Source: Candidatus Tanganyikabacteria bacterium | GTDB taxonomy: Bacteria > Cyanobacteriota > Sericytochromatia > S15B-MN24 > VGJW01 | Length of the DNA stretch: 64,000 bases | Direction of reading: 5' to 3' | Assembly (NCBI GenBank): GCA_016867265.1 | Contig: VGJW01000008.1 | Location: 458-64,457 of the forward strand | Shown here: piece after piece, positions 1 through 64,000 of the stretch | Layout of the letters: each line of letters begins with the position of its first letter | Position numbering within the stretch: the stretch's first letter is position 1 | The notes under the pieces: model-generated | Database searches by the model: none | What the model saw: only the letters and a program-made list of their open reading frames with translations | Told to the model about the DNA's origin: nothing | Program-made: the position numbers and the translations under genes

Positions 1-60
1 GGCGAACCGGGAGGCGTAGCGGTTACGGGGAAAGCTCGAGCCCCACGCATCAATACCCTG

Positions 61-576
61 CTAAGGCGCAGGCCGCGTCAGCCAGGCATTGGCTCCGTCG
101 AACAGGGCCAGCCACGCTCCCTGCAACAAGACACCCGCACCATGGCCCTTGATCTGCTCGTCAGGCTGGGCCATCAGGGCGAGACCTGCGGCCATGTAGC
201 CCACGTCCAAGGCGGCGTTGACCAGGTACAGGTCGTGAAGCCAAGGCTTGTGACCGGGATCCGCGGGCAAGGCACGGCGCTTCTCGAAGTCCTGCACGGC
301 CCAGAGACCAATGCCCGCGTCGATCACTCCCCAGACGACCTGCTGGGTGGCGAAGGCCCGGGTCCAGGCGTCGGTAGGACGTGCAAGCAGGGCCGCACCC
401 GTACCGATCGACGCCAGACCCCAGCCGGTGGTCAGCGTCATCGCCTGCTGCTGCTGGTTCAACAAGGCCAAATCCGGCAGACCGACGGCGACGCTCGTAA
501 CCTCGGCCGCACGGACGGGGGGGGCGGCCAGCAGCCACGCCCCAAGCGCGACCGGCAACCAACGGACCCGGGACAT
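61..576 (-). CDS. hypothetical exported/membrane protein
   Basis: ORF 61..726 trimmed to internal ATG at 576, preceded by GGAGG on the minus strand. N-terminus MSRVRWLPVALGAWLLAAPPVRAA is signal-peptide-like. No recognisable family. Confidence 0.45.
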   Translation of the reverse strand: MSRVRWLPVALGAWLLAAPPVRAAEVTSVAVGLPDLALLNQQQQAMTLTTGWGLASIGTGAALLARPTDAWTRAFATQQVVWGVIDAGIGLWAVQDFEKRRALPADPGHKPWLHDLYLVNAALDVGYMAAGLALMAQPDEQIKGHGAGVLLQGAWLALFDGANAWLTRPAP

Positions 577-593
577 CAGCAACCTCCAGCCTG

Positions 594-1328
594 TCACTGC
601 TGGCCGTCCGAAGGGGGAGCCGCCAGGAAACCGGTTCCACCGGTACGTCCCTTCTTGCCCGTCAGTTCCTTCATCAGGCGAAAGAGCAGGTCGGCCCGCG
701 CCTGGGCTTGGTCGCGCACCTTGCACAGGCGCTCTCGCTCCGCCACCCGCGCCGATCGACGTTCCTGCAGGGCCAACGCCTCGAGCACTTCCGGCAGCGG
801 CTCGCCATCTGGTCCGGGGGGCAATGCGGGCACACGGACCGGTTCGTCTGCCAACTCCTCGGGCGCCATCGCCTCCTCGAAAGCCCGCAGGGCCTCCGTC
901 TGCAAGAGCACGGTCGCCACCTGATGATTCCGCTCGTCGGACACGACCTTGTACATGTATTTGGCGTCCTGAAACAGGCGGCTGGCCGTGGGGTCATCGA
1001 AGAACGCATCGAGGAAGGCGAGGCGCTCCTCGGAGGCCTCGTCGGGCGGGAGGCCATCTCCGGGGAAGACGTTCCCGGTACCCATCTGGGGCTTGGGTGT
1101 CGGCGGCACCACCAGTTGCTGGGTCACAGGTGCCGTGGACTTGGGGCGTGGCGCAGCGGCCGCGGCGGCCGACGGCTTGAAGACGTCCGTACCCGAGCGG
1201 ACAGGCCCCGTGCCGGGTCGCTGGACAACCGGCTGGGGGGTGGGTTCCGGCTGGGGCTTGGGCGTGGCAGCCATGTCCAGCAGGCGCCCGAGCAGGCCCT
1301 TCTTCGGAGATGCGTCGTCCTGTCCCAT
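594..1328 (-). CDS. proline-rich hypothetical protein
   Basis: 244-aa ORF with AGGAAAC RBS-like motif upstream of ATG. Pro/Ala-rich N-terminal half and acidic helical C-terminal half. Same strand and 17 bp from the downstream gene, so probable operon. Confidence 0.5.
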   Translation of the reverse strand: MGQDDASPKKGLLGRLLDMAATPKPQPEPTPQPVVQRPGTGPVRSGTDVFKPSAAAAAAPRPKSTAPVTQQLVVPPTPKPQMGTGNVFPGDGLPPDEASEERLAFLDAFFDDPTASRLFQDAKYMYKVVSDERNHQVATVLLQTEALRAFEEAMAPEELADEPVRVPALPPGPDGEPLPEVLEALALQERRSARVAERERLCKVRDQAQARADLLFRLMKELTGKKGRTGGTGFLAAPPSDGQQ

Positions 1329-1450
1329 AAGCGTTTCCTACCCTGACGACGCTTGCCTCTCCCGCCAAGTTACGGATTGGCGCCCCGCAGGGTAGGGAAA
1401 GAACAGGTCCGCGAACTTGGCGGTCCCCCTTCTTCCGAGGATTCCAGACC

Positions 1451-2833
1451 ATGTCGAGTGTGCCCAGCTTCAGCACCAGCACCGTGTCCATCTCGCCTTC
1501 GGTACAGGCCCGCCCCAAGGTGGAGGGCGGCGGGACGGGCGGCAATGCCGAGGCAAAGCCGGCGGCAGGGCAGCGGGACAACTCGTCCGCAACCAATGCC
1601 AAAACCGAGGACCTCTCGAAGACGGCCAAGCAGGAAACGAATCGCGAGGTCCAGCGCCTGTTGCAGCGGGCCGAGGACAACAAGGCTCGCAACCAGGCCA
1701 CCCCGGCTCAGGATGCAGCGGTTGCCGGTGGCTCCTACACCGTCAAGACGGGTGACACGCTCGGGGCCATCGCCAAGGCCAACAATGTCTCCATGGCCGA
1801 ACTCAAGCAACTCAACCCCGACCTGTTCAAGGACGGCAAGGATGCCAGTGGCAAGCGACGTGTCGCCTCGGGAGGCCTGATCTTCCCCGGGGACGTCATC
1901 AAGCTGCCCGCGAAGCAGGGCCAGAAGCCTGCCGAAAAGCCTCCCGCAACCGGAGGTGGCCAGACGCCCCCGGCCAGCCCGACCCCGCCGGCCGCAGGCG
2001 ATGAGCCGAAGAAGCCCGAGGTTCCCGAAGCACCCAAGGCCAGCCTGCCCGGGGACAAACTGGTGGGCGAGGCACTCAAGAACGGCAGCGTCGCTGGCAA
2101 ATGGACACTGACCGAGCAGAAGCAGGTGCTCGACTCCGTCAAGGCCCGTGTCGACGACCTGATGAGGACGGCGAACGACGATGCCAAGCCGGTCAACGAG
2201 CGCCTGAAGGCGACCAAGGAAGCGATCAAGCTGGCGGACGACATGCTCGGCATTGCCAACCGCAGCGGCAACTATGACTTGGCCGAAGAGCTCAAAGGCG
2301 TCCTCGACAAGGACGCCGCCGGCAAGCTGGCGGACAACCTGAAGGTCAAGGCCGGGGATGCCGACGCCGTCCGCTCGGCCGTCCGCGAGTTGGACCCCGG
2401 CAAGCCCGAACAGTTCAAGGCGCTGGCGGACCAGATCCGCAAGGACCAGCCGGCGCTCGCCGGGATGCTGGACACACTGGCCAACCCTGCCTTGTCCAAG
2501 GATGTGCGCGACGAGCTGATGCAGGCCGTCGAGGATGATCGCAACACGGCCAAGGACCTGCGGGATGCCGTCAAGGAGATCCGCAACCCCGCCGACGCGG
2601 CCGCCGTCGCCAGTATTGCCACGGCGCGTGGCCAGACGGCCTTCGCAGCCAACGTCAAGGCCGCTTCGGAAGCCACGTCCGAGGGCGTCCGCGAGAATCT
2701 GTACAAGGCGATCGGAGGCGGCACCTTCTGGACGTCGGACAAGGGCGCCCTCTCGGAAGCCCGCGACGAAGTCGTGACTGAAGCTGACCAGAAGGCTTTC
2801 GCGACGGTCGCCGCAAACTTGGGTGGCATCTAG
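1451..2833 (+). CDS. LysM domain-containing protein with long alpha-helical/coiled-coil C-terminal region
   Basis: LysM motif YTVKTGDTLGAIAKANNVSMAELKQLNPDL. GAGGA upstream of ATG. High third-position GC throughout. Confidence 0.75.
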   Translation: MSSVPSFSTSTVSISPSVQARPKVEGGGTGGNAEAKPAAGQRDNSSATNAKTEDLSKTAKQETNREVQRLLQRAEDNKARNQATPAQDAAVAGGSYTVKTGDTLGAIAKANNVSMAELKQLNPDLFKDGKDASGKRRVASGGLIFPGDVIKLPAKQGQKPAEKPPATGGGQTPPASPTPPAAGDEPKKPEVPEAPKASLPGDKLVGEALKNGSVAGKWTLTEQKQVLDSVKARVDDLMRTANDDAKPVNERLKATKEAIKLADDMLGIANRSGNYDLAEELKGVLDKDAAGKLADNLKVKAGDADAVRSAVRELDPGKPEQFKALADQIRKDQPALAGMLDTLANPALSKDVRDELMQAVEDDRNTAKDLRDAVKEIRNPADAAAVASIATARGQTAFAANVKAASEATSEGVRENLYKAIGGGTFWTSDKGALSEARDEVVTEADQKAFATVAANLGGI

Positions 2834-2844
2834 CCCGAAAGCCT

Positions 2845-2880
2845 GACGCCCGTCCCGCAAAGGCAGGGCGGGCGTCTTGT
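2845..2880. terminator. bidirectional intrinsic terminator-like hairpin between convergent genes
   Basis: GACGCCCGTCCCG-CAAAGG-CAGGGCGGGCGTC near-perfect inverted repeat followed by TTGTCTT. Sits between the LysM gene stop (2833) and the PLD-like gene stop (2883). Confidence 0.4.
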
Positions 2881-2882
2881 CT

Positions 2883-3977
2883 TCAGTCCGTCACCCAGGA
2901 CACGCCAGGAGGCAGCCAGGTCCAAGCGGCCGTGGGCGGCACGGGAGCAAAGGCGATCGAAGCCGACCAATCCTTCTCGAAGGTGCCGCGGACGGATCCG
3001 AGCAGATCCGCCTCATCGAGGATCAGGCCCACCTCGCGGTTGTTCTTGATCGAGTTGGTCGTGAGATTGACCGAACCCACGTAGAAGCGGTTGTCCGCGG
3101 AGACCATCTTGGCGTGGATGACGGGTTCGGCGATCCAGCGAGCATCGATGCCCAGTTCCTTGAGGCGGGCGGCAGCCGTTGCGTTACCCGGGATATGTTG
3201 CGGATCGCCCATCAGGACGCGGACCTTGACCCCGGCCTTGGCGCGCTCACCCAGCGCAACAAAGGTTGCCTCGTCGTACATCACCTCGTCGTAGACCTCA
3301 ATGGCCTGCCGCGCGCTACCGATCAGCTCCTGCAAGCGCGACTCGGCGTTGATCGGGCTCACGACCAGCCGGGGCGAACTGGGTGCCCAAGGCTTGTGGG
3401 TCCAGTCGGCATCAAAGAGGGCGTTCATGTCACGCACGTCCTCGGCGCGGGTGTCCACGACGCCAAACTCACGGTTGCGGGTCATGCCCGACTTGGACAT
3501 GTTGGCCGTCAGAATCCACGCCTTGGCCCGGTCGACGATCATGAACTTGCTGTGGGTGAAACGGAACCGGGGATCGCTCCACGCCACCATCACCTTGGTC
3601 CCCGTCAGCTTCTTGAGCGTCTCCTTGTTGATGGGCAGGGGGCTGTTGGGGTTGGACGGGTTGTAGGGAGCCGGATCCAGCATCAGGCGGACGCGAACAC
3701 CCCGCTCGGCCGCGTCGGCAAGCGCCCGGATGATGTCCTCGTTCGAGAGGATATAGACTTGGACATCGATGGTCCGGCGCGCAGACGCGATGGCCTCGAT
3801 CATCGGGGCGACGCCCACCTCGGGCCAAACGAGCAGGCGAGTGTCGCGGGCACGGGCCGCCGCCTCCACGGTGGCCGTGGAGGTTCTGACGGCTGGACCG
3901 AGGGCTCCGCAAGCCGTCAGGGACAGGGCCGCCGCCAGCAGCATGAAGTGACGCGAGGCGCGAATCACGAGGACCAC
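2883..3977 (-). CDS. phospholipase D-like (two HKD motifs) lipoprotein
   Basis: Two HxK(x4)D motifs (THSKFMIVD and IHAKMVSADNRFYVGSVNLT). Lipoprotein signal MVLVIRASRHFMLLAAALSLTACG. GTG start with GGAAGGTGG RBS. Confidence 0.8.
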   Translation of the reverse strand: MVLVIRASRHFMLLAAALSLTACGALGPAVRTSTATVEAAARARDTRLLVWPEVGVAPMIEAIASARRTIDVQVYILSNEDIIRALADAAERGVRVRLMLDPAPYNPSNPNSPLPINKETLKKLTGTKVMVAWSDPRFRFTHSKFMIVDRAKAWILTANMSKSGMTRNREFGVVDTRAEDVRDMNALFDADWTHKPWAPSSPRLVVSPINAESRLQELIGSARQAIEVYDEVMYDEATFVALGERAKAGVKVRVLMGDPQHIPGNATAAARLKELGIDARWIAEPVIHAKMVSADNRFYVGSVNLTTNSIKNNREVGLILDEADLLGSVRGTFEKDWSASIAFAPVPPTAAWTWLPPGVSWVTD

Positions 3978-3992
3978 CTTCCGAAAAGTTAA

Positions 3993-4016
3993 AAACCCAC
4001 CAAAAGGGTTATCGTC
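3993..4016 (-). terminator. intrinsic terminator-like hairpin downstream of the lytic transglycosylase gene
   Basis: On the minus strand AACCC-TTTTGGT-GGGTT followed by TTTAACTTTT, inside an unusually AT-rich spacer for this genome. Confidence 0.4.
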
Positions 4017-4040
4017 AGCTCAAGACCTTTTCTTGCTTCC

Positions 4041-4639
4041 TTAAGCTTGCAAGGTGGTCATGATCTTGCGGACATACTGCCGCGTCTCGGCATACGGAGG
4101 AATGCCCCCGTGGGCGCGAACTGCGCCGGGGCCTGCATTGTAAGCGGCAAGCGCCTTGCGAAGGTCCCCGCCGAAAGTGTCGAGCTGCTCCTTGAGGTAA
4201 CGCGCCCCGCCCACCAACTGCTGCCAGGGGTCGCGGAGGTTCGTCACGCCCACGGACCTGGCCGTCGCCGGCATCAACTGCGTCAGGCCACGCGCCCCGA
4301 CGCCGGACCGCGCCCCGGCATTGCCGGCCGACTCAGCCTGCACGAGGGCGCCGAGGACCCTGGGCGAGATACCGACCGTCCGCGCCGCCTTCTCGATCAT
4401 GGGCCACCAGCGCCGGACGGCGGGCGTCAGCGAGGCCGAGGGCCTTGTCGTCACGGCTTGGGCAGCAGGCTTGGTCGGCGGACGGTTGCCGGGCACCGTC
4501 CTCAGGTTCAGGACGTGACCCGGATGGATGACGTGCTTGTTGCGAATCCGGGGATTGGCTCCAGCAATTGTTCCAACGTCATGCCGTGACGGCGGGCCAA
4601 GCTGAAGAGTGTGTCACCCTTGGCGATTCGTACCTGCAT
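4041..4639 (-). pseudogene. LysM + SLT-domain lytic transglycosylase interrupted by a +/-1 frameshift
   Basis: ORF 4508..4717 encodes a LysM N-terminal half (MQVRIAKGDTLFSLARRHGMTLEQLLE). The other frame upstream of ORF 4041..4496 encodes the LysM C-terminal consensus (ANPRIRNKHVIHPGHVLNL). It runs into the SLT catalytic region (VQAESAGNAGARSGVGARGLTQLMPATA ... AYNAGPGAV). The frames meet at plus-strand 4557-4562 (GGCTCC), and one missing G restores a single LysM-SLT protein. Start ATG 4639 has an AAAGGCGGGAG RBS. Confidence 0.55.
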
Positions 4640-4791
4640 GGGGAGCTCCCGCCTTTGATGCCGGACAAGACCCCCTTCGGGGATTTCACCTCCGGCAAGG
4701 CTTGATTTCACGCACACTAAAAAATCCTTTGGTCCCTGGTTGGCATGACGACCGGGCAGGGTATGGTCAAAGCCATGAGGTCATATGCCTG

Positions 4792-5277
4792 ATGGTCGAT
4801 TGGCTGCACAACGCGCAGGCGTGGCTGGCGCTCGCCGCCGTACTTCTGCTTGCGGAAATCCTGACCACCACGTTCTTCCTGGCCTGCCTGGCCCTGGGGG
4901 CGCTCGCCGCCGCAGGGTCGATTGCGCTGGGCCATGCGGGACAGGAAGCGCTGGTCGCCTTTTCGGTCGCAAGCGTTCTCTCGATGCTGGCCCTGCGCCC
5001 CTTCATGCTCAAGATGCTGCGACCGGCTAGCGAGGTCCGCACGAACGCGGCAGCCATCATCGGCCAGGAAGGCCGCGTCACCGTTGCCATCCGGCCCGAC
5101 ATGGATGAAGGCCGGGTCCAGGTGGGCGGGGAGGACTGGTGGGCGGTTTCGTCGAATGGCGAACCCATCGCGGTGGACTGCCGCATCCTGGTGCTGGCGG
5201 TCGACGGCAGCAAACTGACGGTGCGCCCGTCGGATGACCCCTCGCCCCCACTCGTACCCCCCGGACAAGGAGCTTGA
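4792..5277 (+). CDS. NfeD-family membrane protein (partner of SPFH/stomatin)
   Basis: Hydrophobic N-terminal TM segments and a C-terminal OB-fold-like region (VTVAIRPDMDEGRVQVGGEDWWAV). Ends 3 bp before the SPFH gene. Start chosen at ATG 4792 inside the longer ORF 4609..5277. Confidence 0.7.
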   Translation: MVDWLHNAQAWLALAAVLLLAEILTTTFFLACLALGALAAAGSIALGHAGQEALVAFSVASVLSMLALRPFMLKMLRPASEVRTNAAAIIGQEGRVTVAIRPDMDEGRVQVGGEDWWAVSSNGEPIAVDCRILVLAVDGSKLTVRPSDDPSPPLVPPGQGA

Positions 5278-5280
5278 TTC

Positions 5281-6276
5281 GTGGAAAGCATGTTTCCCCT
5301 GCTGCTGTTGGCACTGATTGCGATTGCACTCATCAGCAAGGCGATCGTCATCGTCAAGCAGAGCGAGGCCATCGTCGTGGAGCGACTGGGCTCCTACCAC
5401 CGCACCCTCTCCTCGGGACCCAACATCATCTGGCCCATCATCGACATCCCCAGGGAAGTGGAGTGGCGTTACAACGTCGAGAACAGCAAGGGCCGCCAAG
5501 CCGTCGTCCAGCAGAAGGTCCTGCGCATCGACCTGCGTGAGACGGTCTTCGACTTTCCCCGGCAGAACGTCATCACCAGGGACAACGTCGTCGTCGACAT
5601 CAGCGCCTTGCTGTACTTCCAGGTGACGGACCCCGTGAAGGTCATCTATGAAATCGCCAACCTGCCCGACGCCATCGAGAAGTTGACGCAGACCTCGTTG
5701 CGCAACGTCATCGGCGAATTGGACCTCGACGAGACGCTGACCAGTCGCGACACGATCAACAGCAAGCTGCGCTCGATCCTCGACCAAGCCACGCACAAGT
5801 GGGGCATCAAGGTCACCCGCGTCGAACTTCAGGACATCACGCCTCCCCTCGAGATCAAGGGGGCGATGGAGAAGCAGATGCGGGCCGAGCGGGATCGCCG
5901 GGCCGCCATCCTGGAGGCCGAAGGCCAGAAGCAGGCGCGCATCCTCGAGTCGGAAGGCATCAAGGATGCCCAGATCAACCAAGCCGAGGGCGACAAGCAG
6001 GCCCGCATCATGTCCGCCGAAGCCGAGGCGCAGGCGCGTCTGCGCGTCGCAGAGGCCGAGGGCCAGGCCATCTTGCGAATTGCCGAGGCCGTGCGCATCG
6101 CGGGCGGTGATCCTACGGCCTACCTGCTGGGAATCCGCTACATCGATGCCTTCCGGGAGATCAACGCCGGCAGCGACACCAAGACCATCTACATGCCCTA
6201 CGAGGCCTCGGCGATGCTGGGTGCGCTGGGTGGACTGACCCAAATGATGGGCAAGGGCGCAAACTCAGACACGTGA
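5281..6276 (+). CDS. SPFH/band-7 (stomatin/QmcA-like) protein
   Basis: N-terminal TM segment followed by the SPFH core (VKQSEAIVVERLGSYHRTL ... ITRDNVVVDISALLYFQVTDP) and a coiled-coil EAEGQ repeat tail. AAGGAG 10 nt upstream of GTG 5281. Confidence 0.9.
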   Translation: MESMFPLLLLALIAIALISKAIVIVKQSEAIVVERLGSYHRTLSSGPNIIWPIIDIPREVEWRYNVENSKGRQAVVQQKVLRIDLRETVFDFPRQNVITRDNVVVDISALLYFQVTDPVKVIYEIANLPDAIEKLTQTSLRNVIGELDLDETLTSRDTINSKLRSILDQATHKWGIKVTRVELQDITPPLEIKGAMEKQMRAERDRRAAILEAEGQKQARILESEGIKDAQINQAEGDKQARIMSAEAEAQARLRVAEAEGQAILRIAEAVRIAGGDPTAYLLGIRYIDAFREINAGSDTKTIYMPYEASAMLGALGGLTQMMGKGANSDT

Positions 6277-6335
6277 TGTCTGGCACAGCCGGAGAAACAC
6301 CGCGACAATTTGGAACCACGGGGTAAGGGTAAATT

Positions 6336-7397
6336 ATGTTGCCCGTGAGTCCCATCATCGGCAGGCGCCTGCCTGCGTTCTTGGTGACGCTCCTGCTGGC
6401 CCTCGTGCAACCGGCATGCACGAGGGTGGTGCCTGTAGCGGGCGTGCCTGCGCCTGCCTCCCACACGGGGAGGCTTGAAGGCGAAATCCGTTTCGGAGGC
6501 GCACGGTCGACGCAAGCCTACGGCGTCCGGGATGTCGCCGTCGCCGCCACCGTCTCGATCATCGACATGACGACGAGCGAGACCATCGCCACGACTCTGA
6601 CGGATGCCAGTGCGCGATTCAATTTTGCAGCGGATGTCACGGGCAAGCTTGCCGTCGAGACACCGTACATCCTCGAGGCCATCAAGGGCCTGTCGGCCAA
6701 CAGGCCTGGCGTCGCGGCCGTCCGGGTCAGGACCGTCTTCCTCAAGGCCACCACCGGCTTCTACTCGATGAGCCAGAACGGCATCACCATCACGCCGGGT
6801 ACGACCGCCGCCTCGATCATTGCCAGCTTCGAAGGCATGGACGGACGCTTGCTCATCGACCTGTTCGCCGATGACGGCTTCAACCTCATTCTCTTGGCCA
6901 AGGACGCCATCGGCATGACACAGACCAAGTTCGATCTCGTCGACGGCCTTGCCCGACAGGCCATGAGCGAGGACAGGGATCCCGTCGAGGCCATCATCCG
7001 TGATGCAGGAGTCTACAAGCTCAAGGGCGGCGCGGCCTCGGCCGTCAATGAGCTGCGTCTCCTCGCCATGTCGCCCAACCCCGCCCCCGAAGGCGGCATC
7101 GTGACTCTTCTAGGCACCAAGCTGCAGGAAAACGGCAATCGGACAACCGTCAAATTCGGCACCTTGGTGGCGCCCGTTCTCGAGGCAGTCCCCAACGGTA
7201 TCAAGGTGCGCGTCCCGGCCGGGGCCGTCACGGGCACCTTGTCGGCTGTCAATGCCTCGGGCACTGCCACCATGAGCATCAACATCATCCCACCCGTGGC
7301 CGGGCAGAACACGCCGACAGGTGATGGCAGCCGGTTGCCCGGTGGTCAATTGTCCGGCAACGTGCCGCCCGCGATGGGTGGAGCCTTCGAGCCCTGA
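6336..7397 (+). CDS. secreted protein with C-terminal IPT/TIG-like domain
   Basis: Signal peptide MLPVSPIIGRRLPAFLVTLLLALVQPACT. C-terminal IPT-like segment (IVTLLGTKLQENGNRTTVKFGTLVAPVLEAVPNGIKVRVPAGAVTGTLSAVNASG). Confidence 0.6.
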   Translation: MLPVSPIIGRRLPAFLVTLLLALVQPACTRVVPVAGVPAPASHTGRLEGEIRFGGARSTQAYGVRDVAVAATVSIIDMTTSETIATTLTDASARFNFAADVTGKLAVETPYILEAIKGLSANRPGVAAVRVRTVFLKATTGFYSMSQNGITITPGTTAASIIASFEGMDGRLLIDLFADDGFNLILLAKDAIGMTQTKFDLVDGLARQAMSEDRDPVEAIIRDAGVYKLKGGAASAVNELRLLAMSPNPAPEGGIVTLLGTKLQENGNRTTVKFGTLVAPVLEAVPNGIKVRVPAGAVTGTLSAVNASGTATMSINIIPPVAGQNTPTGDGSRLPGGQLSGNVPPAMGGAFEP

Positions 7398-7420
7398 TTC
7401 TGGAAGCAGGAGAATCAATC

Positions 7421-9937
7421 GTGCAAGACCCGACGCAGGCAACTCGCCACCCGGCGAGGTTCTTCAGGTTCGCCGTTGCTGGCGCCCTGGCGCTGGTGCT
7501 GGGTTGCCAGCAGATGGTCCAGCGGGGTGAACCCGCCAGCACCGGGAATCCGGTGACGGCAGGACAGGCTCCGGATGTCCAGGTGGCAGCCATGGCCCCC
7601 AAGCCAGCCCAGCCCGGCCAGCTGACCTCGGCCGAATTCCTCAAGCAGTGGCGGGAACAGAAGATCGGCGACCTCGATGGCAGCGTCGATGTCACGGCTG
7701 AGGTCGGCAGGAAGATCCAGGCCTCGGTGGCCGAGGTCGTGTCCTTCGCGACCATCTCGCTGATTGATGCCGAGAGCAATTCGGCCGCCGCGAGCACCGT
7801 CTCAAATGGCCGGGGCCAATTCACGCTTTCGATGAACGGCTTCATCCCCGATACGGGCCGCGCCTACTATCTGGAAGCTTCCAAGGGCCTGAACGGCCAT
7901 ATGCCGGGCAGCCCGGTCGTGCGGTTCCGCACCCTCGTCCGCTGGAACGGATCGAGCTGGGAATCGCTGTCCGGCAGCACCATCAGCATCAGCTCCCTCA
8001 CGACGGCCGTCTCCATCGCGGCCCAGCTGGCACCATCCACCTTCGACCCGGCGACGCTGATGAACAAGATCAATGCCTCGGTCAAGCCGCCCATCCTGAA
8101 CCGGGCGCCTGCCGCGCCGACGGGTTTCACCGATGCCCAGATTCTTGGGCTGGCCACGGACGTGCTGGCCTTCCTGACGGCCAATATGGACCCCATCGGC
8201 GCCCTGTCGGACGTGGCGCCCGCCATCACCTACCAGAGCACCGACTCGGCACGGCCCGGCCAGACGATCGAAATCCGGGGCAAGGGCTTCAGCCCGACGG
8301 CCACGCAAAACCTCGTGACGTTTGGTGGCAGTTCGCCCGGTGCCATCCTGGCCGGCGGAACCGAGCGCCTGTTCGTCATCGTGCCCGCGGACGCCGCGAC
8401 GGGTTCGCTCGTCGTGACGACGCCCCGGGGAGCGGTCACAGGCATGACGTTCTATGCAGGCCGAGCCAATCCGGTCTTCAAGATTTCGCGGTGGTTCCCG
8501 GCGGCAACCTTCTACCAGCCCGGAGAGGAAGTGACGCTGCTGGGCTTCGGGTTCTCGAACGTCCCGTCGGGCAACACAGTTGTCGTGGGTAACGTCACGA
8601 CGACGCCCTCCACGTGCGACGAGCAATTTCTCGTCTTCAAGGTGCCTGAAGATGCAACGAAGGGACCCATCAGTGTCCGGACCAGCGCGGGCAACAGCAA
8701 TGAGCTCAATATCAAAATCGAGTTCAGACCTGTCATCAAGGACTGGTTTCCGAGGGCTGGTGCCCCGCGAGGGGAACTCCAGATAACCGGCACGAACTTC
8801 GGCAAAGAACGGGGAACTCTGACCATTGGCAATACGGAGGCGAGCATCCTCGCGTGGACAGACACCGAAATATCGGCAGCGGTGGCGAACGGCAGCATTA
8901 CGGGAGACCTGACAGTTACCCGGAAGACTGGTGGGGCGACCAGCCCTGGCCGATTCACGGTGCTGAGCGGCACTATTTCCAGCTGGCAGTCCTCGACGAC
9001 GACAAACCAGTCCCATCAAGGGGGAATCATCGCCCGGAAGGGGAGATTCCTCTACGCGGCTGGAGGGTATTCAAACAGCAACGGATATAACAGCAGTGTC
9101 GAGCGTTGCACCTTGAGCGATGATGGTTCCTTGGGTGGATGGTCTGTCATGAGTGGCGTCAGTCAAGGCTGGACCTGGAATATGTATGGTGGCGAAGGCC
9201 CCAGCAACCAAGCACAAGTGATTGGTAACTATTTTTACGCTTATGCTGGTTATAATCCGGGCGGCTACGGATATAACGCGGTAAATAGAGCCCAGATTCT
9301 TGACAACGGCGACTTTGCCGGCAACTTCTCGCCTTCCGGCATCACGATGTCCCAGAACATCTACTATGTTGGCTATTTCAGGCGCATCCGAAACTATGTC
9401 TATAGCTTTGGCGGCTACTGGAATACGGACATCATACAGTCCGCAGCAATAAATGCCGATGGAAGCCTTCAGCCCTTCCAAAATGTCTCGCGGTTGCCTT
9501 CCGCCATCTATGGTGGCCACTTTGTCACGGCTGGACGGTATATCTATTGCCTTGCCGGCTACAGACCCTGGGACCACGGACACTACGGCTGGATGTATCG
9601 GGCGGAAATCGACCAGAACGGGGCCATCACGAACGGATTCCAGTACTTGTCACGCTCAACACCTTGCAACGTTTACGCAGGAAACACGGCAGTCATCGGT
9701 AACTACATCTACCTTTTCGAAGGCTACGACAACAACTGCACCGGATCTTGGAACCAGGGATACGTCTTCCGGGCGCCCTTGGACGCTAACGACAACCTTG
9801 GAAACTGGCAACAGGTGGGCTCCATGCCTGCAGGGACACACTATCCGAACTACGCTATCGTAGGAAATAAAATTCATATGTGGGGCCACTACGCGAACGC
9901 TCACTACGGAACTATCTTTACAGGCACTATCAACTAA
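7421..9937 (+). CDS. secreted multi-IPT/TIG protein with C-terminal Kelch-like beta-propeller
   Basis: GTG start with AGGAG RBS and a signal/lipobox LALVLGCQQ. Three IPT-like repeats (TIEIRGKGFSP.., EVTLLGFGFSNVP.., ELQITGTNFGKERG..). C-terminal repeats of aromatic Kelch-like blades (FLYAAGGY, YFYAYAGYNPGGYGYN, YVYSFGGYWN, YIYCLAGY, YIYLFEGYDNN). Confidence 0.7.
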   Translation: MQDPTQATRHPARFFRFAVAGALALVLGCQQMVQRGEPASTGNPVTAGQAPDVQVAAMAPKPAQPGQLTSAEFLKQWREQKIGDLDGSVDVTAEVGRKIQASVAEVVSFATISLIDAESNSAAASTVSNGRGQFTLSMNGFIPDTGRAYYLEASKGLNGHMPGSPVVRFRTLVRWNGSSWESLSGSTISISSLTTAVSIAAQLAPSTFDPATLMNKINASVKPPILNRAPAAPTGFTDAQILGLATDVLAFLTANMDPIGALSDVAPAITYQSTDSARPGQTIEIRGKGFSPTATQNLVTFGGSSPGAILAGGTERLFVIVPADAATGSLVVTTPRGAVTGMTFYAGRANPVFKISRWFPAATFYQPGEEVTLLGFGFSNVPSGNTVVVGNVTTTPSTCDEQFLVFKVPEDATKGPISVRTSAGNSNELNIKIEFRPVIKDWFPRAGAPRGELQITGTNFGKERGTLTIGNTEASILAWTDTEISAAVANGSITGDLTVTRKTGGATSPGRFTVLSGTISSWQSSTTTNQSHQGGIIARKGRFLYAAGGYSNSNGYNSSVERCTLSDDGSLGGWSVMSGVSQGWTWNMYGGEGPSNQAQVIGNYFYAYAGYNPGGYGYNAVNRAQILDNGDFAGNFSPSGITMSQNIYYVGYFRRIRNYVYSFGGYWNTDIIQSAAINADGSLQPFQNVSRLPSAIYGGHFVTAGRYIYCLAGYRPWDHGHYGWMYRAEIDQNGAITNGFQYLSRSTPCNVYAGNTAVIGNYIYLFEGYDNNCTGSWNQGYVFRAPLDANDNLGNWQQVGSMPAGTHYPNYAIVGNKIHMWGHYANAHYGTIFTGTIN

Positions 9938-9961
9938 ACCCCAAGGAAGGCAAGACACCCG

Positions 9962-10753
9962 ATGAAACGCGTGACACCCCGGGGGGCACTTGTATCAGGC
10001 CTCCTACTCCTCTCCATTCATGCGGGCGGCTGCACCGGCACGGCGGTTCCTGGTTCCGCTGCGACGAACGTGCCCAAGAAATCGCCCGCACCCAAGCCTT
10101 CAGCGGCCGCGCCGCGAGGACCAGGCACGGACAGTATGTCCGGCTCGATCGGGGGGGGCAGCAGCCCGACTCCGTCCCCTGCCACCTCCTCTGCTCCGCA
10201 GGGAGGTCAAACGGCAGGGGAAGCAAGTGGCGGGGCCGCCTCACCAGCGCCGACACCAGCCTCGGGCAGCGGCACTTCAGGCGGCTCAAGCCCTCAGGTG
10301 CCGGTGCCAACTGCAACAACCCCTCCCCCGTCTGGAACTCCGTCCTCGGGCGGAAACGACCCTGCGCCAGGCAACAATCCCTACTTCCCGCTGGAATCGT
10401 CCGACATCAAGTTAATGATTGGCAGTTCCATTGTCGGCAATATGATCAGTACGATCTACGAGCCGGCGCCCGACGGGAACAACTCCCTGAACAAGCCAAC
10501 CACGCTGAAACTGACGGCGTCTGTCTTGCTCAATAACCTCTCCACAGACAGCAGGGCCAAGTGGGAATCCAGGAACAGACTTGTGGCAATTGTTGACGCA
10601 ACAGGGCTCGTGACGGCAGTGGGCCGAGGCAGGACTGAAATTATCGCCAGACCTGCGGATGACCTGAGTTACCCAGCGGGCTACACGGTACCCACGGCAA
10701 CCGCGGTGATAGAAGTTCGTGCCGTCGCGGCCATCGACCTGGTGGTGGAGTGA
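9962..10753 (+). CDS. lipoprotein with Pro/Ser/Gly-rich linker and C-terminal Big_2-like Ig domain
   Basis: AAGGAAGG RBS. Lipobox LLLLSIHAGGCTG. Low-complexity PAPKPSAAAPRGPG...TPPPSGTPSSGG. C-terminal Big_2-like motif (LVAIVDATGLVTAVGRGRTEIIARP). Confidence 0.65.
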   Translation: MKRVTPRGALVSGLLLLSIHAGGCTGTAVPGSAATNVPKKSPAPKPSAAAPRGPGTDSMSGSIGGGSSPTPSPATSSAPQGGQTAGEASGGAASPAPTPASGSGTSGGSSPQVPVPTATTPPPSGTPSSGGNDPAPGNNPYFPLESSDIKLMIGSSIVGNMISTIYEPAPDGNNSLNKPTTLKLTASVLLNNLSTDSRAKWESRNRLVAIVDATGLVTAVGRGRTEIIARPADDLSYPAGYTVPTATAVIEVRAVAAIDLVVE

Positions 10754-10754
10754 A

Positions 10755-11930
10755 ATGATGCGTAACCATCCGGTTGCCCTTGCCGTCTCAGCTTCCATCG
10801 CTGCGAGTCTGTCATCTTGCGCCGCGATTTCGAACCCCACGCCTGCCCAATCGGGTCCCGTCATGCCCGAAGCCGTCGTAGCTGGTGTCCAACCAACCCA
10901 TCTGGGCTTGGCAGAGCTGACCTTGACGATTCGCTGGCCAGCCAGAACCAGCCAAGGTTTGCCCCCAAACGCCGTTCGCGTCGAGGCAACTGTGAGAGAC
11001 AAGGTCGGCAATCCGCTGGGGGCCGCCTCCGTGAATCGGGATGGTGCACCGACCTCGACTCTGGCGATAACAGACATTCAGGTGCCGATCGATGGGCTCG
11101 TAACGGTCAATGTGCGGGCGATTGATGCCGCAAATGAAGAGGTGGGCATGGGTTCGAAGATGGTGACCATCGTCCCAAACCAACGTACAGCCGTCGCGAT
11201 CTCAGTCACGGCAACCAAGGTTCCCGGCCTGACCTTCGTCAACCCCTTGGCAGCAGGGCCCGGCATTGTCGTACGGGCCTCCGGAAACTACCTTCCGAAA
11301 TCCAAGGACGGCGTGACGCTCAAGCTGGGCGGAATACCTGTTGATGTCCTGAATCTGGATGCCTCAGGCGGAACCTTTCTTGAGTTCATCGTTCCCGGCA
11401 ACGCGACCAGTGATCAGGTTGTGCTCGGCTACCTCGGACAAACCATCAAGAGCAATGACACCTTCCAGACCATCAAGTCCATCACGCTGGCGGTGCCCCC
11501 ATCCGGGCTTGCCAGTGGGTCAACGGCGACCTTTGTCGCCCAGGCATTGAACAGTGCATCCGAAGCCGTAGCCGGTGCGCGCCTCACTTGGAACCTGATC
11601 AACGTCACGGGAGTTCCGGGAAGTGCACCAAGTGGTGGGGGCGCCTCGAGTGGCGGCGCAGCAGGAGTGCCCGGGGGGGCTCCGGGAGGCGGTGGCCCAG
11701 GATCCATGGATAACAACTATGTCGGTTCGTTCGTAGACTTCCAGTCGACCAGCGCCATCGCCGGCGGCGAAGTTGCCGGCGGGGCGCCCGGGGGTAGCAG
11801 TTCTTCTGGCGGGTCCGCTTCACCGCCTCAGGCTACCAACAGCATCACCTTCACGACGGCGGGAACGGCAACCCTCGAGGTCAAGACGGGCCAGACCGTC
11901 GCCACCGCGACAATCGTCATCAAGCCCTGA
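10755..11930 (+). CDS. lipoprotein, IPT/Ig-like surface protein
   Basis: ATG 10755 begins 2 nt after the upstream stop. Lipobox IAASLSSCAA. IPT-like segment (SGNYLPKSKDGVTLKLGGIPVDVLNLDASGGTFLEFIVPGNATSDQVVLGY). Gly/Ala/Pro low-complexity near the C-terminus. Confidence 0.6.
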   Translation: MMRNHPVALAVSASIAASLSSCAAISNPTPAQSGPVMPEAVVAGVQPTHLGLAELTLTIRWPARTSQGLPPNAVRVEATVRDKVGNPLGAASVNRDGAPTSTLAITDIQVPIDGLVTVNVRAIDAANEEVGMGSKMVTIVPNQRTAVAISVTATKVPGLTFVNPLAAGPGIVVRASGNYLPKSKDGVTLKLGGIPVDVLNLDASGGTFLEFIVPGNATSDQVVLGYLGQTIKSNDTFQTIKSITLAVPPSGLASGSTATFVAQALNSASEAVAGARLTWNLINVTGVPGSAPSGGGASSGGAAGVPGGAPGGGGPGSMDNNYVGSFVDFQSTSAIAGGEVAGGAPGGSSSSGGSASPPQATNSITFTTAGTATLEVKTGQTVATATIVIKP

Positions 11931-12324
11931 AATCCTGCAATGTGGACGGCCTGCCTGCCCGATTCGCAGGGCGGGCACGTTCTGGGAACTTGCACCCGGG
12001 GATGATCTCCGGCGGCTAGACGTCCTGCAGACTTGGCTTCCCATCGCTACCATCCACGCCAGAAGACAAAAAGGCGGGTTGCGACGTTTCTGCGTAGAAC
12101 CTCTGCTTGCTTTACGAGCGGACCCGACAGCCCGCCCATTGTTCAGCCTTTTTGAAATTCCTGTTTCATCAAACAGCCCTCGGGGCGGCTCTCCGGATAA
12201 CACCCTCAAGCGAAGGCCACCTCGAAACAGGTGCAGACGCGGCGGGCCATCCCGGGGGGGATGGATACCGACCCTCGTCGAACGGCCTTCGCAACCGCTT
12301 GGCTCATCAAAGGGGGATGAAACA

Positions 12325-13764
12325 ATGGCTGACGCAATCAACACCAATCCGGCGATCAAGCCCGCCATCACGGGCAACCAGGTGGCCAGCGCCGCAGCAC
12401 CCGCGGTCAAGGCTGCTGCGGATGCGCCCGCAGCCGACTTCGGTTCCGGCAACAGCCCGAAGTTTCCCGCCGCCGACTCGGCGGCCACCCCTGCCCGTGG
12501 CCAGGCTTCAGGCCTCGACTTCCGGAGCTGGGGCGACCCGCACTTCGTGTCGGGCGACGGCCGCAAGTGGGACAACATGAACATCGGCACCGTCAGCCTC
12601 TTCAGGAGCGACAAGGGTGACCTCGAACTGCAGAGCAATCAGCAGAAGGTCGAGGGTCTGGGTGCCGTCGGCTCGACCGTCAACGTGGGCGCGGCGCTCC
12701 GGGTCGGCGAGAACGTCGTTCGGTATGACGCTCAGGCGGACAAGCTGTTCGTCAACGACAAGGAAGTCGCCGTCGAGGCCGGCAAGCCCTACGCGCTGCC
12801 CGGTGGCGGCAAGATCGAGCGCAAAGGCGACAATCTGGAAGTCACCAGTGCCAAGGGCGACCTCGTCCGCTTCGAGGACAAGGGCAAGTACATGGACATC
12901 TCGGGCAAGCTGTCCGCCACCCGTGAGGATGGCGAGGTCACGGGCGCCCTAGGCCGCTTCGACGCCGACACCAACGCCGACAACGACCTCGTGATGCCCG
13001 ATGGCACGATGGCCAAGTCCGTCGAGGAGTTCAACAACGCCTGGAACACCACCCAGGCCAAGGACATGTTCAAGAACGCAGCTGCCGACATCGTCAAGGC
13101 CGCCCAAGCCGAGATGAGCCCCTACGCCAAGGAGCGCCAGGCCCTCGAAGCCGAGAAGAAGGCCCTCTACGAGCAGGAGCAGGCCAAGGGCAAGGAGCGC
13201 CTGGACATCGTGGGCAGCATGCCCCTCAAGGATGCCGTGGCCGACTACCTGCGGGCCCTGCCCGCCGACAAGGTCACCGAGACCGACAAGGAACTGCTGG
13301 CCAAGTACGACGCGGCCAAGAGCAAGGTCGCGGCCCTCGAGGCCGAGATCGCGACGCTCAACGAGAAGCAGGCTGCCATCGACAAGCGGCTCGAGGGCCT
13401 GAACCAGATGGAGAAGCTGGATGGCGTGATGAAGACCGAGTTCGCTGCCGAGCAGACGGCGGGCACCGAGCGGGTCAAGGCCCTCGAGGAGAAGATTGCC
13501 GGTGCCGCCCGGTACAACGCCCTCACGGCTTCCTCCGCCACCAATCCGATGGCCATCAGTGGCGCTGATACCATCTGGATGCAGGGCTACGAGCGGATCA
13601 GGCAGCGGATCGCCGCCCTCGAGACCGAGATCGCGGACCGCAACCGCAAGCAGCAGGAAGCCGCCGCCGAGAAGGCCCGCATCGACGCCGCGACCAAGTA
13701 CCCGGTGAAGCCCGCCGCCACCACGCCGGTCAATGCCGTGGCACCCGACGGCAAGGCCGCCTGA
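12325..13764 (+). CDS. vWD (von Willebrand factor type D)-like domain protein with long coiled-coil C-terminal half
   Basis: ATG 12325 with AGGGGGA RBS; the upstream part of ORF 11773..13764 looks non-coding. vWD-like signature WGDPHFVSGDGRKWDNMNIG near the N-terminus. C-terminal ~250 aa are heptad-rich (KALEAEIATLNEKQAAIDKRLEGLNQMEKL...). Confidence 0.6.
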   Translation: MADAINTNPAIKPAITGNQVASAAAPAVKAAADAPAADFGSGNSPKFPAADSAATPARGQASGLDFRSWGDPHFVSGDGRKWDNMNIGTVSLFRSDKGDLELQSNQQKVEGLGAVGSTVNVGAALRVGENVVRYDAQADKLFVNDKEVAVEAGKPYALPGGGKIERKGDNLEVTSAKGDLVRFEDKGKYMDISGKLSATREDGEVTGALGRFDADTNADNDLVMPDGTMAKSVEEFNNAWNTTQAKDMFKNAAADIVKAAQAEMSPYAKERQALEAEKKALYEQEQAKGKERLDIVGSMPLKDAVADYLRALPADKVTETDKELLAKYDAAKSKVAALEAEIATLNEKQAAIDKRLEGLNQMEKLDGVMKTEFAAEQTAGTERVKALEEKIAGAARYNALTASSATNPMAISGADTIWMQGYERIRQRIAALETEIADRNRKQQEAAAEKARIDAATKYPVKPAATTPVNAVAPDGKAA

Positions 13765-13812
13765 AGACCGATCCGGCTGGCGCCTTCACCGTCGCCCCCG
13801 TAGGATGCAGGG

Positions 13813-14751
<939 letters not shown>

Positions 14752-16106
14752 ATCGGGCGACATCAGCTCGAGCCGGCCGCCGTGCCGCTCGGCAATACCC
14801 TTGACGATGGCCAGGCCCAGGCCCACCCCCCCGCTCGTCCGCGCACGGGAAACATCAGCCCGGTAAAAGGGTTCCGTGACCTTGTCGAGGTGCTCGGCCG
14901 GGATGCCGGGACCGTCATCGACGACGCAGACCCTGGCCTGCCGACCCTCGGTCCGGACCTCAAAGAGGATGTGTCCCCCCGTGGGCGTGTAGCGCCAAGC
15001 ATTGTCGAGCAGGTTGCGCATTGCGCGCGCCAACAGGCGCTCATCGCCCAGCACGCGACACGATGAGATGGCCATCGAGAAGCGCACGTCCATTTCCTCG
15101 GGCATCAGCTCCCGCTCCCGGACCAAGGCACGGGCAACCTCAGCCAAGTCGACCTCGGTCCGCACCTGGCCCGAGAGGCGCTGGGCACGCGCTGCCTCGA
15201 GCAGCTCGCTCACGAGGCGCTCGATGGCCTCGAGGTCCTTGCGAACCCTTGCAACGTAGGGTGCCGACTCGGCATCGGCCTGGACCAGCGAGATGGCAAG
15301 AAATGCCCGGGACAGGGGTGCCCGAAGCTCGTGGGAGACATCCGAAAGCAGCCGGTCCTTGCTGGCCATCAGCTCGGCGAGGCGTGCCCGCATGCCCTCC
15401 AGAGTCTCCTCGAGATCGCCGAACTCGTCGCGCCGCGTCCGCGGCACGGGCGTCTCGAGATCGCCCAGGGCCAGTTGGTGCGCCCGCTGCTGGATGCGCC
15501 TGAGGGGAATCACCACCCACAACCACAGCGGGGGAATCAGGATGAAACCCAGGACAACGGGCCCCAGCCAAGGATAGCGGACGAGTGGCGGGGCATCGGG
15601 AACCGGTGCAGGGATGATGACGTGGGCGGCTCCGAGGGGCTGATCCACGGAACCCAGGCGCACCCAGTAGCCAGGCCCCTTGACCGTGAGGCCACCCGGA
15701 CCGGGAGCAGCCGGCCACTGGGCACCCATGCCTTCGACCCGGGGCAGCCGTGTCGTCGGCTTGAGCCAAGCCAATCCCGGCGTCCCTTCCTTCACATCGA
15801 TGGCGACCTCGGTACGTGCCCGACGCAGCACCTCCGGTACCGCATCCCAGGGGACGATCTCGATGCCCATGCCCATCTCGTCACGCGCCCGGGCCACCTC
15901 GCCCGCGCCGGGCAATCGTGCGAATTCATGGCCTTGCATCAGCCGGTCGGAAACCCATCGGCCCTGCGCAAGCATCATGCGGTCCATGGCCCGCAGGCTC
16001 GCCTCGTCCCGTCGGATCGACCACGTGACCAGCCCGACCACCACCACGACCAACAGGAGCAGGGCGATGGCCACGACACCGTACAGGCGCAGGACGACGG
16101 ACCGGA

Positions 16107-16808
16107 TCACCAGGTAAACCTGTAGCCCAGGCCCCGCACGGTATGCAGGTGCCTCGGGCGTCGTGGGTGAGGCTCGATCTTGGCCCTGAGCCGACTGATT
16201 TGGACATCGATGGCCCGATCGTAGACGTCGTGCGCCCCGGCGACGTCCAGGGCATCCAGCAACTGATCCCGGGTGAAAGTACGACCCGGAGAAGCGGCCA
16301 TGACTTCGATCAGTCGGGCCTCCGTGGGCGTCAGGACATAGGACCGACCCTCGAGCCACAGGGTCCGTTCATCGCCGTCGAACTGATTGGCGACGACGGC
16401 AGGCTCGATCACCTCGAGCGTCCGGACCGGCGCCTGCGCTCCGGAGCGCCGCAGGACGGCCTCGATCCGGGCCAGCAGTTCATGCGGATTGAAGGGCTTG
16501 GGCAGGTAGTCGTCGGCACCCAGCCTGAGCCCCCGGATTCGATCCAGATCGTCGCCCCTGCCTGTCAGCATCACGATAGGAATGGAGAGGCCGCGCGCGC
16601 GCAGGTCGCGGCACAACGTGAAACCATCCCGGCCCGGCAGCATCACGTCCAGCAGCAGCAAGTCCGGCACCAATGCGCTGCCGACGACGTATTCCTCAAG
16701 GTCGTGGCCGTTGCCGCGGACCTCCACGGCATAGCCGTGACGCACGAGAAACGTGGACAACAAACCCGCGAGGTCGGGGTCGTCGTCGACTACCAGGAGA
16801 CGCCTCAT
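16107..16808 (-). CDS. OmpR-family response regulator
   Basis: Receiver domain (MRRLLVVDDDPDL ... D in LLLLDVMLPG) plus winged-helix C-terminus (ISRLRAKIEP ... VRGLGYRFTW). GGAGG RBS upstream of ATG 16808. Confidence 0.9.
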   Translation of the reverse strand: MRRLLVVDDDPDLAGLLSTFLVRHGYAVEVRGNGHDLEEYVVGSALVPDLLLLDVMLPGRDGFTLCRDLRARGLSIPIVMLTGRGDDLDRIRGLRLGADDYLPKPFNPHELLARIEAVLRRSGAQAPVRTLEVIEPAVVANQFDGDERTLWLEGRSYVLTPTEARLIEVMAASPGRTFTRDQLLDALDVAGAHDVYDRAIDVQISRLRAKIEPHPRRPRHLHTVRGLGYRFTW

Positions 16809-16882
16809 GGCCCACCTCCACCCTTCGAGCTTGCCCCAGCCATGTTGCATGGTCTTTGCAGGATGCGGTACTCGTGGGGGTG

Positions 16883-17488
16883 ATGATCATCGAGGTTTGG
16901 TCGGACTTCGTCTGACCGTGGTGCTACGTCAGCCTGGATCGGCTGGCCCGGCTTGTGGGCCGCTACCCGGTCACGCTGCGGTGGCATCCGTTCCAATTGC
17001 GACCGGACACGCCTTACGAGGGCGTCCCGTTGTCGCGCATCCTGCCGCCCGCCTATCTGGCGCAGGCTCGCGCTCGCCTCGAGGAGGCGACCACCAGCCT
17101 GGGCATGGCCTATGCTCCGCCGGACCTCGTCCCCAACACCCACCTCGCCCACGAGGCGGCGGCCCACGCCGAGGCCCACGGCAGGGGCGACGCTTTCCAC
17201 CGCGCCTTGTTGACCGCCTACTTCGGGCACGGTCGTGCCATCGGTGACCGCAAGGTCCTGCTGGACGTTGCGGAGCAGGTTGGCCTCGACCCCGAGGTGC
17301 TCGCACGGGATCTCGACAGCGGCGCCCGTTCCGAAGAAGTCGAAGCAGGCCTCGCCTTGGCGCAGGAACTGGGGATCACCGCCGTGCCGACGTTCGTGTT
17401 CCCCGACAGGCGAGCCTTGTCGGGTGCCCAGCCATGGGCGGTCTTCACGAAGGCCATGGAGCTTCAGGGCGTGGCACCACGCACCTGA
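16883..17488 (+). CDS. DsbA/FrnE-like thioredoxin-fold oxidoreductase with in-frame TGA at the first CxxC position (candidate selenoprotein or pseudogene)
   Basis: ORF 16673..16915 (..MIIEVWSDFV*) and ORF 16955..17488 are in the same frame, separated only by TGA 16913-16915. The read-through product is MIIEVWSDFV-[TGA]-PWCYVSLDRLARLVGRYPV..., i.e. the canonical FrnE/DsbA N-terminus (xIxVWSDxxCPWCY) with TGA in place of Cys. GGGGGTG precedes ATG 16883. Confidence 0.55.
16928..16947 (+). ncRNA. SECIS-like hairpin 12 nt downstream of the in-frame UGA
   Basis: GUCAGCC-UGGAUC-GGCUGGC: a 7-bp stem including one G-U pair, with a 6-nt loop containing GG/U. It starts 13 nt after the UGA, which is the spacing of bacterial SECIS elements. 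Confidence 0.3.
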
Positions 17489-17495
17489 CGGTTCG

Positions 17496-18176
17496 TCAGG
17501 GGGCAGGAGATGGTTGCCCGGGCGTCGGCTCGGGGGCAGGCTCGGGCTTGGGCGCGGTGTCGTCCGGTGGCGGCACGGGCACTTCCCCTCCGGGACCTTC
17601 GACAGGAGGCGTCGGCTTCCGGAAGAACCGCCCGACGATGTTGCCGACGAAGATCGCACCGATATAGGCTCCGCCGCCCACGAAGGCACCGATGGCCGTC
17701 CCCAATGGCCCTCCGAGCGCCGTGCCCACGGCCGCGCCGAGCAGCACGGGTCCGGGACCGAGCAGCATCAGCTTGGCGCCGAGCTTGGCCTGGTTCCAGT
17801 CCTTCACGTCGCCACGGAAGCGGTCGACCACGTTCTGGATGATGTCGTAGAGGCCGATGCCGGCACCCGGCAGGCACCCCCCGGCCACGGCCCCGATCGC
17901 GGCGCCGGGCGGCCCGGCGATCAGGCCGCCCACGACACCGCCGATGGCCGCCGTGACTGGCGTGCCCAGGACGACCGAGACGACCTGAACCAGATCATCC
18001 CAGCCCTCGAGGCGCCGGACACGCACCGGATGCTGCACCCGCGCCTCGGGTGACAGGCGCAGTCGGTCGCGCGCCATGCCGGCGGCCTCTTCAGGCGGAC
18101 GTGTCGTTGGCGCTGCCGACGGCTTGCCGATGCCAAGGGTCCGCGCAATCGAGCTGGCCATGCCTTGGATATTCAT
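17496..18176 (-). CDS. glycine-zipper membrane protein with Pro-rich C-terminal tail
   Basis: GxxxG zipper segments (AIGGVVGGLIAGPPGAAIGAVAGG; LGGPLGTAIGAFVGGGAYIGAIFVG). C-terminal PEPAPEPTPGQPSPAP. ATG 18176 preceded by GGAGG. The longer ORF 17496..18266 is trimmed. Confidence 0.55.
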   Translation of the reverse strand: MNIQGMASSIARTLGIGKPSAAPTTRPPEEAAGMARDRLRLSPEARVQHPVRVRRLEGWDDLVQVVSVVLGTPVTAAIGGVVGGLIAGPPGAAIGAVAGGCLPGAGIGLYDIIQNVVDRFRGDVKDWNQAKLGAKLMLLGPGPVLLGAAVGTALGGPLGTAIGAFVGGGAYIGAIFVGNIVGRFFRKPTPPVEGPGGEVPVPPPDDTAPKPEPAPEPTPGQPSPAP

Positions 18177-18330
18177 GGGGGAGTTGTCGCCTCCAAGGCT
18201 CCCCTGCGTGCGTGTCCGGAAAGCGAATAACCCCAAGACAAGGACAAGAAACGAATAAGAAATCACTTCTCCTGTTCCTGATGTTCTGCTAAGGTAGGGT
18301 CAGAGACTCGCAAACGGTCCCTTAACACCC

Positions 18331-19068
18331 ATGCAGCCCTTGCCTCCCCAGACCGCCACACGCCGTGTGCTCGCCACGCTTGCGCTGGCGATGATGACGG
18401 CCCTTGCCGGCTGCGGCAGTGACCGCCATTCGGGCCCGCCGACGACCCTGCCGACCCAGGCCCCCATGCCCTTGCCCCTGCCGGGTACCCAACCCGACAA
18501 CCCCGCGGCAGCCTGGCAGTGGGTGGACCGTGTCCTGCGCACCCACCAGGCCGTCCGTGCCTACGAGTCCCAGCTCGCCTTCTACCAGAAGTCAGCCACC
18601 GAAGAGATTCGCGGCATGTATGACCTGCGCGGCAAGCAACCGCGCCTGCTCCGCATCCAGATTCTCGAGGGCGCGTCGAAGGGAGCCAAGCTGCTCTGGC
18701 AGGGAGGCCGCACCATCAAGGTCCGGGCTGCCGGCCTGCTGGGTGCCATCCCGATCGATCTCGACCTGACGGACAAGCGCATCATCTCGATCCGCGGCTA
18801 CACCTTGGCCCAGACGGACCTCCAGAGCCTGCTGGCCATGTTGTCGAACCCGGCTGCGCAAGCGCGTTTCCTGGGCGAACAAGGCGGCTTCGGCTACGTC
18901 GAGGTCCGGGGCCCCCACCTGTTGCCCGGATGCGTGTCGATGGTGGTGCGCGTCGATGGCCGCACGGGCTACGTCCGGACCATCGAGATGAGTGACCGCC
19001 GCGAAGTCGTCTTCCGCATGGAGCTCAGGACCTTCCGGCCGGTGGCCGATGTCTCGCTGGACATCTGA
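18331..19068 (+). CDS. lipoprotein (LolA-like/unknown function)
   Basis: Lipobox MMTALAGCGSD. Pro-rich linker then a ~180-aa globular domain. No catalytic motif recognised. Confidence 0.55.
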   Translation: MQPLPPQTATRRVLATLALAMMTALAGCGSDRHSGPPTTLPTQAPMPLPLPGTQPDNPAAAWQWVDRVLRTHQAVRAYESQLAFYQKSATEEIRGMYDLRGKQPRLLRIQILEGASKGAKLLWQGGRTIKVRAAGLLGAIPIDLDLTDKRIISIRGYTLAQTDLQSLLAMLSNPAAQARFLGEQGGFGYVEVRGPHLLPGCVSMVVRVDGRTGYVRTIEMSDRREVVFRMELRTFRPVADVSLDI

Positions 19069-19093
19069 GGGCCTCGCCCTGGCCGCAGCGGCC

Positions 19094-19990
19094 ATGCCGC
19101 AGTGGATTCGTCCGGAAACCGGCCCTGAGCGCGAAACAATGCCCGATGCGGCGTGGGACCCGCCGGTTCCGGACACGTTGCGCCTGACGTGGCTGGGTAC
19201 CGCCTGCTTCCTGGTCCAGACCCGATCCACCACGCTTCTGCTTGACCCCTTCGTCAGCCGTCCGGGCCTCTGGCGCACGTTATCCTCCCCGCTTGATCCG
19301 GACCCCGCCGTGCTGGAACGCGTCGCGCGCTGGTTGCCGCGCCCCACCGCCCTGCTGGTCGGCCACGCCCACTACGACCATGCGCTCGACGCGGCGCCCA
19401 TCGCAGGTCGCTTCCGGGCACCCCTCCTCGCATCCCAGGGCATGCTTCGGCTGGCACGGGCCCAAGGCCTGCCTGCCGAGTTGGCCGAACCCGTGGCTGC
19501 GGGCGAAACGCACAGGATTGGAGACCTCGAGGTCACGTTCGTGCCCTCGGCCCATGCGCCACTGGCAACCCAGTGGCTGGTCGGCGGCGAGGTCGCCGAG
19601 GACCCGCGTCCTCCGCTCCGCCTGCGGGACTGGAGGCATGATGCCGTCCTCGGGTTGCGGATCCGCTGGCGTGGCCGATCGCTGCACCACTCGGGCAGCG
19701 CCGAGGTCTTGGGCATGCCCGGCCAATGGGCGCCCACCGACGTGCTGATGCTCTGCATGGCCGGCTGGACCGCCACGCCCGGACTGCTCGAGCGCGTCCA
19801 AGCCGTGCTGGCACCCAGAGTGCTGCTGCCGATGCACCATGACGACTTCTTCCGTCCCCTCGGCAAGGGTTTTCGCCCCTTGGCCGCGGCGCGCGAGGCA
19901 CTGGCCGTCAACACGTGGTCCCGCACGCTCGCCGTGACGACCATCGCGCCCGTCACGCGGCATTTCCAGCAATGGACGCTCACCGCGTGA
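19094..19990 (+). CDS. MBL-fold metallo-hydrolase
   Basis: HxHxDH motif LLVGHAHYDHALD plus downstream His/Asp ligands. Start uncertain: ATG 19094 or 19139 within ORF 18992..19990, which overlaps the upstream gene. Confidence 0.75.
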   Translation: MPQWIRPETGPERETMPDAAWDPPVPDTLRLTWLGTACFLVQTRSTTLLLDPFVSRPGLWRTLSSPLDPDPAVLERVARWLPRPTALLVGHAHYDHALDAAPIAGRFRAPLLASQGMLRLARAQGLPAELAEPVAAGETHRIGDLEVTFVPSAHAPLATQWLVGGEVAEDPRPPLRLRDWRHDAVLGLRIRWRGRSLHHSGSAEVLGMPGQWAPTDVLMLCMAGWTATPGLLERVQAVLAPRVLLPMHHDDFFRPLGKGFRPLAAAREALAVNTWSRTLAVTTIAPVTRHFQQWTLTA

Positions 19991-21381
19991 GGCAGACCGG
20001 CCTCGCGGCCCTTGCCCTGTGCATCCTCGCCGCGAGCCCGGCAGGTGCGACCCCGAGACCTGACGCAGACGCAGCAGAGGCGACGCGGCTGCTCGTCGAG
20101 CTGGTCCGCGTGGACACAAGCAACCCGCCAGGACGCGAGCGCGAGGCTGCCGAGCGGCTCGCCGGCTGGTGCCGGGCCGAGGGCTTCCGGACCGAGGTCA
20201 TCGAGACCGCCCCGGAGAGGGCGTGTGTCGTGGCCCGCCTGCCCGGGTCCGGTCGCAAGCCCCCGCTGATGCTGCTGAGCCATCTGGACGTGGTGCCTGC
20301 CGAAGCCTCGCAATGGCAGCACCCGCCCTTCGGGGGCGTCGTCCGGGACGGCCGGATCTGGGGGCGAGGCACCCTCGACATGAAGGGCCTGACGGTCATG
20401 GAATTTCTGGCGATGGCTCGGCTGAGCCGGGCCGGCAAGGTCCCCGATCGGGACCTGCTGCTCGTGGCCGTCGCGGATGAGGAGGCGGGGGGAACGTGGG
20501 GCATCAACCGCCTGCTCGAGCTCAGGCCCGAACTGCTGCAGGCCTCGGAGTGCCTGAATGAGGGAGGCTTCGGGCTTGTGGCACCCGACGGAAGCCCTGT
20601 CGTGGGCCTGTCCGTGGCCGAGCGGGGCACGTTCTGGGTACGGATCACGGCCCGTGGCAAGCCGGGCCACGGCTCGGTCGACCGTCCGGACAGCGCCACC
20701 CGCCGTCTGCTGCGCGCCCTCGACCGGCTCGAGCGCACCCCCCGGCCACTGGGCCTCATCCCCGAGGCCGACGCACTAGTCGGAGCCTTGGCGCCAACCC
20801 TGCCGTGGCCCGCGTCCTGGGTCCTGCAGATGTTGCGCTGGCCGGGCATGGCCGGCCTGCTGGGGCCGCTCGTCGTCGCGCGGCAACCCTCCCTGGCCGC
20901 CGCTCTGGGCCCCACCGTCAACCCGACCGTCCTCGAGGCCGGCACCAAGGTCAACGTCGTGCCGGGCGAGGCCAGTGCACTCGTCGACGTGCGCACGATG
21001 CCCGGACAGGCCAGTAGCGAGGCGCTCGCTTGGCTGAAGCACGCCCTTGGCGACGACGCGCTCGACATCCGCGTGCTTCAGGACCGGCCGGGCACGCGAA
21101 GCCAGGCTTCGGGCACGCTCTACGACGCGCTGACCGAAAGCGTCCGTACCCACGTCCCCGATGCCCGCGTCACGCCCATGCTGACGCCTGCGGGCACGAC
21201 GGACTCGGCCAGCCTCCGGCCCCGCGGCGTGGCCTGCATCGGTCTGATGCCCGTCATCGCGAGCCAGGCCCAACTCGAATCCATCCACGGGGATGACGAG
21301 TGGCTGGGCCTCGAGCAACTGGCGATCGGTACCCGCATCGTCGCCGACGCCGTGGCCCGGGCCAGCGGCCTTACGCCCTGA
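19987..21381 (+). CDS. M20-family metallopeptidase (ArgE/DapE/CPG2-like), secreted
   Basis: M20 signatures HLDVVPA and GRGTLDMKG, with an EEAGG metal-ligand region. Signal peptide VRQTGLAALALCILAASPAGA. GTG 19987 overlaps the upstream TGA (GTGA). Confidence 0.85.
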   Translation: MRQTGLAALALCILAASPAGATPRPDADAAEATRLLVELVRVDTSNPPGREREAAERLAGWCRAEGFRTEVIETAPERACVVARLPGSGRKPPLMLLSHLDVVPAEASQWQHPPFGGVVRDGRIWGRGTLDMKGLTVMEFLAMARLSRAGKVPDRDLLLVAVADEEAGGTWGINRLLELRPELLQASECLNEGGFGLVAPDGSPVVGLSVAERGTFWVRITARGKPGHGSVDRPDSATRRLLRALDRLERTPRPLGLIPEADALVGALAPTLPWPASWVLQMLRWPGMAGLLGPLVVARQPSLAAALGPTVNPTVLEAGTKVNVVPGEASALVDVRTMPGQASSEALAWLKHALGDDALDIRVLQDRPGTRSQASGTLYDALTESVRTHVPDARVTPMLTPAGTTDSASLRPRGVACIGLMPVIASQAQLESIHGDDEWLGLEQLAIGTRIVADAVARASGLTP

Positions 21382-22417
21382 CGCCGGACGGACGGTCTGC
21401 CACCACAAGATACTCGTGGTTGCGCAGGCGCCCGACTTCGCCGACCTTGCGGCCCTTGGGATCGTGGATGCCGATGCGGGCCCCGATGTAGCGGACATGC
21501 TCGATGGTCCGCACGTGGACACGGGCCGTCCCGCCCCAGAGGCACCCCAGCATGCCCTCGAGGTCCGCTAGGCCCAGATAGCCCTCGTCGTTGAAAGAGA
21601 CCACCACGCGGTCGCGAGCCCGCAGCGCCCCCAGCACGGCCTCGAAGGCCTCGCGATGGCGGGGCCGCGAGTTGAAGGCGCTACGACGCTCGCGGGTGTC
21701 GACGCGCTTGCACGCAACGCCGTAGGCCTCGGGCGCATCGTCCCGCACCAGCGTCTCCCAGACGTGGTAGTAGGCGTGGTACGCGTGCTGGTTGTACGGC
21801 GGATCGAGGTAGGCCACGTCGACCTCGTGTGCAGCCGCCGCCTCGACGGCTTCGAGGCCCAGCGCCAGGCCCTTGCCAGCCGATGAGCGCGGGATCAGGT
21901 CGGGGATGCGAAGCACGAGATCCCCGAGCGCCCGGGGCGCCCAGTGCTTGAGGTACGCCATCTGCAAGCCGGTCGTCGAATCGACGCGGTCCGCAGCCTC
22001 CATCAGGGCCACCAGCAGGATGGCTTCGCGCTCGGGCATGAGGTCCAGCTTGCCGATGCGCGCCCGGATGGCGTCGATGCGTGCTCCGTTGCGCGGGTGA
22101 AAGAATCGGGCCCGCTCGCAGAAGGTCTCCGTGAAGTAACCGGACGTCCCGGCCACGCCATTGAGCTCGGCGATTAAGGCCGGCAGGTCGCCCATGTGGT
22201 CCGCGGCATCCGCCGCGACATAGCAGCGCGCCAGGACCTCGGCGTAGGCGTTGTGGTCGTTGGCGATGACCCGGTGCCCGAGGCGCTTCAGGGCGTGCCC
22301 CACGCGCGAGGTGCCCGAGAAGAGGTCCAACACCGTACATGGGGCGCCGCGGTCCCCGACGAGGGCGTCGAGGACCGCGGGCATCAGGGCGCGCTTGGAG
22401 CCCAGGTACTTGATCAC
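21371..22417 (-). CDS. D12-class (Dam-like) N6-adenine DNA methyltransferase, orphan
   Basis: N-terminal MIKYLGSKR (Dam 'GSK' SAM motif), FSGTSRVG, and catalytic DPPY (VAYLDPPYNQ). GTG start overlaps the stop of the upstream VIT/vWA gene (GTGA). No restriction endonuclease gene is adjacent. Confidence 0.85.
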   Translation of the reverse strand: MIKYLGSKRALMPAVLDALVGDRGAPCTVLDLFSGTSRVGHALKRLGHRVIANDHNAYAEVLARCYVAADAADHMGDLPALIAELNGVAGTSGYFTETFCERARFFHPRNGARIDAIRARIGKLDLMPEREAILLVALMEAADRVDSTTGLQMAYLKHWAPRALGDLVLRIPDLIPRSSAGKGLALGLEAVEAAAAHEVDVAYLDPPYNQHAYHAYYHVWETLVRDDAPEAYGVACKRVDTRERRSAFNSRPRHREAFEAVLGALRARDRVVVSFNDEGYLGLADLEGMLGCLWGGTARVHVRTIEHVRYIGARIGIHDPKGRKVGEVGRLRNHEYLVVADRPSGVRA

Positions 22418-24834
22418 GCGTTCGGCAACAGCTGGCGGATCTCTCCCAGCAGCGGCGCTGCCAGATGATCCCCCGCCAGATCCTTCTTCCCCGGCGTGAC
22501 CGTCGCCAGCGCGGCAACGTCCGGATTTGCGGATGCCGCCAGCACCTGGCGGACTAGGCCCTGCTGCAACCCGGCCGGCAACAATCGGGCGACCAGATCA
22601 TCGACCCGCCGACGCTCGAAACCAAGCACCAGGGCCAACGCCAGGACCAGCCTCACCAGGACCGGGTCCAGTCCCGCGGCCATCTGGTCCAGCAAGCCGG
22701 GTAGCGCCCGACGGAAGGCCGCCCGTACCTGTGCCTCGTCCTCGACCCATGGGGCGAGGGAGACGAGCACGGCCAAGGTCTGACGTCCCCCGGCCCACTG
22801 GCCGTCCGCCTCCTGATCCAGCAGCAGATCCCGCCAGACGCTGGTCGGGGCGCTGGGCCGGAGCGATCGCGACCGCAAGGAGAGCGCCCTAGGGGAGCCT
22901 TCCTCGCAATCCATCATGTCTGCCGTGTCGAACACGTCGCGGAGGAAGTTGCCGACGGGATTCCAAGACGCAATATTGCGAAGCCGGTCCATGATGCCCT
23001 CCGACGAGGGAACCATGTCATTCACGTCAAGCTCTGGCCCGCCCGCGGAGTACGTCGGCGGCAGGTCCGAAAAGTCCTCGTCCCATCCCGCGGGCGCGTG
23101 GAGCGGCACATCGACCGTGACCGGCCGTCCCTTGACCTTGCGGCCCTTGGCATCGACGGCGACCCAGCTCGTCAGCGGCGTCATGACCTGGTGGGTCACG
23201 GCGAACTCGGCCCAGCGGTCACGTTCCGCGGCGTCGGGATTCTGCCGCAGGGCGTCGAGGACCCGCTCGCGCGCCCACAGGCGCGTCAGGCCGGGACGCT
23301 CGTGGGCCGCCTCGTCTTCCATCACCAGCGGATAGGCCTTCTCGAGGGCACCGGCCACGCCACTGGCCTTCAGGTGGAGCGTGACGGGTCCCTTGCCCTT
23401 GAAGCGGGCGAGCACCTGGAAGGGCTGGCCGTCGATCAGCGGCGGCAGCACGGCCGGCAGTGTCTCGGCCAGCTTGGCCCCTTCCAGCGTATACGTGACC
23501 TCCTCGAGGCGCGGCGCCATGATGGCGGCGAATTGCGCGGCAACCTTGTCGTCGATGGCCTCGCCCGGCACGATGTCGACCGCATCGCCGGCCGTCGCGC
23601 GCGCCAGGCGCTGCAGCAGCCCCATCACGACATTCGCGCCGATCCCGAAGGCATGCAGGCGTGCCTTGGCTCCTTGGGCTCGCTTCTGGTCGACCAGCCC
23701 CGTCAACTGATCCTCGCCCCATACCTGAGCGTCCGTCAGCAGGACATGGACGGCATCGGGCGCCAGCCGATAGGCGGCCTCGAGCGCCCGCTGCATGTCC
23801 GTTCCGCCCCGGGCATCAAGTGTCGCGATCCAGCGGTCGGCGCGCTCAAGCGCCCCCTGGCCAAAGGTCTCGAGCTTCTTCGAGAAGGTCTCGAGCGCAT
23901 CGTCGAACGCCAGAATGCCAAAGCGATCCCCGGGCCTGAGCTGCCTCAGGCAGAGCCGCAAGGCGCGACGTGCCTCTTCCATCGACGCACCCCCCATGGA
24001 GCCCGAGCGATCGACCAGGAAGACCACCTCGAGGGGCCGCTCGGCCGCGCCAGGATCGAGGTTGGCCAATTCCGGCACCACGAAAAGCGACACCACGCCC
24101 TGTCCTGCAGTGCGCTCGGCATGCACCCACGCCATCACCGCCTCGTCCGGTGCACGCATATCGAGCACCAGGTCACGGTCGAGCGGCTCGCCCGGGCCGT
24201 CGAACCCGATCTTGACCGCGTCGCCATCACGCCGGATCAGCAAGTCGTGGCTGGGGCTGTCGACCTCGAGGCCTGCCGTCCACGGCAATTCGAGATCCAG
24301 CGTCAGGCGATAGGGTACGTCGCCCTCGTGCCGCAGTGCGGTTCGGCCCTCCACGCCGCCAGACGCTGCATACCGGGGGGCGACGACGGTCGGGATGCGC
24401 CAGCGCAAGCTGCCTTCACGCGGCTCGAGGGGCACCAGCAAGACCAGTTCGACACGGGTCGGGGCATCCGGGTCCAGGTTGCCGAGCAACAAGCTGAAGA
24501 CCTCGCCGCGGATCTCCTCGACGAGGGCCGCACGGCGGCCGTCCCGAACGGCCCGGCGGTAGGTCTCGGCCGCCTCCTCGCGGCGCTCGACCTTGCCGCG
24601 TGTCACCCGATCGCCCACGGTGAACGAAAAGTCCGTCACGACGGCTCCTGCCGGCAGCGGGAAGACATAGCGGGCCTCGAGCGCCACGCCATTCGGGGCA
24701 GGCGCAAAGTCCTGCACGAGGCGCATCTCGGCCCAGCGGCCGACGATCCTTCCCCCGAGACGCACGGCGGCCAGGGGTACCTGGACATCCCCGGCAAGGC
24801 GAAGCGGAGAATACACAAGCGGGGAGACAGCCAT
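22414..24834 (-). CDS. cytosolic VIT (vault/inter-alpha-trypsin) + von Willebrand factor A domain protein with uncharacterised C-terminal domain
   Basis: ATG 24834 with AAGGAGG RBS; the longer ORF to 25041 is trimmed. VIT-like N-terminus. vWA MIDAS motif VVFLVDRSGSMGG ... GGTDMQRAL. No signal peptide. ~230-aa C-terminal region of unknown type. Confidence 0.8.
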   Translation of the reverse strand: MAVSPLVYSPLRLAGDVQVPLAAVRLGGRIVGRWAEMRLVQDFAPAPNGVALEARYVFPLPAGAVVTDFSFTVGDRVTRGKVERREEAAETYRRAVRDGRRAALVEEIRGEVFSLLLGNLDPDAPTRVELVLLVPLEPREGSLRWRIPTVVAPRYAASGGVEGRTALRHEGDVPYRLTLDLELPWTAGLEVDSPSHDLLIRRDGDAVKIGFDGPGEPLDRDLVLDMRAPDEAVMAWVHAERTAGQGVVSLFVVPELANLDPGAAERPLEVVFLVDRSGSMGGASMEEARRALRLCLRQLRPGDRFGILAFDDALETFSKKLETFGQGALERADRWIATLDARGGTDMQRALEAAYRLAPDAVHVLLTDAQVWGEDQLTGLVDQKRAQGAKARLHAFGIGANVVMGLLQRLARATAGDAVDIVPGEAIDDKVAAQFAAIMAPRLEEVTYTLEGAKLAETLPAVLPPLIDGQPFQVLARFKGKGPVTLHLKASGVAGALEKAYPLVMEDEAAHERPGLTRLWARERVLDALRQNPDAAERDRWAEFAVTHQVMTPLTSWVAVDAKGRKVKGRPVTVDVPLHAPAGWDEDFSDLPPTYSAGGPELDVNDMVPSSEGIMDRLRNIASWNPVGNFLRDVFDTADMMDCEEGSPRALSLRSRSLRPSAPTSVWRDLLLDQEADGQWAGGRQTLAVLVSLAPWVEDEAQVRAAFRRALPGLLDQMAAGLDPVLVRLVLALALVLGFERRRVDDLVARLLPAGLQQGLVRQVLAASANPDVAALATVTPGKKDLAGDHLAAPLLGEIRQLLPNA

Positions 24835-24902
24835 CAGGGACCTCCTTGCGGAACGGAAAACTGGACAGGCGAGGACGGGTGCCGGGAACACGACGGCAGT
24901 CG

Positions 24903-25370
24903 TCACGGGGGGCCAAGGGCCTCCAACCGCGCCAACCACGCGGCGTGACGCACCTTGGCCTCGGCCGTGAGATGTAACTCGACGCCGGGAGCCAGGACCA
25001 CGCGCCACCAGGCCTCGCCTGCCGGCGTCGGCGGCGGGCAAGCCAGCCGCGCTTCTTCCGGTGCCTCGATGGGCCGCGGGTCCCCGTCGGGTTGCTGAAG
25101 GGTCACGCGCCCCGCCAAGACGTCCTCAAGCCATCGGGCATCGGCTTGCGCAAGGGCCCGTCCGATGGCATCGAGGGGCCAGAACTGGTCCTGAAGCCGC
25201 CGGATGGCCTGGAGCCTCAGCAGATGCTCCCGCCCATAGGCTGTCTCGGCCCCCCGGAAATCGGGGGCGTGCAAGAGACCCCGCTGGATGTAGTAGCGAA
25301 CCGTGCGGGGCGAGACACCGGCTGCATGGGCCAACCCGGCCAGCTTCAGGGTTCGGTCGGGGGCTGCCAT
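24903..25370 (-). CDS. MerR-family transcriptional regulator
   Basis: HTH LKLAGLAHAAGVSPRTVRYYIQRGLL followed by a coiled-coil dimerisation helix. GAGAGG RBS. Confidence 0.85.
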   Translation of the reverse strand: MAAPDRTLKLAGLAHAAGVSPRTVRYYIQRGLLHAPDFRGAETAYGREHLLRLQAIRRLQDQFWPLDAIGRALAQADARWLEDVLAGRVTLQQPDGDPRPIEAPEEARLACPPPTPAGEAWWRVVLAPGVELHLTAEAKVRHAAWLARLEALGPP

Positions 25371-25394
25371 GCCCCCAACCTCTCACAAGACACA

Positions 25395-25415
25395 AACACT
25401 GTCAACTAGACAGTG
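25395..25415. promoter_or_regulatory. perfect 7-5-7 palindrome upstream of merR-family gene (candidate operator or terminator of the upstream SDR gene)
   Basis: CACTGTC-AACTA-GACAGTG lies in the 66-bp spacer between the NAD(P)H-binding gene end and the merR start. On the minus strand it is followed by TTTGTGTCTTG. Confidence 0.35.
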
Positions 25416-25436
25416 ACAAACCGACACACCATCGTC

Positions 25437-26069
25437 TTACCAAGCGACAGCAACGCCTTGGCGAATCCATGCTCCCTCCGACAGCTCCTGCACCATGAAG
25501 CCCGCCAGATCCGACCGGTCGATCTGTGCCGAACCCGGAACCCCGACACCAGCCCGCACCTGCCAGCGCCCCCGGGGCTTGCCCGACACCAGGCCCGGCG
25601 GGCGCACCAAGGTCCAATCGATGTCCGCCTCGCGGACCAACGCTTCCATCCGGCGCATGTCCGCGAAGACGGGCTTGAGGAAGAGCGGTTCGATGATGGC
25701 GCGGAAAATCCACGGCAGCTGGTAGTCGGGCGAAGGATCGAGCCCGGCAGCCGTGACGGCGATCAGACGACGGACGCCATGGGTCGCCATGGCTGCCAGG
25801 ATGTGCCGCATGCCCTCCGAATAGACCAGACGGTCCCGCTCGCCTGACCGCATGCCCAGTGCGGACAGCACGGCGTCGCACCCCGCGACGGCCTCGGTTA
25901 CCGAGACGGCATCCAGTACATCCCCCCGGCGCTTCTCGAGACGCTCGTGCACCACGTCCAAGGCCTCGGGCCGGCGGCAGACCGCCACCACCTCCTGACC
26001 CCCCTCGAGCGCCAGGCGCACGGCATGGCGCCCTGTCGACCCCGTCGCCCCGAACACGCAGACCTTCAC
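25437..26069 (-). CDS. NAD(P)H-binding atypical SDR (NmrA/SDR_a-like)
   Basis: Rossmann motif MKVCVFGATGSTGRHAVRLAL. GGAGG RBS. Confidence 0.8.
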   Translation of the reverse strand: MKVCVFGATGSTGRHAVRLALEGGQEVVAVCRRPEALDVVHERLEKRRGDVLDAVSVTEAVAGCDAVLSALGMRSGERDRLVYSEGMRHILAAMATHGVRRLIAVTAAGLDPSPDYQLPWIFRAIIEPLFLKPVFADMRRMEALVREADIDWTLVRPPGLVSGKPRGRWQVRAGVGVPGSAQIDRSDLAGFMVQELSEGAWIRQGVAVAW

Positions 26070-26134
26070 GAACCCACCTCCTCGCCCGGATCAGGCACAA
26101 TGAACCCTAGCACGACCCCGAAGGAGGGCAGACG

Positions 26135-26935
26135 ATGCCGCAGATGCACGAAGTAGACTTTGAAATCAAAGGCGAAACCGTCCACTACGTCGAAGTGGAA
26201 CTGGATCCGGGCGAGGCAGCTGTCTCCGAGGCAGGCGCCATGTTGTGGGCCGAGGATGGCATCGTCATGGAGACGCTCTTCGGGGATGGGTCGCAGAAGA
26301 GCGGCGGCTTCCTCGGTTCGCTGCTGGGCGCGGGCAAGCGCCTGCTGACGGGCGAGTCGCTGTTCGTCACCATCTTCCACAACCAGGGCACCGGCAAGCG
26401 CCGGGTCGCGTTCTCGGCCCACCAGCCGGGCGAGATCGTTCCCGTCTCGCTGGATACGGTCGGCGGCACGCTCATCGCGCAGAAGGAAGCCTTCCTCTGC
26501 GGGGCCAAGGGCGTCAGCATCGGCCTGCATCTGCAGCGCAAGCTGGGCGCGGGGTTCTTCGGCGGCGAGGGCTTCATCATGCAGAAGCTCGAAGGCGACG
26601 GCCTGGTGTTCCTGTCGGCCGGTGGCTCGCTCATCCAGCGGTCGCTGCGTGACGGCGAGCGTCTCCGCGTCGATACCGGATGCGTCGTGGCCTACGAGAC
26701 TTCGGTCGACTTCGACATCGAGCTGGTCCGGGGCCTGAAGTCGATGTTCTTCAGCGGCGAAGGCATGTTCCAGTCGACGTTGGTCGGTCCCGGCCGCATC
26801 TGGCTGCAGTCGATGCCGTTCTCACGGATGGCGAGCGCCGTCGTCTCGGCGGCGGGCATCCGTCCAGGAAGCAGCAGCAGCGGCGGTGGATCCGCCCTCG
26901 GGATGATTGGCGACATGCTCGGAGGTAACGAGTAA
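26135..26935 (+). CDS. TIGR00266/AIM24-family protein
   Basis: Characteristic Gly-rich beta-strand repeats (AFLCGAKGVSIGLHLQRKLGAGFFGGEGFIMQKLEGDGLVFLSAGGSLIQRSLRDGERLRVDTGCVVAYE). GAAGGAGGG RBS. Confidence 0.85.
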   Translation: MPQMHEVDFEIKGETVHYVEVELDPGEAAVSEAGAMLWAEDGIVMETLFGDGSQKSGGFLGSLLGAGKRLLTGESLFVTIFHNQGTGKRRVAFSAHQPGEIVPVSLDTVGGTLIAQKEAFLCGAKGVSIGLHLQRKLGAGFFGGEGFIMQKLEGDGLVFLSAGGSLIQRSLRDGERLRVDTGCVVAYETSVDFDIELVRGLKSMFFSGEGMFQSTLVGPGRIWLQSMPFSRMASAVVSAAGIRPGSSSSGGGSALGMIGDMLGGNE

Positions 26936-28386
26936 TGCGGCGGACGAACCGGCAAGTATTCTCCATGCTGGCCTTCTCGGTCGGCATCGTCGGTCTCGCG
27001 ACCGAGGCCAACGCCCAGGTCAAGCGAAGCGGCGGACCAGCTTCGCTGAGCACCCCGGCGCCGCTCAAGCCTGCAGCAGCGCCCGTGAGCGCCGGCATGC
27101 CCGCCCAGGTCGCCGAGGCCAAGGGACACACGGGACTCTCCATCGACATCGGGATCGGCCTTGGCGGTGCCCACGGCCAAGCCGGCACGGCGACCGTGCG
27201 GACAAAGACCGCGGCCGAAATCGTCAACGACATCGATCCCTCGCCCAAGAACGCCAGCACGGTGACCTCGGACGTCACCAGCACGACGCTGGGTGGCGGG
27301 CTGGGTGCCAGCTACGGTCTCGGATTGCGCTGGCGCAGCGGCGAGGGCTGGGGAACCAGCCTGCGCATCGACGGGGGTGGGTTCTCCTCCGGTACATCCA
27401 CGACGGCGCTGGGCAGCCTGGGCCGGACAGACAAGGATGCGGTCGCCTCCGTGGCAACGGAAGGCACGAAGACCACCGCGAAGACTCTGGGCGATCGCCT
27501 GGATGTCTCATCCTTGCTGGCGGGCGTGCTTGGTGCATCGGTAGCCCTGACCTTCCCTGTCCCGCTTCCTGCCAACCAACAGCCCGCTGTCGGCCCCGCC
27601 CCGACGACGACAACGTTCACGGGGCTGGGCAACTTGGCGCAGGCAGGTGGTACCTTTGCGGTACGGGACGGGGCGGTCGACAATGCCGGCACCACCAGCA
27701 CCTTCAAGTCGACGGGCGGCATCGCCTACCGTCACGCGGCCTCGCTCCTGATCTACGACATGACGGCGGCCACGAGCATGGCCGTCATGCGTCGTCCTGA
27801 TGCCGAAATCAGCCTCGTGGGCGGCCTCACCGTGCCCGCGGCCGTGCGTTCGGCCTCGTTCGTGCAGCAGACGGTGGATGCCACCGGCAAGCCTGCCGAG
27901 CTTTCGGAGCTGGAGACCCTCACCACGACGGCGGACGGCGCGGCCAAGGGCTCGGTCCTCAACGGCTTGAACGCCACCAGCAACGTCACGGTGGACACCA
28001 CCGAGGTCATGTTCGGCCCCCTGCTGGGCGCCGAGGGACACGTGGCACTTGGGTCCGGTGCGACGATCTACGGCCAGGTCGGCTGGGCACCTGCTCTGGG
28101 TGGCCAGGGCAGCAGCCGGACCCGCAGCGTCGAATCCGGTGTGCGCCGGGTCGAGACCATCGCGGAAGACAAAAGCGCCACGACTACCGAGAACCAGATA
28201 GCCAACAGCGTGACCACGGAAACGGCCCGCGGCTTCCTGGGCCAGTCCGCCCAGGGCCTCGTCGGCCTGCAACTGCAGGTGCTGGGTCTCGACACGTTCG
28301 TCGAGACGGGCGCGCGCACCTACACGTTCGGCACGGGGCCCCAGACGGTCTGGCATGTCCGAGGCGGCGCCGGCCTGTCGTTCTGA
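26935..28386 (+). CDS. outer-membrane beta-barrel protein
   Basis: Signal peptide MRRTNRQVFSMLAFSVGIVGLATEANAQ. Alternating amphipathic strands. C-terminal ...VRGGAGLSF ending in Phe. ATG overlaps the upstream TAA (TAATG). Confidence 0.6.
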   Translation: MRRTNRQVFSMLAFSVGIVGLATEANAQVKRSGGPASLSTPAPLKPAAAPVSAGMPAQVAEAKGHTGLSIDIGIGLGGAHGQAGTATVRTKTAAEIVNDIDPSPKNASTVTSDVTSTTLGGGLGASYGLGLRWRSGEGWGTSLRIDGGGFSSGTSTTALGSLGRTDKDAVASVATEGTKTTAKTLGDRLDVSSLLAGVLGASVALTFPVPLPANQQPAVGPAPTTTTFTGLGNLAQAGGTFAVRDGAVDNAGTTSTFKSTGGIAYRHAASLLIYDMTAATSMAVMRRPDAEISLVGGLTVPAAVRSASFVQQTVDATGKPAELSELETLTTTADGAAKGSVLNGLNATSNVTVDTTEVMFGPLLGAEGHVALGSGATIYGQVGWAPALGGQGSSRTRSVESGVRRVETIAEDKSATTTENQIANSVTTETARGFLGQSAQGLVGLQLQVLGLDTFVETGARTYTFGTGPQTVWHVRGGAGLSF

Positions 28387-28397
28387 CATGCGCACAC

Positions 28398-28432
28398 CGG
28401 GGGTCGGATGCCGTGAGCATCGGCCCCCGGTC
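28398..28432 (+). terminator. terminator-like hairpin after OMP gene
   Basis: CCGGGGGTCGGATGC-CGTGA-GCATCGGCCCCCGG imperfect long inverted repeat followed by TCCTGCTTGG. Confidence 0.35.
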
Positions 28433-28460
28433 CTGCTTGGGGTAAGGTGAGGACATCACC

Positions 28461-31400
28461 ATGACTGTCTCTCCCTCCACCGACATCACGGCACGCGCGG
28501 AAGCCTCGGTCGAGGCATGGAAACGCAGGCTGCTCGACCTGTCCCTGCGCAACAGGGCCCTGAATCTCAAGACCGGTGGTCCCGGCGCGCTGGCGTGCGA
28601 GGGCCCGGATCCCGTGCAGGCCCTGCGCCACCTCGTCCTCGACGAGCAACGATATGGTTTCCACGCGACCCGAACGACCGAAGGCACCGAGGAAGATCCT
28701 GCGGTTGCTCCGGGCGTCCCGGAGGCCAGCCTGGCCGTCGCCATGACCCGGCATGCCCTGGACGGGGCACTGCGACGGCTGGATGATGCCGCCGCCCGGG
28801 CACGGGAAGACCAGGGCCTGGGCATCCTCTTCCTCTGCCTCGGGCAGATCCGCTGGGTCGACCCGCGCCAGCCGGGCACCCCGCTGCTGGCACCGCTGCT
28901 GCTGCTGCCGGTGACCCTCTCACGAAGGGCGGTCGGTGGCAGCTACCACCTCGAGGCCAGCCAGGAAGACCCCATCGTCAACCCCACCTTGGCCGAAGCC
29001 CTGCGCCACCACCACCGCATCGAACTTCCGGCCCTGCCCGACGACCTCGACCCGCCCGACGAGCAACAACCCGATCCCCTGGCGGCGTGGTTCGACGACG
29101 TGACCCGGGAAATCGGCCGGATGGACAAGGGCGCCATCGAGCACCGCGTCGTCCTGACCACGCTCTCCTTCGCGAAGTACGTCATGTATCGCGACCTGAA
29201 CGTGCTCGCGCCGGGCCTTGCCGCGCACCCCCTCGCCAGCAGGCTCTTCCAACGCAAGGTCGACGAGATGGTCGGCCTGCCCGCAAGCATGCGCGACCTC
29301 GATCTGGACCGCGACCACCCCCCGGAGAACACGCCCCAGATCGTCGATGCGGATGGCAGCCAGTTGCGCGCCGTCGCCGCGGTGTCCAGAGGCCATGACC
29401 TGGTTCTGGAAGGTCCGCCCGGCACGGGCAAGTCACAGACCATCACCAACCTGATCGCCTCGGTCCTCGCCCGTGGGGGCCGCGTCCTCTTCGTCGCCGA
29501 GAAAAAGGCGGCGCTCGACGTGGTCCATGCCAAGCTGGCGGCGGCCGGCCTGGGCGAATGCTGCCTCGAGCTTCATGCGGCCAAGGCGACACGCCGCGCC
29601 GTCCTCGCCAGCATCGGGGAGGCCCTGGATCGCTCGTTGGCGCAGGTCACCCCACCCTCGGGCGCGGGCCCCGTCCTCAAGGACAGCCGGGCGCGCCTCG
29701 CGGCCTACCTCGGAGCCCTGCATCAGACGACACCTGAGGGCGGGCTGTCGGCGCGCATGTGGATGGACCGGCTCGAACCCGTCCGTCAGGCACCACGGTG
29801 TACGCTCGAGGGCGCCCCGGCAGCGTGGAACGAGACCCTCTGGCGCGAGGCCATCCGAGCCCTCGAGGCCCTGGGCCAGACCGGCACGGCGCTTGGCAAT
29901 CCGGCCGACCACCCGTGGCGGGGCTGCCGCCTGATCCTGCTGACGGAAGACCGCACGGCCCGCATCGACGAGGCCGCGGGCCTGCTCAGGCAGGCACTGG
30001 ATACGGCCCGAGATGCGGCCGTGGCCGTGGCTGGCAACTATGGCCTGCCGCCTCTGCGCAAGCTGTCGGACCTCGCAATGGCCGCGAGCCTGGGCGACAT
30101 GCTGGCCGAGGCACCCGGCCTGCCGATGCTGGACGAGGCGTGGCAGGCGCCCCCCCCTGCCGCGACGGCAGCCCTCGAGGCCCTGCGCACCCTGGCCAAC
30201 CGGCGCAAGGCCATCGCACCCTGGGCCGAGGGCCGATGGGACGCTTGCACCGCGCTGCCCCGGGAAACCCTGTCGGCCGACCTGGCCCATGTCCGGGCGG
30301 CCCGGCAACGCCTGTGGGGCCTAGGAGCCCTGCTGGACGGACGGGTCCGGCACTTGCGGCGCCATTGGGCCAACCTCGGCGACAAACTGTCGGCCGCCGA
30401 TACCGAGCAACGTCTGGCCGACGTGGTGGCATGGCGCGACGCGGTCGCCGCCGTCGAAGCCATGGCTGCCGAGGGCCAAAGGGTCTTCGGGGGGCTGTGG
30501 CGCGGCACCGCGACCGATGCCGAGGCCCTGGGCCAGGCCATGGACTGGATGGTGGCCTTCCGAGCGCTTTGCGTGCGCCATCAGCTGTCCCGGGAGCCTC
30601 TTGCCGGGGTCGCGGGCCAACGGCATCCGGAGGTCTCGGACCTGCGGGCCTTGCGCCAGCGGCTGGAAGCCCTGCGCACCGCATTGCGATCTCTGGAAGA
30701 GGCCGTGGCCTGGCCCGAGGGATGGCTGGCGAACGAGGACCTCGATGAGGCGGATCGCCGGGTGGAAGCCCTGCAGGCACGGCTTGCGGACGGACCACGC
30801 TGGACGGCGTGGGAAGGTGCGCGACAACAGGTGCTGGCAACGGAGGGGAGACGCATCCTCGCGGCGGTCGACGACGGCAGGATTCCTCCAGCGCAGGCTG
30901 CGGCAGCCTTCCAGCGGGCCGCGGCAGTGGAGCGCCTGGATGCCCTGGTGGCCGGCAATCCGGTGCTCGCGAGCTTCAATGGTCCGGTGCACGAGCAGGA
31001 CATCGACACCTTCCGCAAGCTGGACCAGCAGGTCCTGCAGGACAATCGCCTCGGCCTGGTGGCGGGACACCGGCATCGCCTGCAGGAGGCCTTCCGCCAA
31101 CCGGACCTGCAGGCCGAGCTCCAGATCCTGCGGCGCGAGGTCAATCGCCTGCGGGCCCACCGTCCGCTGCGCGAGACCATGCGCAAGGCAGGCAGGGCCA
31201 TCCGCACCATCAAGCCGTGCCTGCTGATGAGCCCGCTGACCGTGGCCCAATTCCTGCCGCCCGACATCGAAGCCTTCGACCTGGTGGTCTTCGACGAAGC
31301 CTCGCAGTTGCCGACTCAGGACGCCATCGGCGCCATCGCGCGGGGCCGCCAGCTGGTGGTGGTCGGGGATCCCCGGCAGCTGCCGCCTACCAACTTCTTC

Positions 31401-33182
31401 CAGATCGCCCTCGACGAGGAAGTTCCTCGGGACGAGGACGGCGAGCCCCTGCTGGAAACCACCGAGAGCGTCCTCGAGGAGTTCGTGTCGGCGGGCATCC
31501 CGTTCTGCCGCCTGAAGTGGCATTACCGCAGCCAGCACCCCTCCCTGATCCAATACTCCAACGTGCAGTGCTACGACGGTGAGTTGCTGACGCCCCCGTC
31601 GCCCTTGCCGCGATCAGAGACCCTCGGGCTTGCCTTCCACCACGTCGCGGACGGCATCTATGAGGGGCAGGGCCGCAACCCTCGCGAGGCCCGTGCCGTG
31701 GCCGAAGCCGTCATGGCTCACTTCCGCCGGCACCCCGACTTGTCTCTGGGCGTCGGCACCTTCAACCAGGCACAGCAGCAGCTGATCCTCGATGAAGTGG
31801 ACCGCCTGCGCCGCCAAGAGCCCGATCTGGAAGCCCTCTTCGGACGGGACCGGCCCGAGCCCTTCTTCGTGAAGCACCTCGAAACCATTCAGGGCGATGA
31901 GCGCGACGTCATCCTGATCTCGGTCTCTTACGGCCGCAACAGCCAGGGTCGCATCCACCAGCTCTTCGGTCCCCTGAACCAGGACCAAGGCTGGCGCCGG
32001 CTGAACGTCCTCGCCTCGCGAGCTCGCAAGCGGATGGCGGTCTACGCGTCCATCCTTGCCGAGGACCTGCGCCTGGGTCCCGCGCAGTCGGATGGACCAA
32101 GGCTGCTGCGGACCTTCCTGCACTTCGCCCAGACCGGACATCTGGACCTTCCGGGCGGCCACGCCGACGCACTGCCCGAGAACGCCTTTGAGGCCGGAGT
32201 ACGCGGGGAGCTTGCACGGCTGGGCCACGAGGTCGTCTCCCAGGTCGGCGTGGCCGGCTTCCGCATTGATCTGGCCGTCATGGACCCGGCGCGACCGGGT
32301 CGCTTCCTGTGCGGCATCGAGTGCGACGGCGCCAGCTATCACAGCTCCCCCACGGCCCGGGACCGGGATCGCCTGCGCCAGCAACTGCTCGAGGCCCGGG
32401 GCTGGACCATCCTGCGGGTCTGGTCGACGGACTGGTTCAAGGACCGTGCCGGCGAGGTCGCGCGCCTGGATGCACGGTTGAAAGAGTTGGCGAGGCAGGC
32501 CCAACCGGTGTCGGCAGTCGAAACGGCGAATACGGAGGCAGCCGCGTCCATCACCGTTGCCCCAGAGGCCCCCTCTGCTGCGCCCGTTACGGCGACCGAC
32601 GGCAGCGATGCTCGCGAACGCCCCTACCGGCGCCCGGTCCTGACACGCTATGTGGCCGTCACCGAGTTGACGCCGGCGCCCGGCGGCGAGCTGGCCGAAG
32701 CCCCGCTCGACCTGCTGGCCCGCCACCTGCGCCAGATCGCGGCGGTCGAGGCCCCCATCCACGTCGATGAACTTGCGGCAAGGCTCGTGGCTATCTGGCA
32801 ACGCCGACAGGGCAGCCGCATCCGGGCGCACCTCGACAGGGCCTTGGCCATCCTGCTCCGCGAGGGTGGCTTGGTGCGTCGCGGCGACTTCATCCATCGG
32901 GAGGAAGGCCGGGTCCTGCCACGCTGCCGCACGGACGTGGCCCTGAAGGCGGATCGGATCGCACCCGAGGAATACGGCGCGGCCTTGCTCGCCGTGCTTG
33001 CAGACGGCCACGGCTTCGATCGGGACCGACTGTTGGGGGAAGTGCGGGGCGTGTTGGGCTTCAGCCGGACAGGTCCCCAGCTGGAAGCCGCCATCGAGGC
33101 CGCCATGCAGGATTTGCTGGCCCAAGGAGCCCTTGGCCAGGGCAGTGCAGGCGTCGCGCTGCGGGAAGGCCAGGGGGGCTGA
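28461..33182 (+). CDS. large DUF4011 / SF1 (Upf1-like) helicase / DUF559-Vsr-like endonuclease protein (Hhe-like single-gene defence candidate)
   Basis: Walker A GPPGTGKSQTITNLIAS. Motif II VVFDEASQL and VVGDPRQLPPT. C-terminal helicase motifs (ETIQGDERDVILIS; LNVLASRARKRM). Endonuclease-like fold FRIDLAVMDPARPGRFLCGIECDGASYHSS...RDRLRQQLLEARGWTILRVWSTDWF. AAGGTGAGGA RBS. Confidence 0.85.
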   Translation: MTVSPSTDITARAEASVEAWKRRLLDLSLRNRALNLKTGGPGALACEGPDPVQALRHLVLDEQRYGFHATRTTEGTEEDPAVAPGVPEASLAVAMTRHALDGALRRLDDAAARAREDQGLGILFLCLGQIRWVDPRQPGTPLLAPLLLLPVTLSRRAVGGSYHLEASQEDPIVNPTLAEALRHHHRIELPALPDDLDPPDEQQPDPLAAWFDDVTREIGRMDKGAIEHRVVLTTLSFAKYVMYRDLNVLAPGLAAHPLASRLFQRKVDEMVGLPASMRDLDLDRDHPPENTPQIVDADGSQLRAVAAVSRGHDLVLEGPPGTGKSQTITNLIASVLARGGRVLFVAEKKAALDVVHAKLAAAGLGECCLELHAAKATRRAVLASIGEALDRSLAQVTPPSGAGPVLKDSRARLAAYLGALHQTTPEGGLSARMWMDRLEPVRQAPRCTLEGAPAAWNETLWREAIRALEALGQTGTALGNPADHPWRGCRLILLTEDRTARIDEAAGLLRQALDTARDAAVAVAGNYGLPPLRKLSDLAMAASLGDMLAEAPGLPMLDEAWQAPPPAATAALEALRTLANRRKAIAPWAEGRWDACTALPRETLSADLAHVRAARQRLWGLGALLDGRVRHLRRHWANLGDKLSAADTEQRLADVVAWRDAVAAVEAMAAEGQRVFGGLWRGTATDAEALGQAMDWMVAFRALCVRHQLSREPLAGVAGQRHPEVSDLRALRQRLEALRTALRSLEEAVAWPEGWLANEDLDEADRRVEALQARLADGPRWTAWEGARQQVLATEGRRILAAVDDGRIPPAQAAAAFQRAAAVERLDALVAGNPVLASFNGPVHEQDIDTFRKLDQQVLQDNRLGLVAGHRHRLQEAFRQPDLQAELQILRREVNRLRAHRPLRETMRKAGRAIRTIKPCLLMSPLTVAQFLPPDIEAFDLVVFDEASQLPTQDAIGAIARGRQLVVVGDPRQLPPTNFFQIALDEEVPRDEDGEPLLETTESVLEEFVSAGIPFCRLKWHYRSQHPSLIQYSNVQCYDGELLTPPSPLPRSETLGLAFHHVADGIYEGQGRNPREARAVAEAVMAHFRRHPDLSLGVGTFNQAQQQLILDEVDRLRRQEPDLEALFGRDRPEPFFVKHLETIQGDERDVILISVSYGRNSQGRIHQLFGPLNQDQGWRRLNVLASRARKRMAVYASILAEDLRLGPAQSDGPRLLRTFLHFAQTGHLDLPGGHADALPENAFEAGVRGELARLGHEVVSQVGVAGFRIDLAVMDPARPGRFLCGIECDGASYHSSPTARDRDRLRQQLLEARGWTILRVWSTDWFKDRAGEVARLDARLKELARQAQPVSAVETANTEAAASITVAPEAPSAAPVTATDGSDARERPYRRPVLTRYVAVTELTPAPGGELAEAPLDLLARHLRQIAAVEAPIHVDELAARLVAIWQRRQGSRIRAHLDRALAILLREGGLVRRGDFIHREEGRVLPRCRTDVALKADRIAPEEYGAALLAVLADGHGFDRDRLLGEVRGVLGFSRTGPQLEAAIEAAMQDLLAQGALGQGSAGVALREGQGG

Positions 33183-33231
33183 ATCGGAGTCTTGGCATGC
33201 CTGAACCCGAGGTTGCGATCCAGCAGACGGG

Positions 33232-33645
33232 GTGACGCCTTGGGTCGCGGCCCTGATGCCGAGGGTTGCCACCCTCGCCAACGAGGTGGCCGCCTCGCAG
33301 GTCTATCCGCGTGGCTTCATCGGTTCGGACGGCAGGCCCGACTGGAACGCGTCGATCCTCACCTCGGCAGTCGTCCGGCCGCTGGCCTTGGGTTCCGGTC
33401 ACCTGCTGGCGGGCGATTCCGGACGCGCCACATGGGTGGGCCTCGGGGCAGCGGTGGCCAGCGCCGTCGCGTCGACGGCATTCGAAAAGGCGGCCTTGTC
33501 GGCATACAAGCCGGCAGAAAGCCGTACCGCCCTCGACGCGGCGATGATTTACCTGTCAGCCGGTGTGTACGCCGGCGTCCATGCCGCCGTTGCGTGGGAT
33601 GCCTGGCGCACGGCGGAAGGTTTCCCGACGACCGAAGCCAAGTAA
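33232..33645 (+). CDS. hypothetical small membrane protein
   Basis: 137-aa ORF with hydrophobic stretches and high GC3. Weak RBS. No family recognised. Confidence 0.3.
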   Translation: MTPWVAALMPRVATLANEVAASQVYPRGFIGSDGRPDWNASILTSAVVRPLALGSGHLLAGDSGRATWVGLGAAVASAVASTAFEKAALSAYKPAESRTALDAAMIYLSAGVYAGVHAAVAWDAWRTAEGFPTTEAK

Positions 33646-33700
33646 GCCGGTCGGGAGGCCTCGGGACCAAGCCGGCGCGACGGCTGGCCTTGACGCCGTA

Positions 33701-34339
33701 CTACAGCGGCGCGTAGATCCCGACGACGTGGCGGTTGCCCGGCGGAAAGTTTTCCGGCCCCCCGTAGCTCATGTTGCCGTCGTTGTAGAACTTGCCGTTG
33801 CCTGCCGCAATGGCGATATCCCCGGCCTTGGGGTGGCGCGTACCAGGTGTTCCAGGGCGCACGACCACCACCGATCCCGGAGGGGCGTCATAGGGGTTGT
33901 CGATGGGCAGCTTGCGCAGGCCGAGGCGGGCGGCGTGATCGCCTTGGTTCATGAACTCACCGAACTGACGCGCGTAGCGCGTATGGGTCCAGGGGATGCT
34001 GTCCGGCAGTAGGTGACCGTAACCGGCCCGCATCAGGTAGAGGTGCACGGCGCGGTAACAATAGCCTCCGGGTCGCTTGCCGCCCACTGCACGGCGGGCC
34101 ATCTCGACGAGCTTCTTCATCTGAGCTTGGCCCCGCTCGGAAATGTCCGCGTCGTCACCGGCGGGCTTGGCGGCGGGATCCGCGTGGGCTGCCCTCGCGG
34201 CCTCGCTCAGGCCAAGGGCATCGGCGCGCAGGGCCTGGGGCAGGGCCTCCGGTTCGCCCGCCTGGGACTGCCCCTGCACGGGAAGCGACGGCACGACGGC
34301 GAGGCGATGTGAAGAGGCAATCAAGGAACGATCGGGCAC
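33701..34339 (-). CDS. CHAP/NlpC-P60-like papain-fold peptidase/amidase (putative cell-wall hydrolase)
   Basis: Candidate catalytic Cys in GGYCYRAVHLYLMRAGYG and His in NRHVVGIY, in the spacing typical of CHAP. Start uncertain: GTG 34339 or an internal ATG. Confidence 0.45.
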   Translation of the reverse strand: MPDRSLIASSHRLAVVPSLPVQGQSQAGEPEALPQALRADALGLSEAARAAHADPAAKPAGDDADISERGQAQMKKLVEMARRAVGGKRPGGYCYRAVHLYLMRAGYGHLLPDSIPWTHTRYARQFGEFMNQGDHAARLGLRKLPIDNPYDAPPGSVVVVRPGTPGTRHPKAGDIAIAAGNGKFYNDGNMSYGGPENFPPGNRHVVGIYAPL

Positions 34340-34531
34340 GGCACGTGCATCCTTTCGGCACGAAAGGCCGGGAGTTGGCCCGGCATCTACTCATCCCATC
34401 GGCCGCGATGCGGCCGGACTTGCCTTTGTGCGACACACACCGGTGTCCGTGATCATCCTGCCCGGCCTGGTCGAAAAAGCCTCGCCCCGGGCAAACCTGA
34501 CGTATCCGGAAGCAGCGGGTATGCTGGCGAC

Positions 34532-35302
34532 ATGCGTCAGCACGCCCTACCCGTGGCCCTTGCCGTGGTCACGATTGCCGGCTTCGCCGCCTTGCGCGCC
34601 CAAGCCTTCGATGCCTTCGACGGTCCCGTCGCGTCCAGCCAGCGCGAGACGGATCTGGTGGACCTCTATGTCTTCCGCGATGCGGAGCAATCGGATGCCG
34701 GCGTCTCGAACGACATCGACGCCATCATGACCGTGGCACCGGGGACGACCCTGAACGGCGTGCCCACCTTTCCCACGAATGCCCGCTACAACCTGCACAT
34801 CGGCCGGGTGACGGGCGGACCGACCACGACACCGGCCGGGACCGCAGACCTGACGCTGAGCGTCAACTTTGGTGCCGTATCCGGCACGCAACAGGCCATG
34901 AGAATCACGGCCATCCAACACGCGGCGCCTGCCGCGACCGCGACCGTCACGGTCAACACCGACGGCGAACCCTTGCTCACCTCGCCCCCCGCCGGGACGG
35001 GCGCGCTGGTCCACACGGCCGAGCTGACCTTGGGCAGCCAGGCCAAGGTTTCCTTCAGGGCATTTGCCGGCCTGCGCGAAGACCCCTCGTATCACGACCG
35101 TGCCCGCTTCCTGTCGATTCTCGATGGCTTGGCCGCGGGCGGCGCGGCACCGGCACCCTTCGCCTCGCCGGGCCTGGGCACGGATGCGGCAGCAGGTCGC
35201 AACGTCCTGGCCATCGCCTTGTCCCTGCCGCCCAACTTGCTCAAGGGCAGCGTCAACACGACGGTCTTCGACACGTGGCAGACCATCGAGGTGGCGCGAT
35301 GA
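34532..35302 (+). CDS. secreted DUF4331-like protein
   Basis: Signal peptide [26 protein letters not shown]-terminal ...[16 protein letters not shown] resembles the DUF4331 opening. Translationally coupled (ATGA) to the collagen-like gene. Confidence 0.45.
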
Positions 35303-36144
35303 AGGCCGGCCTTGTTTTGGGGCTTTCCCTCGCAAGCCTCGTGGCCTGCCGGCCGGCGACGACGATCGCGGGCAAGGATGGCGTCCCGGGGGCGACCGGC
35401 CCCTCGGGCCCTCCGGGCATCTCGGGCGCCACGGGCAGTCCCGGCCCGCAGGGCGTTCCCGGAGCCACGGGTTCGATTGGGCCGGCGGGGCCGACCGGAG
35501 CAACTGGCAGTCCTGGACCGTCGGGTCCGCCGGGCTCAAAGGGACAGACCGGCCCTGCAGGCAAGGACGCGGGCGTGCTCCCCAATCCGACGGCACCCGT
35601 CTCCCTCGAGGTCCTCGGGGCCAACGGCTGGGTGCAGGTGGATCGCTCCGCGCGACCGGGCTTGGCCCTGCTGTTGCGTGATGGTGCGGATCAGGACGTT
35701 TGGAACACCATGACGCCGACGGATGACGTCGCGAGCACCAGCACGAGCCTGGGCATCCGCAAAGCCTTGGCCGACTCGCTCAAGCTGCTTGGCCACAAGG
35801 ATGCCTCGGGCGACCTCGATGCAACGGGTTCGGCCATGCTGGCGGCCTTCCTGCCCGATGCTCTTCGTATCGAGACCAGCACCACGGGCGGCTACGGTGC
35901 GCAGGTGCGCACCACCACGAACACGGCCCTCGACGAAATGACGGCGACCCCATTCCTGACGGGTGGCCGGCGCATCAAGGACGACGCCTTCGACATCAGC
36001 TTGGGCTACTGGTCGGCCCATGCGACGTGGTCGGCGGGCGACGGAGTCAGCTACGACGGCCCCAATCTGGGCACCTATCCCAACGGACGCACCGGCCACA
36101 AACCGCTCAAGGGATCGTTCCCCTTCCTCGCGCCGCCGAACTAG
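35299..36144 (+). CDS. collagen-like triple-helix repeat lipoprotein
   Basis: Lipobox [11 protein letters not shown]. About 25 uninterrupted G-X-Y triplets ([66 protein letters not shown]). Globular C-terminal domain. Confidence 0.8.
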
Positions 36145-37181
36145 CCCTCGGCCGTGTCCGTTTCGGCAACAGCCGCGACGGCCTCTACGGACTCGGGTTT
36201 GGCGACCACGGGAGGCAAGTCGTTGAAGGGCACCGCGCGCGTCGTGAACGTCAGTCCGGTGAGCGCTTCAGAAGCCTGCCACAAACGCTCTGCGACCTCG
36301 GGCACCAAGGCATGCGCTGCCGGCCGTTCGCGACGCGGGAAGCCCCGCATCCCCAAGGCCGGACCAAAGTAGTCGCCGGGCCCGACGCCACCGCCAGCCG
36401 CCGCCTTGAGCGTGGGCAAGGCTCCCATCAGGGCCGACTGGCCAAGAATGCGCGTTCCCATCGAGAAGAAGGCCTCGGCCACCACCGAACCTTGGCCGCT
36501 GCCCATCAGGTTGGTCGCGGCAAAGCCCGGATGGCACGCCACGGGCATGACCGGGAACTCGTGACGGTCGCGGCGATGGACCAGTGCCATCGTGAAAAGC
36601 AGGTTCGCCAGCTTGCTCTGGGCATAGGCCCCGAACTTGTCGTAGCGCCGGGTACCCATCAGGTCGTCGAAGGCCATCCGGCCCGCACGGTGGGCCATGC
36701 TGCTGACATGGACGACCCGCGCCGCAGGCGCGGCCATCAACAACGGCCACAGATGGGCCGTAAGCGCGAAGTGCCCCAGATGATTGGTCCCGAACTGCAA
36801 CTCGTGACCCTCGGCGGTGGTTGCCCGAGGCACGGCCATGACCCCCGCGTTGTTGATCAGCAGATCGAGCGCCGCGAGATCCTCACCCAAGGTCTCGGCA
36901 GCCGCCCGGACGCTGCCGAGGCTCGCAAGGTCCAGCGGCAGGAGCTCGACGGAGGCCTCGGGCACGACAGCCCGAACGGCAGCCAAAGCCTGCTCGCCCT
37001 TCTCTGGACTGCGGCACCCCATGATGACGCGAGCCCCCCTGCAGGCAAGCAAGCGCGCAGCCTCGAGGCCGATGCCACTGCTTGCGCCCGTGACCAGCGC
37101 CGTCCGACCCGTCAGGTCGGGCACTTCGGCCATCAGCCACTGCTGGATGTCGGGAGAAAGCTGGGGCAAGCTCAGAATCAT
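36141..37181 (-). CDS. short-chain dehydrogenase/reductase (retinol-DH/WWOX-like)
   Basis: [15 protein letters not shown] Rossmann motif. NNAG. Catalytic YAQSK. Confidence 0.85.
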
Positions 37182-37232
37182 GGGTCCATCGTCCCATGCG
37201 CGGCATCGGGACGCCGTGATCCGGACCCCGGG

Positions 37233-38222
37233 TCAGGGACGCGGGGAGACAGGCTCCTTCCGGGCTTCGAGGACCAGATCCCGTGCCACGTTTGCAAAGG
37301 TCCGGTAGGTGTTGCCGCCCGGTGGTCGCTCGGACAGGATCGACACCACCAGACGTCGTCCACCGAGCGTGACGATGCCCGCGTCATGAGTGACACGCGA
37401 GGTCTCGCCGGTCTTGTGGAAGACGCGGGCACCGGGCGGCAGCGCGGCCGGGATCTTATCGTTATCCATCTGGCGGCCCAAGATCTCTTTCATGCGGGCC
37501 GAGGCCTCGGGAGAGATCAATCGGCCTTCCTCGATACGCCCCAACAGATCAGACACCTGATCCGCCCGGACTTGATTACGGCCGCCGACATAGCCGGGAT
37601 CCGGAATAGGCGCGGCCCCGCTAAGCTTGCGGTTGATTTGCAGGTCGGGCCAACCGAGGCGCGCCATGGTCGCGTTGATGTCCTGCCGGCCAAGGACATC
37701 CATCAAGGTATTGGTGGCGACATTGTCCGACCGAGTGATCATGAGATCGACCAGTTGCTGGACGGAAACCTCGTCACCGACCTTGAGGACAGGCAGCCAG
37801 GTCTCGGTCATGTTTTCGGGCCGGATGCGCACGCGCATCGCGGGATCGAGGCCCTTGTCCGCTCGCTGGCGCTCCATCTCGACCATCACGTAGAGCTTCG
37901 CGATGGAGGCGCCGGGACGGATGGATGACGCTTTCCACGTGCCCATGTCGCCCGTGACGACATCCCGTATGACGACAGAGGCATCCTGGAAACCGTGCTT
38001 CTCCATGGTCCGGGCCAGGACGGCCTGCAGGCCTTCAGCCCGTCTGGCGGCGGCTTCCGGGGAGAGGCGCACCCGATCCTTCGAAGCCGGGGGCGCGGAT
38101 GTCGGCGCGGGCGCCGGCGGGAGAGCAGGAGCGGCTTCGCGCCCGGTTCCGGGCCTCGGCGACGCGTGACGGGCAGGGGACTGACCCCAGGACCAAGCAA
38201 AAGGACTCATACAAGGATTCAT
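37233..38222 (-). CDS. class A beta-lactamase-family serine hydrolase
   Basis: SxxK (GASIAKLYV), SDN (TRSDNVATN) and KTG (FHKTGETS) motifs in class-A order. Start uncertain: ATG 38222 (MNPCMSPFAW) chosen inside ORF 37233..38303. Confidence 0.7.
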   Translation of the reverse strand: MNPCMSPFAWSWGQSPARHASPRPGTGREAAPALPPAPAPTSAPPASKDRVRLSPEAAARRAEGLQAVLARTMEKHGFQDASVVIRDVVTGDMGTWKASSIRPGASIAKLYVMVEMERQRADKGLDPAMRVRIRPENMTETWLPVLKVGDEVSVQQLVDLMITRSDNVATNTLMDVLGRQDINATMARLGWPDLQINRKLSGAAPIPDPGYVGGRNQVRADQVSDLLGRIEEGRLISPEASARMKEILGRQMDNDKIPAALPPGARVFHKTGETSRVTHDAGIVTLGGRRLVVSILSERPPGGNTYRTFANVARDLVLEARKEPVSPRP

Positions 38223-38301
38223 CGCCCCGGCGCTTCTCGGACTTGCGCCGATATGACGGCTGTTTGACCCCTTCCCCGGAGCGGGATTAGCATGGATCGC
38301 C

Positions 38302-39048
38302 ATGGCCGCCCGAAACGCATTCCTCTCCGCGAACCCCCTTGCCGCCTACTACGGCACCACGATCGGCAAGAAGGCCGTGGTCGCTGCGACAGGCCTCATC
38401 CTGATCGGCTTCCTGTTCATCCACCTGGCCGGCAACCTGCTGATGTTCCAGGGCCCCGAGGCCATCAACACCTACGCCGAGTGGCTCGAGGACCTCGGCC
38501 ACGGGGCCGCCAAGTGGGTGGTGCGGGCCGTGTTGCTGGCCTCGGTGGTGCTCCACGTCGTGACGACGGCCCGCCTGACGCGGGAAAACCGCGCAGCCCG
38601 GCCGCAGAAGTACGCCGTGGCCGCGCCCCAGCGCTCGACGGTGGCCTCCCGCAGCATGATCCTGAGCGGCCTCACCCTGCTCTCCTTCATCATCTATCAC
38701 TTGCTCCACTACACTGTCCGGACGGTCCACGCGGCCGCGACCGCAGCCCACGAGGCCTCGCTCGCCACACCCGGCGGCAACGGGGCCTTCGCAGGCGAGA
38801 ACGTCTACAACATGGTCGTGGCGGGCTTCAGCCATCCGGGTGTCTCGTTCTTCTATGTCCTGTCGATGTTCCTGCTGTGCCTGCACCTCAGCCACGGCTT
38901 CCAGAGCGCCTTCCAGACCCTGGGCCTGTCGAACGCGCGGATGAAGCCGACGTGGGGCAAGGTCGGCATCGCCGTCTCCTGGCTGCTCTTCGTGGGCTTC
39001 GCCTCCATCCCCGTCGCCGTCCTCACCGGCCACCTCAAGGCCCTCTGA
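38302..39048 (+). CDS. sdhC: succinate dehydrogenase cytochrome b subunit (Bacillus-type, 5-TM dihaem)
   Basis: Five predicted TM helices with conserved His pairs. Immediately upstream of the flavoprotein and Fe-S subunits. Confidence 0.85.
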
Positions 39049-39062
39049 TCGGACCCCTGACC

Positions 39063-41036
<1,974 letters not shown>

Positions 41037-41038
41037 CC

Positions 41039-41800
41039 ATGAACTTCAACCTGCGTGTCTGGCGTCAGGACGGCCCCCGTGCCGAGGGACGCTTCGTCGA
41101 CTACAAGGCCGAGAGCATCCCGGCAGACGCCTCGTTCCTCGAGATGATGGACATCGTCAACGAGGGCCTGATCGGGCGGGGCGAAGAACCCGTCGCCTTC
41201 GACCATGACTGCCGTGAGGGCATCTGCGGCTCGTGCTCGATGGTCATCAACGGCTCGGCCCATGGCCCGGTCAACAACGTCACGACCTGCGGCCTCTACA
41301 TGCGTCATTTCAAGGACGGGGACACCATCGTGGTAGAGCCCTTCCGTGCGGCAGCTTTCCCCGTCCTGAAGGACCTCGTGGTCGATCGATCGGCCCTCGA
41401 TCGCATCCAGCAGGCTGGCGGATTCATCACCGCCCGGGTGGGCTCGGCCCAGGACGGCAATGCCCTGCCCGTGCCCAGGCAGAATGCCGACCTCGCCATG
41501 GAGTCCGCGGCGTGCATCGGCTGCGGCGCCTGCGTGGCTGCCTGCCCCAACTCGTCGGCGATGCTGTTCGTCGGTGCCAAGGTCTCCCACCTGGCCCTGC
41601 TGCCCCAAGGGCAGGCCGAGCGCGAGTCGCGCGTCCTCGGTATGGTGCAGACCATGGATGAGGCCGGTTTCGGCGGCTGCAGCAACCACGGCGAATGCGA
41701 GGCCGTGTGTCCCGCAGGCATCCGCATCTCGGCCATCGGTCGCCTGAACCGCGAGTTCACCCGTGCAGCGGCCATCGCCGGAACGCGAGACGAGACCTGA
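41039..41800 (+). CDS. sdhB: succinate dehydrogenase iron-sulfur subunit
   Basis: 2Fe-2[17 protein letters not shown], 4Fe-4[13 protein letters not shown], 3Fe-4[13 protein letters not shown]. Confidence 0.95.
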
Positions 41801-41832
41801 AAATGGCTCGTCCCTGACGGAATCCTGATCAC

Positions 41833-44499
41833 GTGCTGACGGCACTCGCGCTGACCGTCCGGGTCATCGCGACCGCCGCCACCAACGGTGCACTGCATGA
41901 CCTGCCGCCACGCACGCACGCAGCCCAGCCTGCGGACGTCACCGTGCGCGCCTTCACGGACGATGTGGGGGCCCTCAAGCTGGGGTCCTGGTTCCTGTGG
42001 CGTCGCGATGGCGTGCTTACGCCCGCCGAGGCCCGCCGGGCCTTGCGCCAAGGACGTTGGACCATACGCACGGACGGCCTGCTGCGCGGGAACCGGAACC
42101 AGAGCTGGTGGACCGCGCCGGAACCCGGGGAAGCCCGTCAGCAGGGTGATCTCACGTGGTGCACCCTCGAGGATGCGGAGCACGGCGTCTGGGAGTTGGT
42201 GACGGATGCTGCGACAACGTCGTGGCCGGACTGGGCGCAGCCCCCCGAGGCGTGGACGCCGGTCTGGGCCACGCGCCTCGAAGGCCTGAGGCAACAGCGC
42301 CCCTATCGGGCGATGGCCTTCGGGGAGACACGCGGGGGAACGGCACTCGAGACACAAGCCTCCCGCGCGGCCTCTTCCGCCATCCGGGTTGACCTGGGCA
42401 ACCATGTGGACAACATCAATGACGACTGGCGGCGCGCGGGATTGCCCGACACGCTCCATCGGCTCGAACAGCATCCCCTGGCCGCCCTGGTGCCTTGGAA
42501 GTTCGAGCTGCGCCTACCCCTTCAGGACCAGCGTCGCCTCGCCGGCAACACCCCCCTGCTCGCAGCCAACCTGATTCCCCCGCCGGACGTGACGGTCCAC
42601 CCGTGGCGCATCGTCCGCTACGGAAGCATCACCGTCGGCCTTGTCGGGGCAGCGGATGCCCGCTACCTGGGTCGCTATGGTCTGGTCGACGGTCGCGCGC
42701 CCTGGCGCAGCAAGCCTGCCGTCCCCGCCATCCGTGAGGCCGTCGACGCCGCGCGGGCCGCCGGCGCCACGACTGTTCTGCTGCTGACCAACATGGACGA
42801 CACTCAGGTCGATGACCTGGATCGCGAGGTGCCCGGATGCACCGCCATCCTGCGGGCCCAGCCCGAGAGCCAGACGGATCCGCTGGAGCGCACCGCGACT
42901 CGGCCCGATGGCGCATCCCAGCCCCAGCGCGCGTGGCTGCGGGCGGGTGCCGATCAGGACCGGCTGCTGCAACTGGACCTGACGTTCTCGGAAGAGGGAG
43001 CACCGGCAAGCATTACCTCGCGCATCCGTCCCATCACGAGCCGGATCAGCCCACCGGATGCCTCGCTGGCGTGGCAGGCATGGACCCACCGCAGCGCCTT
43101 CATCGAGCCTCGACGTGCCTTGATCCTGCCGGGTCGTCGGCGGCTGGAAGACACGGAAGAGGGGGCCTACAGTCCTGAGGACTGGGGCAATCTGCTGGCC
43201 GCCACCGTCCGCGCCGCCACCGGGACCGAGCTGGCACTGGTGCCGCGCCGCAGACGAGGCCTGGTCGCGACGGGGGACATCCCGGATTACATTGCCGAGG
43301 ACTGGGTGCCCGCCAACCTGCAACTGTTGCGCGGCCAAATCTCGGGCCGCCAGTTGCGCAACCTCGTCCGACGCCGTGATCTGGCCGGCACCTGGGCGAT
43401 CGCGGGTACCGACGCGGATGCGGGTCGCGTGGCCGGCAGGCCCCTGCTGGACGACGAAATCTACAGCCTCGTCACCACGGACTCCTTTGCGCACGGAGCC
43501 GCCTTCCAGGGCCTGTTCCGGGGCACATTCACGCCCATCCAGGCAGGCGATGGCGACGGTGACGGACAAACTGAGTTGCAGGACGTGGTGCTCTCCCGCT
43601 GGCGGGCGGCCGCAGCCCGGGGCTGGGCTGGCACGGCCCACCTTGGCCAGATCCGCGCATGGCTGCATGACGATGGCGCGACGATCGAGCCGCAATGGCG
43701 CCTGTCACTGCAGCCGATCGAGCTCAACGGCCAACAACTGACTGGCCAGAATCGCACGGCCTTTGTCGGGGCGCGCAACGCCCTCGTCACGGCACCCGAG
43801 GCCCAGGCCTTGCGCGCCCGCTTCAAGGGCCAGGCCCACTACGAAGACCACCGGCTGGTGTGGGACACCACGACCTCCCTGCTCTGGGACCAGTCCACGA
43901 TCACGGGGGCAGGCCAGAACACCGTCCGGCGCGACAGCAACGAAGCCCGTGTCGGCAGCGAGGTCCGAGGGCGTCCGGCAGCACCGGAGGGAGGCGTGGT
44001 GCCCTTCCTGAACGGCGGCTACGCCACGGATCTGGTCCCGGGCACCAACGCCTCGACGGGCCTCGTCAACCCGCGCAGGCAGGACGTGACGGCGGGTGCC
44101 GGCCTGGTATGGACAAGCAACGGGATGTTCAAGGAGGCCCGGCTCGGCGCCAGTACCCGGCGCGACTTCTCGGTCACGGACCGCGTTCCGGAACCCGGCT
44201 ACCAGGCTGGCCTCGCCCTGCAATGGCCCCTGTCCTCCGGTCGCGTGACGCTGGATGTGGATGCGCGTGGCTTCGGACCGACCCCCCAGGATACGGAAGC
44301 GGACCTCGGTCTCCTCTGCCAGGTAGGCATTGCCTACCGACAGCCCGTGGCCGAGGGCCTCGAACTGCGGGTCGGCGTCGACAGCCTGCTCTTCCAGGGC
44401 AAGGTCGACGCGACCCGGACTCTGGGCAGCACGGTCACACCCAGCATCGGCCTTTCGTGGCAAGCCAATTGGAAGCCGGTGCAAGGCGTCGCCTGGTAA
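41833..44499 (+). CDS. large hypothetical protein; C-terminal ~300 aa outer-membrane beta-barrel-like
   Basis: 888-aa ORF with GTG start. Trp-rich N-terminal half. C-terminal alternating strands ending ...KPVQGVAW (aromatic terminus). Confidence 0.5.
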   Translation: MLTALALTVRVIATAATNGALHDLPPRTHAAQPADVTVRAFTDDVGALKLGSWFLWRRDGVLTPAEARRALRQGRWTIRTDGLLRGNRNQSWWTAPEPGEARQQGDLTWCTLEDAEHGVWELVTDAATTSWPDWAQPPEAWTPVWATRLEGLRQQRPYRAMAFGETRGGTALETQASRAASSAIRVDLGNHVDNINDDWRRAGLPDTLHRLEQHPLAALVPWKFELRLPLQDQRRLAGNTPLLAANLIPPPDVTVHPWRIVRYGSITVGLVGAADARYLGRYGLVDGRAPWRSKPAVPAIREAVDAARAAGATTVLLLTNMDDTQVDDLDREVPGCTAILRAQPESQTDPLERTATRPDGASQPQRAWLRAGADQDRLLQLDLTFSEEGAPASITSRIRPITSRISPPDASLAWQAWTHRSAFIEPRRALILPGRRRLEDTEEGAYSPEDWGNLLAATVRAATGTELALVPRRRRGLVATGDIPDYIAEDWVPANLQLLRGQISGRQLRNLVRRRDLAGTWAIAGTDADAGRVAGRPLLDDEIYSLVTTDSFAHGAAFQGLFRGTFTPIQAGDGDGDGQTELQDVVLSRWRAAAARGWAGTAHLGQIRAWLHDDGATIEPQWRLSLQPIELNGQQLTGQNRTAFVGARNALVTAPEAQALRARFKGQAHYEDHRLVWDTTTSLLWDQSTITGAGQNTVRRDSNEARVGSEVRGRPAAPEGGVVPFLNGGYATDLVPGTNASTGLVNPRRQDVTAGAGLVWTSNGMFKEARLGASTRRDFSVTDRVPEPGYQAGLALQWPLSSGRVTLDVDARGFGPTPQDTEADLGLLCQVGIAYRQPVAEGLELRVGVDSLLFQGKVDATRTLGSTVTPSIGLSWQANWKPVQGVAW

Positions 44500-44505
44500 C
44501 AGGCG

Positions 44506-47271
44506 CTATCCGGGCACCAGCTCGAACCAGCGCACCCCGGCCAACAAGTCATTCCTGCCGACGACCCGGGCACCCGGCAACAAGCGACGAATCCACGCCA
44601 CCTGCGCCGCCGTCGCACCGTCGAGGCCCACGAACGGCGGCTGGCCCAGCCCGGCAAAGGCGGACAGGGCCGTCTCGATGCCTTCGCGGACATCGGCAGG
44701 CAAGGCCTGCCGCAGCATCGGTGCCGGCGCACCGGCCAGCTCGCTGGCCGCGAGGTCCCGCCAGCGATTGGGCCACGGCAGCACGGCGATCCAGCCCGGA
44801 TCCAGGTCCCGACGGCCCACGCGCCACGAGGCAAGGCGCGCCTGCAGCTCGGCCAGCAACTGCGCCGTCGTCCAGCGATGCCAACGGGCCATGTCGAGGG
44901 TATCCCTCACGACGACGGGATCGCCCAGCCAGAAGCCCGCCTCGAGCAGACCGCGCACACCCGCGAAGGCCCGGCCGATGTCGGCCTCGGCGCGATCGCC
45001 GGAAAGGCCCAGCCAGTCCTTCAAGGCATCCGTGGGCACGACATGGCTCGCAACCGCATCCCACGACTCGCGGGCAGCTTCATGCACGACGCTCCAGACA
45101 GGCAGCACGCGATGCCCGCGTGCGCGCAAATCTGCCAAGTAGGGGTCTGTCTTCTCCACCCAACGCCCGGCGGCCTCACCCACCGACGTCGGCGTGCGTC
45201 CCTTGGGGGGCACGACCCAGAACCAGGCATCCGGATCGCGGCCGAGCGTCTCCTCGAGCACGAGTTGACCACCCACGCGTACCCGGAAATCCAGAGGGCC
45301 CAGGCCCTTGCCCTCGCCAACGAAAACGGGATGCGGAATCCACGGCGCCAGGCCCGCACCCTCGATGCGTCCCTCGTCGAAGGACAAGGCGCGCGCGGCG
45401 AGCAAGGCTCCCCCTTCGACGGCCAGCAGGGGCTCCGCGCGATCGCGGGCCGCGTCGGCAAGACTGGCCACCAGCTCGGTGACGGGCTGCCGCCACGCGG
45501 CGACCCGGCGCTCCCGGGCAGCCACGGCCTGGCCATCCGAACGACGCGGTACCCCGGACTGATCGAGGAAGTCCCGCATGACCTCGTGACCGAGGCACGC
45601 GCATGTTGCCAGCGCCGGCCGAGGACAGCGATGCACGGCCTCGAGCAGGGGGGGAATCCACGGATCCGGCATGACCCGGCCCTCTTCATCGTCATCCAGG
45701 CACAGGCGCCAGGACATCTCACCAGTTCGGCGAAGCAGGCGCACAGTCCGGTTGTCGAGGCCAGTTCCACGCCCGAGGCGGTCCCGGGAAACTGTCAGCG
45801 TAAGCGCGACCCAGGGCACCAGCAAGCGGGCCTCAAGGGCCACCAGACCCTTGGGGGGACTTGGACGCGCCGCAGTGAGACCCTGCAGGGCAGCCAGGCG
45901 ACCGGGCACGTCGTCTTCGCCGCCGGCCGCGACTTCGAACAGCAGTTGCCAGCCGGCGCTGTCCTTGGGAAAGGTGCCCCCCAGGCGCAGGACCTGCTGC
46001 AGGGCCTGGACCAAGACACCTGTCGGCCAGGGCCACGGCAAGGCCGTACCCCACCAACCCGTCTCGCCCAGCCAATTCCCCGCCAAGACCGGCAGCGTCT
46101 CGCTGTCCAGCACCGAACCCGGCAGCCGGTTCCAGACAACATCGAAGGGCTCGAGCAGGACCGGTTCGGGCGGCACCCCGGGTTCGTGAACGATCGTGCC
46201 TCGCCACGCCAGGCGTCCACGGACAGCCCAGGCCGCCTCCCACGGATCGAGGTCCGCGGACTCATGCAAGGGCAGCGACTGCACGGCATAACCTGACTGG
46301 CGGATGATGCGCGCCGCCGAGTTGCCCAAGCCCGGACGCCCCTGCATGGTGTCCCAGAGACCACGACCAAGGAGCAACTGAATCGGAGGAACCAGCGTCC
46401 GCGGCTCTTCGGGCACGGGTGGCCGGACTTCGTCCAGAGGCTCCGGCAAGTTCTGGCGCAGCGTGCGAAGGTCGCGATGCATCGCGACCAGGTCCGGGTC
46501 GTCGTCATCCTCGCTGGTCTGCGCCCCGAGCAGGGCATCGGCAACGCGGGCCGCGCCCAATGCATCCTCGATGAGCAAGTGATGGCGGACGACCTCGAGC
46601 CCCTCCTCAAGCCAGGATCGTCGGACCCGGGAACGCCACTCGGGCCGCCCACCGGCTCGGGTCCAGACCCGCTCGAGTATGACCAGCGCCTGCCGGGCGT
46701 GCTTGCGGGCATCCCGCGCTTCGCCATGCTTCTGGGCGTGCAGGCTCAGCAGGCGGCGGACGCGCGAACACCAGACGCCGGCCCGCGCCCCCTCGCTAAC
46801 GGGACCGAAGGGAAGCACCCCGCGCTCGGCCAGTACAAGCAGGTCCTCGAGCACGTCATGCGCCAGGCTGCGCCCGGCCTCTGCCCGGCGGTAACACCAG
46901 CCCCAGATATCGTTGAGCTCGCCCATGTCCGGCATCGGCCAGCGCTCGGCCGGCCACGCGGCCGCGAGGCCCAGAGGCGTGCGCATCTCGGTCCCCAGGT
47001 CCAGTTGCAACCGCTCGAAGAGCCGATGCGCCTGGCAGCGGCAGAGGGGATCGACCGGGTCCGGGCAGCGCCCGACCGTCCACGCGAGGCGCCAGCCTTC
47101 GTGCTCCAGAAGGGGCCACGCCCGGCGCTGCATCGCGAGACCGAACCACCAACGCGAACATCCGACGCAAGCGCCCAGCCACATGGTCTCCGCGCGCGGC
47201 CCATCGATCTGCCGTCGCAACCGGGCAAGGGCGACGACCCGGCCATCCGTGCACGTGGGGCACGGCATGCG
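44506..47271 (-). CDS. large hypothetical protein with N-terminal Cys-cluster (Zn-ribbon-like)
   Basis: ATG 47271 (MPCPTCTDG...). Further Cys pairs (CVGC; CRCQAH). Trp-rich ~920 aa with no other recognisable domain. Confidence 0.5.
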   Translation of the reverse strand, partial: RMPCPTCTDGRVVALARLRRQIDGPRAETMWLGACVGCSRWWFGLAMQRRAWPLLEHEGWRLAWTVGRCPDPVDPLCRCQAHRLFERLQLDLGTEMRTPLGLAAAWPAERWPMPDMGELNDIWGWCYRRAEAGRSLAHDVLEDLLVLAERGVLPFGPVSEGARAGVWCSRVRRLLSLHAQKHGEARDARKHARQALVILERVWTRAGGRPEWRSRVRRSWLEEGLEVVRHHLLIEDALGAARVADALLGAQTSEDDDDPDLVAMHRDLRTLRQNLPEPLDEVRPPVPEEPRTLVPPIQLLLGRGLWDTMQGRPGLGNSAARIIRQSGYAVQSLPLHESADLDPWEAAWAVRGRLAWRGTIVHEPGVPPEPVLLEPFDVVWNRLPGSVLDSETLPVLAGNWLGETGWWGTALPWPWPTGVLVQALQQVLRLGGTFPKDSAGWQLLFEVAAGGEDDVPGRLAALQGLTAARPSPPKGLVALEARLLVPWVALTLTVSRDRLGRGTGLDNRTVRLLRRTGEMSWRLCLDDDEEGRVMPDPWIPPLLEAVHRCPRPALATCACLGHEVMRDFLDQSGVPRRSDGQAVAARERRVAAWRQPVTELVASLADAARDRAEPLLAVEGGALLAARALSFDEGRIEGAGLAPWIPHPVFVGEGKGLGPLDFRVRVGGQLVLEETLGRDPDAWFWVVPPKGRTPTSVGEAAGRWVEKTDPYLADLRARGHRVLPVWSVVHEAARESWDAVASHVVPTDALKDWLGLSGDRAEADIGRAFAGVRGLLEAGFWLGDPVVVRDTLDMARWHRWTTAQLLAELQARLASWRVGRRDLDPGWIAVLPWPNRWRDLAASELAGAPAPMLRQALPADVREGIETALSAFAGLGQPPFVGLDGATAAQVAWIRRLLPGARVVGRNDLLAGVRWFELVPG

Positions 47272-47422
47272 ATGAATCCGCCGCGAAGGGTCGACTGCGC
47301 CCGATGGCGCAACCTTCGCGCGATCCCCGTGGTCCATGTACCGCACGCTCCCATCCTACCCCACGGCCCGGTCGCTGCCTTGCCTCCGTGGCACGCCCCG
47401 CCATCGCGGGTACGACAAGACC

Positions 47423-49576
47423 ATGCCCCCGACTCCTGCAGGCCCCATCCGTCTCTCCGCCGCGCCAACGGTACCCGCCCCATCGGGACGCATACCGGCT
47501 GGCACGGGCCCCTTGCCACCCGCTGAACTGGACCGCTGGGTCGCCGGCGGCAGCGTCAATCGTGACGGTGTTCGGGCAGAGGGCGACGGACGCTCGGGCA
47601 TCCTGTCGCTTTCGGGAACCCGGGTTGGCGACCTGATGGACAAGGTTGCCTCCCGTCTGGGCGACCAGGTGCTGTACCGCGACTACGGGGTGCGTCCCCC
47701 CAGCCTGTCACTGGGGGGTCCCGGTGGCGTCGGCTTTGGCCTCCGCGTCCGGGCCCTGCGCGACACGGACGGCAGGGTGCAGGACGATCCCCATCGACGG
47801 GAGACGAGCCGGCGGATGGCCGAGGCTGGCACACCCGTGACGTGGGCGGAGGTCCGCGGGGCCGTCGAGCCTTGGGCCGGCTACCCCTTCTCGATTCCGG
47901 CCCTGGGTGCCGGCGCGACGGTCGGCTTCACGACCGATGGCTCCGTTGCGCTGTCCGTGCTCTCGCCCCACCGCCACCCCGTCCGGCAGGCCGTGGCCGA
48001 CCTGGGCCTCCACCTCCCCTTCCGTGCCGAGGAAGCGATGGCCTACGCCGAGGGCACCGAGGTCGAGCTGCGGGGACGGGGACGCCTTGCGGTGAGTGCG
48101 GGCGCCCGCCTTTCCGACCATGTCGTGCCCTTGGCGGGGGCGTGGGACCTGGGTGTCTCGGTGGGCATCGACACCTACAGATCCCGCGATATGGAGCTGG
48201 CCCTCAAGGTCAAGCGCCTGGATGGCAACCGTGTCGCCGTCTCCGTCGAAGAGGTCACGAGCCGGGGTGAGGGCACGGCCTTGTCCGCGCGCGCCGGCCT
48301 GTCGGGACCCGTGCCGCAGCTACCCGAAAAGGGCGGCGCTGCCGGCGAACTCGCCCGCAAGTCGCTGACGACACAAGCGCAACGCTGGCTCAATGCAGAG
48401 GCCTCGATCGCCGTGTCGGAACGGACGGCTAACCGTGAGATCCAGACCTTCGTCATGGATTTGGACACGCCGGCTGGCAAGCACGCCTATGAGGCAGCCC
48501 TGGCCCTCGACCTGCGCCCCGCCCAGAAGGCGGCGGCCCAGGGCGACCCAGCCCTGCGCGCCATCACCTACAACGAGCAGGCCAAGACGGATAGGAGGGA
48601 TATCGATGCCCGCGTCGGCGGCCTGACCCTGCTCGACGACGAACGCCAGGTCGAGACCGGCCATGGCCGGCTGACCCGGCCAGAAGGCGTCATGGTCGTG
48701 GATCGTGCCGACCTGCTGCACGCCCACGAGGACATCGTCACCCGCTGGTTCTCGGGCCGCAAGCGCACGGAACGACAACTGCTCTCCGTCACGCCCGAAT
48801 CCGGGGGAACCCGGGAGACCTGGTTGCGCAGCAAGCAGGAAATCAAGGTCGATCTCAACACGACCGAAGGGGCTGTCCGCCGCTTCCTGGTGCTGGCACG
48901 ACATCTCGACCTGCGGCAGAGCGCGGACGGACTGGAGAACGACGAGAAGACGCTGGACGCCTTTGGCAAGTCGGAGCGGCGCGTCGAGGCCTATGTCACG
49001 GCCGAGGGCCTTGAGCGGCTCTATCAAGCCGCCCCCGACCGGATTCGCGAAGCCTTTGCCACGGCCTACGAAGAGATCGACCGCCCGTGGGATCAACCGG
49101 TGCTCTTCGACAGTCAGAAGGCCTCGATCTGGCGTCGGACCCCTTGGCTCGCCACGGCGCACGCGGACCACAGCGAGGTCATGGCCCTGCTGCGGCAAGG
49201 TCCCCAGCCCAATGGCCCCGGCAACGAGGGGCCAACGCCGGACCAGCGTTACGCGAACCTGACGGGCAGGCCACTCTGGCAGGATGCCGAGGCATGGCGC
49301 GAGAGCGAACGCCTGGTGGATCTGCTTGGCAAGATGCGCGAGGCGGGACCCGCCGAGCGGGCCCGGCTGCTGGCCGGTCTTGCCAAGGAAATGGACACGG
49401 ACCTGGCTCGGGAGCTGTCGACGATGGCCCGGCTTGCCGGCCCCGAGACCGTCATCGTGCCCGAGATGCGGCTGTCCGGACCCAAGGCGCCCGATCTGCT
49501 GTACCGTCGTGGCGACGCGCCCCGGGATCCGCGCAAGGAAATCGACGCCGCCATCCGCGGCCACCGCACGCCCTGA
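47423..49576 (+). CDS. large hypothetical protein
   Basis: 717 aa from ATG 47423 within ORF 47336..49576. Divergent from the Cys-cluster gene. No motif recognised. Confidence 0.45.
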   Translation: MPPTPAGPIRLSAAPTVPAPSGRIPAGTGPLPPAELDRWVAGGSVNRDGVRAEGDGRSGILSLSGTRVGDLMDKVASRLGDQVLYRDYGVRPPSLSLGGPGGVGFGLRVRALRDTDGRVQDDPHRRETSRRMAEAGTPVTWAEVRGAVEPWAGYPFSIPALGAGATVGFTTDGSVALSVLSPHRHPVRQAVADLGLHLPFRAEEAMAYAEGTEVELRGRGRLAVSAGARLSDHVVPLAGAWDLGVSVGIDTYRSRDMELALKVKRLDGNRVAVSVEEVTSRGEGTALSARAGLSGPVPQLPEKGGAAGELARKSLTTQAQRWLNAEASIAVSERTANREIQTFVMDLDTPAGKHAYEAALALDLRPAQKAAAQGDPALRAITYNEQAKTDRRDIDARVGGLTLLDDERQVETGHGRLTRPEGVMVVDRADLLHAHEDIVTRWFSGRKRTERQLLSVTPESGGTRETWLRSKQEIKVDLNTTEGAVRRFLVLARHLDLRQSADGLENDEKTLDAFGKSERRVEAYVTAEGLERLYQAAPDRIREAFATAYEEIDRPWDQPVLFDSQKASIWRRTPWLATAHADHSEVMALLRQGPQPNGPGNEGPTPDQRYANLTGRPLWQDAEAWRESERLVDLLGKMREAGPAERARLLAGLAKEMDTDLARELSTMARLAGPETVIVPEMRLSGPKAPDLLYRRGDAPRDPRKEIDAAIRGHRTP

Positions 49577-49591
49577 TCAGGGCGTCGTCGC

Positions 49592-51844
49592 CTACTCGGG
49601 AATCACCACCCGGCACGTCCGGACCTCGCCTTGGGCCGTCCGCCAGATGGCACGCACGCCCGAGGCATCTTGGGCCAAGCGGGTTGCATTGCCTTCGTCC
49701 GCCAATGGCTGGACCTGCGACACGACCAGCGTGAGACTGCCGGCATCGACCCGCTTGGCCCGGACCCACACGACAACGGGACGATACCCTTTGCCATCCG
49801 GGCGTCGGATGGTCGCACCGACCAGCAGGGCCTCCCCGAAGGGCACGATGGAGGGTGTGTGCTGGATGGGATCGACCAAGGCATCACCGACGCCGATGAG
49901 CGGAATCGGTCCGGGCAAATCACCGAAGCGCATGGACTCCGAGGCCTGTGGCGCATCTGGCTCGAGGTCGGCCGGCAGGCCTCCCGGATGCGCGAAGCCA
50001 CGGACATGGAGCTGGTATTCGCCGGAACCGGGCGCCACGGAAACCAGCCAGGCACCGCCGTCCGGCCTGGGCGCCATCGCCGGCAGCCGAGGCCCCGAGG
50101 TCACGCCGAGCACGTTGGTAGCCACCACGCTACCCGCGGCATCGACGAGGGCACGCACGATCATGCGCTGGCCGCTACCGGCCGAGGCAGCGGTGCCATA
50201 GGCCCACAGCAGATAGCCCGCCCCCCAGGGCACAGCCGCGATACGCTCGCTCGAAGGGGCATCGAAGTTCATGCCCGAGCCGTCCGAGAAGCCGAAGCCG
50301 CCGCTGCCAAGAAAGGCCAAGCGTCCCCCGGCCGTCTCGAAGGCATGGGTACGCAGGCGCCACGAGAGCCCCGCGCGTGCAAGGCAGACAAGCAGGACCC
50401 GCGTGCCCCTCACCATCACGGTACCCAGGCGCAGATCCTCTCCCTCGCGCGAGATTCTTACGGTCCGATCCTCGACACCCGTTGGTTGACGGCCATCCGG
50501 ATCAAGCAGGCCGATGGTCACGGAACCGGTTGCCACGGACTCGGGCGTCCTTGTTGCGAGGACCACATAGGGACCGACACGCGCGAGGGCCATGGCCTGT
50601 TCGCCCGGGGACGTGTCGATGACATAGGCGACGGTCTGACCCTGACGTCCATCTGCGGCTATCGGCTGCAAGGCAATCGTCTGAGCGCCGCTGAAGGCCA
50701 GCGGCTCCCAAGCCGCAAGCCAACCCTCGGCGGTATCGACGAGCATGACACCCCGATCCGCTTGGCTGCTTCCGGTAGCCATCGACCACAAGGGGGGAGC
50801 CGCGAAGCCGACCCGCAGGTCGCCCGTCGCCACGAGACGACCCGAAGTCACGGTCAGGAGACCATCACCCGAGGTCACAGGCCGCCAGACACCATCCGGG
50901 GAGGCACCCTCGCCAGTCAACTCCACCCGTGCCGCCTCCGATGGCAGCCATTCTGGGGAGCCGCTCCCGACCACACCCGTGGGGGCGAATGGAAACTCCC
51001 CGCCCGACCACCCGTAGAGGCGCCCGTCGATGGGCCAAGGCCGCATGTCACCCGTCGCCACGAAGCCTACGGAGGACAAGGGCCGAAAAGACAATGCCTG
51101 CAGATTCGGCACGCCGTCGACCCGGACCGTCACCGTGCCCTCGGTCGTACCCTCGGGCACCGTCACCTCGAGGGCATCCGTGGCAGCCTTGGCGACCTGC
51201 TCTGCGGCACCCGTGAAGGACACGCTCACGGAACGACTGGCCGTGACGGGAAACGAGCCCTCGAGGACGAGCTTGGCTCCCGGCCCCGCAACAGCCGGGC
51301 GCAAGCGCGTCAGGACAGGCCGGAAGAGCGGCTCGAGCAACAAGCTGACGGGTGTCCTTACATGCGGTGCGGTCGTGATCCCTTCAGTTCGCCCCCTGGC
51401 CACCACCACGCCATCCCCGTCGCGCGCCTCGGCTTCGAGGACCAGATTGGTTCCCGTCCGGGCCGACATGGTGGCCTCGGCAACGGCCACGCCCGGCTGG
51501 CGAAGCAGCAAGGCCCGGCCACGCTCGACACCGGCCGAGGTCGAAAGCACCAGATCGAGTCGATCCGTGCTGCGCGGCAACAGTTGCACCGCACGGCCGG
51601 ACTCGGGCCAGCGGACGCGAACCAGCAGTTCGCCTTCGGAGGCGGACAGCCAGGCAGCTTCGGGCTGCGCGGCCTCATCCGGGACGACGCCCCCTGCTAC
51701 GGCAGCCTTGGTGTCCACGGATCCCGGTTGGGCAACGGCGGACGCGGCCCGGCTGGCCTGGCTGGCCAGAGGCGCAGTGGGCAGGGCTTGGCAGGCCGCC
51801 AGAAGCAGCACGGGCAGGAAGGCGCGCGAAGTACGGAGCATCAC
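49592..51844 (-). CDS. large secreted lipoprotein (IPT/beta-rich)
   Basis: Lipobox VLLLAACQA. Start overlaps the stop of the upstream paralog (GTGATG). Beta-rich repeats. Confidence 0.55.
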   Translation of the reverse strand: MMLRTSRAFLPVLLLAACQALPTAPLASQASRAASAVAQPGSVDTKAAVAGGVVPDEAAQPEAAWLSASEGELLVRVRWPESGRAVQLLPRSTDRLDLVLSTSAGVERGRALLLRQPGVAVAEATMSARTGTNLVLEAEARDGDGVVVARGRTEGITTAPHVRTPVSLLLEPLFRPVLTRLRPAVAGPGAKLVLEGSFPVTASRSVSVSFTGAAEQVAKAATDALEVTVPEGTTEGTVTVRVDGVPNLQALSFRPLSSVGFVATGDMRPWPIDGRLYGWSGGEFPFAPTGVVGSGSPEWLPSEAARVELTGEGASPDGVWRPVTSGDGLLTVTSGRLVATGDLRVGFAAPPLWSMATGSSQADRGVMLVDTAEGWLAAWEPLAFSGAQTIALQPIAADGRQGQTVAYVIDTSPGEQAMALARVGPYVVLATRTPESVATGSVTIGLLDPDGRQPTGVEDRTVRISREGEDLRLGTVMVRGTRVLLVCLARAGLSWRLRTHAFETAGGRLAFLGSGGFGFSDGSGMNFDAPSSERIAAVPWGAGYLLWAYGTAASAGSGQRMIVRALVDAAGSVVATNVLGVTSGPRLPAMAPRPDGGAWLVSVAPGSGEYQLHVRGFAHPGGLPADLEPDAPQASESMRFGDLPGPIPLIGVGDALVDPIQHTPSIVPFGEALLVGATIRRPDGKGYRPVVVWVRAKRVDAGSLTLVVSQVQPLADEGNATRLAQDASGVRAIWRTAQGEVRTCRVVIPE

Positions 51845-53445
51845 TGGATCTCCACCACCAATTCACCTTGGCTGCGCACCTCGACCGTCAGGTCGACGGC
51901 ACGATCCGGGTCGGCAAGCGGACGCGCCCGGACCCGTGCCGTCGTGTCGTAAGTGCCGACCATCGCCTCGACACGCCCCGTCCCGTCCACACGGACCGGG
52001 CCGGCCAGCACTTCCCAGGACCATGGGCCGTCGTACGAAGAACCATCCGCGTGACGGGCCACGGGCTTGAGGCGCGTCGCGACGGACAGGCCGGGCAGAG
52101 GCGTGGCCTCGGCGACAGGCAAGGGCGCGAGCACGGGCGACAGACCCGGCAGGCGCTCGACCGTGGCGATGGACGGCACCACCTCGATCGCTGCCACGGC
52201 ATCCAGTTCGCCCCGGCGCGCCCGGAAACGCACGGTGCCTGCAGCGAGTCCCTGAACCAAGCCCCCCGTGAGGGAGGCGGACCCCGAGTCAGGTAGGACT
52301 TGGATGCCCGACGGACCGGCTTGGATGGTCGCAAACGTGCCACCGCGCGAGGAGCCCTGGAACAGGATGCTGCGGGTGGCCCCCACCGCGAGAGGCCACG
52401 GCCCCACGTGGGACCAAGTCGCCGTCGACGAGACAGGACGAGCCAATTCAAGGCGCAGTCCGTCGATGATGTCGAGTCTGCGCGCCGGTCCCGTCAGGCT
52501 GCCGATCCGAGCGGCGACCTCGCCGGACCCCGCACCAAGCGGCACGACAAAAGCCATGGATTCATCTGCCAACTCGAGGCCGGGAGCAACCACGCCGTTG
52601 ATCAGGACCTCGGCACGCGCGCCACGAGACGCCCCGAAGGAAAGGCCCGTTGCCTGGACCCGCTCCCCGATGACGGCCGGGTTGGGGGACAAGGTCCGGA
52701 TTTCCGGCACCGGCGTATCCAGGACCATCCCCGTGACGGTGGTGGTCTCGCCGGGCAGCACCGCCAGGCGCTCGGAGACGGCACGGCCCATGTCCGGATG
52801 GATCGCGACGAGCCGGTACAAACCCTCGGGTACGTTGCCGATACTGAACGAGCCATCCTCCGCGGCAGCAGCCAGGAAAGTCGTGCCCGGCAAGAATACC
52901 GTCGTGCCGAGAAAGTCCCTGACTACGGGCGAAATGCTGCGTATCCGTCCCGACAAGGTACCGGTGGGCCCCAGCTTCAGGGAGATGCCGGACATGACGG
53001 GCTGCGCCAGCAGAATCGCCTTGGTCACCGCGTTCCGTTCGGCCAGCAGGGTGTAACGGGCGCCTTTCTGGATCACGGGCAGGCGGAAACGGCCGAGGTC
53101 GTCCGTGAGGACCTCGCCCACGGCCGTGACGCCACCCGTACTCGCCTCGGACAGGCGGCGACCTGCACCGCCCGGCGATACCAGAGCCGCCGAGTCGTTG
53201 GACACGAGGGCCGCAGCATCGTTGGACACGAGGTAGCACTTCACGGCCACACCCGCGGCAACCCGCCCCGCTTGGTCGACCACCACGCCGCTGAAGTCCG
53301 TGGCTGCCGCCTGCAGGGTGTCCGCGGGCAGGGTCGATGCACCGGTCGCAGGGCGCTTGGCCGTGACGGTGTTCGGCCGGCAAGCGACCAGACTGGCGAC
53401 CAGCAGCAACGCTGCTGGCCCCCAAGCGAAGGCCCGGCGCGACAT
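51841..53445 (-). CDS. lipoprotein with CarbopepD_reg-like domain carrying 'LVSNDAAALVSNDSAALVS' repeats, plus IPT-like domains
   Basis: Lipobox [12 protein letters not shown]. Repeat then RR..SEA..TDDLGRFRLPVIQKGARYTLLAER (CarbopepD_reg-like). Second CarbopepD-like segment AEDGSFSIGNVPEGLYRL. Confidence 0.6.
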   Translation of the reverse strand: MSRRAFAWGPAALLLVASLVACRPNTVTAKRPATGASTLPADTLQAAATDFSGVVVDQAGRVAAGVAVKCYLVSNDAAALVSNDSAALVSPGGAGRRLSEASTGGVTAVGEVLTDDLGRFRLPVIQKGARYTLLAERNAVTKAILLAQPVMSGISLKLGPTGTLSGRIRSISPVVRDFLGTTVFLPGTTFLAAAAEDGSFSIGNVPEGLYRLVAIHPDMGRAVSERLAVLPGETTTVTGMVLDTPVPEIRTLSPNPAVIGERVQATGLSFGASRGARAEVLINGVVAPGLELADESMAFVVPLGAGSGEVAARIGSLTGPARRLDIIDGLRLELARPVSSTATWSHVGPWPLAVGATRSILFQGSSRGGTFATIQAGPSGIQVLPDSGSASLTGGLVQGLAAGTVRFRARRGELDAVAAIEVVPSIATVERLPGLSPVLAPLPVAEATPLPGLSVATRLKPVARHADGSSYDGPWSWEVLAGPVRVDGTGRVEAMVGTYDTTARVRARPLADPDRAVDLTVEVRSQGELVVEIQ

Positions 53446-53482
53446 GTCCTTTACTTACCCACCTGGACGACCCGGAAGCGGA

Positions 53483-55498
53483 TCAGCCCCGATCGCGCGG
53501 CGGACGCCCGAAGCCCTGCCCGGGCTTGTTGCCGTAGGACTTTCGGGCAGGCGGACGATCCGGACCGGACCAACCTTGGCCGCCATCGCGATTACCGTCC
53601 CGGGGACGACGCGACGGAGGCGCGCTGCCGTCCTCCCGATAGGCAGGACGCGGTGGGCGACTGCCACCTTCTTCACGATAGGCAGGACGGGGAGGACGAC
53701 CACCACCCTCTTCACGGTAGGCCTTGCGAGGCGGTCGCGCGCCGCCTTCCTCGTCGCGATAGTCCTGGCGCGGAGCCCGACCGGGGCGCGGGCCATCACC
53801 CAGGACAGCCTGGACCTGGGCCGCGACCTCTTGCTTGATGTCGATCGTGCTGTGGTCCTGATAGAGGCGAATCGAACCGATCTCGGCGCTCGTGATGCCG
53901 GACCGCTGGCAGATGTACCGCACCAGCCAGCCCGGACGGACGGCCTGGGCCTTGCCACGCGGCACGCTGACGCGAACCATGCCGGCCTCGGGGGGACCGT
54001 CCTCGTCCTTGGTCCGGAACGGACGACGCGCCTTCGGAGACGACGGGCCCTCGTCCGACTCACGGAAAGACCGGGTGGCCCTGGGCGGACGCGTCTCGGC
54101 CGACACCTGCCGAGTCCGGGCCGGCGGCGGGGCGGGCACGTCATAGCCGGATGCCAGGATGGCCGTGGCCTCCTGCAGGTCCTGCAGCAAGGCCGCGACC
54201 AACTGGACCGGGGCAAGATTGCCCAGCAGGCGATCCGCAAATACCTCGAGGCCACCGAAGTCGGCCGATTCGCAGCGACGGGCCAGATCTTCCATGACCC
54301 GATCCTGCACGCGCTGACGGACGTCCTCGCCAGTCGGAACCGCACGCGTCTCGAAGGTGATGCCGGCCTCACCGGCAAGGCGACGGACCCGTCCGCGATC
54401 CTTGGGCGTGACCAGATTGAGCACGACGCCCTCGCGACCGGCACGGCCTGTGCGACCGCTGCGATGGACATAGGTCTCCCCCGACCCTGGCATGTCGTAG
54501 TTGACGACCAGCGTGACGCCGCGGACATCGATACCCCGGGCGGCGACGTCCGTCGCGACAAGGATCGGCACCTGCCGGGTGCGGAAGGCCTCGAGGGTGC
54601 GGGTCCGGACAGCCTGAGGCAGATCGCCGTTCAGGTAGGCGGCCTTGAATCCATCGGCCACCAAGCGGCGCGTGAGGGTCTCGGTCTCGAGCTTGGTGTG
54701 GCAGAAGACCATGGTCAGTTCGGGGGGCTCGATGTTGAAGAGATTCGCAAGCACCTCGAAGCGGCGATCCGGGAAGGTCTCGATGACACGGTGGGTCAGC
54801 GTCGTGGCGGCTTCCAAGCCGCTCGAGAGCGCGAGATGCTCGGGCTTGCGCAGGTGGCGCCGGGCGATGGCCTCGACGGCATCCGGCATGGTCGCGGAGA
54901 ACAGCAGGGTCTGGCGGGACTCGGGCATCCCCGTCAGAATCTTCTCGAGGTCCTCGGCAAAACCCATGTCGAGCATCTCGTCGGCCTCGTCGAGCACGAC
55001 GGCCACGCAACCCGACAGGTCGAGCGAGCCACGCTCGAGATGGTCGACGAGACGACCGGGGGTGCCCACGACCAACTCGGCACCGCTGCGCAGCGCGCGG
55101 AACTGATCCCCGTAGGGCGTGCCGCCCGTCAGGATGGCGACGCGACGGTCCATGGGCCGGGCTACGCGGACGGCCACGCGACCGACCTGCATCGCCAGCT
55201 CGCGGGTCGGCGTCACAACCAGCATCAGCGGACCGGGCGGCGGCACCTCGGGGTCACGGGCGCCCAGGCGCTCCATGAGCGGCAAAAGGAAAGCCAAGGT
55301 CTTGCCGGTACCGGTGCGGGACTGGACGAGCAGGTCCCGGCCCTCGCGCGCCGGGGCGAAGGCCCGCAGCTGAACTTCGGTGGGATCGACGAGCTGCATG
55401 TGGCCCAGCGCGTCCAGCAAGGGCTGGGAGATGCCGAGCGAGATGAAGCCGGTGGGGACGACAGGTGTGGCCGTGACAGCCGGTGTCTCAAGATTCAT
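53483..55498 (-). CDS. deaD: DEAD-box ATP-dependent RNA helicase with DbpA RNA-binding domain and RG-rich tail
   Basis: Motifs: Q; I (SRTGTGKT); Ia (PTRELA); II (DEAD in VVLDEADEMLD); III (SAT); VI (HRSGRTGRAGR). DbpA-like C-terminus. Tail with 3x RPPR.AYREEGG. Confidence 0.95.
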   Translation of the reverse strand: MNLETPAVTATPVVPTGFISLGISQPLLDALGHMQLVDPTEVQLRAFAPAREGRDLLVQSRTGTGKTLAFLLPLMERLGARDPEVPPPGPLMLVVTPTRELAMQVGRVAVRVARPMDRRVAILTGGTPYGDQFRALRSGAELVVGTPGRLVDHLERGSLDLSGCVAVVLDEADEMLDMGFAEDLEKILTGMPESRQTLLFSATMPDAVEAIARRHLRKPEHLALSSGLEAATTLTHRVIETFPDRRFEVLANLFNIEPPELTMVFCHTKLETETLTRRLVADGFKAAYLNGDLPQAVRTRTLEAFRTRQVPILVATDVAARGIDVRGVTLVVNYDMPGSGETYVHRSGRTGRAGREGVVLNLVTPKDRGRVRRLAGEAGITFETRAVPTGEDVRQRVQDRVMEDLARRCESADFGGLEVFADRLLGNLAPVQLVAALLQDLQEATAILASGYDVPAPPPARTRQVSAETRPPRATRSFRESDEGPSSPKARRPFRTKDEDGPPEAGMVRVSVPRGKAQAVRPGWLVRYICQRSGITSAEIGSIRLYQDHSTIDIKQEVAAQVQAVLGDGPRPGRAPRQDYRDEEGGARPPRKAYREEGGGRPPRPAYREEGGSRPPRPAYREDGSAPPSRRPRDGNRDGGQGWSGPDRPPARKSYGNKPGQGFGRPPRDRG
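53560..53730 (-). repeat. imperfect ~39-bp tandem coding repeats (RG-rich helicase tail)
   Basis: Plus-strand units such as cgataggcaggacgcggtgggcgactgccaccttcttcacgataggcaggacggggaggacgaccaccaccctcttcacggtaggc. Confidence 0.5.
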
Positions 55499-55623
55499 GT
55501 TGTAAAGGGCACCCCGACAAGTCGGAACAGAAAAAAGGGAATAGGTGGGGGCCTGATAGAGACTCCATCAGCATTATCCGGGAATCAGGGCGATCCGGCC
55601 ACTCCGCCCGAGTTGCCACAGGC

Positions 55624-57822
55624 CTACCAGTCGACCCCGTAGAGAATGGCGCCGCCGTCCTCGGTGCCCACCATCAACTGCTTGCCGTTGCCCGTGGGCG
55701 TGCCGTCGGTGATGAATCGGAGAGCATTGACGACCGTCCCCCCGGGGCGAAAGTCGAGGACGATCCGGCCGTCTGCCATGCTGCCGAGACGCACGACACC
55801 GTCGCTCCCCCCGTAGGCCAGCCACATGCCGTCGGGAGAGAGTGCCGCAGCGCGTATCTCGCCACCCTTCACCTTCGGAATAGAGAATTTCCGCAATTCG
55901 ACGCCCGACGCCACGTCATAGATCCTAATTTTGCCATCCGAGCCGCCTACGGCCACCCGGGAGGCATCCCCCGACAAGGAAATCGACGTGATGGCTCCTG
56001 TCTGAAAGGGCGAGGTGAAGACCTCGGTCCCGTCCAGGGCGTCCACGACGCGGGCCAAGAAGTCATCCGCCCCGCAAGCGTAGCGCCCGCCGCGAGCATC
56101 GGCCGACCGGACCCAGCCAAAGGTGGCGATCGACCGCAGGACGCTCCCTGTCGTCATGTCGTACAGGGCCGCCCGGTTGTCGCTGCCGCTGACCCAGAGG
56201 GTGTCCGACTTGGGCCCCGGCCACGCCGAGTAGAGCTGGGCCTGAACCGAAAGACTGGCAATGGGTGTCACGCTGACGGGCGGGACATTGCCCGAGACCC
56301 GACGCTGGTCGATGACCCCCTCACGCGTGGCCGATGCCACCATGTAGCCCGATGCGTCCGACAAGGCCGTTATCGAGACCCCATAAACGGAACCGCCGGG
56401 TCTCCAGGTCACCATCGGGTTGCCTGAAATCACGTCCCCGACCGTGACGGCGCCGCCGTCGTAACCCAGGACGAACAGTTGGCCGTCCTCGGAGAAGTCG
56501 ACGGCCTTGATGCGGTCCCCCTGCGCATAGAAAGCCTTGGTGAACAGCCGGGGATCCGGACGAGGCGTCGGAACGGGGCTGGGGACCGGCGTCGGCGCCA
56601 CGGTCGGCGTCGGGGCAGGCATGGGCGTCGGTGCGAGAGTCGGCGTGGGACTGGGCACGGGCGAAGGGGTCGGCGTCTCGACGGGCAGGGGCACTTGGGA
56701 TTCGCCCGGAATCGGCGTCGATTCGGCATCGGGAGTCGGCGTCGGAACGGGCGAAGGCAGGACGGTAGGCTGGCTCGTGGGGGTAACAGAGGGCCCCGGG
56801 GTAGGCACGGGTGAAGGAGAGGGCGCCACCGTCGCCTGCGGCGCTCCGGGCGTTGGTGTGGGCTGGACCACGACCGGCCCGGTCGACGGAGTCGAGACGG
56901 GTGCAGGCGTGACGGTGCCCGTGGGTGACGGCGTGGCGGAATGCGTGGCGAGGGGCGCGAGCGTCGCAACCGGGACGGGCGACGCGCCGACACGCCAAGG
57001 CTGTCCCTTGGGTGCCAAGCGCACGAGCGGCAGTTCGCGCGCCACACCCGGAACGACCACGACGTCACGGTCGCCGAACGGCCTGGCCGCACCCAGATCC
57101 GGATGCCAAAGGACGACGTCGTGGGCCCCCGAGGGAAGTTCGGGAACCTCCCACGTCCCGTCCGCAGCGACCCGAGCCACGTACGGGCTGCCTGCGATAA
57201 GGATCTCGACGCCCGGCGGGGGGAAACCTTGTCCCCCGGCCTCGGGCATCAGGACGCGACCGCGCAAGGTCGCGACGGGCCGGACACTCAGGCGTACGTC
57301 CGCCGTGGCGACCTCGGCACCGACCACCAGCGGCCCCCCCCAACCCTTGTCCGTCCGGCTGCGCAGTGCCTCGAGATTGTAACGGCCGGCAGGCAAGCGA
57401 AGCCTGAAGCGCCCATCCGCATCCGTCAGCGCGTCCGCCGACAAGGTACGCCTCCCTGCTCCGGATAGGGCCGCAGCCTGGTTCCCGACCAACGCGGCCG
57501 AATCATTGGCGATGAGACCGGCGGCATAGTTGCCGACGAGTGCGGCCACATCGTTGGCCACGAGCCGGGCCTTGGACTCGGGAGGCAATTCGCCTGCCGG
57601 CCAGGCACGCACTTGCACGGCCACAAGCGGCAGGCCCTCAGGATCGACCACCTGGCCCACAAGCTCGAAACGAGAAAGGGCATCCGGCGTCGCCACCGTG
57701 ACGCCGGACCGGCCCAGATCAGCCACGCTCCCGGAGAAGCCCGTCCGACAGCCGGCAAGCAGGGTCACCGCGGCAAGCAGCCTGAGTACTGCCGCCCCGA
57801 AGGCCTTGGCGCCCGTAGCCAT
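55624..57822 (-). CDS. lipoprotein: CarbopepD_reg-like domain with LVANDVAALVGN repeats, Pro/Thr linker, WD40 beta-propeller
   Basis: ATG 57822 with AGGA RBS (MATGAKAF...LLAGCRTGF lipobox); the upstream 774 nt of ORF ..58596 is judged non-coding. Repeat LVANDVAALVGNYAAGLIANDSAALVGNQAAAL precedes the RR..TDADGRFRLRLPAGRYNLEAL motif. ~150-aa PT-rich linker. C-terminal WD40 blades. Confidence 0.75.
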   Translation of the reverse strand: MATGAKAFGAAVLRLLAAVTLLAGCRTGFSGSVADLGRSGVTVATPDALSRFELVGQVVDPEGLPLVAVQVRAWPAGELPPESKARLVANDVAALVGNYAAGLIANDSAALVGNQAAALSGAGRRTLSADALTDADGRFRLRLPAGRYNLEALRSRTDKGWGGPLVVGAEVATADVRLSVRPVATLRGRVLMPEAGGQGFPPPGVEILIAGSPYVARVAADGTWEVPELPSGAHDVVLWHPDLGAARPFGDRDVVVVPGVARELPLVRLAPKGQPWRVGASPVPVATLAPLATHSATPSPTGTVTPAPVSTPSTGPVVVQPTPTPGAPQATVAPSPSPVPTPGPSVTPTSQPTVLPSPVPTPTPDAESTPIPGESQVPLPVETPTPSPVPSPTPTLAPTPMPAPTPTVAPTPVPSPVPTPRPDPRLFTKAFYAQGDRIKAVDFSEDGQLFVLGYDGGAVTVGDVISGNPMVTWRPGGSVYGVSITALSDASGYMVASATREGVIDQRRVSGNVPPVSVTPIASLSVQAQLYSAWPGPKSDTLWVSGSDNRAALYDMTTGSVLRSIATFGWVRSADARGGRYACGADDFLARVVDALDGTEVFTSPFQTGAITSISLSGDASRVAVGGSDGKIRIYDVASGVELRKFSIPKVKGGEIRAAALSPDGMWLAYGGSDGVVRLGSMADGRIVLDFRPGGTVVNALRFITDGTPTGNGKQLMVGTEDGGAILYGVDW
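56555..57005 (-). repeat. coding low-complexity Pro/Thr/Ser/Val-rich linker repeats
   Basis: Translates to PTPTPGAPQATVAPSPSPVPTPGPSVTPTSQPTVLPSPVPTPTPD...PTPMPAPTPTVAPTPVPSPVPTPRP. Plus strand shows reiterated ggcgtcgg/gggcacgg units. Confidence 0.6.
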
Positions 57823-58649
57823 CTTGAATCCTGTCGCCTGTTCACCCGTCGGGGAGCCAAGCAAGCCCTGTGCTCCCCATACGGATAATGACGCAGGTTG
57901 CGGGAGAAGTCGTTCTATTTCACATTCGCTTGATGGGCACTTAGTTCCACGGCCCTTGGCGCAACGCGAGCGAATCTTCCAGCGCGTCGCTTCGGCCGTC
58001 GAAGGAGAAGGCCTCCGTAACGGCTTGGCGCGTCGGTCCGGAACACCCGCCCTTGCTGCATGAGCGCGGGCGATTGCGCACGCGGACAACCCAGGCAAGC
58101 CCGCGATCCGGCAGGTCAGGCCCGGCATGACACCCAACTCGCCTTCCCAGTCGATGAGTCCGTCGGGCTGTCGCAGCAGGGAAACACTGACGGTCGACGT
58201 CCCCGATGGCGGCTGGATGGGGACGAGGACCGTGCCCGAGAACGGCTTGTCGGCCAAGGGCACGGACAACGGGACATTCGCCCGGTCCTCGATGTCCTGG
58301 CCGCTGCCGAGCGTAGTGGAGGCGGTGGCAGGCGTTCCCGAGATGACGACGGGCGGACTCGTCGTGGCAAGGGCCTCGGCCGTAATCTGCACCCGGGCCC
58401 CGGGTAACAGGCCACCCCACCCTCCCGTCGACACGCCCGCGGATGCCGCGGGCAAGCCAGCGCCGGACCATCGCCTGCTGGCGACGTCCGGCACCGACCT
58501 CCACGCGCACCAAGACGGCACCTTGGCCCCGGCCACCCTCGATGCCGTCGGGCGGTACTGCGGAGAGGCAGCCCGTAAGGCAGCCACCCACCGCAAGGAT
58601 CAGACCCGCAAGTCTGCGACCTGATGCCAGGGCCATGTCGCGCAACCCG

Positions 58650-59216
58650 TCAGAGCGCGCCGCCCGTGACCGGGCCATCCGTCACGAAGGCACCGTCAAG
58701 AGGCGTCAGCGAGAGCCCCGCCTGGCCCGCGAACACGACATCGTCGAGCGGCACGTCCACGGCCAGCACCCGCGTATCCTCGAGGTCGTTGGAGCCCAGG
58801 AAGTCGAAGGGCACCACGATCGGCCGTTGGCTGTTGATGTGTTGCTGAGCGGCCGTGAAGGCCTGCACCGTCAGGCGATAGGCCCGCTGGCCCGTCAGGT
58901 TCCCGAAGACCGCCTGGCTTTGGCCCTGGGCCGGCTGCACCCCGACGCTGGCCTGATTCAGCCAAGTAGGCACACCGCCCGGCCCATCGGGCCCCCGCTG
59001 GTCGAGGATGACCTCGAAACGGGCCACGTCGGACGGTACCCAGCGATGCCTTATGGCTTGCAAGGCGCGTGTGGCATCGGCACCGACCGAGAGATCGACG
59101 ACGACACGCCGCTCAGGGTTGCGTTCGTCCGTACCCGGAGGCACGGGCTGTCCGGGACTGCCCGCGCAGCCCGCCATCAGAAGCCACAAGACCCATCCCC
59201 GCTTGCCCACGGCCAT
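58650..59216 (-). CDS. small lipoprotein, unknown function
   Basis: ATG 59216 with GGAGGG RBS. Lipobox WLLMAGCAGS. The longer ORF to 59390 is trimmed. Confidence 0.5.
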   Translation of the reverse strand: MAVGKRGWVLWLLMAGCAGSPGQPVPPGTDERNPERRVVVDLSVGADATRALQAIRHRWVPSDVARFEVILDQRGPDGPGGVPTWLNQASVGVQPAQGQSQAVFGNLTGQRAYRLTVQAFTAAQQHINSQRPIVVPFDFLGSNDLEDTRVLAVDVPLDDVVFAGQAGLSLTPLDGAFVTDGPVTGGAL

Positions 59217-59349
59217 GACGTGACCCTCCATCCGGACGCTCGTCCGATAGGGTTCACACTGCCGCCCGCCCGACCAGCCGACACCGGCAGGATGCACGAC
59301 GAGGCCATGTCCCGCCCGACAATCATCCCGGGGCCCCTCCCCCGGACCA

Positions 59350-61546
59350 TCAGTCCCAGATGACGTCGAAGGCCAGCAGACCCTCTCCATCCGTTGCCTC
59401 GTAGAGGCGGTCGCCGTTGTCGGTCGCCCTGACGCAGGTCGTGAAGCGCAATCCGGTGACCTTCACGGAGCCCGTCCAGGGCGTCGCGACGATCGCGCCA
59501 TCGGCGACCCGAGCCACCGTCACCCGGTTGTCGAGGCCGCCCAAAGCCACATATCGGCCATCGGGTGACATCGCCAAGGCCAGGATCGCTGCATCCGCCC
59601 GCCACTCCCTCAGCGTGATGCCGTCCGGAACCGTGAGCACGACCACCTTGCCCTCACGATCGCCAACGACGACACGTGCTGCATCGCCGGAAAGGGCCAA
59701 CGCGTCGACGCCGCGACCCACGGGCAGTGACGTCATGATCTCGCGGCCATCCGCAATATCCACGACCCGCAGCAGGAGGTCTTCCCCGCCATAGGCTAGG
59801 CGCGTGATCTGGGCGTCCATGGCGTACAGGGCACCGAACGCCGGGAGCGAGACCAAGGTGCCAGTTTGCCAACTGCGCAGCTGCGCCAGCCCATCCGAGC
59901 CGATGCGCCAGTAGCGCGTTTCGTTGGCGAAGCCGAGGATACCCGTGACGGCAACCTGGGCGTCCCCGACGGATTCGGAGGAAACAGCCGTCGACACGTC
60001 CCCCTCACCAAGACCGGAGAGGGTCCGGAGCGCCACGGTCCCCTGGGAGGTACCCGTCAGGACCTGATACCCGGGATCGAGCAACCGACTGGTGAGCCAG
60101 ATGCTGCGGACAGGCTGACCGGCATCCCAGGTGTGGGCCAGGCCGCCATCATCCCCCCTGTATATCCGGACGAGGCCATCTGCCCTCCGGGCCAGCGCGA
60201 TGGCCTTGCGGTCGCCGGAAACATCCAGAACGTCAAACGGATCCCCCTGGGCAAGAGTCATGCGGTAGGTGAACCGCAGGCCGGGCGCTGGTGTGGGTGT
60301 TAGTGCAGGTGTTGGTGCGGGTGTCGGCGAGGGAGAGGGCGTCGGTGAGGGCGCAGGAGTGGGCGTGGACACAGGCACCGCGGATGGAGACGGGCTCGGG
60401 GTCACCGCCGGCAAGGTCGTCTCCGGCGCCGGCGTAAGTTGGACGTCCCCTGGCGTCGTGGTCGGCGCAGGCAAGGTGGCCGAAGGAGTCGGAGCGGGTG
60501 ATGGCGTGACCGGAGCCGGGCTTGCCGGAAAAGAAGACGAAGGACCCGGTGACGGCGTGACCGGAGTCGACGATGGCGACATCGAGGGCGAGGGGGAAGA
60601 TACAGGCTCTGGCGTCGTCCCCGGCTCGGTTGACGGCGCGGCTCGGGTCGAGGCGACAGGCCTGGGGGATGGACTCAGCAAGACCCAAGGCTTCCCCTTG
60701 GAGGCAAGGGCGAGCGACGGCACCTCGACGAGCCCCCCGGGGCCCACCGACAGAAATACGTTTGCGTAGGGACGCACCACCCCAAGTCCGGGATGCCAGA
60801 CCAGAAGGTCATGTGCGCCGGCCGGCACCCCGTCCAGCCGCCACGAGCCATCCGCCGCGACCTTGGTCCCGTAGGGAGAGCCCGCAAGCAGAACCTCCGC
60901 GTCAGGAAGCACCTCGGAGAGAGCGATTGCATCGGGCAGCAGGAGACGTCCACGGAGCGTGCCGACAGGCTGCAGACGCAACGCAAGGCTCAGGGACCCG
61001 GCGCTCCCATCGGCGCGTATGTCACGCAACCAGGCCTTGACAGCCGAGCTCCGGACAACCTCGAGGTTGTAGGTGCCTTGGGGTACGTCAAGGGCGAAGC
61101 GACCCTCGGCATCCGTCAAGGCACGATGGAGCAGCGCGGAGGGCACCCTGCGTGAGGCAGCACCGTTCGCCACCAAGCCTGCCGCGTCCTGACCCACGAG
61201 CCCTGCCGCGTAATCGGCGATGAGCGAAGCCACATCGTTGGCGACCAACCCTGCGCCAAAGCCGTCCGGCAGCATGCCGACAGGAAAGGTCCGCACCAGG
61301 ATGCCCGCGACCGGCTTGCCGGCCTCATCCAGAACCCGCCCCCCCCAAGGACACGCGTGTCGACTCCGGAACAACCGGCCCCGCTCCGGGCGTCGGTGCT
61401 GCGGGGGCAGGGCCAGCCGTGGCGGCTCCCGTCGAGGATCCGGTTCCGGTAAGGCCTGAGCCAAAGCCTGCCCGGCAACCTGCAGCAAGAACGGCCAGCA
61501 ACAGAATCGGGCACGCCCAGCCCATGCCCCAGCGGACCGTAACCAT
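59350..61546 (-). pseudogene. paralog of the CarbopepD_reg/WD40 lipoprotein, frameshifted at a G8 homopolymer between signal peptide and mature domain
   Basis: Signal peptide/lipobox MVTVRWGMGWACPILLLAVLAAGCRAGF is in the frame of ORF 61325..61546. The mature protein (GRVLDEAGKPVAGILVRTFP...LVANDVASLIADYAAGLVGQDAAGLVANGAAS...WD40) is in the frame of ORF 59350..61887. The frames meet at 61339-61346 (CCCCCCCC on plus = G8 coding strand). G7 would give ...RVSLGGRVLDEAG, which aligns with the intact paralog. Confidence 0.6.
60285..60720 (-). repeat. coding low-complexity Pro/Thr/Ser-rich linker repeats (paralog)
   Basis: Translates to TPEPVSSPSPSMSPSSTPVTPSPGPSSSFPASPAPVTPSPAPTPSATLPAPTTTPG...PTPAPSPTPSPSPTPAPTPALTPTPAP. 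Plus-strand ggtgtgggtgttagtgcaggtgttggtgcgggtgtcggcgaggg. Confidence 0.6.
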
Positions 61547-61606
61547 ACCTTGGCCATACTACCCGCCCAAGGGCCGCATGGCCCCACCATCGGGCATGAT
61601 GACGCC

Positions 61607-62041
61607 ATGACGTTGCAAGCTTGGTCCCTCGTGCTGGTGACGACCCTGCTGTGGGGCTTGGTACCGCTATTCGACAAACTGGCGTTGACCCGGGCCGCCG
61701 ACAGCCCGCTTGCCGGCGTGGCCGTGCGTCTCGCCACCGCGGCCCTCATCGGCCTGCCCTTGTTGTTCGCCGCATCGGGCGGTACGGGTGCTTTCCGCAG
61801 GATTCCGCCGACGGCATGGGGTTGGTTTGCGGCCAGTGGCCTGGCCTCGCTGGTTATCGCCCAGATCGCCTGGTATGCCCTGCTCAAGGACGCTCAGGTC
61901 TCGAAGACCTTCCCATTCATGTTTGCGGCCGCTCCCGTGGTGACGCTCCTGCTCGGGGTGCTGGTCCTGCACGAGCCCCTGACGCTGCGCCAGGTGATCG
62001 GCGGGGTGCTGGTCGTGCTCGGGGGGGCGCTGCTGCTTTAG
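61607..62041 (+). CDS. EamA-like (DMT superfamily) small 4-TM transporter
   Basis: Four hydrophobic helices with EamA-type spacing (SLVLVTTLLWGLVPLF ... VIGGVLVVLGGALLL). Start ATG 61607 within ORF 61550..62041. Confidence 0.55.
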   Translation: MTLQAWSLVLVTTLLWGLVPLFDKLALTRAADSPLAGVAVRLATAALIGLPLLFAASGGTGAFRRIPPTAWGWFAASGLASLVIAQIAWYALLKDAQVSKTFPFMFAAAPVVTLLLGVLVLHEPLTLRQVIGGVLVVLGGALLL

Positions 62042-62085
62042 GAACAGGCGGCTGCGGCAGGCAGGCTACAATGCCGGCACACCGC

Positions 62086-62739
62086 ATGAAGATATCCGTG
62101 TCGCACGATAAGGAGTCCGGAAGGGTCAGGCGCTTCGCCCTCGCCGCCGTCCTCGCCGTCCCGGCTTCGGCCGTGGCGATGCCCCCTGCCGTGGCCTCGA
62201 CCATGGCCGTGCTGGACCTGCGGCAGGACCAGACCCTGGTGTCGGGTGGCCTGTATACCTTCGCGGTGGACCGCACCCTGGATGATCGCACCGCGCTGGG
62301 ACTCGCCGTGGCCCCCCTGCTGGGCGTGGCGGGCGTGCGCTGGACGCGACGCCTGGCAGGCGGGGCCGACGAACCCTCCTGGGGCTTCAGCCTGCACGTG
62401 GGCACCACCCCCCCGGACTTCACGGGCATCCCGAAGACCGAGGCCTATGGCTCAGTGCTCGCGCCGCAGACGGGCCTGGGCTACCTCACGGACACCTATG
62501 CAGGGTGGACAGCCGTGGTCCATCCCCAACTCGTGGGCTCCCTGCCCCTCGGCCCGCTGCGCCTGCGCCTCGCCGTCGGGCCCGCCGCCCTGCTGAGCAG
62601 CCTGTCCCATCAGGGAGGCCAGAAAGTTCGCGGCGACCTGCTGCTGGTCATCAACCCGGAAGTGGCCCTGCGCATCCTGCCGCAGGCCGAACTGACGCTG
62701 CTGGGCCAGGGCCTCGTCGGCTTGAGGGCCCTGCTGTGA
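62086..62739 (+). CDS. hypothetical secreted protein
   Basis: Signal peptide MKISVSHDKESGRVRRFALAAVLAVPASAVAMP. Beta-rich. Start could equally be ATG 62071. Confidence 0.45.
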   Translation: MKISVSHDKESGRVRRFALAAVLAVPASAVAMPPAVASTMAVLDLRQDQTLVSGGLYTFAVDRTLDDRTALGLAVAPLLGVAGVRWTRRLAGGADEPSWGFSLHVGTTPPDFTGIPKTEAYGSVLAPQTGLGYLTDTYAGWTAVVHPQLVGSLPLGPLRLRLAVGPAALLSSLSHQGGQKVRGDLLLVINPEVALRILPQAELTLLGQGLVGLRALL

Positions 62740-63095
62740 AACAGCCGCGCCTCGCCATGCCTTCCCGCTTCTTCCTGATGCTGGCGCTTGCGGGCTGCAT
62801 CAACATCCCCCTCGCCTCGCAGACCTGGGTCATTCGCCCCGACGAGGGCTGCGCGCCAGCCAGCGGCCCCGCACGCAGGCGCTTCCTGCCCGAGTGCCCC
62901 GAGCCCACGCCCAGCCCTCAGCCCCCCTCCGGACCGACAGCCACGCCTGCACCTGGCCCGGCCGATTCGCCCACGCCGTCTCCGACGCCGGAACCAAGCG
63001 CGTCGCCTGCGCCCTCGCCTACGCCCATCCCGACCGAGTCACCCACGCCCGTACCGCTGCTGCAGCCATCGGACCCGCCCCTGATCGAGGTCTGA
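62736..63095 (+). CDS. Pro-rich small lipoprotein
   Basis: GTG 62736 overlaps the upstream TGA (GTGA); ATG 62757 is an alternative start. Lipobox LMLALAGCIN. C-terminal PTPSPQPPSGPTATPAPGPADSPTPSPTPEPSASPAPSPTPIPTESPTPVP. Confidence 0.5.
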   Translation: MKQPRLAMPSRFFLMLALAGCINIPLASQTWVIRPDEGCAPASGPARRRFLPECPEPTPSPQPPSGPTATPAPGPADSPTPSPTPEPSASPAPSPTPIPTESPTPVPLLQPSDPPLIEV

Positions 63096-63304
63096 TCACG
63101 AGCGGTATCCGAGGGCCACCCTACGCCTCCGCCACCTCGAAGCCGACGACGTTGCGCACCTCGCGGCCGAAGATGATCCCGACGAGCGTCACGATACCTC
63201 GGGACCGCGGCAGAACCAGGCTGTAGTCCGCACATCCATTCCAGTGGCACAATCCTCAGGCAAGACTCTTTCCACCAAGACGCCCCGGGCCCACCATCCG
63301 GGAG

Positions 63305-64000
63305 ATGCAGGAGCTCCCCTTGGCGCAGCCTTTCCGCAGCCATCCTCTTTTCTCGGCCGCCACGCTCACCTTCGGTGCGTGGACCGGAAGCATCCTTGCG
63401 GGATGCGCGCCCGTCAGCCCGGGTTCCGCCATCCAGGCCACCGCCACGGCATCTCCTGTCCCCGGCCCGACGGGCACACCCGTGGCCACACCGACCGCGA
63501 CACCCGTTCCGACATCCACCCCCGGAACCACGCCACCGCGGATGGCGACGGCGAGAGAGCTGTTCTTCCCGACCTCGGCCAGCATGTCGGCCGTCTTCCG
63601 CGCAATCAACACAAGTGAGACCGTCGTGACGTCAGAAGCGTCGGGAAACAGCCGTTGCGTGAAGACCGAGGAGGCCACCTTCACCGTCGAAGGCTGGTCC
63701 GATGACCTCGCCGTCGTGCGTCATGCCACGACCCTCGTCGCGACGGCCAGCGAAACCTCGGGATTCGGGCAGTGCTATTTCTTCCCGGCGGGGCAACCGT
63801 CGACCGGGTCCCTCTCCGTCCTGAGCGACGGCTCTGTCCTCACGCCCGAAGGCACGTTCTCGGCCACCATCCTGACAGAGGCAGGTGCCGTCATTCACCG
63901 GGAACCGAATGGCACCACGATGACGGCGCGCCTGGACGGACAGGAGCGCCTGACTGTCCAGGCGGGAACCTTCAACACCCTGCGCCTGGTCCTGACCTTG
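63305..64000 (+). CDS. lipoprotein, 3'-truncated by window end
   Basis: ATG 63305 then MQELPLAQPFRSHPLFSAATLTFGAWTGSILAGCAPVS (lipobox), then PT-rich linker. The open frame continues to the window edge. RBS GGGAG is unusually close to the ATG, so the start is uncertain. Confidence 0.45.
   Translation, partial: MQELPLAQPFRSHPLFSAATLTFGAWTGSILAGCAPVSPGSAIQATATASPVPGPTGTPVATPTATPVPTSTPGTTPPRMATARELFFPTSASMSAVFRAINTSETVVTSEASGNSRCVKTEEATFTVEGWSDDLAVVRHATTLVATASETSGFGQCYFFPAGQPSTGSLSVLSDGSVLTPEGTFSATILTEAGAVIHREPNGTTMTARLDGQERLTVQAGTFNTLRLVLTL

Follow-up and report, generated by a model that had tools for sequence, protein, structure and literature searches.

The 64,000-nt stretch of DNA analysed here (the window), assigned to Candidatus Tanganyikabacteria, carries on its forward strand two mechanically called ORFs, 16673-16915 and 16955-17488, which lie in a common frame and are parted by a TGA at 16913-16915. 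The question raised by this locus is whether the TGA terminates translation, marks a decayed or wrongly sequenced gene, or is read as an amino acid. The first-pass annotation of the window had proposed a U-x-x-C selenoprotein of the DsbA/FrnE type with a bacterial SECIS element, and had named a pseudogene, a sequence error and a truncated protein as alternatives. The reading preferred here, held with high confidence on the basis of comparative sequence data, is that 16883-17488 represents one gene, which would encode a cytoplasmic DsbA/FrnE-like thioredoxin-fold oxidoreductase with a selenocysteine (Sec) nucleophile (U11-P-W-C14).

Reading frame and hairpin in the window

The predicted full-length selenoprotein CDS (16883-17488, forward strand) consists of a single frame of 201 codons from ATG 16883-16885 to the stop TGA 17486-17488, with one in-frame TGA (16913-16915) as the proposed Sec codon 11. 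Along the forward strand, ten codons for MIIEVWSDFV (16883-16912) are followed by this TGA and then by PWCYVSLDRL..., and the earlier description of two adjacent same-frame ORFs on either side of the TGA was borne out at these coordinates. The division of the gene in two by gene callers is explained by the resemblance of the UGA codon to a stop. With Cys placed at codon 11, the read-through protein matched the Pfam domain DSBA (PF01323) over residues 3-192 (profile positions 2-190 of 191, E 1.2e-35), and since this match runs through the domain end to end, the ten codons before the TGA belong to the fold. The best match among solved structures was FrnE of Deinococcus radiodurans (5CNW; E 4.4e-27, window residues 3-185 against 14-208), in which the first Cys of the CPWC motif lies opposite the TGA. 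Both matches, together with orthologues of the same architecture, support the CDS and agree with the previous recognition of a FrnE/DsbA N-terminus with TGA at the first Cys of C-P-W-C. The proposed redox motif U-P-W-C occupies 16913-16924 on the forward strand, its P, W and C being invariant in the 12 tabulated orthologues, and Sec11 and Cys14 are the sole Sec/Cys residues of the predicted translation. None of the NCBIfam selenoprotein models covers the window protein; the sole match was NF041057, at 28.5 bits against a cut-off of 190. A periplasmic DsbA of the E. coli type was considered as an assignment and rejected, as the protein has no signal peptide (MIIEVWSDFV already forms the first strand, with the Pfam domain aligned from residue 3 onwards) and its motif is UPWC, not CPHC.

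A SECIS-like hairpin is located at 16928-16947 on the forward strand, with the arms GUCAGCC (16928-16934) and GGCUGGC (16941-16947) and the loop UGGAUC (16935-16940). Twelve nucleotides separate the UGA from the stem, the hairpin is present in the MFE fold, and the 7-bp stem and 6-nt loop described in the first-pass annotation were thereby recovered. The hairpin alone has a folding energy of -11.7 kcal/mol. By itself it is statistically unremarkable in the 68% GC DNA of the window: the 71-nt fold has a z of -1.67, 10 of 200 shuffles folded equally well, and an equally stable local hairpin follows 48 of the 1323 TGA trinucleotides of the window (3.6%). In covariance-model searches with Rfam, no SECIS model matched either in the whole window (gathering thresholds) or in 16860-17020 (permissive thresholds), the only matches being to miRNA and snoRNA models at chance level. 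Because the hairpin alone is unremarkable, the case rests on comparative evidence.

Conservation of the TGA and the hairpin, and the residue inserted

Orthologues with TGA at the same codon (Sec-type sequences) were collected from contigs of homologue matches and from six species-representative genomes, which originate from different samples. The TGA was found in 13 distinct Sec-type sequences with 52-98% protein identity to the window, every one of them following the pattern ...[YW]SDF[VI]-TGA-PWCYV[SG]LDRL.... The aligned codon is TGC or TGT in 73 of the 73 other readable genomic homologues, including those of Gallionella, Myxococcaceae, Chloroflexota, Jiangella and Pseudomonas; the comparison of homologues at this position thus returned both TGA and Cys codons. 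Three of the genome contigs align colinearly with the window for 15-20 kb, their nucleotide identities being 85.6, 77.9 and 73.5%, and the frames of the Sec-type orthologues contain no further stop or frameshift. The TGA has therefore persisted through substantial divergence. Five of the six TGA-bearing genome records are labelled as, or lie clearly within, Candidatus Sericytochromatia. Two 'TPA' MAGs with the TGA are labelled Stenomitos and Oscillatoriaceae; the contig of the former falls inside the Sericytochromatia clade by protein sequence, and that of the latter, on which a flagellin gene is found, clusters with the same clade.

The sequence of the hairpin is strongly conserved within this clade. 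The block GUC[A/G]GCCUGGAUCGGCU is invariant save one position in the 13 sequences, and the MFE fold contains the hairpin in all eight Sec-type variants folded. Identical codons are used in 12 of 12 sequences for Val15 (GTC), Leu17 (CTG), Asp18 (GAT) and Arg19 (CGG), against 4 single-codon columns among 45 conserved-residue columns elsewhere in the gene (Fisher p = 3.3e-4). The choice of GAT for Asp18 in all 12 runs against a GC3 bias of 0.84, and Asp7 is encoded by GAC throughout. Synonymous sites are about 5-fold more conserved in the hairpin codons (pS 0.115) than in the flanks (pS 0.54-0.79). This codon usage indicates that the hairpin is under constraint at the RNA level. The lower three base pairs are kept by two registers, which track the amino-acid sequence: an Ala or Thr codon (GCC/ACC) at residue 21 goes with a Leu20 codon ending in G and an uninterrupted stem, and an Asp codon (GAC) at that residue goes with a one-base bulge and a Leu20 codon whose last base is U when it faces A4 or C when it faces G4. 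A single bulged pyrimidine occurs in the 3' arm of 9 of the 13 orthologues, and the window copy is without it. As the register changes may represent just one or two evolutionary events, they were taken as consistent with the structure and not as proof of it. Applied to the 13 Sericytochromatia sequences, RNAalifold detected zero double-sided changes and, of the stem, just its upper 4 bp, an outcome attributed to the two registers of the lower stem and to the near invariance of the clade; the comparison of synonymous rates and the covariation test across the wider family told more.

A broader view of the hairpin was obtained by scanning public metagenomes for D-F-[VI]-TGA-P-W-C-Y, which yielded at least 120 contigs from soil, freshwater and marine sources. 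Among the matches listed, the frame continues past the TGA in 120 of 120 contigs, and 102 of them, whose ORFs were sufficiently complete, show 30-43% identity to the window protein. Nearly all of these listed homologues have a hairpin whose first base lies at +13 after the UGA, matching the offset seen in the window. For the covariation test, 46 distinct variants of the putative 8-bp helix were used, again from the matches listed: 82% of cells are paired, seven of the eight pairs change on both sides, and the covariation score is 0.50, compared with 0.21 for shuffles (0 of 500 reach 0.50) and with 0.06-0.15 for controls in which the pairing partners were shifted by 1-3 columns. The SECIS-type spacing asserted from the window sequence thus found support in a covarying hairpin at the same offset among the matches listed. 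In a rough NJ tree the Sericytochromatia clade forms a separate branch, and its hairpin is of its own sequence type (GUC[A/G]GCC-UGGAUC-GGCU.., with a 6-nt loop), the loops of other branches ranging from 3 to 7 nt and mostly measuring 3 or 5 nt.

We infer Sec at residue 11, as a bioinformatic prediction of the kind made for most of the DsbA-like family, because the comparative evidence shows recoding and not residue identity. The same circumstance speaks for the rival that fares best, in which the UGA is translated with another residue, either Cys delivered by a Cys-charged SelB/tRNA-Sec-like system or Trp, Cys or Arg inserted by near-cognate read-through with help from the hairpin. Genome surveys have led to proposals of Sec-machinery variants in which Cys is inserted. 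Moreover, no Sec machinery was seen in the lineage sequence searched, i.e. the window and related loci: ARAGORN predicted no tRNA in the window or in ten related loci, the E. coli proteins SelA, SelB and SelD had no tblastn match in the 64-kb window or in loci L001-L018, and overall no selA, selB, selD or tRNA-Sec was found in the window plus about 150 kb of related Sericytochromatia contigs (pieces of 7-20 kb). For the window itself this confirms what had been remarked before. Against such non-Sec recoding stands the position of the TGA, which corresponds to the catalytic Cys, a site at which known selenoproteins are defined by Sec/Cys pairs, as well as the acceptance of the family as selenoproteins (PMC1088965). 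In one family member among the metagenome matches listed, L128, the DsbA-like TGA gene additionally stands at a distance of about 3 kb from selA, selB and a tRNA-Sec. If Cys were the residue inserted, TGC or TGT would serve, as in the 73 other homologues. Translation of the UGA as a residue other than Sec is accordingly considered improbable.

Translation start, selection and the remaining alternatives

An ATG is found 10-12 codons 5' of the TGA in every orthologue. It is preceded by a GGAGG Shine-Dalgarno motif at normal spacing in L004, L005, L011 and L012; no clear Shine-Dalgarno motif was detected before ATG 16883 in the window or before the ATG in the window's own subclade. In-frame stops 5-8 codons 5' of the ATG in L008, L010 and L012 exclude a longer N-terminus. 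Values of pN and pS were summed over all 78 sequence pairs of the 13 Sec-type sequences. The nine codons before the TGA gave a pN/pS of 0.40 (pS 0.54) and codons +12 to +40 one of 0.35, and for the P-W-C-Y codons directly after the TGA pN was 0 at a pS of 0.785. These values point to purifying selection at the protein level on both sides of the TGA, a pattern unlike that of a leader or a dead gene fragment.

Public annotation presents a different picture of these genes. Among the 19 best homologue matches, 11 are called as N-terminally truncated proteins of 155-177 aa (P0001-P0004, P0011, P0012, P0014-P0017 and P0019 in the homologue search), the four closest being among these 11, and one truncated orthologue is named 'DsbA family protein, partial' by NCBI. 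The start codons called 3' of the TGA lie at non-homologous positions that vary between species. All public calls of this gene and its orthologues are truncated proteins without the active site, which constitutes a systematic mis-annotation, and recognition of the gene mends the annotation across the whole clade. Taken at face value, the gene-caller annotation agrees with the alternative that only a truncated protein is made from a start 3' of the TGA, for example GTG 16955, with neither the CxxC motif nor the first strand, the sequence 5' of that start being an untranslated leader and the hairpin regulatory or incidental. This alternative is contradicted by the scatter of the called starts, by purifying selection on codons -9 to +13 around the TGA (pN/pS 0.32) with P-W-C invariant, and by the Pfam match from residue 3, as the active site is lost without residues 1-24. 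It is therefore regarded as very unlikely.

Still less can be said for a pseudogene that arose by TGC to TGA change, or for a sequencing or assembly error, both of which had been raised in the first-pass annotation. A single base change would suffice for either and the Sec machinery is absent from the window, but the same TGA recurs in 13 independent assemblies, which stem from various samples and species and include genomes of only 74-86% DNA identity, and the frames show no other stops or frameshifts and ongoing selection on both sides of the codon; the probability left to decay or error is slight. Genome-wide reassignment of UGA to sense, as in genetic code 4 or 25, has nothing in its favour except the in-frame TGA itself and can be set aside, since TGA is the usual stop (23 of the 34 likely genes of the window terminate with it, this one at 17486-17488 among them) and a window scan for further TGAs flanked in frame by coding signal on either side returned no convincing case, only adjacent same-frame genes and antisense frames.

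The proposal of a U-x-x-C selenoprotein with a bacterial SECIS is hence supported by the kept TGA, two-sided selection, RNA-level constraint on the hairpin and covariation in the wider family. According to this selenoprotein reading, translation would start at ATG 16883, and the hairpin at 16928-16947 with its G-containing loop UGGAUC would act as a bacterial SECIS for the UGA at 16913-16915. The putative SECIS would recruit SelB-GTP-Sec-tRNA(Sec), with SelB binding presumed, so that Sec would be inserted and termination avoided. The product would cycle between a selenolate/thiol and a selenenylsulfide form and may serve as a fast disulfide reductase or isomerase, as reported for FrnE, its closest characterised Cys homologue.

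Host lineage and comparison with known systems

The gene neighbourhood differs between subclades. A pair of genes for an OmpR-type response regulator and a histidine kinase is oriented divergently to the DsbA-like gene in the window and in the three relatives colinear with it. In a second subclade (L004, L005) the DsbA-like gene is located beside genes for SCO1, a PCuAC-like protein, a CsoR-like repressor, rhodaneses and a thioredoxin, with TusA, DsrE and TauE additionally present in L004. In a third subclade (L012, L215) a peroxiredoxin gene is found 0.5-2 kb from the DsbA-like TGA gene. Such gene settings would fit a role in redox or metal stress. The peroxiredoxin of L012 and L215 has itself a TGA at the peroxidatic Cys (AFTPGU / AFTPVU), matches the AhpC-TSA profile over positions 1-123 of 124, and carries a hairpin GGUCUC-GGUC-GAGACC with a GGUC loop 15 nt 3' of the TGA; it is a candidate for a second selenoprotein of the lineage and, like the selA-selB-tRNA-Sec set of L128, lends indirect support to the presence of Sec machinery.

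Candidatus Sericytochromatia is a non-photosynthetic sister (basal) class of the oxygenic cyanobacteria. Change from Sec to Cys has been reported as a rare direction in bacteria. A sister clade of the DsbA-like gene in Gallionella has the Cys form and retains a weakened copy of the same hairpin. A joint reading of these observations, which we favour with moderate confidence, is that Candidatus Sericytochromatia possesses a working Sec-decoding system with at least two selenoproteins, namely the DsbA/FrnE-like U-P-W-C protein and, in some members, the TxxU peroxiredoxin, and that the Gallionella Cys clade would represent a Sec-to-Cys reversion in a thiol oxidoreductase. If this is true, the Sec trait was either ancestral and lost in oxygenic cyanobacteria or gained laterally, and the prediction bears on the loss or gain of the trait around the origin of oxygenic cyanobacteria. 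Cyanobacteria are described as one of the few lineages apparently without Sec (PMC1794560, PMC9312934), and in the library searched, nothing relevant came up on Sericytochromatia or Melainabacteria with selenocysteine. Sec use would thus be extended to Sericytochromatia, within a phylum that surveys describe as being without it.

Comparison with FrnE of D. radiodurans shows the same active site except for Cys in place of Sec (WSD-x-x-[C/U]PWCY), and the two proteins are aligned in the same manner at the beginning of the domain. FrnE has 260 aa including a C-terminal extension, whereas the window protein has 201 aa and no Cys besides Cys14. The extension of FrnE carries a second CxxxxC motif; a C-terminal tail of this kind is absent from the window protein, which ends at residue 201 with Cys14 as its sole Cys. 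As it is without a signal peptide and without the CxxxxC tail, and has U11 and C14 as its sole Sec/Cys residues, the window protein would be a cytoplasmic thiol-disulfide oxidoreductase or isomerase.

The SECIS of E. coli fdhF is likewise an in-coding hairpin about 11-12 nt after the UGA with a G in its apical loop, and the single bulged pyrimidine in the 3' arm of nine of the 13 orthologues, though not of the window copy, is a further point of resemblance to it. Its sequence differs from that of the window hairpin, which has the loop UGGAUC and not GGUC, and in the window the binding of SelB is putative. Closest of all is the DsbA-like selenoprotein family ('form 1'), first described with a UxxC motif from the Sargasso Sea metagenome by Zhang, Fomenko and Gladyshev in 2005 (PMC1088965), subsequently reported from 41 bacterial genomes (PMC5029168), and included as DsbA-like UxxC (COG2761 / PF01323) in reviews of 2022 and 2026 (PMC9312934, PMC13188914). 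The remark of the first-pass annotation that thioredoxin-fold proteins with U-x-x-C are a known class of selenoproteins is consistent with this record, the DsbA-like family having been established since 2005. The criteria for a bacterial SECIS given with its first description are a stem-loop right after the UGA and a small apical loop containing guanosine (PMC1088965). The family and the window protein have in common the Pfam domain, the U-x-x-C motif with Sec (predicted in the window) for the first Cys, widespread Cys homologues, and a stem-loop with a small G-containing apical loop right after the UGA. They differ in that the host lineage of the window is not among the reported Sec users. 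Both the family of the enzyme and the mechanism of its proposed recoding are known ones, and the host lineage of this probable member is what is new, which makes the finding a useful addition and not a surprise.

Selenocysteine machinery and a second TGA-containing gene

In one organism, the DsbA-like selenoprotein family is physically linked to the Sec machinery. The soil metagenome contig L128 carries a cluster of selA (5438-6691), selB (6745-8469) and tRNA(Sec) (8495-8588) approximately 3 kb from a U-P-W-C DsbA-like gene, the pattern of which is located at 2632-2655 on the minus strand.

Moreover, a TGA-containing peroxiredoxin of the BCP/PrxQ type, covering positions 1-123 of 124 of the AhpC-TSA profile, was identified on the two Sericytochromatia-clade contigs L012 (4146-4673, TGA at 4320-4322) and L215 (197-760, TGA at 395-397), with the DsbA-like TGA gene 0.5-2 kb away in both cases. 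The in-frame TGA occupies the position of the peroxidatic Cys (AFTPGU / AFTPVU) and is followed 15 nt downstream by a conserved hairpin, GGUCUC-GGUC-GAGACC. The annotation of this gene varies: a single 175-aa product spanning the TGA is given in the NCBI record, two separate genes are called on the Logan contig, and five database homologues are annotated as fragments with starts just 3′ of the TGA position.

Two of the metagenome-assembled genomes (MAGs) with a DsbA-like TGA gene are TPA entries labelled as oxygenic cyanobacteria, namely Stenomitos sp. (L016, DATNQJ010000173.1) and Oscillatoriaceae cyanobacterium (L012/L018, DATNPP010000284.1). The DsbA-like TGA gene groups both with Candidatus Sericytochromatia, a flagellin is encoded on L012 (Flagellin_C, 1-1191), and the taxonomic labels of both MAGs look wrong.

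Gene neighbourhood and translation start

The selenoprotein gene of the window is divergent from a gene pair (14710-16850, minus strand) for a response regulator of the OmpR family and a histidine kinase of the HAMP/HisKA type, an arrangement kept in three colinear Sericytochromatia genomes. In one Sericytochromatia subclade (L004, 200-6500, and L005, 400-6300), the DsbA-like TGA gene adjoins a sulfur- and copper-handling cluster with two or three rhodaneses, a CsoR-like repressor, a thioredoxin, SCO1 and a PCuAC/LpqE-like protein in both contigs, and additionally DsrE, TusA and TauE in L004. These neighbours hint that the gene may function in trafficking of, or stress from, sulfur or copper.

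A canonical GGAGG motif is located 7-9 nt upstream of the ATG in the more distant orthologues (L004, L005, L011 and L012). No GGAGG was found before the ATG in the window (16860-16883) or in its close relatives; the sole candidate in the window is a GGGGG that ends 2 nt upstream of the ATG, and L001, one of these relatives, has nothing comparable. Since the divergent response-regulator gene probably begins only about 74 bp away, the leader of the selenoprotein mRNA may be very short or absent.

Hairpin relatives outside the clade

The closest Cys-containing homologues (46% identity) are encoded by two Gallionella MAGs, L019 and L020, with TGC as the active-site codon (around 10025-10075), and in a rough NJ tree they are the sister clade. 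Both retain a weaker version of the window-type hairpin; the L019 copy, AUCAGUC-UGGAUC-GGCUGAC, shares 21 identical nt with some Sericytochromatia sequences. A switch from Sec to Cys could have left this hairpin behind as a 'fossil' SECIS, and a 2026 review (PMC13188914) describes switches in that direction as rare except for FdhA and SelD; the likeness to Sericytochromatia could instead stem from lateral transfer.

Additionally, one U-P-W-C homologue, VTVWSDFIUPWCYVGLERLNQL, does not belong to the Sericytochromatia clade; it is encoded on the reverse strand of the metagenome contig L182, around position 1228. Its hairpin, GUCGGCC-UGGAAC-GGCUGAAC, closely resembles that of the window and could be intermediate between the SECIS of the Sericytochromatia clade and that of the rest of the family.

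Follow-up and report, generated by a model that had tools for sequence, protein, structure and literature searches.

Organization of the locus

On the minus strand of the 64-kb stretch of DNA analyzed here (the window), a gene for a MerR-family regulator (merR) is followed in order by a gene for a large protein with VIT and vWA domains and by a gene for a D12-class N6-adenine DNA methyltransferase (MTase) (Table 1). The initial annotation had described three same-strand genes in close order, and all of the sequence features it listed were present, with small corrections given below. A 68-nt gap separates merR from the VIT-vWA gene and the VIT-vWA and MTase genes overlap by 4 bp, so that the three are arranged as one transcription unit, from which we infer co-transcription. 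An SDR gene lies upstream of merR, and the 3' end of the MTase gene extends 11 bp into a convergent M20 peptidase gene; in five relatives, as in the window, the neighbors are genes for the SDR, AIM24, the M20 peptidase and a metallo-beta-lactamase-fold protein. A DUF4011/AAA_11/AAA_12/MTES_1575 helicase-nuclease resembling the PDC-S37/Hhe antiphage helicases is found 3.6 kb away. Rfam and tRNA searches of the window identified no RNA elements.

Table 1. Features of the merR, VIT-vWA and MTase locus (window positions)
Feature	Coordinates	Strand	Details and basis
SDR gene	25437-26069		upstream of merR
Perfect 7-5-7 palindrome	25397-25415	-	CACTGTC-TAGTT-GACAGTG (coding strand), 19 nt; sequence
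Palindrome core	25398-25414	-	ACTGTC-N5-GACAGT
-35-like hexamer	25400-25405	-	TTGACA, in right arm of palindrome
Third half-site	25389-25394	-	TGTGTC; consensus across loci
Candidate -10 hexamer	25377-25382	-	GAGGTT; 17 nt after TTGACA, 6 nt before merR ATG; predicted
merR	24903-25370	-	155-aa MerR-family regulator; ATG 25370, stop 24903; Pfam MerR_1 7e-14
MerR C-terminal motif plus helix	24915-25010	-	aa 121-152
Shine-Dalgarno	24841-24847	-	AAGGAGG, 6 nt 5' of vWA ATG; sequence
VIT-vWA-CTD gene	22414-24834	-	806 aa; ATG 24834; Pfam VIT 2.5e-24, VWA_3 2e-19
MIDAS DRSGS	23998-24012	-	in vWA domain
C-terminal domain (CTD)	22429-22842	-	aa 665-802, all-helical
GTGA	22414-22417	-	vWA stop (TGA) over MTase start (GTG): ...AAC GCG TGA / GTG ATC AAG; sequence
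MTase gene	21371-22417	-	solitary D12-class N6-adenine DNA MTase, 348 aa; GTG 22417; PF02086 5.6e-30
Helicase-nuclease	28461-33182		DUF4011/AAA_11/AAA_12/MTES_1575

The VIT-vWA protein

A longer ORF of 875 aa overlaps merR and was rejected as the reading of the VIT-vWA gene. The VIT beta-sandwich of the protein (residues 16-250) is ITIH-like, and the vWA domain that follows (269-440) has a complete MIDAS; behind it come a beta-domain with helices (445-547) and then the CTD, which a disordered linker (583-663) joins to the rest. The VIT and vWA assignments of the initial annotation were borne out by Pfam matches (86 bits for VIT and 70 bits for VWA_3) and by a full MIDAS (DxSxS...T...D) whose residues (D275-x-S277-x-S279, T345 and D368) are invariant across 93 homologs, and they place the protein among those of ITIH/VWA5A/PARP4 type. 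Sequence matches to PARP4 and ITIH4 agree with this, and a Foldseek search with the AlphaFold model (pLDDT 79) matched ITIH1 (6fpy, E = 2e-30), the two superposing over about 600 residues. What had been described as an unassigned C-terminal domain of ~230 aa is in fact the disordered linker, of ~80 aa, and an all-helical domain of ~140 aa. The profile search recommended for this region found the CTD to be rare and specific to the family, with matches in only 196 clusters (50% identity), C-terminal in every case; a fold search with the CTD gave no significant match. A hydrophobic helix within it (residues 719-739) is modeled as the core helix of a bundle.

The protein is probably cytoplasmic: it has no N-terminal hydrophobic region, in keeping with its earlier description as signal-less, and residues 16-31 already form predicted VIT strands. 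It scored poorly against the marine proteobacterial sortase target model TIGR03788 (305 bits, cut-off 551.65), and its C-terminus is the helical domain, not a sortase sorting signal. There is no adjacent MoxR AAA+ ATPase or kinase/phosphatase partner of the kind that defines vWA-MoxR, TerY-type and ternary vWA conflict systems.

The MerR regulator and its predicted operator

In the MerR protein an HTH-wing region (residues 11-75) is followed by a short helix and then, after a Pro-rich linker, by the conserved C-terminal motif WWRVVLAPGVELHL and a helix. Its assignment as a MerR-family HTH regulator was sound (PF13411, 52.1 bits, cut-off 21.6; PDB sequence match to MerR 5crl, 3.6e-5), and in an alignment of 88 sequences the HTH and the C-terminal motif were conserved and no conserved Cys was present, the sole Cys of this protein (C111) included. 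The protein scored under all NCBIfam equivalog cut-offs, far under in the case of the metal and redox equivalogs; for the HspR heat-shock repressor model (NF047375) the score was 18.6 bits against a cut-off of 105, and no chaperone genes were found in the merR neighborhood.

Upstream of merR lies the only perfect copy of the palindrome in the 64 kb; the initial annotation had correctly noted it there, although it spans 25397-25415 rather than 25395-25415. Its right arm contains the hexamer TTGACA, and the best candidate for a -10 hexamer follows at 17 nt. A scan for the sigma-70 consensus called no promoter at merR and GAGGTT is weak as a -10; given the position of this candidate 6 nt before the ATG, the merR mRNA may be leaderless. 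Classical activators such as MerR, CueR, SoxR and ZntR were defined for our comparison by a dyad centered in an over-long -35/-10 spacer of 19-20 bp and by Cys or metal ligands that make up an effector site in the C-terminal part; because the right arm of the dyad holds TTGACA, the spacing to the candidate -10 is 17 nt and there is no conserved Cys, the protein would fall outside this class.

With up to two mismatches allowed, 27 of 35 loci, belonging to several phyla, had ACTGTC-N5-GACAGT no more than 120 nt ahead of merR, where 0.0014 matches are expected per 120 nt, and only five matches occurred elsewhere in 416 kb. The relatives in loci L001, L002, L173 and L175 have kept it, the consensus across loci is cAcTGtC-nAC-TTGACAgT-N4-gTGtC, and myxobacterial loci have the arrangement TTGACA-N17-TACTGT-N7-GTG. 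We conclude that this is a real, conserved cis element adjoining merR, and predict it to be the MerR operator. Instead of an operator, the palindrome might be an intrinsic terminator of the SDR gene, the stop codon of which lies 22 nt before it, and its 7-bp stem, 5-nt loop and T-rich tail (TTTGTGTCTT) do give it a terminator-like score; one element could in principle serve in both roles. However, the stem has only four G-C pairs, our terminator scan returned 2 terminator-like sites where chance alone would give 2.3, and the same dyad precedes merR across phyla where the upstream gene is a different one or is divergent (PhoX, GSHPx, acetyltransferase and others). As what is conserved is sequence (ACTGTC, TTGACA) beyond mere pairing, we regard the terminator reading as highly improbable.

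Distribution of the merR and VIT-vWA pair

In about 35 of 80 vWA loci in genomes, the gene immediately before the vWA gene, in the same orientation, encodes a full-length MerR homolog; the gaps between the two range from about 20 to 400 nt, most of them under 140. These linked homologs are 42-50% identical, the C-terminal motif included. The association follows the CTD: of 28 loci, mostly of Myxococcota, in which the vWA protein bears this domain, 25 have merR as the gene directly before it (a MerR gene was not detectable upstream in L028, L030 and L051), and 43 of 46 loci lacking MerR also lack the CTD, the proteobacterial VIT-vWA loci sampled having neither. The pair persists in differing neighborhoods (L003, L004 and L006), and it was also seen from the MerR side in L176, where VIT and vWA are encoded by two separate genes. 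Of the neighbors in 28 or more loci, only MerR is conserved between clades; no conserved third gene of the cassette was found, PhoX recurring in five loci only.

ORFs of more than 1000 aa in some myxobacteria had suggested a MerR-vWA gene fusion, which we rejected: on translation the long ORFs spanning both genes proved to be high-GC artefacts of an alternate frame, and merR has its own stop. Judged by these distributions, the conserved unit is merR plus a VIT-vWA gene with the family-specific helical CTD. We found no paper in which VIT, vWA and MerR occur together, and the pair is apparently undescribed so far.

The methyltransferase and its restriction-modification ancestry

The assignment of the third gene to the D12 class of N6-adenine MTases is well founded (PF02086, 105.3 bits, cut-off 22), and the motifs are in alpha-type order, with motif I (DLFSGTSRVG) before motif IV (DPPY), both invariant in an alignment of the family. 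The further description as Dam-like held for the D12 class only, the Dam model TIGR00571 scoring 15.8 bits against a cut-off of 114.85. In PADLOC the protein matched MTase_II (PDLC03298) at 7e-132 and the orphan-MTase model weakly. Members of the family are 54-66% identical across phyla. An origin from a plasmid or a phage was rejected: plasmid MTases reach 30% identity at most, and the PHROGs matches are generic only. The dN/dS of the MTase (0.11-0.13) is lower than those of its neighbors MerR (0.15-0.19) and VIT-vWA (0.22-0.31); this and the intact catalytic motifs indicate that the MTase has been kept functional by purifying selection.

The contexts of its relatives link the MTase to type II restriction-modification (R-M) systems. 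In 5 of 68 MTase loci (L100, L101, L108, L145 and L170) an ORF of ~280 aa that matches PADLOC REase_II (3e-36) lies upstream with a 4-bp overlap; broken copies or remnants of this R gene occur in another 6 of 68, and 57 of 68 have no trace. The restriction enzyme and its target site could not be named, there being no Pfam, plasmid or meaningful PDB match. At our locus no cognate R gene is adjacent: tblastn (E up to 1) and unfiltered HMM searches found no R homolog in the 64-kb window, L001 or L002, which agrees with the earlier statement that the MTase has no restriction enzyme alongside, and these searches were equally empty for an R remnant inside or upstream of the MTase gene or hidden in the 3' end of the vWA gene. 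The idea that the vWA tail is read-through of former R-gene DNA was also rejected, its last helix seeming to be matched in orthologs without an MTase. As judged from its relatives, the MTase is a relic of a decayed type II R-M system.

This ancestry bears on the overlap of the MTase GTG start with the vWA stop, which is readily seen in the sequence as the initial annotation had it. The GTGA junction is kept in L001, L002, L173/174 and L175, and in none of the five relatives is the GTG preceded by a Shine-Dalgarno sequence, which fits the suggested translational coupling and makes it probable. However, 69 of 77 starts in the MTase family have the form NTG-AT(C/T/A) and so embed a TGA, and unrelated upstream genes for radical-SAM, kinase and RNase II proteins end on the embedded TGA in L113, L138 and L117, respectively. 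Read from these starts, the overlap is an intrinsic property of the MTase 5' end, common to the ancestral R gene and to unrelated upstream genes.

Linkage of the VIT-vWA and MTase genes

An MTase gene behind the vWA gene was found only in five close, fully syntenic Sericytochromatia contigs, a clade in which the vWA proteins are at least 64% identical and the whole block of SDR-MerR-vWA-MTase/M20 is syntenic. The initial annotation had suggested that vWA and MTase form a functional epigenetic or defense module, adding that linkage would probably be fortuitous if vWA homologs never co-occurred with an MTase in other genomes. Our survey of the genomic context returned just that result: the MTase was in 0 of 80 vWA loci of other genomes (66 of the 68 with an identified vWA ORF having at least 1.1 kb of downstream sequence) and in neither of two informative loci with a vWA ortholog of 41% identity, and the vWA gene was in 0 of 80 metagenome MTase loci and in none of three genome MTase contexts, the MTase in Planctomycetota and Deltaproteobacteria sitting among housekeeping genes. 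The MTase is not a general partner of the merR-vWA cassette, as far as these contexts indicate.

We therefore weighed several readings of the linkage, and consider it likely that two units of different origin lie end to end here, a merR/VIT-vWA-CTD cassette and a solitary MTase from a type II R-M system. A lineage-specific exaptation, in which the relic MTase arrived by accident and is now expressed only from the MerR-controlled promoter, giving stress-inducible adenine methylation and a regulated epigenetic switch, strikes us as unlikely. The MTase has neither a separate promoter nor a Shine-Dalgarno sequence, it is more strongly conserved than vWA and MerR, and the GTG start, the junction and the absence of a Shine-Dalgarno sequence have been conserved over a dS of about 0.7-1.0, which shows that the MTase has been stably expressed from the merR-vWA operon and makes a lineage-specific functional tie possible; orphan methyltransferases with regulatory roles are moreover well known (reviewed in PMC13076061). 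However, this reading assumes an inducible operon and varying methylation, and the occurrence of the same MTase behind housekeeping genes in other lineages (carB, RNase II and radical-SAM) argues for constitutive read-through.

That MerR, VIT-vWA and MTase are one module, a new defense or epigenetic system in which vWA and MTase act together, we consider very unlikely. The conserved overlap and missing Shine-Dalgarno sequence, purifying selection on all three genes and the antiphage-type helicase nearby could be cited in its favor, but co-occurrence is confined to the one syntenic lineage, unrelated genes overlap the MTase start in just this way, the true ancestral partner of the MTase is a type II restriction enzyme, and PADLOC has no match for the vWA protein. 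It seems to us exceedingly improbable that the MTase shields the genome from the helicase-nuclease as a dispersed R-M-like pair: the helicase bears a restriction-endonuclease-like MTES_1575 domain and is syntenic with the MTase in L001 and L002, but the two are on opposite strands with four other genes between them, a helicase homolog was found in 0 of 80 MTase loci, and PDC-S37, Hhe and ProA are modeled as single proteins, Hhe acting as a single gene.

A model for the locus

In the two-unit reading, merR and VIT-vWA-CTD would form a two-gene cassette that is probably autoregulated. A MerR dimer would most likely bind the ACTGTC-N5-GACAGT dyad together with the further TGTC half-site, and as these sites overlap the TTGACA -35 of its own promoter, MerR would set the transcription of merR and of the genes downstream. 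Since the dyad lies over the -35 and the spacer to the candidate -10 measures 17 bp, short of the classical 19-20 bp, we favor repression relieved by a signal over the DNA-untwisting activation of classical MerR proteins. The VIT-vWA protein would be a MIDAS protein-binding scaffold of the ITIH/VWA5A/PARP4 type without a secretion signal, and may provide feedback of the HspR/DnaK or TnrA/GS kind by binding MerR at its conserved C-terminal motif, where there is a conserved Glu, a typical MIDAS ligand; stress would then titrate the vWA protein away from MerR. The MTase would descend from a type II pair in which R lay directly upstream and ended on the TGA inside the NTG-ATC start of M. The ancestor of one Sericytochromatia lineage would have gained it at the cassette's 3' end, either already without R or with R lost later. 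In this position the MTase would be co-transcribed with vWA, probably translationally coupled to it, and kept functional by purifying selection.

A bolder version, which we rate as distinctly unlikely, makes the conserved pair an undescribed feedback sensor: the cognate MerR-type repressor would be held by its conserved C-terminal motif at the MIDAS of the vWA protein until stress-generated ligands (damaged or possibly phage proteins) compete for the site and free it, and in this Sericytochromatia lineage the captured MTase would have made adenine methylation a part of the induced response.

These results remove a false lead, as an MTase gene whose start codon overlaps the stop of a gene for an unusual protein resembles a new defense or epigenetic system. 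The overlap belongs to the MTase gene itself, its NTG-ATC start embedding the TGA, and the landing of this family behind unrelated genes is a warning for guilt-by-association screens of defense islands. They also delimit the real unit, a MerR with a distinctive C-terminal motif and a probably cytoplasmic ITIH-like VIT-vWA protein with a rare CTD, with a conserved and precisely placed predicted operator over a TTGACA hexamer. The pair is present in Myxococcota that are genetically tractable, which makes it directly possible to test what intracellular VIT-vWA proteins do in bacteria, a role hinted at so far by one radiation-resistance preprint only.

Comparison with known systems

As the initial annotation had recognized, the locus does not have a standard R-M, BREX or DISARM layout, and no signature proteins of PADLOC defense systems lie beside the MTase. 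Type II R-M, BREX, DISARM and MADS have an adenine MTase in common with it, but restriction, PglZ/BrxC, DrmA/B and other Mad components are absent here. The vWA protein and the SDR match no PADLOC model, and the MADS matches are weak and partial, limited to the generic HTH of MerR (mad1, 1e-6) and a 36-residue stretch near the MTase N-terminus (mad2, 1.5e-4). The MTase is closer to the orphan MTases from decayed type II R-M systems, which are likewise D12 alpha-type with intact motifs and no R gene nearby and the conservation of which has been described (PMC6471742, PMC13076061); its relatives include intact R-M pairs, pairs with a broken R and many highly conserved solitary copies. It differs from Dam and CcrM and, unusually, its start codon embeds the stop of any gene that happens to lie upstream.

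The VIT-vWA protein shares a VIT beta-sandwich and a MIDAS vWA domain with ITIH heavy chains, VWA5A, PARP4 and Dictyostelium Vwa1, and like VWA5A, PARP4 and Vwa1, which are intracellular (PMC10539598), it has no signal peptide. Unlike these, it is bacterial, is encoded behind MerR and has its own helical CTD, with no PARP or ITI_HC_C domain. The only bacterial VIT-VWA member with a reported phenotype that we found in the literature is LT3126 of Limnobacter thiooxidans, a MIDAS protein of 708 aa that is proposed to be cytoplasmic. Gamma rays, oxidants and heat induce it, and its overexpression has a protective effect (bioRxiv 10.64898/2026.05.23.727404). Both are bacterial VIT-VWA proteins with a MIDAS; the preprint mentions no MerR neighbor ('MerR' having 0 occurrences), and a stress link of the merR-vWA cassette is suggested by analogy only.

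The closest regulatory likeness may be to HspR/HAIR-DnaK and TnrA/GlnR-glutamine synthetase. HspR and TnrA/GlnR are MerR-family regulators controlled by a partner protein, DnaK and glutamine synthetase, respectively. Chaperone and GS genes are absent here, and the operator differs in sequence and spacing from HAIR (CTTGAGT-N7-ACTCAAG) and from the TnrA site (TGTNA-N7-TNACA). By analogy, however, the merR cassette would share with them a dyad over the promoter and a small MerR-family protein that has no ligand-binding domain, ends in a short conserved segment behind a flexible linker and is encoded in one operon with a protein-binding partner, the likeness being confined to the proposed mechanism.

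Gene organization of the locus

Direct reading of the window bore out the gene row, the GTGA overlap and the palindrome described in the initial annotation. In this stretch of ~68% GC, whose nearest relatives are Candidatus Sericytochromatia MAGs, positions 21371-26069 hold four consecutive minus-strand genes, encoding an SDR/NmrA-like protein, a MerR-family protein, a VIT-vWA protein with a family-specific C-terminal helical domain (CTD), and a D12-class methyltransferase. The vWA start codon is preceded by a strong AAGGAGG, and a longer, 875-aa vWA ORF, which overlaps merR, was rejected as spurious. Beyond the SDR gene, the stop and start codons of an AIM24-family gene and its neighbor overlap, a pair conserved in the close syntenic Sericytochromatia relatives L001 and L002. 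Elsewhere, GC content falls to 0.53 within positions 9001-10000, inside an ORF whose product, read by eye, has a hydrophobic segment at its N-terminus and a repetitive C-terminal half rich in Gly, Tyr and Asn.

Features of the window discussed in the text
Feature	Position	Strand	Remarks
ORF, 838-aa product	7421-9937	+	
M20 peptidase gene	19915-21381		convergent with methyltransferase gene; 3' ends overlap by 11 bp (21371-21381)
D12-class methyltransferase gene	21371-22417	-	GTG start
GTGA	22414-22417	-	common to vWA stop and methyltransferase start
VIT-vWA gene	22414-24834	-	ATG at 24834
merR	24903-25370	-	
GAGGTT (candidate -10)	25377-25382		17 nt after TTGACA; merR ATG 6 nt further
TTGACA (-35 hexamer)	25400-25405		
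CACTGTC-TAGTT-GACAGTG, perfect palindrome	25397-25415		between SDR stop codon and merR ATG
NAD(P)-binding SDR/NmrA-like gene	25437-26069	-	
AIM24-family gene	26135-26935	+	
Gene for 483-aa protein	26935-28386	+	no Pfam match
DUF4011/AAA_11/AAA_12/MTES_1575/DUF3320 helicase-nuclease gene	28461-33182	+	1573 aa

The vWA-methyltransferase pairing

The three genes from merR to the methyltransferase had been proposed to form a new defence or epigenetic module, a reading our comparisons leave unsupported. The five closest vWA homologs (64–100% identity) come from contigs that share the entire block in synteny (AIM24 / SDR-MerR-vWA-MTase / M20-lactamase_B). All five have an identical 4-bp overlap and GTG start, and all lack a Shine-Dalgarno; judged from these sequences, the junction is a single event in a single lineage. 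The next vWA orthologs (41–43% identity) share the CTD and keep merR directly upstream in neighborhoods that differ, and the methyltransferase was not found at the two of these loci whose sequence runs beyond the vWA stop. Scanning GTDB species genomes with the vWA alignment gave 80 loci, none of which had a methyltransferase homolog. A vWA ORF was identified in 68 of them, and as 66 of these extend for 1.1 kb or more downstream, the gene would have been seen if present. Likewise, no vWA homolog, and no homolog of the nearby helicase, occurred in any of 80 metagenomic methyltransferase loci (54–63% identity), while in three genome contexts (Planctomycetota, Deltaproteobacteria) the methyltransferase stands alone, behind or between housekeeping genes. 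With both surveys at zero, the linkage fails beyond this one lineage, which is the outcome that the initial annotation had named as a sign of a probably fortuitous linkage.

The GTGA overlap is real, but it is no evidence of a vWA partnership, since the methyltransferase brings it along and forms it with unrelated genes. The start NTG-AT(C/T/A), coding for Met-Ile-Lys-Tyr, is found in 69 of 77 family members and embeds a TGA on which the restriction genes of the family end, as do unrelated upstream genes at other methyltransferase loci, namely those of a YgiQ-like radical-SAM protein (L113), a PNP/Ser-Thr kinase (L138) and RNase II (L117). By this comparison the overlap is intrinsic to the methyltransferase, and it suggests expression via read-through and re-initiation from whichever gene is upstream. 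Tail-to-tail overlaps with convergent genes, as with the M20 peptidase gene, also recur across the family in other phyla, for example by 4–29 bp with MsrAB, deoxyhypusine synthase and fatty-acid desaturase genes (L007, L009, L011).

Origin of the methyltransferase

Labeled Dam-like in the initial annotation, the methyltransferase is not Dam; its motifs I and IV are intact and its family is very uniform. It matches a type II methyltransferase model of PADLOC, derived from REBASE, at 7e-132. When the flanking ORFs of 80 methyltransferase loci were clustered, a ~280-aa gene was found directly upstream, with a 4-bp start overlap, in five of them (L100, L101, L108, L145, L170). This putative type II restriction endonuclease (PADLOC REase_II, 3e-36) belongs to no Pfam family; its family carries a PD-(D/E)xK-like DD...EYK motif and gave no meaningful PDB or plasmid match. 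Upstream sequence reaches 900 nt or more in 68 methyltransferase loci; of these, the restriction gene is intact in 5, broken in 2, reduced to short C-terminal remnants in 4 and without trace in 57. As read from sequence, this pattern marks an R-M family that repeatedly loses its restriction gene. The loci display successive decay stages beside a conserved methyltransferase: L122, L124, L096, L126, L148 and L165 have broken copies or remnants, and a short, weaker match was seen in L011/L012. No restriction-gene homolog or remnant was detectable in the 64-kb window or its relatives. The methyltransferase itself is clearly maintained in the Sericytochromatia lineage, judging from a dN/dS of 0.11–0.13 against relatives at dS up to 0.68, and is, as far as the 64-kb window shows, an orphan enzyme derived from a decayed type II R-M system, a well-known kind.

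A conserved merR/VIT-vWA-CTD cassette

MerR is the sole neighbor of the vWA gene common to different clades. In ~35 of the 80 genome loci the gene immediately preceding vWA, in the same orientation, codes for a full-length MerR homolog; most of these loci are from Myxococcota, and those from Planctomycetota, Opitutales and Desulfatitalea are weaker cases. Myxobacteria with the cassette include Archangium, Corallococcus and Myxococcus. The profile search proposed for the vWA C-terminal domain showed that the CTD (residues 665–802) matches just 196 clusters among 1.84 billion representatives and is always C-terminal. CTD and MerR occur together in 25 of the 80 loci and are both lacking in 43, with three loci having the CTD only and nine MerR only (five of the latter being contigs that end before the CTD); on these sequences, MerR linkage tracks a specific subfamily of vWA proteins, those with the CTD. 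For this all-helical domain no structural relative reached significance, although there is a weak resemblance between its first hairpin and terpene-cyclase QW repeats.

A look-up from a MerR homolog led to another locus, L176, in which VIT and vWA are split into two genes behind merR; there (5001-7883), and in L177, the VIT (325 aa) and vWA (480 aa) genes overlap by 4 bp directly after merR, so the two parts can be separate chains. An apparent MerR-vWA fusion proved to be an ORF-calling artefact. In five loci from two distant lineages (L003, L004/L005, L031, L034, L044) merR is preceded by the gene of a PhoX-like phosphatase with a Tat signal, an arrangement that could reflect a phosphate or metal link, or chance. 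Several of the ~155-aa MerR homologs P0268, P0271, P0281, P0283 and P0325-P0327 bear the JGI label "Ca-activated chloride channel family protein", which is that of the adjoining vWA gene and is probably an annotation carry-over.

In the MerR protein the HTH-wing is highly conserved; after it come a short helix, a variable linker rich in Pro and, at the C-terminus, the conserved motif W-x-R-x-x-L-A-P-G-V-E-L-h-V together with a helix. No cysteine is conserved, and the protein matched no named equivalog. The model of the vWA protein (pLDDT 79) superposes on ITIH1 over ~600 residues (E = 2e-30), sequence searches also match PARP4 and ITIH4, and all five MIDAS residues are invariant. As initially annotated, no signal peptide was found, and the one hydrophobic helix (719–739) is modeled within the CTD bundle; the protein is thus likely cytoplasmic.

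The palindrome as a predicted operator

The palindrome upstream of merR is perfect, although two bases shorter than first annotated (25395-25415). In 27 of 35 loci the 120 nt preceding merR contain ACTGTC-N5-GACAGT with at most two mismatches, against five matches across the remaining 416 kb (0.0014 expected per 120 nt). The aligned consensus, cAcTGtC-nAC-TTGACAgT-N4-gTGtC, places a perfect -35 hexamer inside the right arm, followed by a third half-site. The myxobacterial pattern is TTGACA-N17-TACTGT-N7-GTG, and the spacing suggests a leaderless merR transcript; a generic promoter scan called no promoter at TTGACA-N17-GAGGTT. That the palindrome is instead a terminator is unlikely, because the gene upstream of it differs from lineage to lineage and the sequence itself, beyond mere pairing, is conserved. 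We predict that it is the operator and promoter of the merR/vWA cassette. Unlike in classical MerR activators, the dyad here covers the -35 hexamer and the spacer is normal, a geometry that fits a repressor.

The neighboring helicase-nuclease

The helicase-nuclease matches PADLOC PDC-S37 (1322 bits). It also resembles two antiphage proteins of NCBIfam, Hhe and ProA (for ProA, 1263 bits against a cut-off of 1500), and probably represents an antiphage candidate that acts as a single gene. Its synteny extends to L001 and L002, and it was not found near vWA or methyltransferase homologs outside contigs of this type. As a parallel, the Limnobacter VIT-VWA gene is reported to occur together with a Dna2/NAM7-like helicase across 124 genera (bioRxiv 10.64898/2026.05.23.727404).

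Possible function and comparison with known systems

Among bacterial VIT-VWA proteins with a proposed cytoplasmic location, functional data concern only Limnobacter LT3126, which may or may not belong to the MerR-linked clade; gamma rays, oxidants and heat are reported to induce it, and its overexpression to raise survival ~200-fold (bioRxiv 10.64898/2026.05.23.727404). In our locus the sequences show the gene order with its overlap, the distributions across genomes, the conservation of the operator, the R-M ancestry, the protein folds and purifying selection; how the operon works is inferred. MerR probably binds the dyad and represses its own operon, the vWA protein would feed back on MerR, and the operon would respond to stress, with the methyltransferase in this lineage probably simply carried along on the cassette transcript. 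By analogy with HspR/DnaK and TnrA/GS, we propose that this feedback would run through the MerR C-terminal motif and the vWA MIDAS site. A more novel reading, a vWA-MerR feedback sensor that has captured a methyltransferase, we regard as unlikely. The value of the analysis lies in explaining an artefact of association and in a cleanly delimited, testable cassette with its predicted operator. We found no description of the merR/VIT-vWA-CTD pair in the literature, and it is absent from PADLOC; we class it as an uncharacterised example of a common type, a regulator paired with its target.

Follow-up and report, generated by a model that had tools for sequence, protein, structure and literature searches.

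The window, the whole 64,000-nt stretch of Candidatus Tanganyikabacteria DNA analysed here, contains on its forward strand a complete open reading frame at 28461..33182 that starts with ATG and encodes 1573 aa, exactly as the original prediction had stated. Its GC3 of 0.84 is as in real genes of this ~69% GC window, and by GC comparison the gene is native to the window. Upstream lies the AIM24-family gene that had been named there (6e-67), followed by a gene labelled OMP, for which a signal peptide and a C-terminal Phe make the label plausible, but which has no Pfam match. Downstream, the expected CHAP-like hydrolase is instead a DUF4331 gene pair with collagen-like repeats, and the small hypothetical gene sits in a 518-nt segment that is unique to this genome among the genomes compared. 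The features of the gene and its leader are as follows.

28397..28430, + strand: GC-rich hairpin, within the 74 nt that separate the stop of the OMP-like gene (28386) from the start codon
28446..28453, + strand: Shine-Dalgarno-like GGTGAGGA, 7 nt 5' of the ATG, read from the sequence
28461..33182, + strand: complete ORF, DUF4011 / split SF1B helicase / Vsr-family nuclease / DUF3320 tail, 1573 aa
28461..29345, + strand: N-terminal alpha/beta module, aa 1-295, includes DUF4011; candidate regulatory/sensor domain
29346..29555, + strand: N-terminal part of RecA1, aa 296-365 (Pfam AAA_11/AAA_30; dN/dS 0.006)
29412-29441, + strand: Walker A, G318-T327, residues invariant in 40 homologs
29556..31157, + strand: all-alpha insertion of ~530 aa, aa 366-899, which separates the Walker A and Walker B parts of RecA1
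31158..32060, + strand: C-terminal part of RecA1 plus RecA2, aa 900-1200 (Pfam AAA_19/AAA_12; dN/dS 0.028)
31293-31298, + strand: Walker B, D945-E946, invariant in 40 homologs
32187..32480, + strand: MTES_1575 Vsr-family nuclease of restriction-endonuclease fold, aa 1243-1340 (Pfam 2e-33; dN/dS 0.045)
32496..33179, + strand: C-terminal tail, aa 1346-1573, includes DUF3320
32691-32828, + strand: DUF3320, aa 1411-1456 (Pfam 3e-10)

The leader hairpin has a predicted RNA fold of -37.1 kcal/mol (z = -2.99), and 0 of 200 shuffled sequences fold as well. Because no T-run follows, it does not qualify as a canonical intrinsic terminator, and it is absent from the calls of the terminator scan, which returned two terminator-like sites, a number within chance expectation. 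The promoter scan found no sigma-70 promoter-like site.

The prediction of a DUF4011 region followed by an SF1 helicase of the Upf1/Dna2 type and a Vsr-type nuclease is borne out by profile searches. Pfam places DUF4011 at aa 23-181 (6e-27), AAA_11 at aa 298-364 and in one further stretch, AAA_19 at aa 898-976 and AAA_12 at aa 1002-1195, with the MTES_1575 REase and DUF3320 behind them. Of the nuclease assignment, the Vsr family is retained through MTES_1575, but DUF559 reaches only E = 0.0023 and falls below the DUF559 cutoff. The motifs quoted for the motor (GPPGTGKSQT, VVFDEASQL, VVGDPRQLPPT and QGDERDVILIS) and for the nuclease (FRIDLAVMD, CDGASYHSS and RDRLRQQLLEARGWTILRVWSTDWF) are all found in the translation. 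With Walker A, Walker B (DEAS), motif III (GDPxQLPP) and the arginines of motifs V/VI, the motor is an SF1B Upf1-like helicase, and motif III G969-T977, Q1144-G-D..R1148, R1180 and R1187 are invariant in 40 homologs. The REase model match together with the conserved acidic and His residues characterizes a Vsr-family / PD-(D/E)XK nuclease, with D1270, E1287, D1289 and H1294 invariant in 40 homologs. The MTES_1575 family has been named 'novel Vsr-REase' and DUF3320 has been assigned as a winged helix-turn-helix (PMC3710099).

Among solved structures, family-profile matches for the motor are IGHMBP2, Dna2, Sen1 and Upf1, with E = 1e-12 to 1e-6. The motor motifs are common to all four and the present protein, and homology is limited to the motor. 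Dna2 likewise has an SF1B motor and a nuclease of PD-(D/E)XK type within a single chain; the Dna2 nuclease, however, lies at the N-terminus and comes from another family, whereas that of the present protein is C-terminal. For the nuclease region, the PDB sequence search gave a single, weak match to the RAP domain of RNA-binding proteins (E = 0.0078). The fold search with the insertion returned nothing beyond generic four-helix bundles, and the PDB, which holds no solved structure for any family member, offers nothing comparable to DUF4011, the helical insertion or DUF3320.

The gene had been assigned to the Hhe family of helicase–Vsr endonuclease proteins. Hhe, or HheA, is attributed to Gao et al. 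2020. Hhe is not mentioned in Vassallo 2022. Both proteins combine DUF4011, a split SF1 helicase and an MTES_1575/Vsr-type nuclease in a single polypeptide, as Pfam finds in either of them, and the PADLOC Hhe model (PDLC02194) matches the present protein at E = 4.6e-175. The NCBIfam Hhe equivalog NF042953 matches at E = 6.5e-251, yet in two partial stretches with 836.1 bits against a curated whole-protein cutoff of 2000 bits, which the Klebsiella Hhe used as positive control passes with 2735 bits. Identity to Hhe is 39% across the C-terminal half of the helicase plus the nuclease. The insertion measures ~530 aa here vs ~890 aa in Hhe, and Hhe lacks the DUF3320 tail that the present protein carries. 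The protein is thus a true homolog of Hhe, but membership of that family is rejected on score (836 bits), shorter insertion and DUF3320 tail. The catalytic Glu of the Hhe IECDG motif is conserved, E1287 aligning with E1727 of Klebsiella Hhe. According to the literature, Hhe is active against lambda, T3, T7 and PhiV-1, E. coli Hhe loses defence when its nuclease Glu is exchanged (E1731A), the candidate triggers include T7 DNA-metabolism genes and Bas63 g40, and Hhe is treated as a DNA nuclease system.

A closer relationship is found with PDC-S37. Judged without a per-model threshold, the best PADLOC match is the PDC-S37 model PDLC05009 (E = 0, 1322.3 bits), and it is full length, with residues 14-1562 on profile positions 7-1541 of 1550. 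The same model ranks first for ProA, for the Ralstonia copy and for the homolog P0003. PDC-S37 is a single-gene phage defence candidate (Payne et al. bioRxiv 10.1101/2024.01.29.577857), and its candidacy is based on at least one homolog lying inside a BREX, DISARM or type I RM system. Like PDC-S37, the present gene stands alone, with no conserved partner across the contexts compared; unlike those embedded homologs, it lies neither within nor beside such a system. Literature searches found no mention of PDC-S37 in any searchable paper and no publication behind ProA.

The nearest NCBIfam clade is ProA (NF058533, 'anti-phage protein ProA'). The present protein scores 1263.3 bits, below the curated equivalog cutoff of 1500 bits; other ~1600-aa homologs score 1369-1382 bits, and the Raoultella ProA used as positive control scores 2223.8 bits. 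ProA has the same domain order, with DUF4011, a helicase with an insertion of ~530-540 aa, MTES_1575 and DUF3320, and the match is collinear along ProA positions 354-1903. By BLASTP, the N-terminal and C-terminal blocks show 35-38% identity; identity across the whole alignment is ~30%. ProA carries an N-terminal extension of ~350-370 aa before DUF4011, so that this domain starts at residue 375 in ProA vs residue 23 in the present protein. With the score below cutoff and the extension missing, identity as ProA is rejected. A megablast for ProA in complete E. coli genomes gave no match. By these profile matches, the present protein belongs to a PDC-S37/ProA-like DUF4011 clade that is the sister of Hhe.

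Thousands of homologs of ~1600 aa share this architecture, and 2,440 clusters at 50% identity match the DUF4011 N-terminal module at E <= 1e-10. Identity ranges from 64-94% within the clade down to 45% in unrelated phyla, and no named cyanobacterial homolog is among the best 120 matches. Conjugative IncF plasmids carry relatives whose neighbours are two DUF262 genes, a gene for a type I RM R subunit and IS elements; further relatives lie on IMG/VR contigs that resemble prophages, while sequenced phages are nearly devoid of homologs. The plasmid setting amid RM, DUF262 and IS genes is that of Hhe, and the ProA reference WP_004118855.1 lies on a Raoultella IncF plasmid where it adjoins IS110; the present copy, in contrast, is chromosomal and syntenic. 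Within 10 kb, seven of nine chromosomal contexts contain genes for TA, Abi, defence or transposases, an adjacency count that comes without a baseline. A homolog is carried by 108 Ralstonia megaplasmids, and because IS5 disrupts some copies, the gene is dispensable in some Ralstonia.

Sericytochromatia are little-studied non-photosynthetic relatives of cyanobacteria. Comparison of gene content, proposed as a check for presence/absence variation, shows none: each of the four Sericytochromatia relatives available has the gene at this site, a small sample in which the AIM24-anchored genome scan contributed three species. AIM24-anchored loci from three other phyla do not have the helicase-nuclease gene. 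The ortholog P0001 is 94% identical and has the same length of 1573 aa. Gene-wide dN/dS is 0.09-0.12, like that of housekeeping neighbours, and dS values of 0.36 and 0.98 equal those of the same neighbours. Compared with the catalytic cores (dN/dS 0.006-0.045), the accessory modules evolve 3-5 times faster, which we read as the behaviour expected of sensor surfaces.

In line with the predicted absence of a mobile-element boundary, the search around the gene found no tRNA genes and only short repeats at chance level, and no integrase or transposase domains occur in the flanking genes scanned. PADLOC on 10 neighbours gave as its sole defence match a solitary Dam-type methylase, and the locus therefore has the character of neither a defence island nor mobile-element cargo. 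Elsewhere in the window, a low-GC patch at 7.4-10.7 kb was considered as an island and rejected, as it encodes TIG/Big_2 surface proteins unrelated to the gene. In the Sericytochromatia lineage, the gene behaves like a fixed, vertically inherited chromosomal gene that lies off mobile islands. The synteny in four of four relatives weakens the picture of a mobile defence island and leaves room for a fixed immune gene.

We favour, at a probability of about 0.55, a chromosomally fixed helicase-nuclease for foreign-DNA surveillance, its defence role being assigned by homology only. The phage-defence role originally proposed is partly supported: the homology to Hhe holds, but synteny across relatives, named at the outset as a finding that would weaken this role, is what the four available genomes show. 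The enzyme would be a single polypeptide in which an ATP-driven SF1B motor, similar to those of Upf1, Dna2 and IGHMBP2, is fused to the Vsr-family nuclease. Judging from what is known of the family, the motor may load on the single strands that replicating foreign DNA presents at ends or forks, and move 5'->3', upon which the C-terminal nuclease (D1270/E1287/D1289/H1294) would cleave the DNA. The winged-helix tail of DUF3320 could aid in holding DNA, and the DUF4011 domain together with the 530-aa helical insertion may keep the enzyme off or choose the trigger. The gene would then act as a fixed chromosomal sentinel that is inherited vertically. The homology to PDC-S37, ProA and the validated Hhe, the relatives on plasmids and prophage-like contigs, the TA, Abi, defence or transposase genes in seven of nine chromosomal contexts, the dispensability in Ralstonia, the invariant catalytic residues and the fast accessory modules argue for defence. 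The synteny, the neighbour-like dS and dN/dS, the native GC, the lack of mobile marks and of defence neighbours other than the methylase, the near-absence from phages and a large DUF4011 gene that is reportedly core in all P. aeruginosa isolates, at the edge of the defence hotspot cDHS1, argue against it.

Much of this latter evidence fits a housekeeping enzyme for genome maintenance, which in a Dna2-like manner would process stalled forks, flaps or breaks of the host, with the mobile Hhe and ProA as exapted offshoots. In its favour are the synteny, neighbour-like dS, low dN/dS and native GC at a locus free of mobile-element marks and defence islands, and Dna2 and IGHMBP2 are among the closest solved relatives of the motor. 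In a second lineage the homolog keeps the same PPK/Omp85/Metallophos/DUF4956/S15 block as its neighbour, one homolog shares 7 nt, stop codon included, with an SbcD-SbcC pair, and the core gene of P. aeruginosa and the copies on 108 Ralstonia megaplasmids point in the same direction. However, the two named sister clades are both labelled anti-phage, with Hhe validated by experiment, the distribution is patchy with no named cyanobacterial homolog among the best 120 matches, and AIM24-anchored loci of three other phyla lack the gene. IS-disrupted copies show that it can be dispensed with, and relatives travel on plasmids and prophage-like contigs. We regard maintenance as less likely than defence, but as the main alternative.

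RNA-directed surveillance, with an Upf1/Sen1-like motor on transcripts or R-loops and a C-terminal domain that acts on or binds RNA, would account for the RNA helicases Upf1, Sen1 and IGHMBP2 among the solved relatives and for the RAP domain as the only PDB sequence match of the nuclease region. That match is marginal, though, and set against the Vsr-family match at 2e-33 with its acidic triad intact; the DNA enzyme Dna2 matches the motor equally well, and Hhe is treated as a DNA nuclease system, which makes a role on RNA very improbable. Decay of a former defence gene into an inactive relic, suggested by the lack of defence neighbours and of the ~350-aa N-terminal extension of ProA, is strongly disfavoured and close to negligible, since the frame of 1573 codons is intact, its length is conserved among orthologs, dN/dS is 0.09-0.12 and falls to 0.006-0.045 in the catalytic cores, every catalytic residue is invariant and thousands of ~1600-aa homologs have the identical architecture.

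If the preferred defence reading holds, a helicase-nuclease of the ProA/Hhe type is fixed in the chromosome of Sericytochromatia and represents another immune gene that acts as a core gene, not as mobile cargo. The protein is already flagged by the standard tools PADLOC and NCBIfam, so the finding is not very surprising, and a new mechanism is not shown. Beyond this genome, it is conceivable, if rather doubtful, that the ~1600-aa PDC-S37-type proteins, instead of being the usual shuffled defence cargo, are a 'resident' helicase-nuclease, quasi-core and passed on vertically, with variable DNA repeatedly at the border of its locus. In that case, they could represent an ancestral enzyme of genome maintenance, with the mobile Hhe and ProA exapted from it, or their own activity could help to create or guard an integration hotspot. 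Variable DNA is seen next to family members as TA clusters and transposases in several phyla, as the 518-nt insertion at the stop codon of the present gene and at the edge of cDHS1.

The open reading frame at 28461-33182 (+) is borne out, with an ATG start, 1573 aa and a GC3 of 0.84, as in genuine genes elsewhere in the window (~69% GC), and all motif strings quoted in the original prediction are found in its translation. A GGTGAGGA ribosome-binding site precedes the start codon, and the 74-nt spacer ahead of the gene contains a hairpin that is predicted to be strong (-37 kcal/mol, z = -3). Pfam profiles recover DUF4011, an SF1 helicase, MTES_1575 and DUF3320, while the predicted DUF559 domain is a sub-threshold echo (E = 0.0023). 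The residues listed below the domains are invariant among 40 homologs of 39-94% identity.

aa 23-181, DUF4011 (Pfam, 6e-27)
aa 298-364, 898-976 and 1002-1195, split SF1 helicase (Pfam AAA_11, AAA_19 and AAA_12)
aa 1243-1340, MTES_1575 restriction-endonuclease-fold domain (Pfam, 2e-33)
aa 1411-1456, DUF3320 (Pfam)
G318-T327, Walker A
D945-E946, Walker B
G969-D970-P971 and Q973-T977, motif III
Q1144-G-D, R1148, R1180 and R1187, motifs V/VI
D1270, E1287, D1289 and H1294, nuclease residues

In the PDB, the family profile matches IGHMBP2 (1e-12), Dna2 (7e-10), Sen1 and Upf1. They belong to the SF1B group, in which translocation runs 5'->3'. For the nuclease region, we could detect nothing in the PDB beyond a marginal RAP-domain match, and the profile search found no solved structure for any family member. 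E1287 pairs with E1727 of Klebsiella Hhe in the alignment, and this is probably the same glutamate as E1731 of E. coli Hhe, numbered 4 residues apart. In a preprint, the E1731A exchange is reported to abolish defence.

The label 'Hhe-like' is correct as to homology, but the protein is not a member of Hhe. It reaches 836 bits on the NCBIfam Hhe model (NF042953) against a curated cutoff of 2000, and its best PADLOC model is the phage-defence candidate PDC-S37 (1322 bits, full-length), not Hhe (582 bits, partial). On the NCBIfam model 'anti-phage protein ProA' (NF058533, cutoff 1500 bits) it scores 1263 bits across profile positions 354-1903 of 1903; further ~1600-aa homologs score 1369-1382 bits, slightly under this cutoff. 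As positive controls, a gene with the annotation hhe on a Klebsiella IncFIB plasmid reaches 2735 bits on the NCBIfam and 4299 on the PADLOC Hhe model, and a 1963-aa protein of a Raoultella IncF plasmid reaches 2224 bits on the ProA model. Hhe contains an insertion of ~890 aa and lacks the DUF3320 that the window protein carries, and membership in Hhe is rejected on score and architecture. ProA and the window protein have identical architectures, except that ProA carries an additional ~370-aa N-terminal extension without Pfam match; as this extension is absent and the score stays under the cutoff, membership in ProA is rejected as well. ProA, a Ralstonia megaplasmid copy and the homolog P0003 likewise have PDC-S37 as their best PADLOC model. 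In a joint alignment, the window protein shares 41-46% identity with ~1600-aa proteins of soil bacteria, which share 56-90% among themselves across phyla, and 30-34% with ProA, the Ralstonia copy and Hhe.

From scores, controls and architectures we conclude that there is a single broad PDC-S37/ProA clade separate from Hhe. Judged by sequence comparison, the window protein lies inside this clade and conforms to neither curated equivalog definition; PDC-S37/ProA-like is the better description. The 145 PDC systems are candidates explicitly untested for defence, each selected on the strength of at least one homolog inside a BREX, DISARM or type I RM locus. We found no mention of PDC-S37 in the searchable literature and no ProA publication in a literature search.

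The family is large. A word-index search gives a lower bound of >6,000 full-length homologs (E <= 1e-10), and among the 120 matches listed, 119 have an identical set of Pfam domains. An exhaustive search with the DUF4011 module yields 2,440 clusters at 50% identity (E <= 1e-10), whose length distribution has two maxima, ~1550-1650 aa and ~1800-2100 aa; the second class is the ProA type, with DUF4011 beginning near residue 370-410. Of 488 matching plasmid records, 243 are Klebsiella plasmids, whose sampled records mostly bear the annotation hhe, and 108 are Ralstonia megaplasmids. An IS5-family transposase interrupts the gene in some of the latter (R. solanacearum CP076416.1 and CP071915.1), and the homolog is thus dispensable in that species. 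About a dozen prophage-like contigs in IMG/VR hold near-full-length relatives, and the gene is essentially missing from sequenced phages (4 weak matches in 50,697 records). In 7 of 9 contexts, TA, transposase, AIPR, GmrSD or CHAT genes are found at most 10 kb away, as raw counts without baseline. Three homologs (P0010, P0004, P0057) adjoin parts of one common housekeeping block, PPK/Omp85/Metallophos in loci L005 and L020 and Omp85/Metallophos/DUF4956/S15 in L005 and L019. The homologs in L005 and L019 (4401-9740) are 90% identical and share the latter flank, and L019 carries an extra ~5-kb TA-like cluster (Gp49/HTH, nucleotidyltransferase, PIN/MazE) right beside the helicase. In a Pyrinomonadaceae MAG (L008 and L009, 6047-14896), the homolog follows SbcD and an SbcC-like gene, whose stop its own start overlaps by 7 nt; this may be an operonic connection with a nuclease of the SbcCD type. 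Upstream there is a TPR-CHAT protein, and 8 kb downstream a GmrSD gene.

The neighbours of the helicase-nuclease are, in order:

5' side, M20 peptidase
21371-22417 (-), D12-class (Dam-type) adenine methyltransferase
22414-25041 (-), VIT-VWA protein, 875 aa
NmrA-like protein
AIM24 protein
26935-28386 (+), signal-peptide OMP-like protein, 483 aa
3' side, minus strand, 212-aa protein
34532-35302 (+) and 35275-36144 (+), two DUF4331 genes
SDR
37233-38303 (-), class A beta-lactamase family gene
succinate dehydrogenase genes

The expectation that no mobile-element boundary is visible holds: GC equals that of the surroundings, and we found neither tRNA genes nor meaningful flanking repeats. With AIM24 as anchor and one genome per species, the proposed presence/absence variation is not seen, as the helicase occupies the same site in all available Sericytochromatia relatives (n=4). 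Identity is 94% in L001, 83% in L002, 82% in L012 and, across 511 residues before the contig end, 64% in L013; the 94% ortholog is the closest among the matches listed and comes from a MAG of Candidatus Sericytochromatia, the group to which the organism of the window also belongs. For the helicase gene, dS (0.36 and 0.98) and dN/dS (0.088 and 0.121) are within the span of the neighbours (dN/dS 0.04-0.27). The gene has therefore diverged in step with its flanks, under purifying selection; a decayed relic is unlikely. Constraint is strongest in the catalytic cores (dN/dS 0.006-0.045); rates are 3-5 times higher (0.15-0.18) in the DUF4011 module, the insertion splitting the helicase and the tail, a pattern that regulatory or recognition surfaces would be expected to show. 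What is seen at this locus speaks against a mobile defence island.

The original prediction stands in its ORF, motifs and Hhe homology, and falls in Hhe membership. The protein is a relative of anti-phage proteins that have experimental support. It is most parsimoniously read as a helicase-nuclease surveying foreign DNA that became fixed in the chromosome of the lineage. The main competing explanation, with roughly one chance in four, is a role in cellular genome maintenance; core-like inheritance, here and in other lineages, speaks for it. An RNA-directed role is unlikely. According to a preprint, all P. aeruginosa isolates share a large DUF4011 gene as a core gene, and it forms the right border of a defence hotspot. 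Studies of Hhe point to activation through the consequences of phage DNA metabolism, not through one single phage protein, and to toxicity on trigger expression. This fits a motor that would engage replication or recombination intermediates; trigger, substrate and outcome are our inferences for the window protein, whose anti-phage role is putative and unproven.

The D12 methyltransferase is the sole PADLOC match among the neighbours (Type II MTase, 438 bits). It is syntenic in all relatives between M20 peptidase and VIT-VWA at 82-91% identity, no restriction enzyme adjoins it, and it therefore behaves as a solitary methylase. Divergence is much faster in the VIT-VWA protein, at 82% and 62% identity, than in the genes next to it, at 91% and 79-87%, and tblastn finds no match in the more distant L013. 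Its TTG start is probably over-extended, since the L001 gene encodes 812 aa and a MerR gene lies in the overlap. Of the predicted AIM24/OMP pair, AIM24 is confirmed; the 483-aa protein has no match in Pfam or PADLOC and is read as OMP-like from its signal peptide (...ATEANA|Q), Gly/Thr/Ser-rich body and C-terminal Phe. No other gene at the locus evolves as fast (dN/dS 0.21-0.28).

The predicted small hypothetical gene is a 129-aa Ala/Gly-rich hydrophobic ORF at 33256-33645 (+). It lies in a 518-nt segment right after the helicase stop codon (33184-33700) that is absent in 3/3 relatives spanning the junction, which have ~20-50 nt there; no second copy of the ORF was found in the remainder of the window or in the loci retrieved. 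The supposed CHAP-like hydrolase is really the two overlapping DUF4331 ORFs, which jointly span one DUF4331 profile. Both are called in the 94% relative too, and a frameshift artefact of the window's assembly is thereby dismissed; the second also contains collagen-like repeats. The low-GC patch at ~7400-10750 (0.58 vs ~0.69) is rejected as a mobile element, as it encodes large proteins with TIG/IPT and Big_2 domains, which are presumably located at the cell surface. The beta-lactamase gene (Beta-lactamase2, 1e-45), 4 kb downstream of the helicase, is kept in the relatives covering the site, with 87% identity in L001 and a partial match at the locus end in L012.

Follow-up and report, generated by a model that had tools for sequence, protein, structure and literature searches.

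An octapeptide array in the N-terminal CarboxypepD_reg module of a Sericytochromatia lipoprotein family

Three genes on the minus strand of the window, the 64,000-nucleotide stretch of a Candidatus Tanganyikabacteria contig that was analysed as a whole, encode lipoproteins that are old paralogs within one family. The three paralogous lipoproteins described in the earlier note were recovered as open reading frames, each with a lipobox and a match to the Pfam family CarboxypepD_reg (PF13620): gene A (51841-53445), which encodes a 534-aa protein; gene B (55624-57822), which encodes a 732-aa protein consisting of a lipobox, an array-bearing module, a Pro/Thr-rich linker and a WD40 propeller; and gene C (59350-61546), a paralog of B that is split by a +1 frameshift. 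Proteins B and C align along their entire length with 37% identity. Identical copies of proteins A and B occur on JGI metagenome contigs from Lake Tanganyika, which places the source genome in that lake, and the exact B protein is present on 15 public contigs.

Also as described earlier, a DEAD-box helicase and a small lipoprotein are interleaved with the paralogs. The gene between A and B (53483-55498, minus strand) encodes an RNA helicase with Pfam matches to DEAD, Helicase_C and DbpA; it is a neighbor that lies outside the lipoprotein family, and the order B, helicase, A recurs in another genome (L104). The gene between B and C (58650-59216, minus strand) encodes a 188-aa lipoprotein (..LLMAGC) without a family match in Pfam or NCBIfam, whose counterpart is annotated as a 188-aa gene in three further assemblies (L121-L123). 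Downstream of A lies the gene for a 750-aa lipoprotein (..LLLAAC; 49592-51844, minus strand) without a Pfam family; its start overlaps the gene A stop, it is likely to be co-transcribed with gene A, and the gene order around the two is kept in L001-L004.

Each paralog begins with a signal peptide and lipobox, located on the minus strand at 53380-53445 in A (..LVASLVAC, Cys22), 57748-57822 in B (..TLLAGC, Cys25) and 61475-61546 in C (..AVLAAGC, Cys24, read in the upstream frame). The pattern [LVI][ASTVI][GAS]C is represented near the N-terminus by LVAC, LAGC and AAGC, respectively, and the lipobox cysteine is conserved at 90% or more in the family alignment. An N-terminal module follows at 52711-53298 in A, 57004-57675 in B and 60694-61344 in C (minus strand). 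All three proteins exceed the PF13620 gathering threshold of 32.3 bits (A, 34.5; B, 43.0; C, 52.3), with two matching stretches each in B and C. The proposal of a lipobox followed by a CarboxypepD_reg-like sandwich was correct as to lipobox and fold and incorrect as to number: every protein has a pair of sandwiches, only the first of which is interrupted. The motif RR...TD..GRF.L...Y.L, which had been placed right after the repeats, is indeed invariant at this position in A, B and C, and the TD..G.F...Y.L signature of the module is the core of Pfam CarboxypepD_reg.

The C-terminal portions of the proteins differ. In gene A, the layout runs from signal peptide and lipobox through the array-bearing two-sandwich module to a C-terminal region of TIG/Ig-like appearance, as judged by eye; gene A is matched only by the A2 family profile. 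The two longer members had been credited with Pro/Thr linkers of about 150 residues and WD40 propellers, and both carry them. In B, a 151-aa Pro/Thr-rich linker (P50, T27; 56551-57003, minus strand) precedes a WD40-type beta-propeller (55627-56550, minus strand; PF00400, 48 bits with a cut-off of 27; ANAPC4_WD40, 56 bits with a cut-off of 22.9). In C, a 138-aa Pro/Ser/Thr-rich linker (P45, S25, T23; 60280-60693, minus strand) leads to a propeller that is more diverged than that of B (59353-60279, minus strand; propeller families at E 1e-8), scoring only 16.1 bits against PF00400 on its own and aligning end to end with the propeller of B.

The feature that sets these proteins apart is a tandem array of an octapeptide, L-[IV]-small-N-x-small-small-small, present in 3 to 4.5 copies in the loop that follows strand two of the first sandwich. 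According to the motif scan, gene A carries three units, LVSNDAAA LVSNDSAA LVSPGGAG, followed by RR (53161-53232); gene B carries four units and a degenerate fifth, LVANDVAA LVGNYAAG LIANDSAA LVGNQAAA LSGAG-RR (57445-57564); and gene C carries four units, LVANDVAS LIADYAAG LVGQDAAG LVANGAAS-RR (61153-61248; all on the minus strand). Repeats had been reported in this loop with a period of about 11 residues; the repeats and their location are real, while the period was mis-phased and is actually eight. When all six frames of the window were scanned, the motif appeared only in these three arrays, and none of 20000 residue shuffles per module yielded two or more consecutive units. The units in A, B and C are rich in alanine and do not contain the D-G-G turn of the canonical unit described below, so they may behave differently from it.

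Maintenance of the array as protein sequence is evident from the differing codons of its units and from a conservation of the B array equal to that of the folded domain. Nucleotide identity between units is 0.48-0.61, and Tandem Repeats Finder reported no DNA repeat at the arrays. Between gene B and its L104 ortholog, amino-acid identity is 70% in the array and 68% in the sandwiches, with about half of the identical residues encoded by different codons. The array of gene A is less conserved relative to its ortholog (46%) than is the sandwich (74%), and copy number differs between orthologs, gene A having three units and its L046 ortholog five.

Outside of the window, the N-terminal module is the hallmark of a large family found in Candidatus Sericytochromatia/Tanganyikabacteria, the names borne by the closest relatives. 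The defining module comprises about 215 aa, in which a lipidation-type cysteine is followed by two transthyretin-like (CarboxypepD_reg) beta-sandwiches; 43 of 44 family members match PF13620, and the alignment reveals an invariant N-x-E...K set that is not known to belong to the generic PF13620 domain. Where strand two of the first sandwich would otherwise connect to the TD..G.F strand, the family has an array of one to six copies of L-[IV]-[SAGT]-N-[DN]-[GA]-[GA]-[SG]. There are many paralogs per genome, pseudogenes among them, and the C-terminal heads are interchangeable (TIG, NHL, SGL, Big_2, FGE-sulfatase, PhoX and WD40). The best 150 matches of an exhaustive HMM search were analysed, 48 of which align to the module from end to end without a break. 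Every one of the 48 has at least one unit in the same loop, 40 with at least two consecutive units, and a lipobox lies within the first 60 aa in 40 of the 48; the octapeptide occurs in none of the 100 giant proteins with multiple CarboxypepD_reg stretches among the best 150.

The earlier note had not recognized the repeat as a named domain, and none was found in the databases and literature searched. Pfam-A and NCBIfam gave nothing but noise over the array at E<=10, the best PDB matches were not significant (EspP and LptA, E 0.38-0.43), and a search of 8 million papers returned no occurrence of the octapeptide motif strings in this sense. Two outcomes had been named that would reduce the unit to lineage-specific low complexity, absence from paralogs elsewhere and identity with an established Pfam repeat, and neither applies, given its presence in all 48 full-module homologs and many other genomes and the lack of a real match at E<=10.

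The octapeptide is confined neither to the Sericytochromatia lineage nor to the CarboxypepD_reg context, and independent arrays of it are found in proteins secreted by bacteria of many phyla. When one genome per GTDB species was scanned with the pattern, at least 116 stretches were obtained, and the matches listed contain at least 134 arrays of 3-11 units. Their logo reads L72 / I67 V29 / small / N87 / D43 N30 / G61 A24 / G54 A40 / S38 G34, positions 1-4 and 7 being partly fixed by the search pattern through which the sample was selected. Among the matches listed, arrays occur in secreted proteins of Verrucomicrobiota, Acidobacteriota, Solirubrobacterales and Chloroflexota, as well as Armatimonadota, Planctomycetota, Proteobacteria and true cyanobacteria. 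The carriers have signal peptides or RHS cores, and RHS toxin C-termini are included. No true octapeptide arrays were found in a scan of 2.9 million viral contigs.

Structure prediction of the repeat-bearing domain, as the earlier note had suggested, gave a confident fold for the sandwiches and none for the array. In AF2 models of the modules of B and of the homolog P0087, both sandwiches are predicted with high confidence (pLDDT>90), while the array has a pLDDT<50 and no secondary structure in either model, one of which contains five perfect units. Low confidence of this kind would equally be expected of a disordered loop. In these two members, the AF2 and Foldseek predictions agree with the seven-stranded, transthyretin-like beta-sandwich of PF13620. 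The domains and signature are those of the CarboxypepD_reg/transthyretin-like domains (PF13620, PF13715) that occur in tandem in large bacterial surface proteins, both sandwiches scoring above the PF13620 threshold, except that here the octapeptide array sits in the first domain, in the hairpin that follows strand two. By Foldseek against the PDB, the module falls among tandem pilin and stalk domains, the best structural matches (E 1.5e-6 to 1e-3) being Gram-positive pilin and adhesin stalks (GBS52, 3phs; SpaA, 5f44; BcpA, 3rkp; TIE, 6fwv). Like these tandem Ig-like/CnaB-type domains, the module may serve as a stalk for a functional part at its far end. However, TM-scores are low (0.25-0.35), sequence identity is about 10-15%, no sign of isopeptide bonds was found, and a lipobox takes the place of the sortase signal as anchor. 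Modular surface-lipoprotein families with a constant N-terminal part and a variable head exist elsewhere, and the present family resembles them in its constant anchor, swapped heads, paralog expansion and pseudogenes, while differing in its Sericytochromatia lineage and in a module built from CarboxypepD_reg domains and the octapeptide array.

The frameshifted member indicated in the earlier note is gene C. Its upstream frame stops at 61325-61327, and the frame changes at a G8 homopolymer (61339-61346, minus strand; C8 on the plus strand), where G7 instead of G8 would restore the reading frame (..VSLGGRVLDE..). As in phase variation, the reading frame of gene C depends on the length of a homopolymer tract in the 5' part of its coding sequence. 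The tract is identical in two independent assemblies (L121 and L122), so that, at the level of assembled sequence, its length is uniform in the window and both of these. The window shows no excess of runs of eight G or C, with five observed versus approximately 15 expected from composition. A one-base expansion of the G tract probably keeps gene C switched off at present, either as a recent pseudogene or in an off state that can be reversed.

Because AF2 gives the array no fold, its function can be approached only by inference, and several readings deserve consideration. One would have it be a flexible, intrinsically disordered Gly/Ala/Asn-rich loop or spacer that an exposed hairpin tolerates, without a specific structural or binding role. 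The missing secondary structure and low pLDDT in both models, the variation in copy number (1-6 in the family, and 3 versus 5 between gene A and its ortholog) and the weaker conservation of the gene A array than of its sandwich all agree with this reading. Nevertheless, a strict 8-residue phase with leucine at 72%, isoleucine or valine at 96% and asparagine at 87% is not a property of disordered spacers. The proline- and threonine-rich linkers of the same proteins show what an actual spacer looks like, the B array matches the folded domain in conservation, and the unit turns up in different phyla in protein contexts that are unrelated to one another; overall, we regard a role-free loop as rather unlikely.

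Two known architectures built from short repeats offer folded alternatives. The RTX nonapeptides (GGxGxDxUx, PF00353) also combine a Gly/Asx turn with a short hydrophobic strand in tandem in secreted proteins, and an array with one residue fewer per unit could form a Ca2+-dependent beta-roll whose N-D-G-G turns bind Ca2+ and which folds only after export. The canonical xLIxNDGG has the required turn and strand, and all carriers are extracellular; moreover, RTX blocks are unfolded without Ca2+, which would fit the missing monomer fold of the array in AF2. Yet each unit has 8 residues instead of 9, the window copies do not conserve Asp (LVGNYAAG and LVGNQAAA have neither Asp nor Gly-Gly), and 3-4 units would make under two turns of a roll. 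PF00353 (HemolysinCabind) did not match seven octapeptide arrays at E<=10, and RtxA_C gave only E 2.6-4.6, leaving this reading improbable. Still less probable is a three-chain beta-helix like that formed by the VxG[ND]xxxx octapeptides of T4 gp5 and VgrG (PF06715), through which the lipoproteins would trimerize. An obligate trimer would explain the failed monomer prediction, and both repeats share period 8, a hydrophobic position 1, a small position 3 and N/D at position 4, the C-terminal units of T4 gp5 reading NGTILVKG, NVTIIVEG and the like. Only positions 1, 3 and 4 agree, however, with K/E at position 2 and T/I/L among positions 6-8 of gp5 in place of I/V and G/A here. The Pfam Gp5_C profile of VxG[ND]xTxx units does not match the arrays, no true arrays were found in the 2.9 million viral contigs, phage included, and 3-4 units inserted in a loop would need a way into and out of a prism estimated to be about 19 Å long.

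The explanation that we favor, with moderate confidence in it as a whole, is that these are surface-anchored stalk-linker-head lipoproteins with a beta array that depends on assembly, one of which, gene C, is switched off. The lipoproteins would be anchored in the envelope or at the surface and have a binding or enzymatic role, the two-sandwich module acting as a stalk and the linker pushing the head outwards. The octapeptide array would be an extracellular beta-forming element, with two beta-branched or hydrophobic residues, an asparagine potentially capable of ladder formation, and a turn rich in Gly and Ala. Without a fold as an isolated monomer, it may gain structure by pairing with other arrays or with a partner, and such pairing would cluster or attach the lipoproteins, by self-association or adhesion.

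On a broader scale, it is tentatively suggested, at somewhat lower confidence, that L-[IV]-small-N-[DN]-G-G-[SG] is an undescribed, widespread extracellular structural repeat, which would adopt a new beta-architecture only upon self-association or binding of a ligand or ion and serve to cluster, attach or deliver secreted proteins. If so, the octapeptide would be comparable in standing to the RTX or pentapeptide repeats and would be used by bacteria of at least eight phyla, including in RHS toxin C-termini, and the lipoprotein family of Sericytochromatia would represent its most compact, domain-embedded form.

All of the genes between 49.6 and 61.9 kb of the window lie on the minus strand (window ORFs), and three of them, genes A, B and C, encode paralogous lipoproteins that carry an array of octapeptide units within a CarboxypepD_reg module. 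In order of transcription, the genes are C (59350-61546), a small 188-aa lipoprotein gene (58650-59216), B (55624-57822), a DEAD-box/DbpA RNA helicase gene (53483-55498), A (51841-53445) and the gene for a 750-aa lipoprotein (49592-51844), the start of which overlaps the stop of gene A. A family profile searched against the six-frame translation of the 64 kb matched only the A, B and C ORFs, and an Rfam scan of the window returned no RNA family. The exact sequences of proteins A and B are present on JGI Lake Tanganyika metagenome contigs and in Logan assemblies, and the relatives closest to them in the databases carry the annotation Candidatus Sericytochromatia or Candidatus Tanganyikabacteria. 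The order B-helicase-A was also found in another Sericytochromatia MAG (contig L104), and in a third MAG (L038, L046) an A-like gene and a B/C-like gene occur together on one contig.

The lipoprotein-rich neighbourhood runs on beyond gene C, both in the window and past its right edge. A further lipobox protein (..LMLALAGC..) with a Pro/Thr/Ser-rich tail is encoded at 62505-63095 on the plus strand, and positions 1-3632 of L121, a Logan assembly carrying gene C, lie past the edge and encode another CarboxypepD_reg protein, a Kelch protein and an FGE-sulfatase protein. Four successive large ORFs (888, 946, 746 and 750 aa), none with a Pfam family, occupy 41833-51844; gene calls at the matching positions of other Lake Tanganyika assemblies are 888, 920 or 808, 746 and 749 aa. 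The C-terminal tail of the helicase contains a 39-nt tandem repeat (53637-53722, 2.2 copies) that encodes Arg/Pro/Gly-rich units (..RPPRPAYREEGG..). Elsewhere in the window, a 1573-aa protein (28461-33182, plus strand) combines DUF4011, an AAA_11/AAA_12 helicase, an MTES_1575 restriction-endonuclease-like domain and DUF3320, and a D12-class adenine methyltransferase (21371-22417, minus strand) and a VIT-VWA protein (22414-25041, minus strand) are encoded a few kb away from it.

The earlier note, made from the sequence alone, had described the three genes as lipoproteins with a CarboxypepD_reg-like domain and, in the two longer members, Pro/Thr-rich linkers and WD40 propellers. This observation is real and its interpretation was essentially right. 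Each protein begins with a signal peptide and lipobox (A, LVAC; B, LAGC; C, AAGC), and each exceeds the Pfam cut-off of 32.3 bits for CarboxypepD_reg (A, 34.5; B, 43.0; C, 52.3), with two matching stretches each in B and C. WD40 repeats were detected in B, which scores 48 bits (cut-off 27), while propeller matches in C were weaker. Module and propeller are joined by a linker, which in B is 151 aa long with 50 Pro and 27 Thr and in C is 138 aa long with 45 Pro, 25 Ser and 23 Thr. Because B and C are only 37% identical over their full length, they are old paralogs. Past its module, gene A has no Pfam match at E<=0.1; judged by eye, this region resembles a TIG domain with Ig-like domains behind it. 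The head seen most often among the 44 family members scanned is TIG. A, B and C are new members of known domain classes, and the domains flanking the repeat are ordinary. The first sandwich of the module also contains an Asn and a Glu in Y-N-L-E-A, together with a Lys in K-[AG]-W that is invariant (B-module residues 100, 102 and 110). Conservation reaches 90% or more for the Glu in alignment A2 and for the Asn in A3 and A5, which are larger. These residues are not known to belong to the generic CarboxypepD_reg signature (PF13620 model) and may form a conserved surface patch or binding site.

The repeat itself had been described as a unit of about 11 residues, but the array sequences revealed a period of eight. 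Gene B reads LVANDVAA / LVGNYAAG / LIANDSAA / LVGNQAAA / LSGAG, gene C reads LVANDVAS / LIADYAAG / LVGQDAAG / LVANGAAS and gene A reads LVSNDAAA / LVSNDSAA / LVSPGGAG, each followed by RR. Within the window, a six-frame scan confined the octapeptide motif to these three arrays, and 20000 shuffles per module never produced it. When the three modules are aligned, the array falls between the first two strands (G.V.D..G......V.V..) and an invariant RR...TD..GRF.L...Y.L, such that, in the first sandwich, it takes the place of the hairpin that follows strand two. At the DNA level, identity between the 24-nt units is only 48-61%, synonymous codons differ from unit to unit, and Tandem Repeats Finder detected no DNA repeat at any of the three array sites. 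It was therefore concluded that the periodicity is maintained at the protein level and is not a product of recent slippage; antigenic variation through copy number was rejected on the same grounds. Between B and its ortholog, the array is 70% conserved and the sandwiches 68%, with synonymous change as high as elsewhere.

One member of the cluster had been reported as frameshifted, and the lesion could be traced to gene C. Its lipobox frame starts at 61546 and stops at 61325-61327, and the remainder of the gene lies in the next frame. The switch occurs in a G8 run (plus strand: C8, 61339-61346); a run of seven G would give ...TRVSLGGRVLDEAGKP..., the family consensus. Two independent Logan assemblies from other sequencing runs and samples, L121 and L122, are 100% identical across gene C, including the G8 run, and the frameshift thus represents the population consensus rather than an assembly accident. 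Past the shift, gene C is otherwise intact (664 codons), and it may be either a young pseudogene or a reversible off state. The idea that G/C homopolymers mark a set of contingency genes was unsupported, as the window shows no enrichment of runs of eight G or C and gene B contains a run of eight (57334-57341) that is in frame.

A profile of the three modules, searched against 1.84 billion representative proteins, gave 17519 matches at E<=1e-3, the majority of which are generic multi-domain CarboxypepD_reg proteins. Among the best 150 of these 17519, the whole module was matched in one stretch by 48 proteins, all of which have at least one recognisable unit in the same loop; two to six units in succession occur in 40 of the 48, and an N-terminal lipobox is likewise present in 40. 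The unit was found in none of the 100 multi-stretch CarboxypepD_reg giants from the same best 150. Typical family units are LISNNGGG, LIGNSGAG, LVSNSSAG, LIGNDAGS, VISNDGAT and LITDNGAG. The family consists of modular lipoproteins in which the N-terminal part is constant and the heads vary: TIG (18), NHL (13), SGL (8) and Big_2 (8) and, more rarely, FGE-sulfatase (5), PhoX (4) and WD40 (2-3) among the 44 members scanned. It is also expanded within genomes, with at least about 20 array-bearing loci in the species-representative MAG RYN_339 and at least about 10 in LC083. Family paralogs also decay. In Sericytochromatia isolate 123469 (L038, 4337-5305), a paralog adjacent to an intact one carries two in-frame stops, TGA and TAA, exactly at the family Gly and Tyr of the ..VAGSPYVA.. 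motif, a second, independent inactivation in the family. Separately, in an A-like gene on contig L046 (321-2591) the N-terminal module is duplicated; the first copy retains one degenerate unit (LVSADEGSPGG) and the second has five units, compared with three in gene A of the window.

The repeat had been suspected not to be a named domain, and searches of sequence, structure and literature bear this out. Seven arrays searched against Pfam and NCBIfam at E<=10 returned only noise, and HemolysinCabind, Gp5_C, pentapeptide, hexapeptide, ice-nucleation and Chlam_PMP families were absent from the match lists. PDB searches by sequence and with a profile of 28 arrays gave best E values of 0.38-0.43 (a stretch of the EspP passenger beta-helix and LptA), and the motif strings do not occur in the sense of this repeat in 8 million full-text papers. 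Carriage by phages, for example in tail fibres, was also rejected: 2.9 million viral contigs contained no true array, the eight viral matches being either spurious small ORFs or an acidic repeat of giant viruses that differs from this one. Within the libraries searched, the octapeptide is therefore un-named and without a structure.

The unit is far more widespread than could be seen from the window. Two and a half units were back-translated into a DNA pattern and scanned against one genome per GTDB species, yielding at least 116 stretches, a minority of them wrong-frame noise. In-frame reading of the stretches listed gave 134 arrays with 3-11 units each (584 units altogether) and the logo L72 / I67 V29 / S33 A28 G25 T14 / N87 / D43 N30 / G61 A24 / G54 A40 / S38 G34. 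The search pattern itself partly fixes positions 1-4 and 7 of this logo. Among the matches listed, Sericytochromatia hold most of the true arrays, in two topologies: inside the first sandwich, as in the window genes, or straight after the lipobox and followed by YR and a sandwich. The unit is also present in true cyanobacteria (Oscillatoriaceae, Stenomitos), in Armatimonadota, Tepidisphaeraceae, Hyphomicrobiales and Xanthobacteraceae, and in a filamentous-haemagglutinin-like protein. In Verrucomicrobiota, LITNDGGS arrays lie behind a poly-Pro stretch within very large secreted proteins; in Solirubrobacterales, including the isolates Svornostia abyssi J379 and Paraconexibacter sp. AEG42_29, arrays are C-terminal; and in Acidobacteriota and Chloroflexota they occupy the extreme C-termini of RHS/YD-repeat toxins. 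All inspected carriers have a signal peptide, lipobox or RHS core. In three toxin loci (L019, L029 and L072; Acidobacteriota, Terriglobia and Chloroflexota), the array ends the protein past the DPxGL core; the units are LISQDGGG in L029, while in L072 LITNDGGS units are followed by at least eight copies of a second 8-residue repeat, IVASGAGN.

AlphaFold2 predicted the B module, from a 28-sequence alignment, as two beta-sandwiches with pLDDT>90, while its array (module residues 40-75) fell below 50. The outcome was the same for P0087, a family protein with five perfect VISNDGAT units, the array again falling below pLDDT 50. In a Foldseek search against the PDB, matches of the two-sandwich module included tandem stalk domains from pilins and adhesins of Gram-positive bacteria (GBS52, E 1.5e-6, then SpaA, BcpA and the TIE protein) and the cohesin X-module; TM-scores were low because the inter-domain angle differs.

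This anatomy would suit an anchored presenting device, in which a lipid anchor and a rigid two-sandwich stalk, followed in B and C by a long Pro/Thr spacer, would hold out a distal binding or enzymatic head. The array could be a disordered loop that serves merely as a spacer within such a device. However, its strict 8-residue phase, with two hydrophobic, mostly beta-branched positions, a near-invariant Asn and then a Gly/Ala-rich stretch, its conservation in the B ortholog to the same degree as the folded domain and the reuse of the unit in unrelated extracellular proteins argue for an ordered role. Stacked beta-turn-beta units with Asn ladders typically show this kind of composition. Two known folds built from short repeats were also considered. 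An RTX-like Ca2+ roll is disfavoured by the failure of the arrays to match HemolysinCabind even at E<=10, and a gp5-like trimer, of the gp5/VgrG repeat type, by the same failure for Gp5_C and by direct comparison with T4 gp5, where the patterns agree only in part. With modest confidence, the best reading is that the array folds on association, either with another array or with a partner such as another envelope component. With two to five units, the array is not long enough for a free-standing solenoid, and a single sheet cannot bury both of its hydrophobic positions, which points to folding on association; such folding would also account for the lack of an array fold in the monomer prediction.

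What is new here is the combination and the repeat itself. The family signature and, in particular, the octapeptide are undescribed in the libraries searched. They provide a new class of repeat and a means of annotating a neglected lineage, not a new kind of biological system. A structure of the array would tell whether it forms a new solenoid- or zipper-like fold of a kind still beyond AlphaFold2 prediction. The unit occurs commonly among the secreted proteins of soil and freshwater bacteria, polymorphic toxins included, and a profile of it would annotate many proteins. Finally, a whole family of Sericytochromatia lipoproteins, now annotated as 'hypothetical' or as generic 'carboxypeptidase-regulatory-like', gains a recognisable signature and a modular logic in which the stalk is constant and the heads vary; both should help the annotation of this sister lineage of the cyanobacteria, about which little is known.
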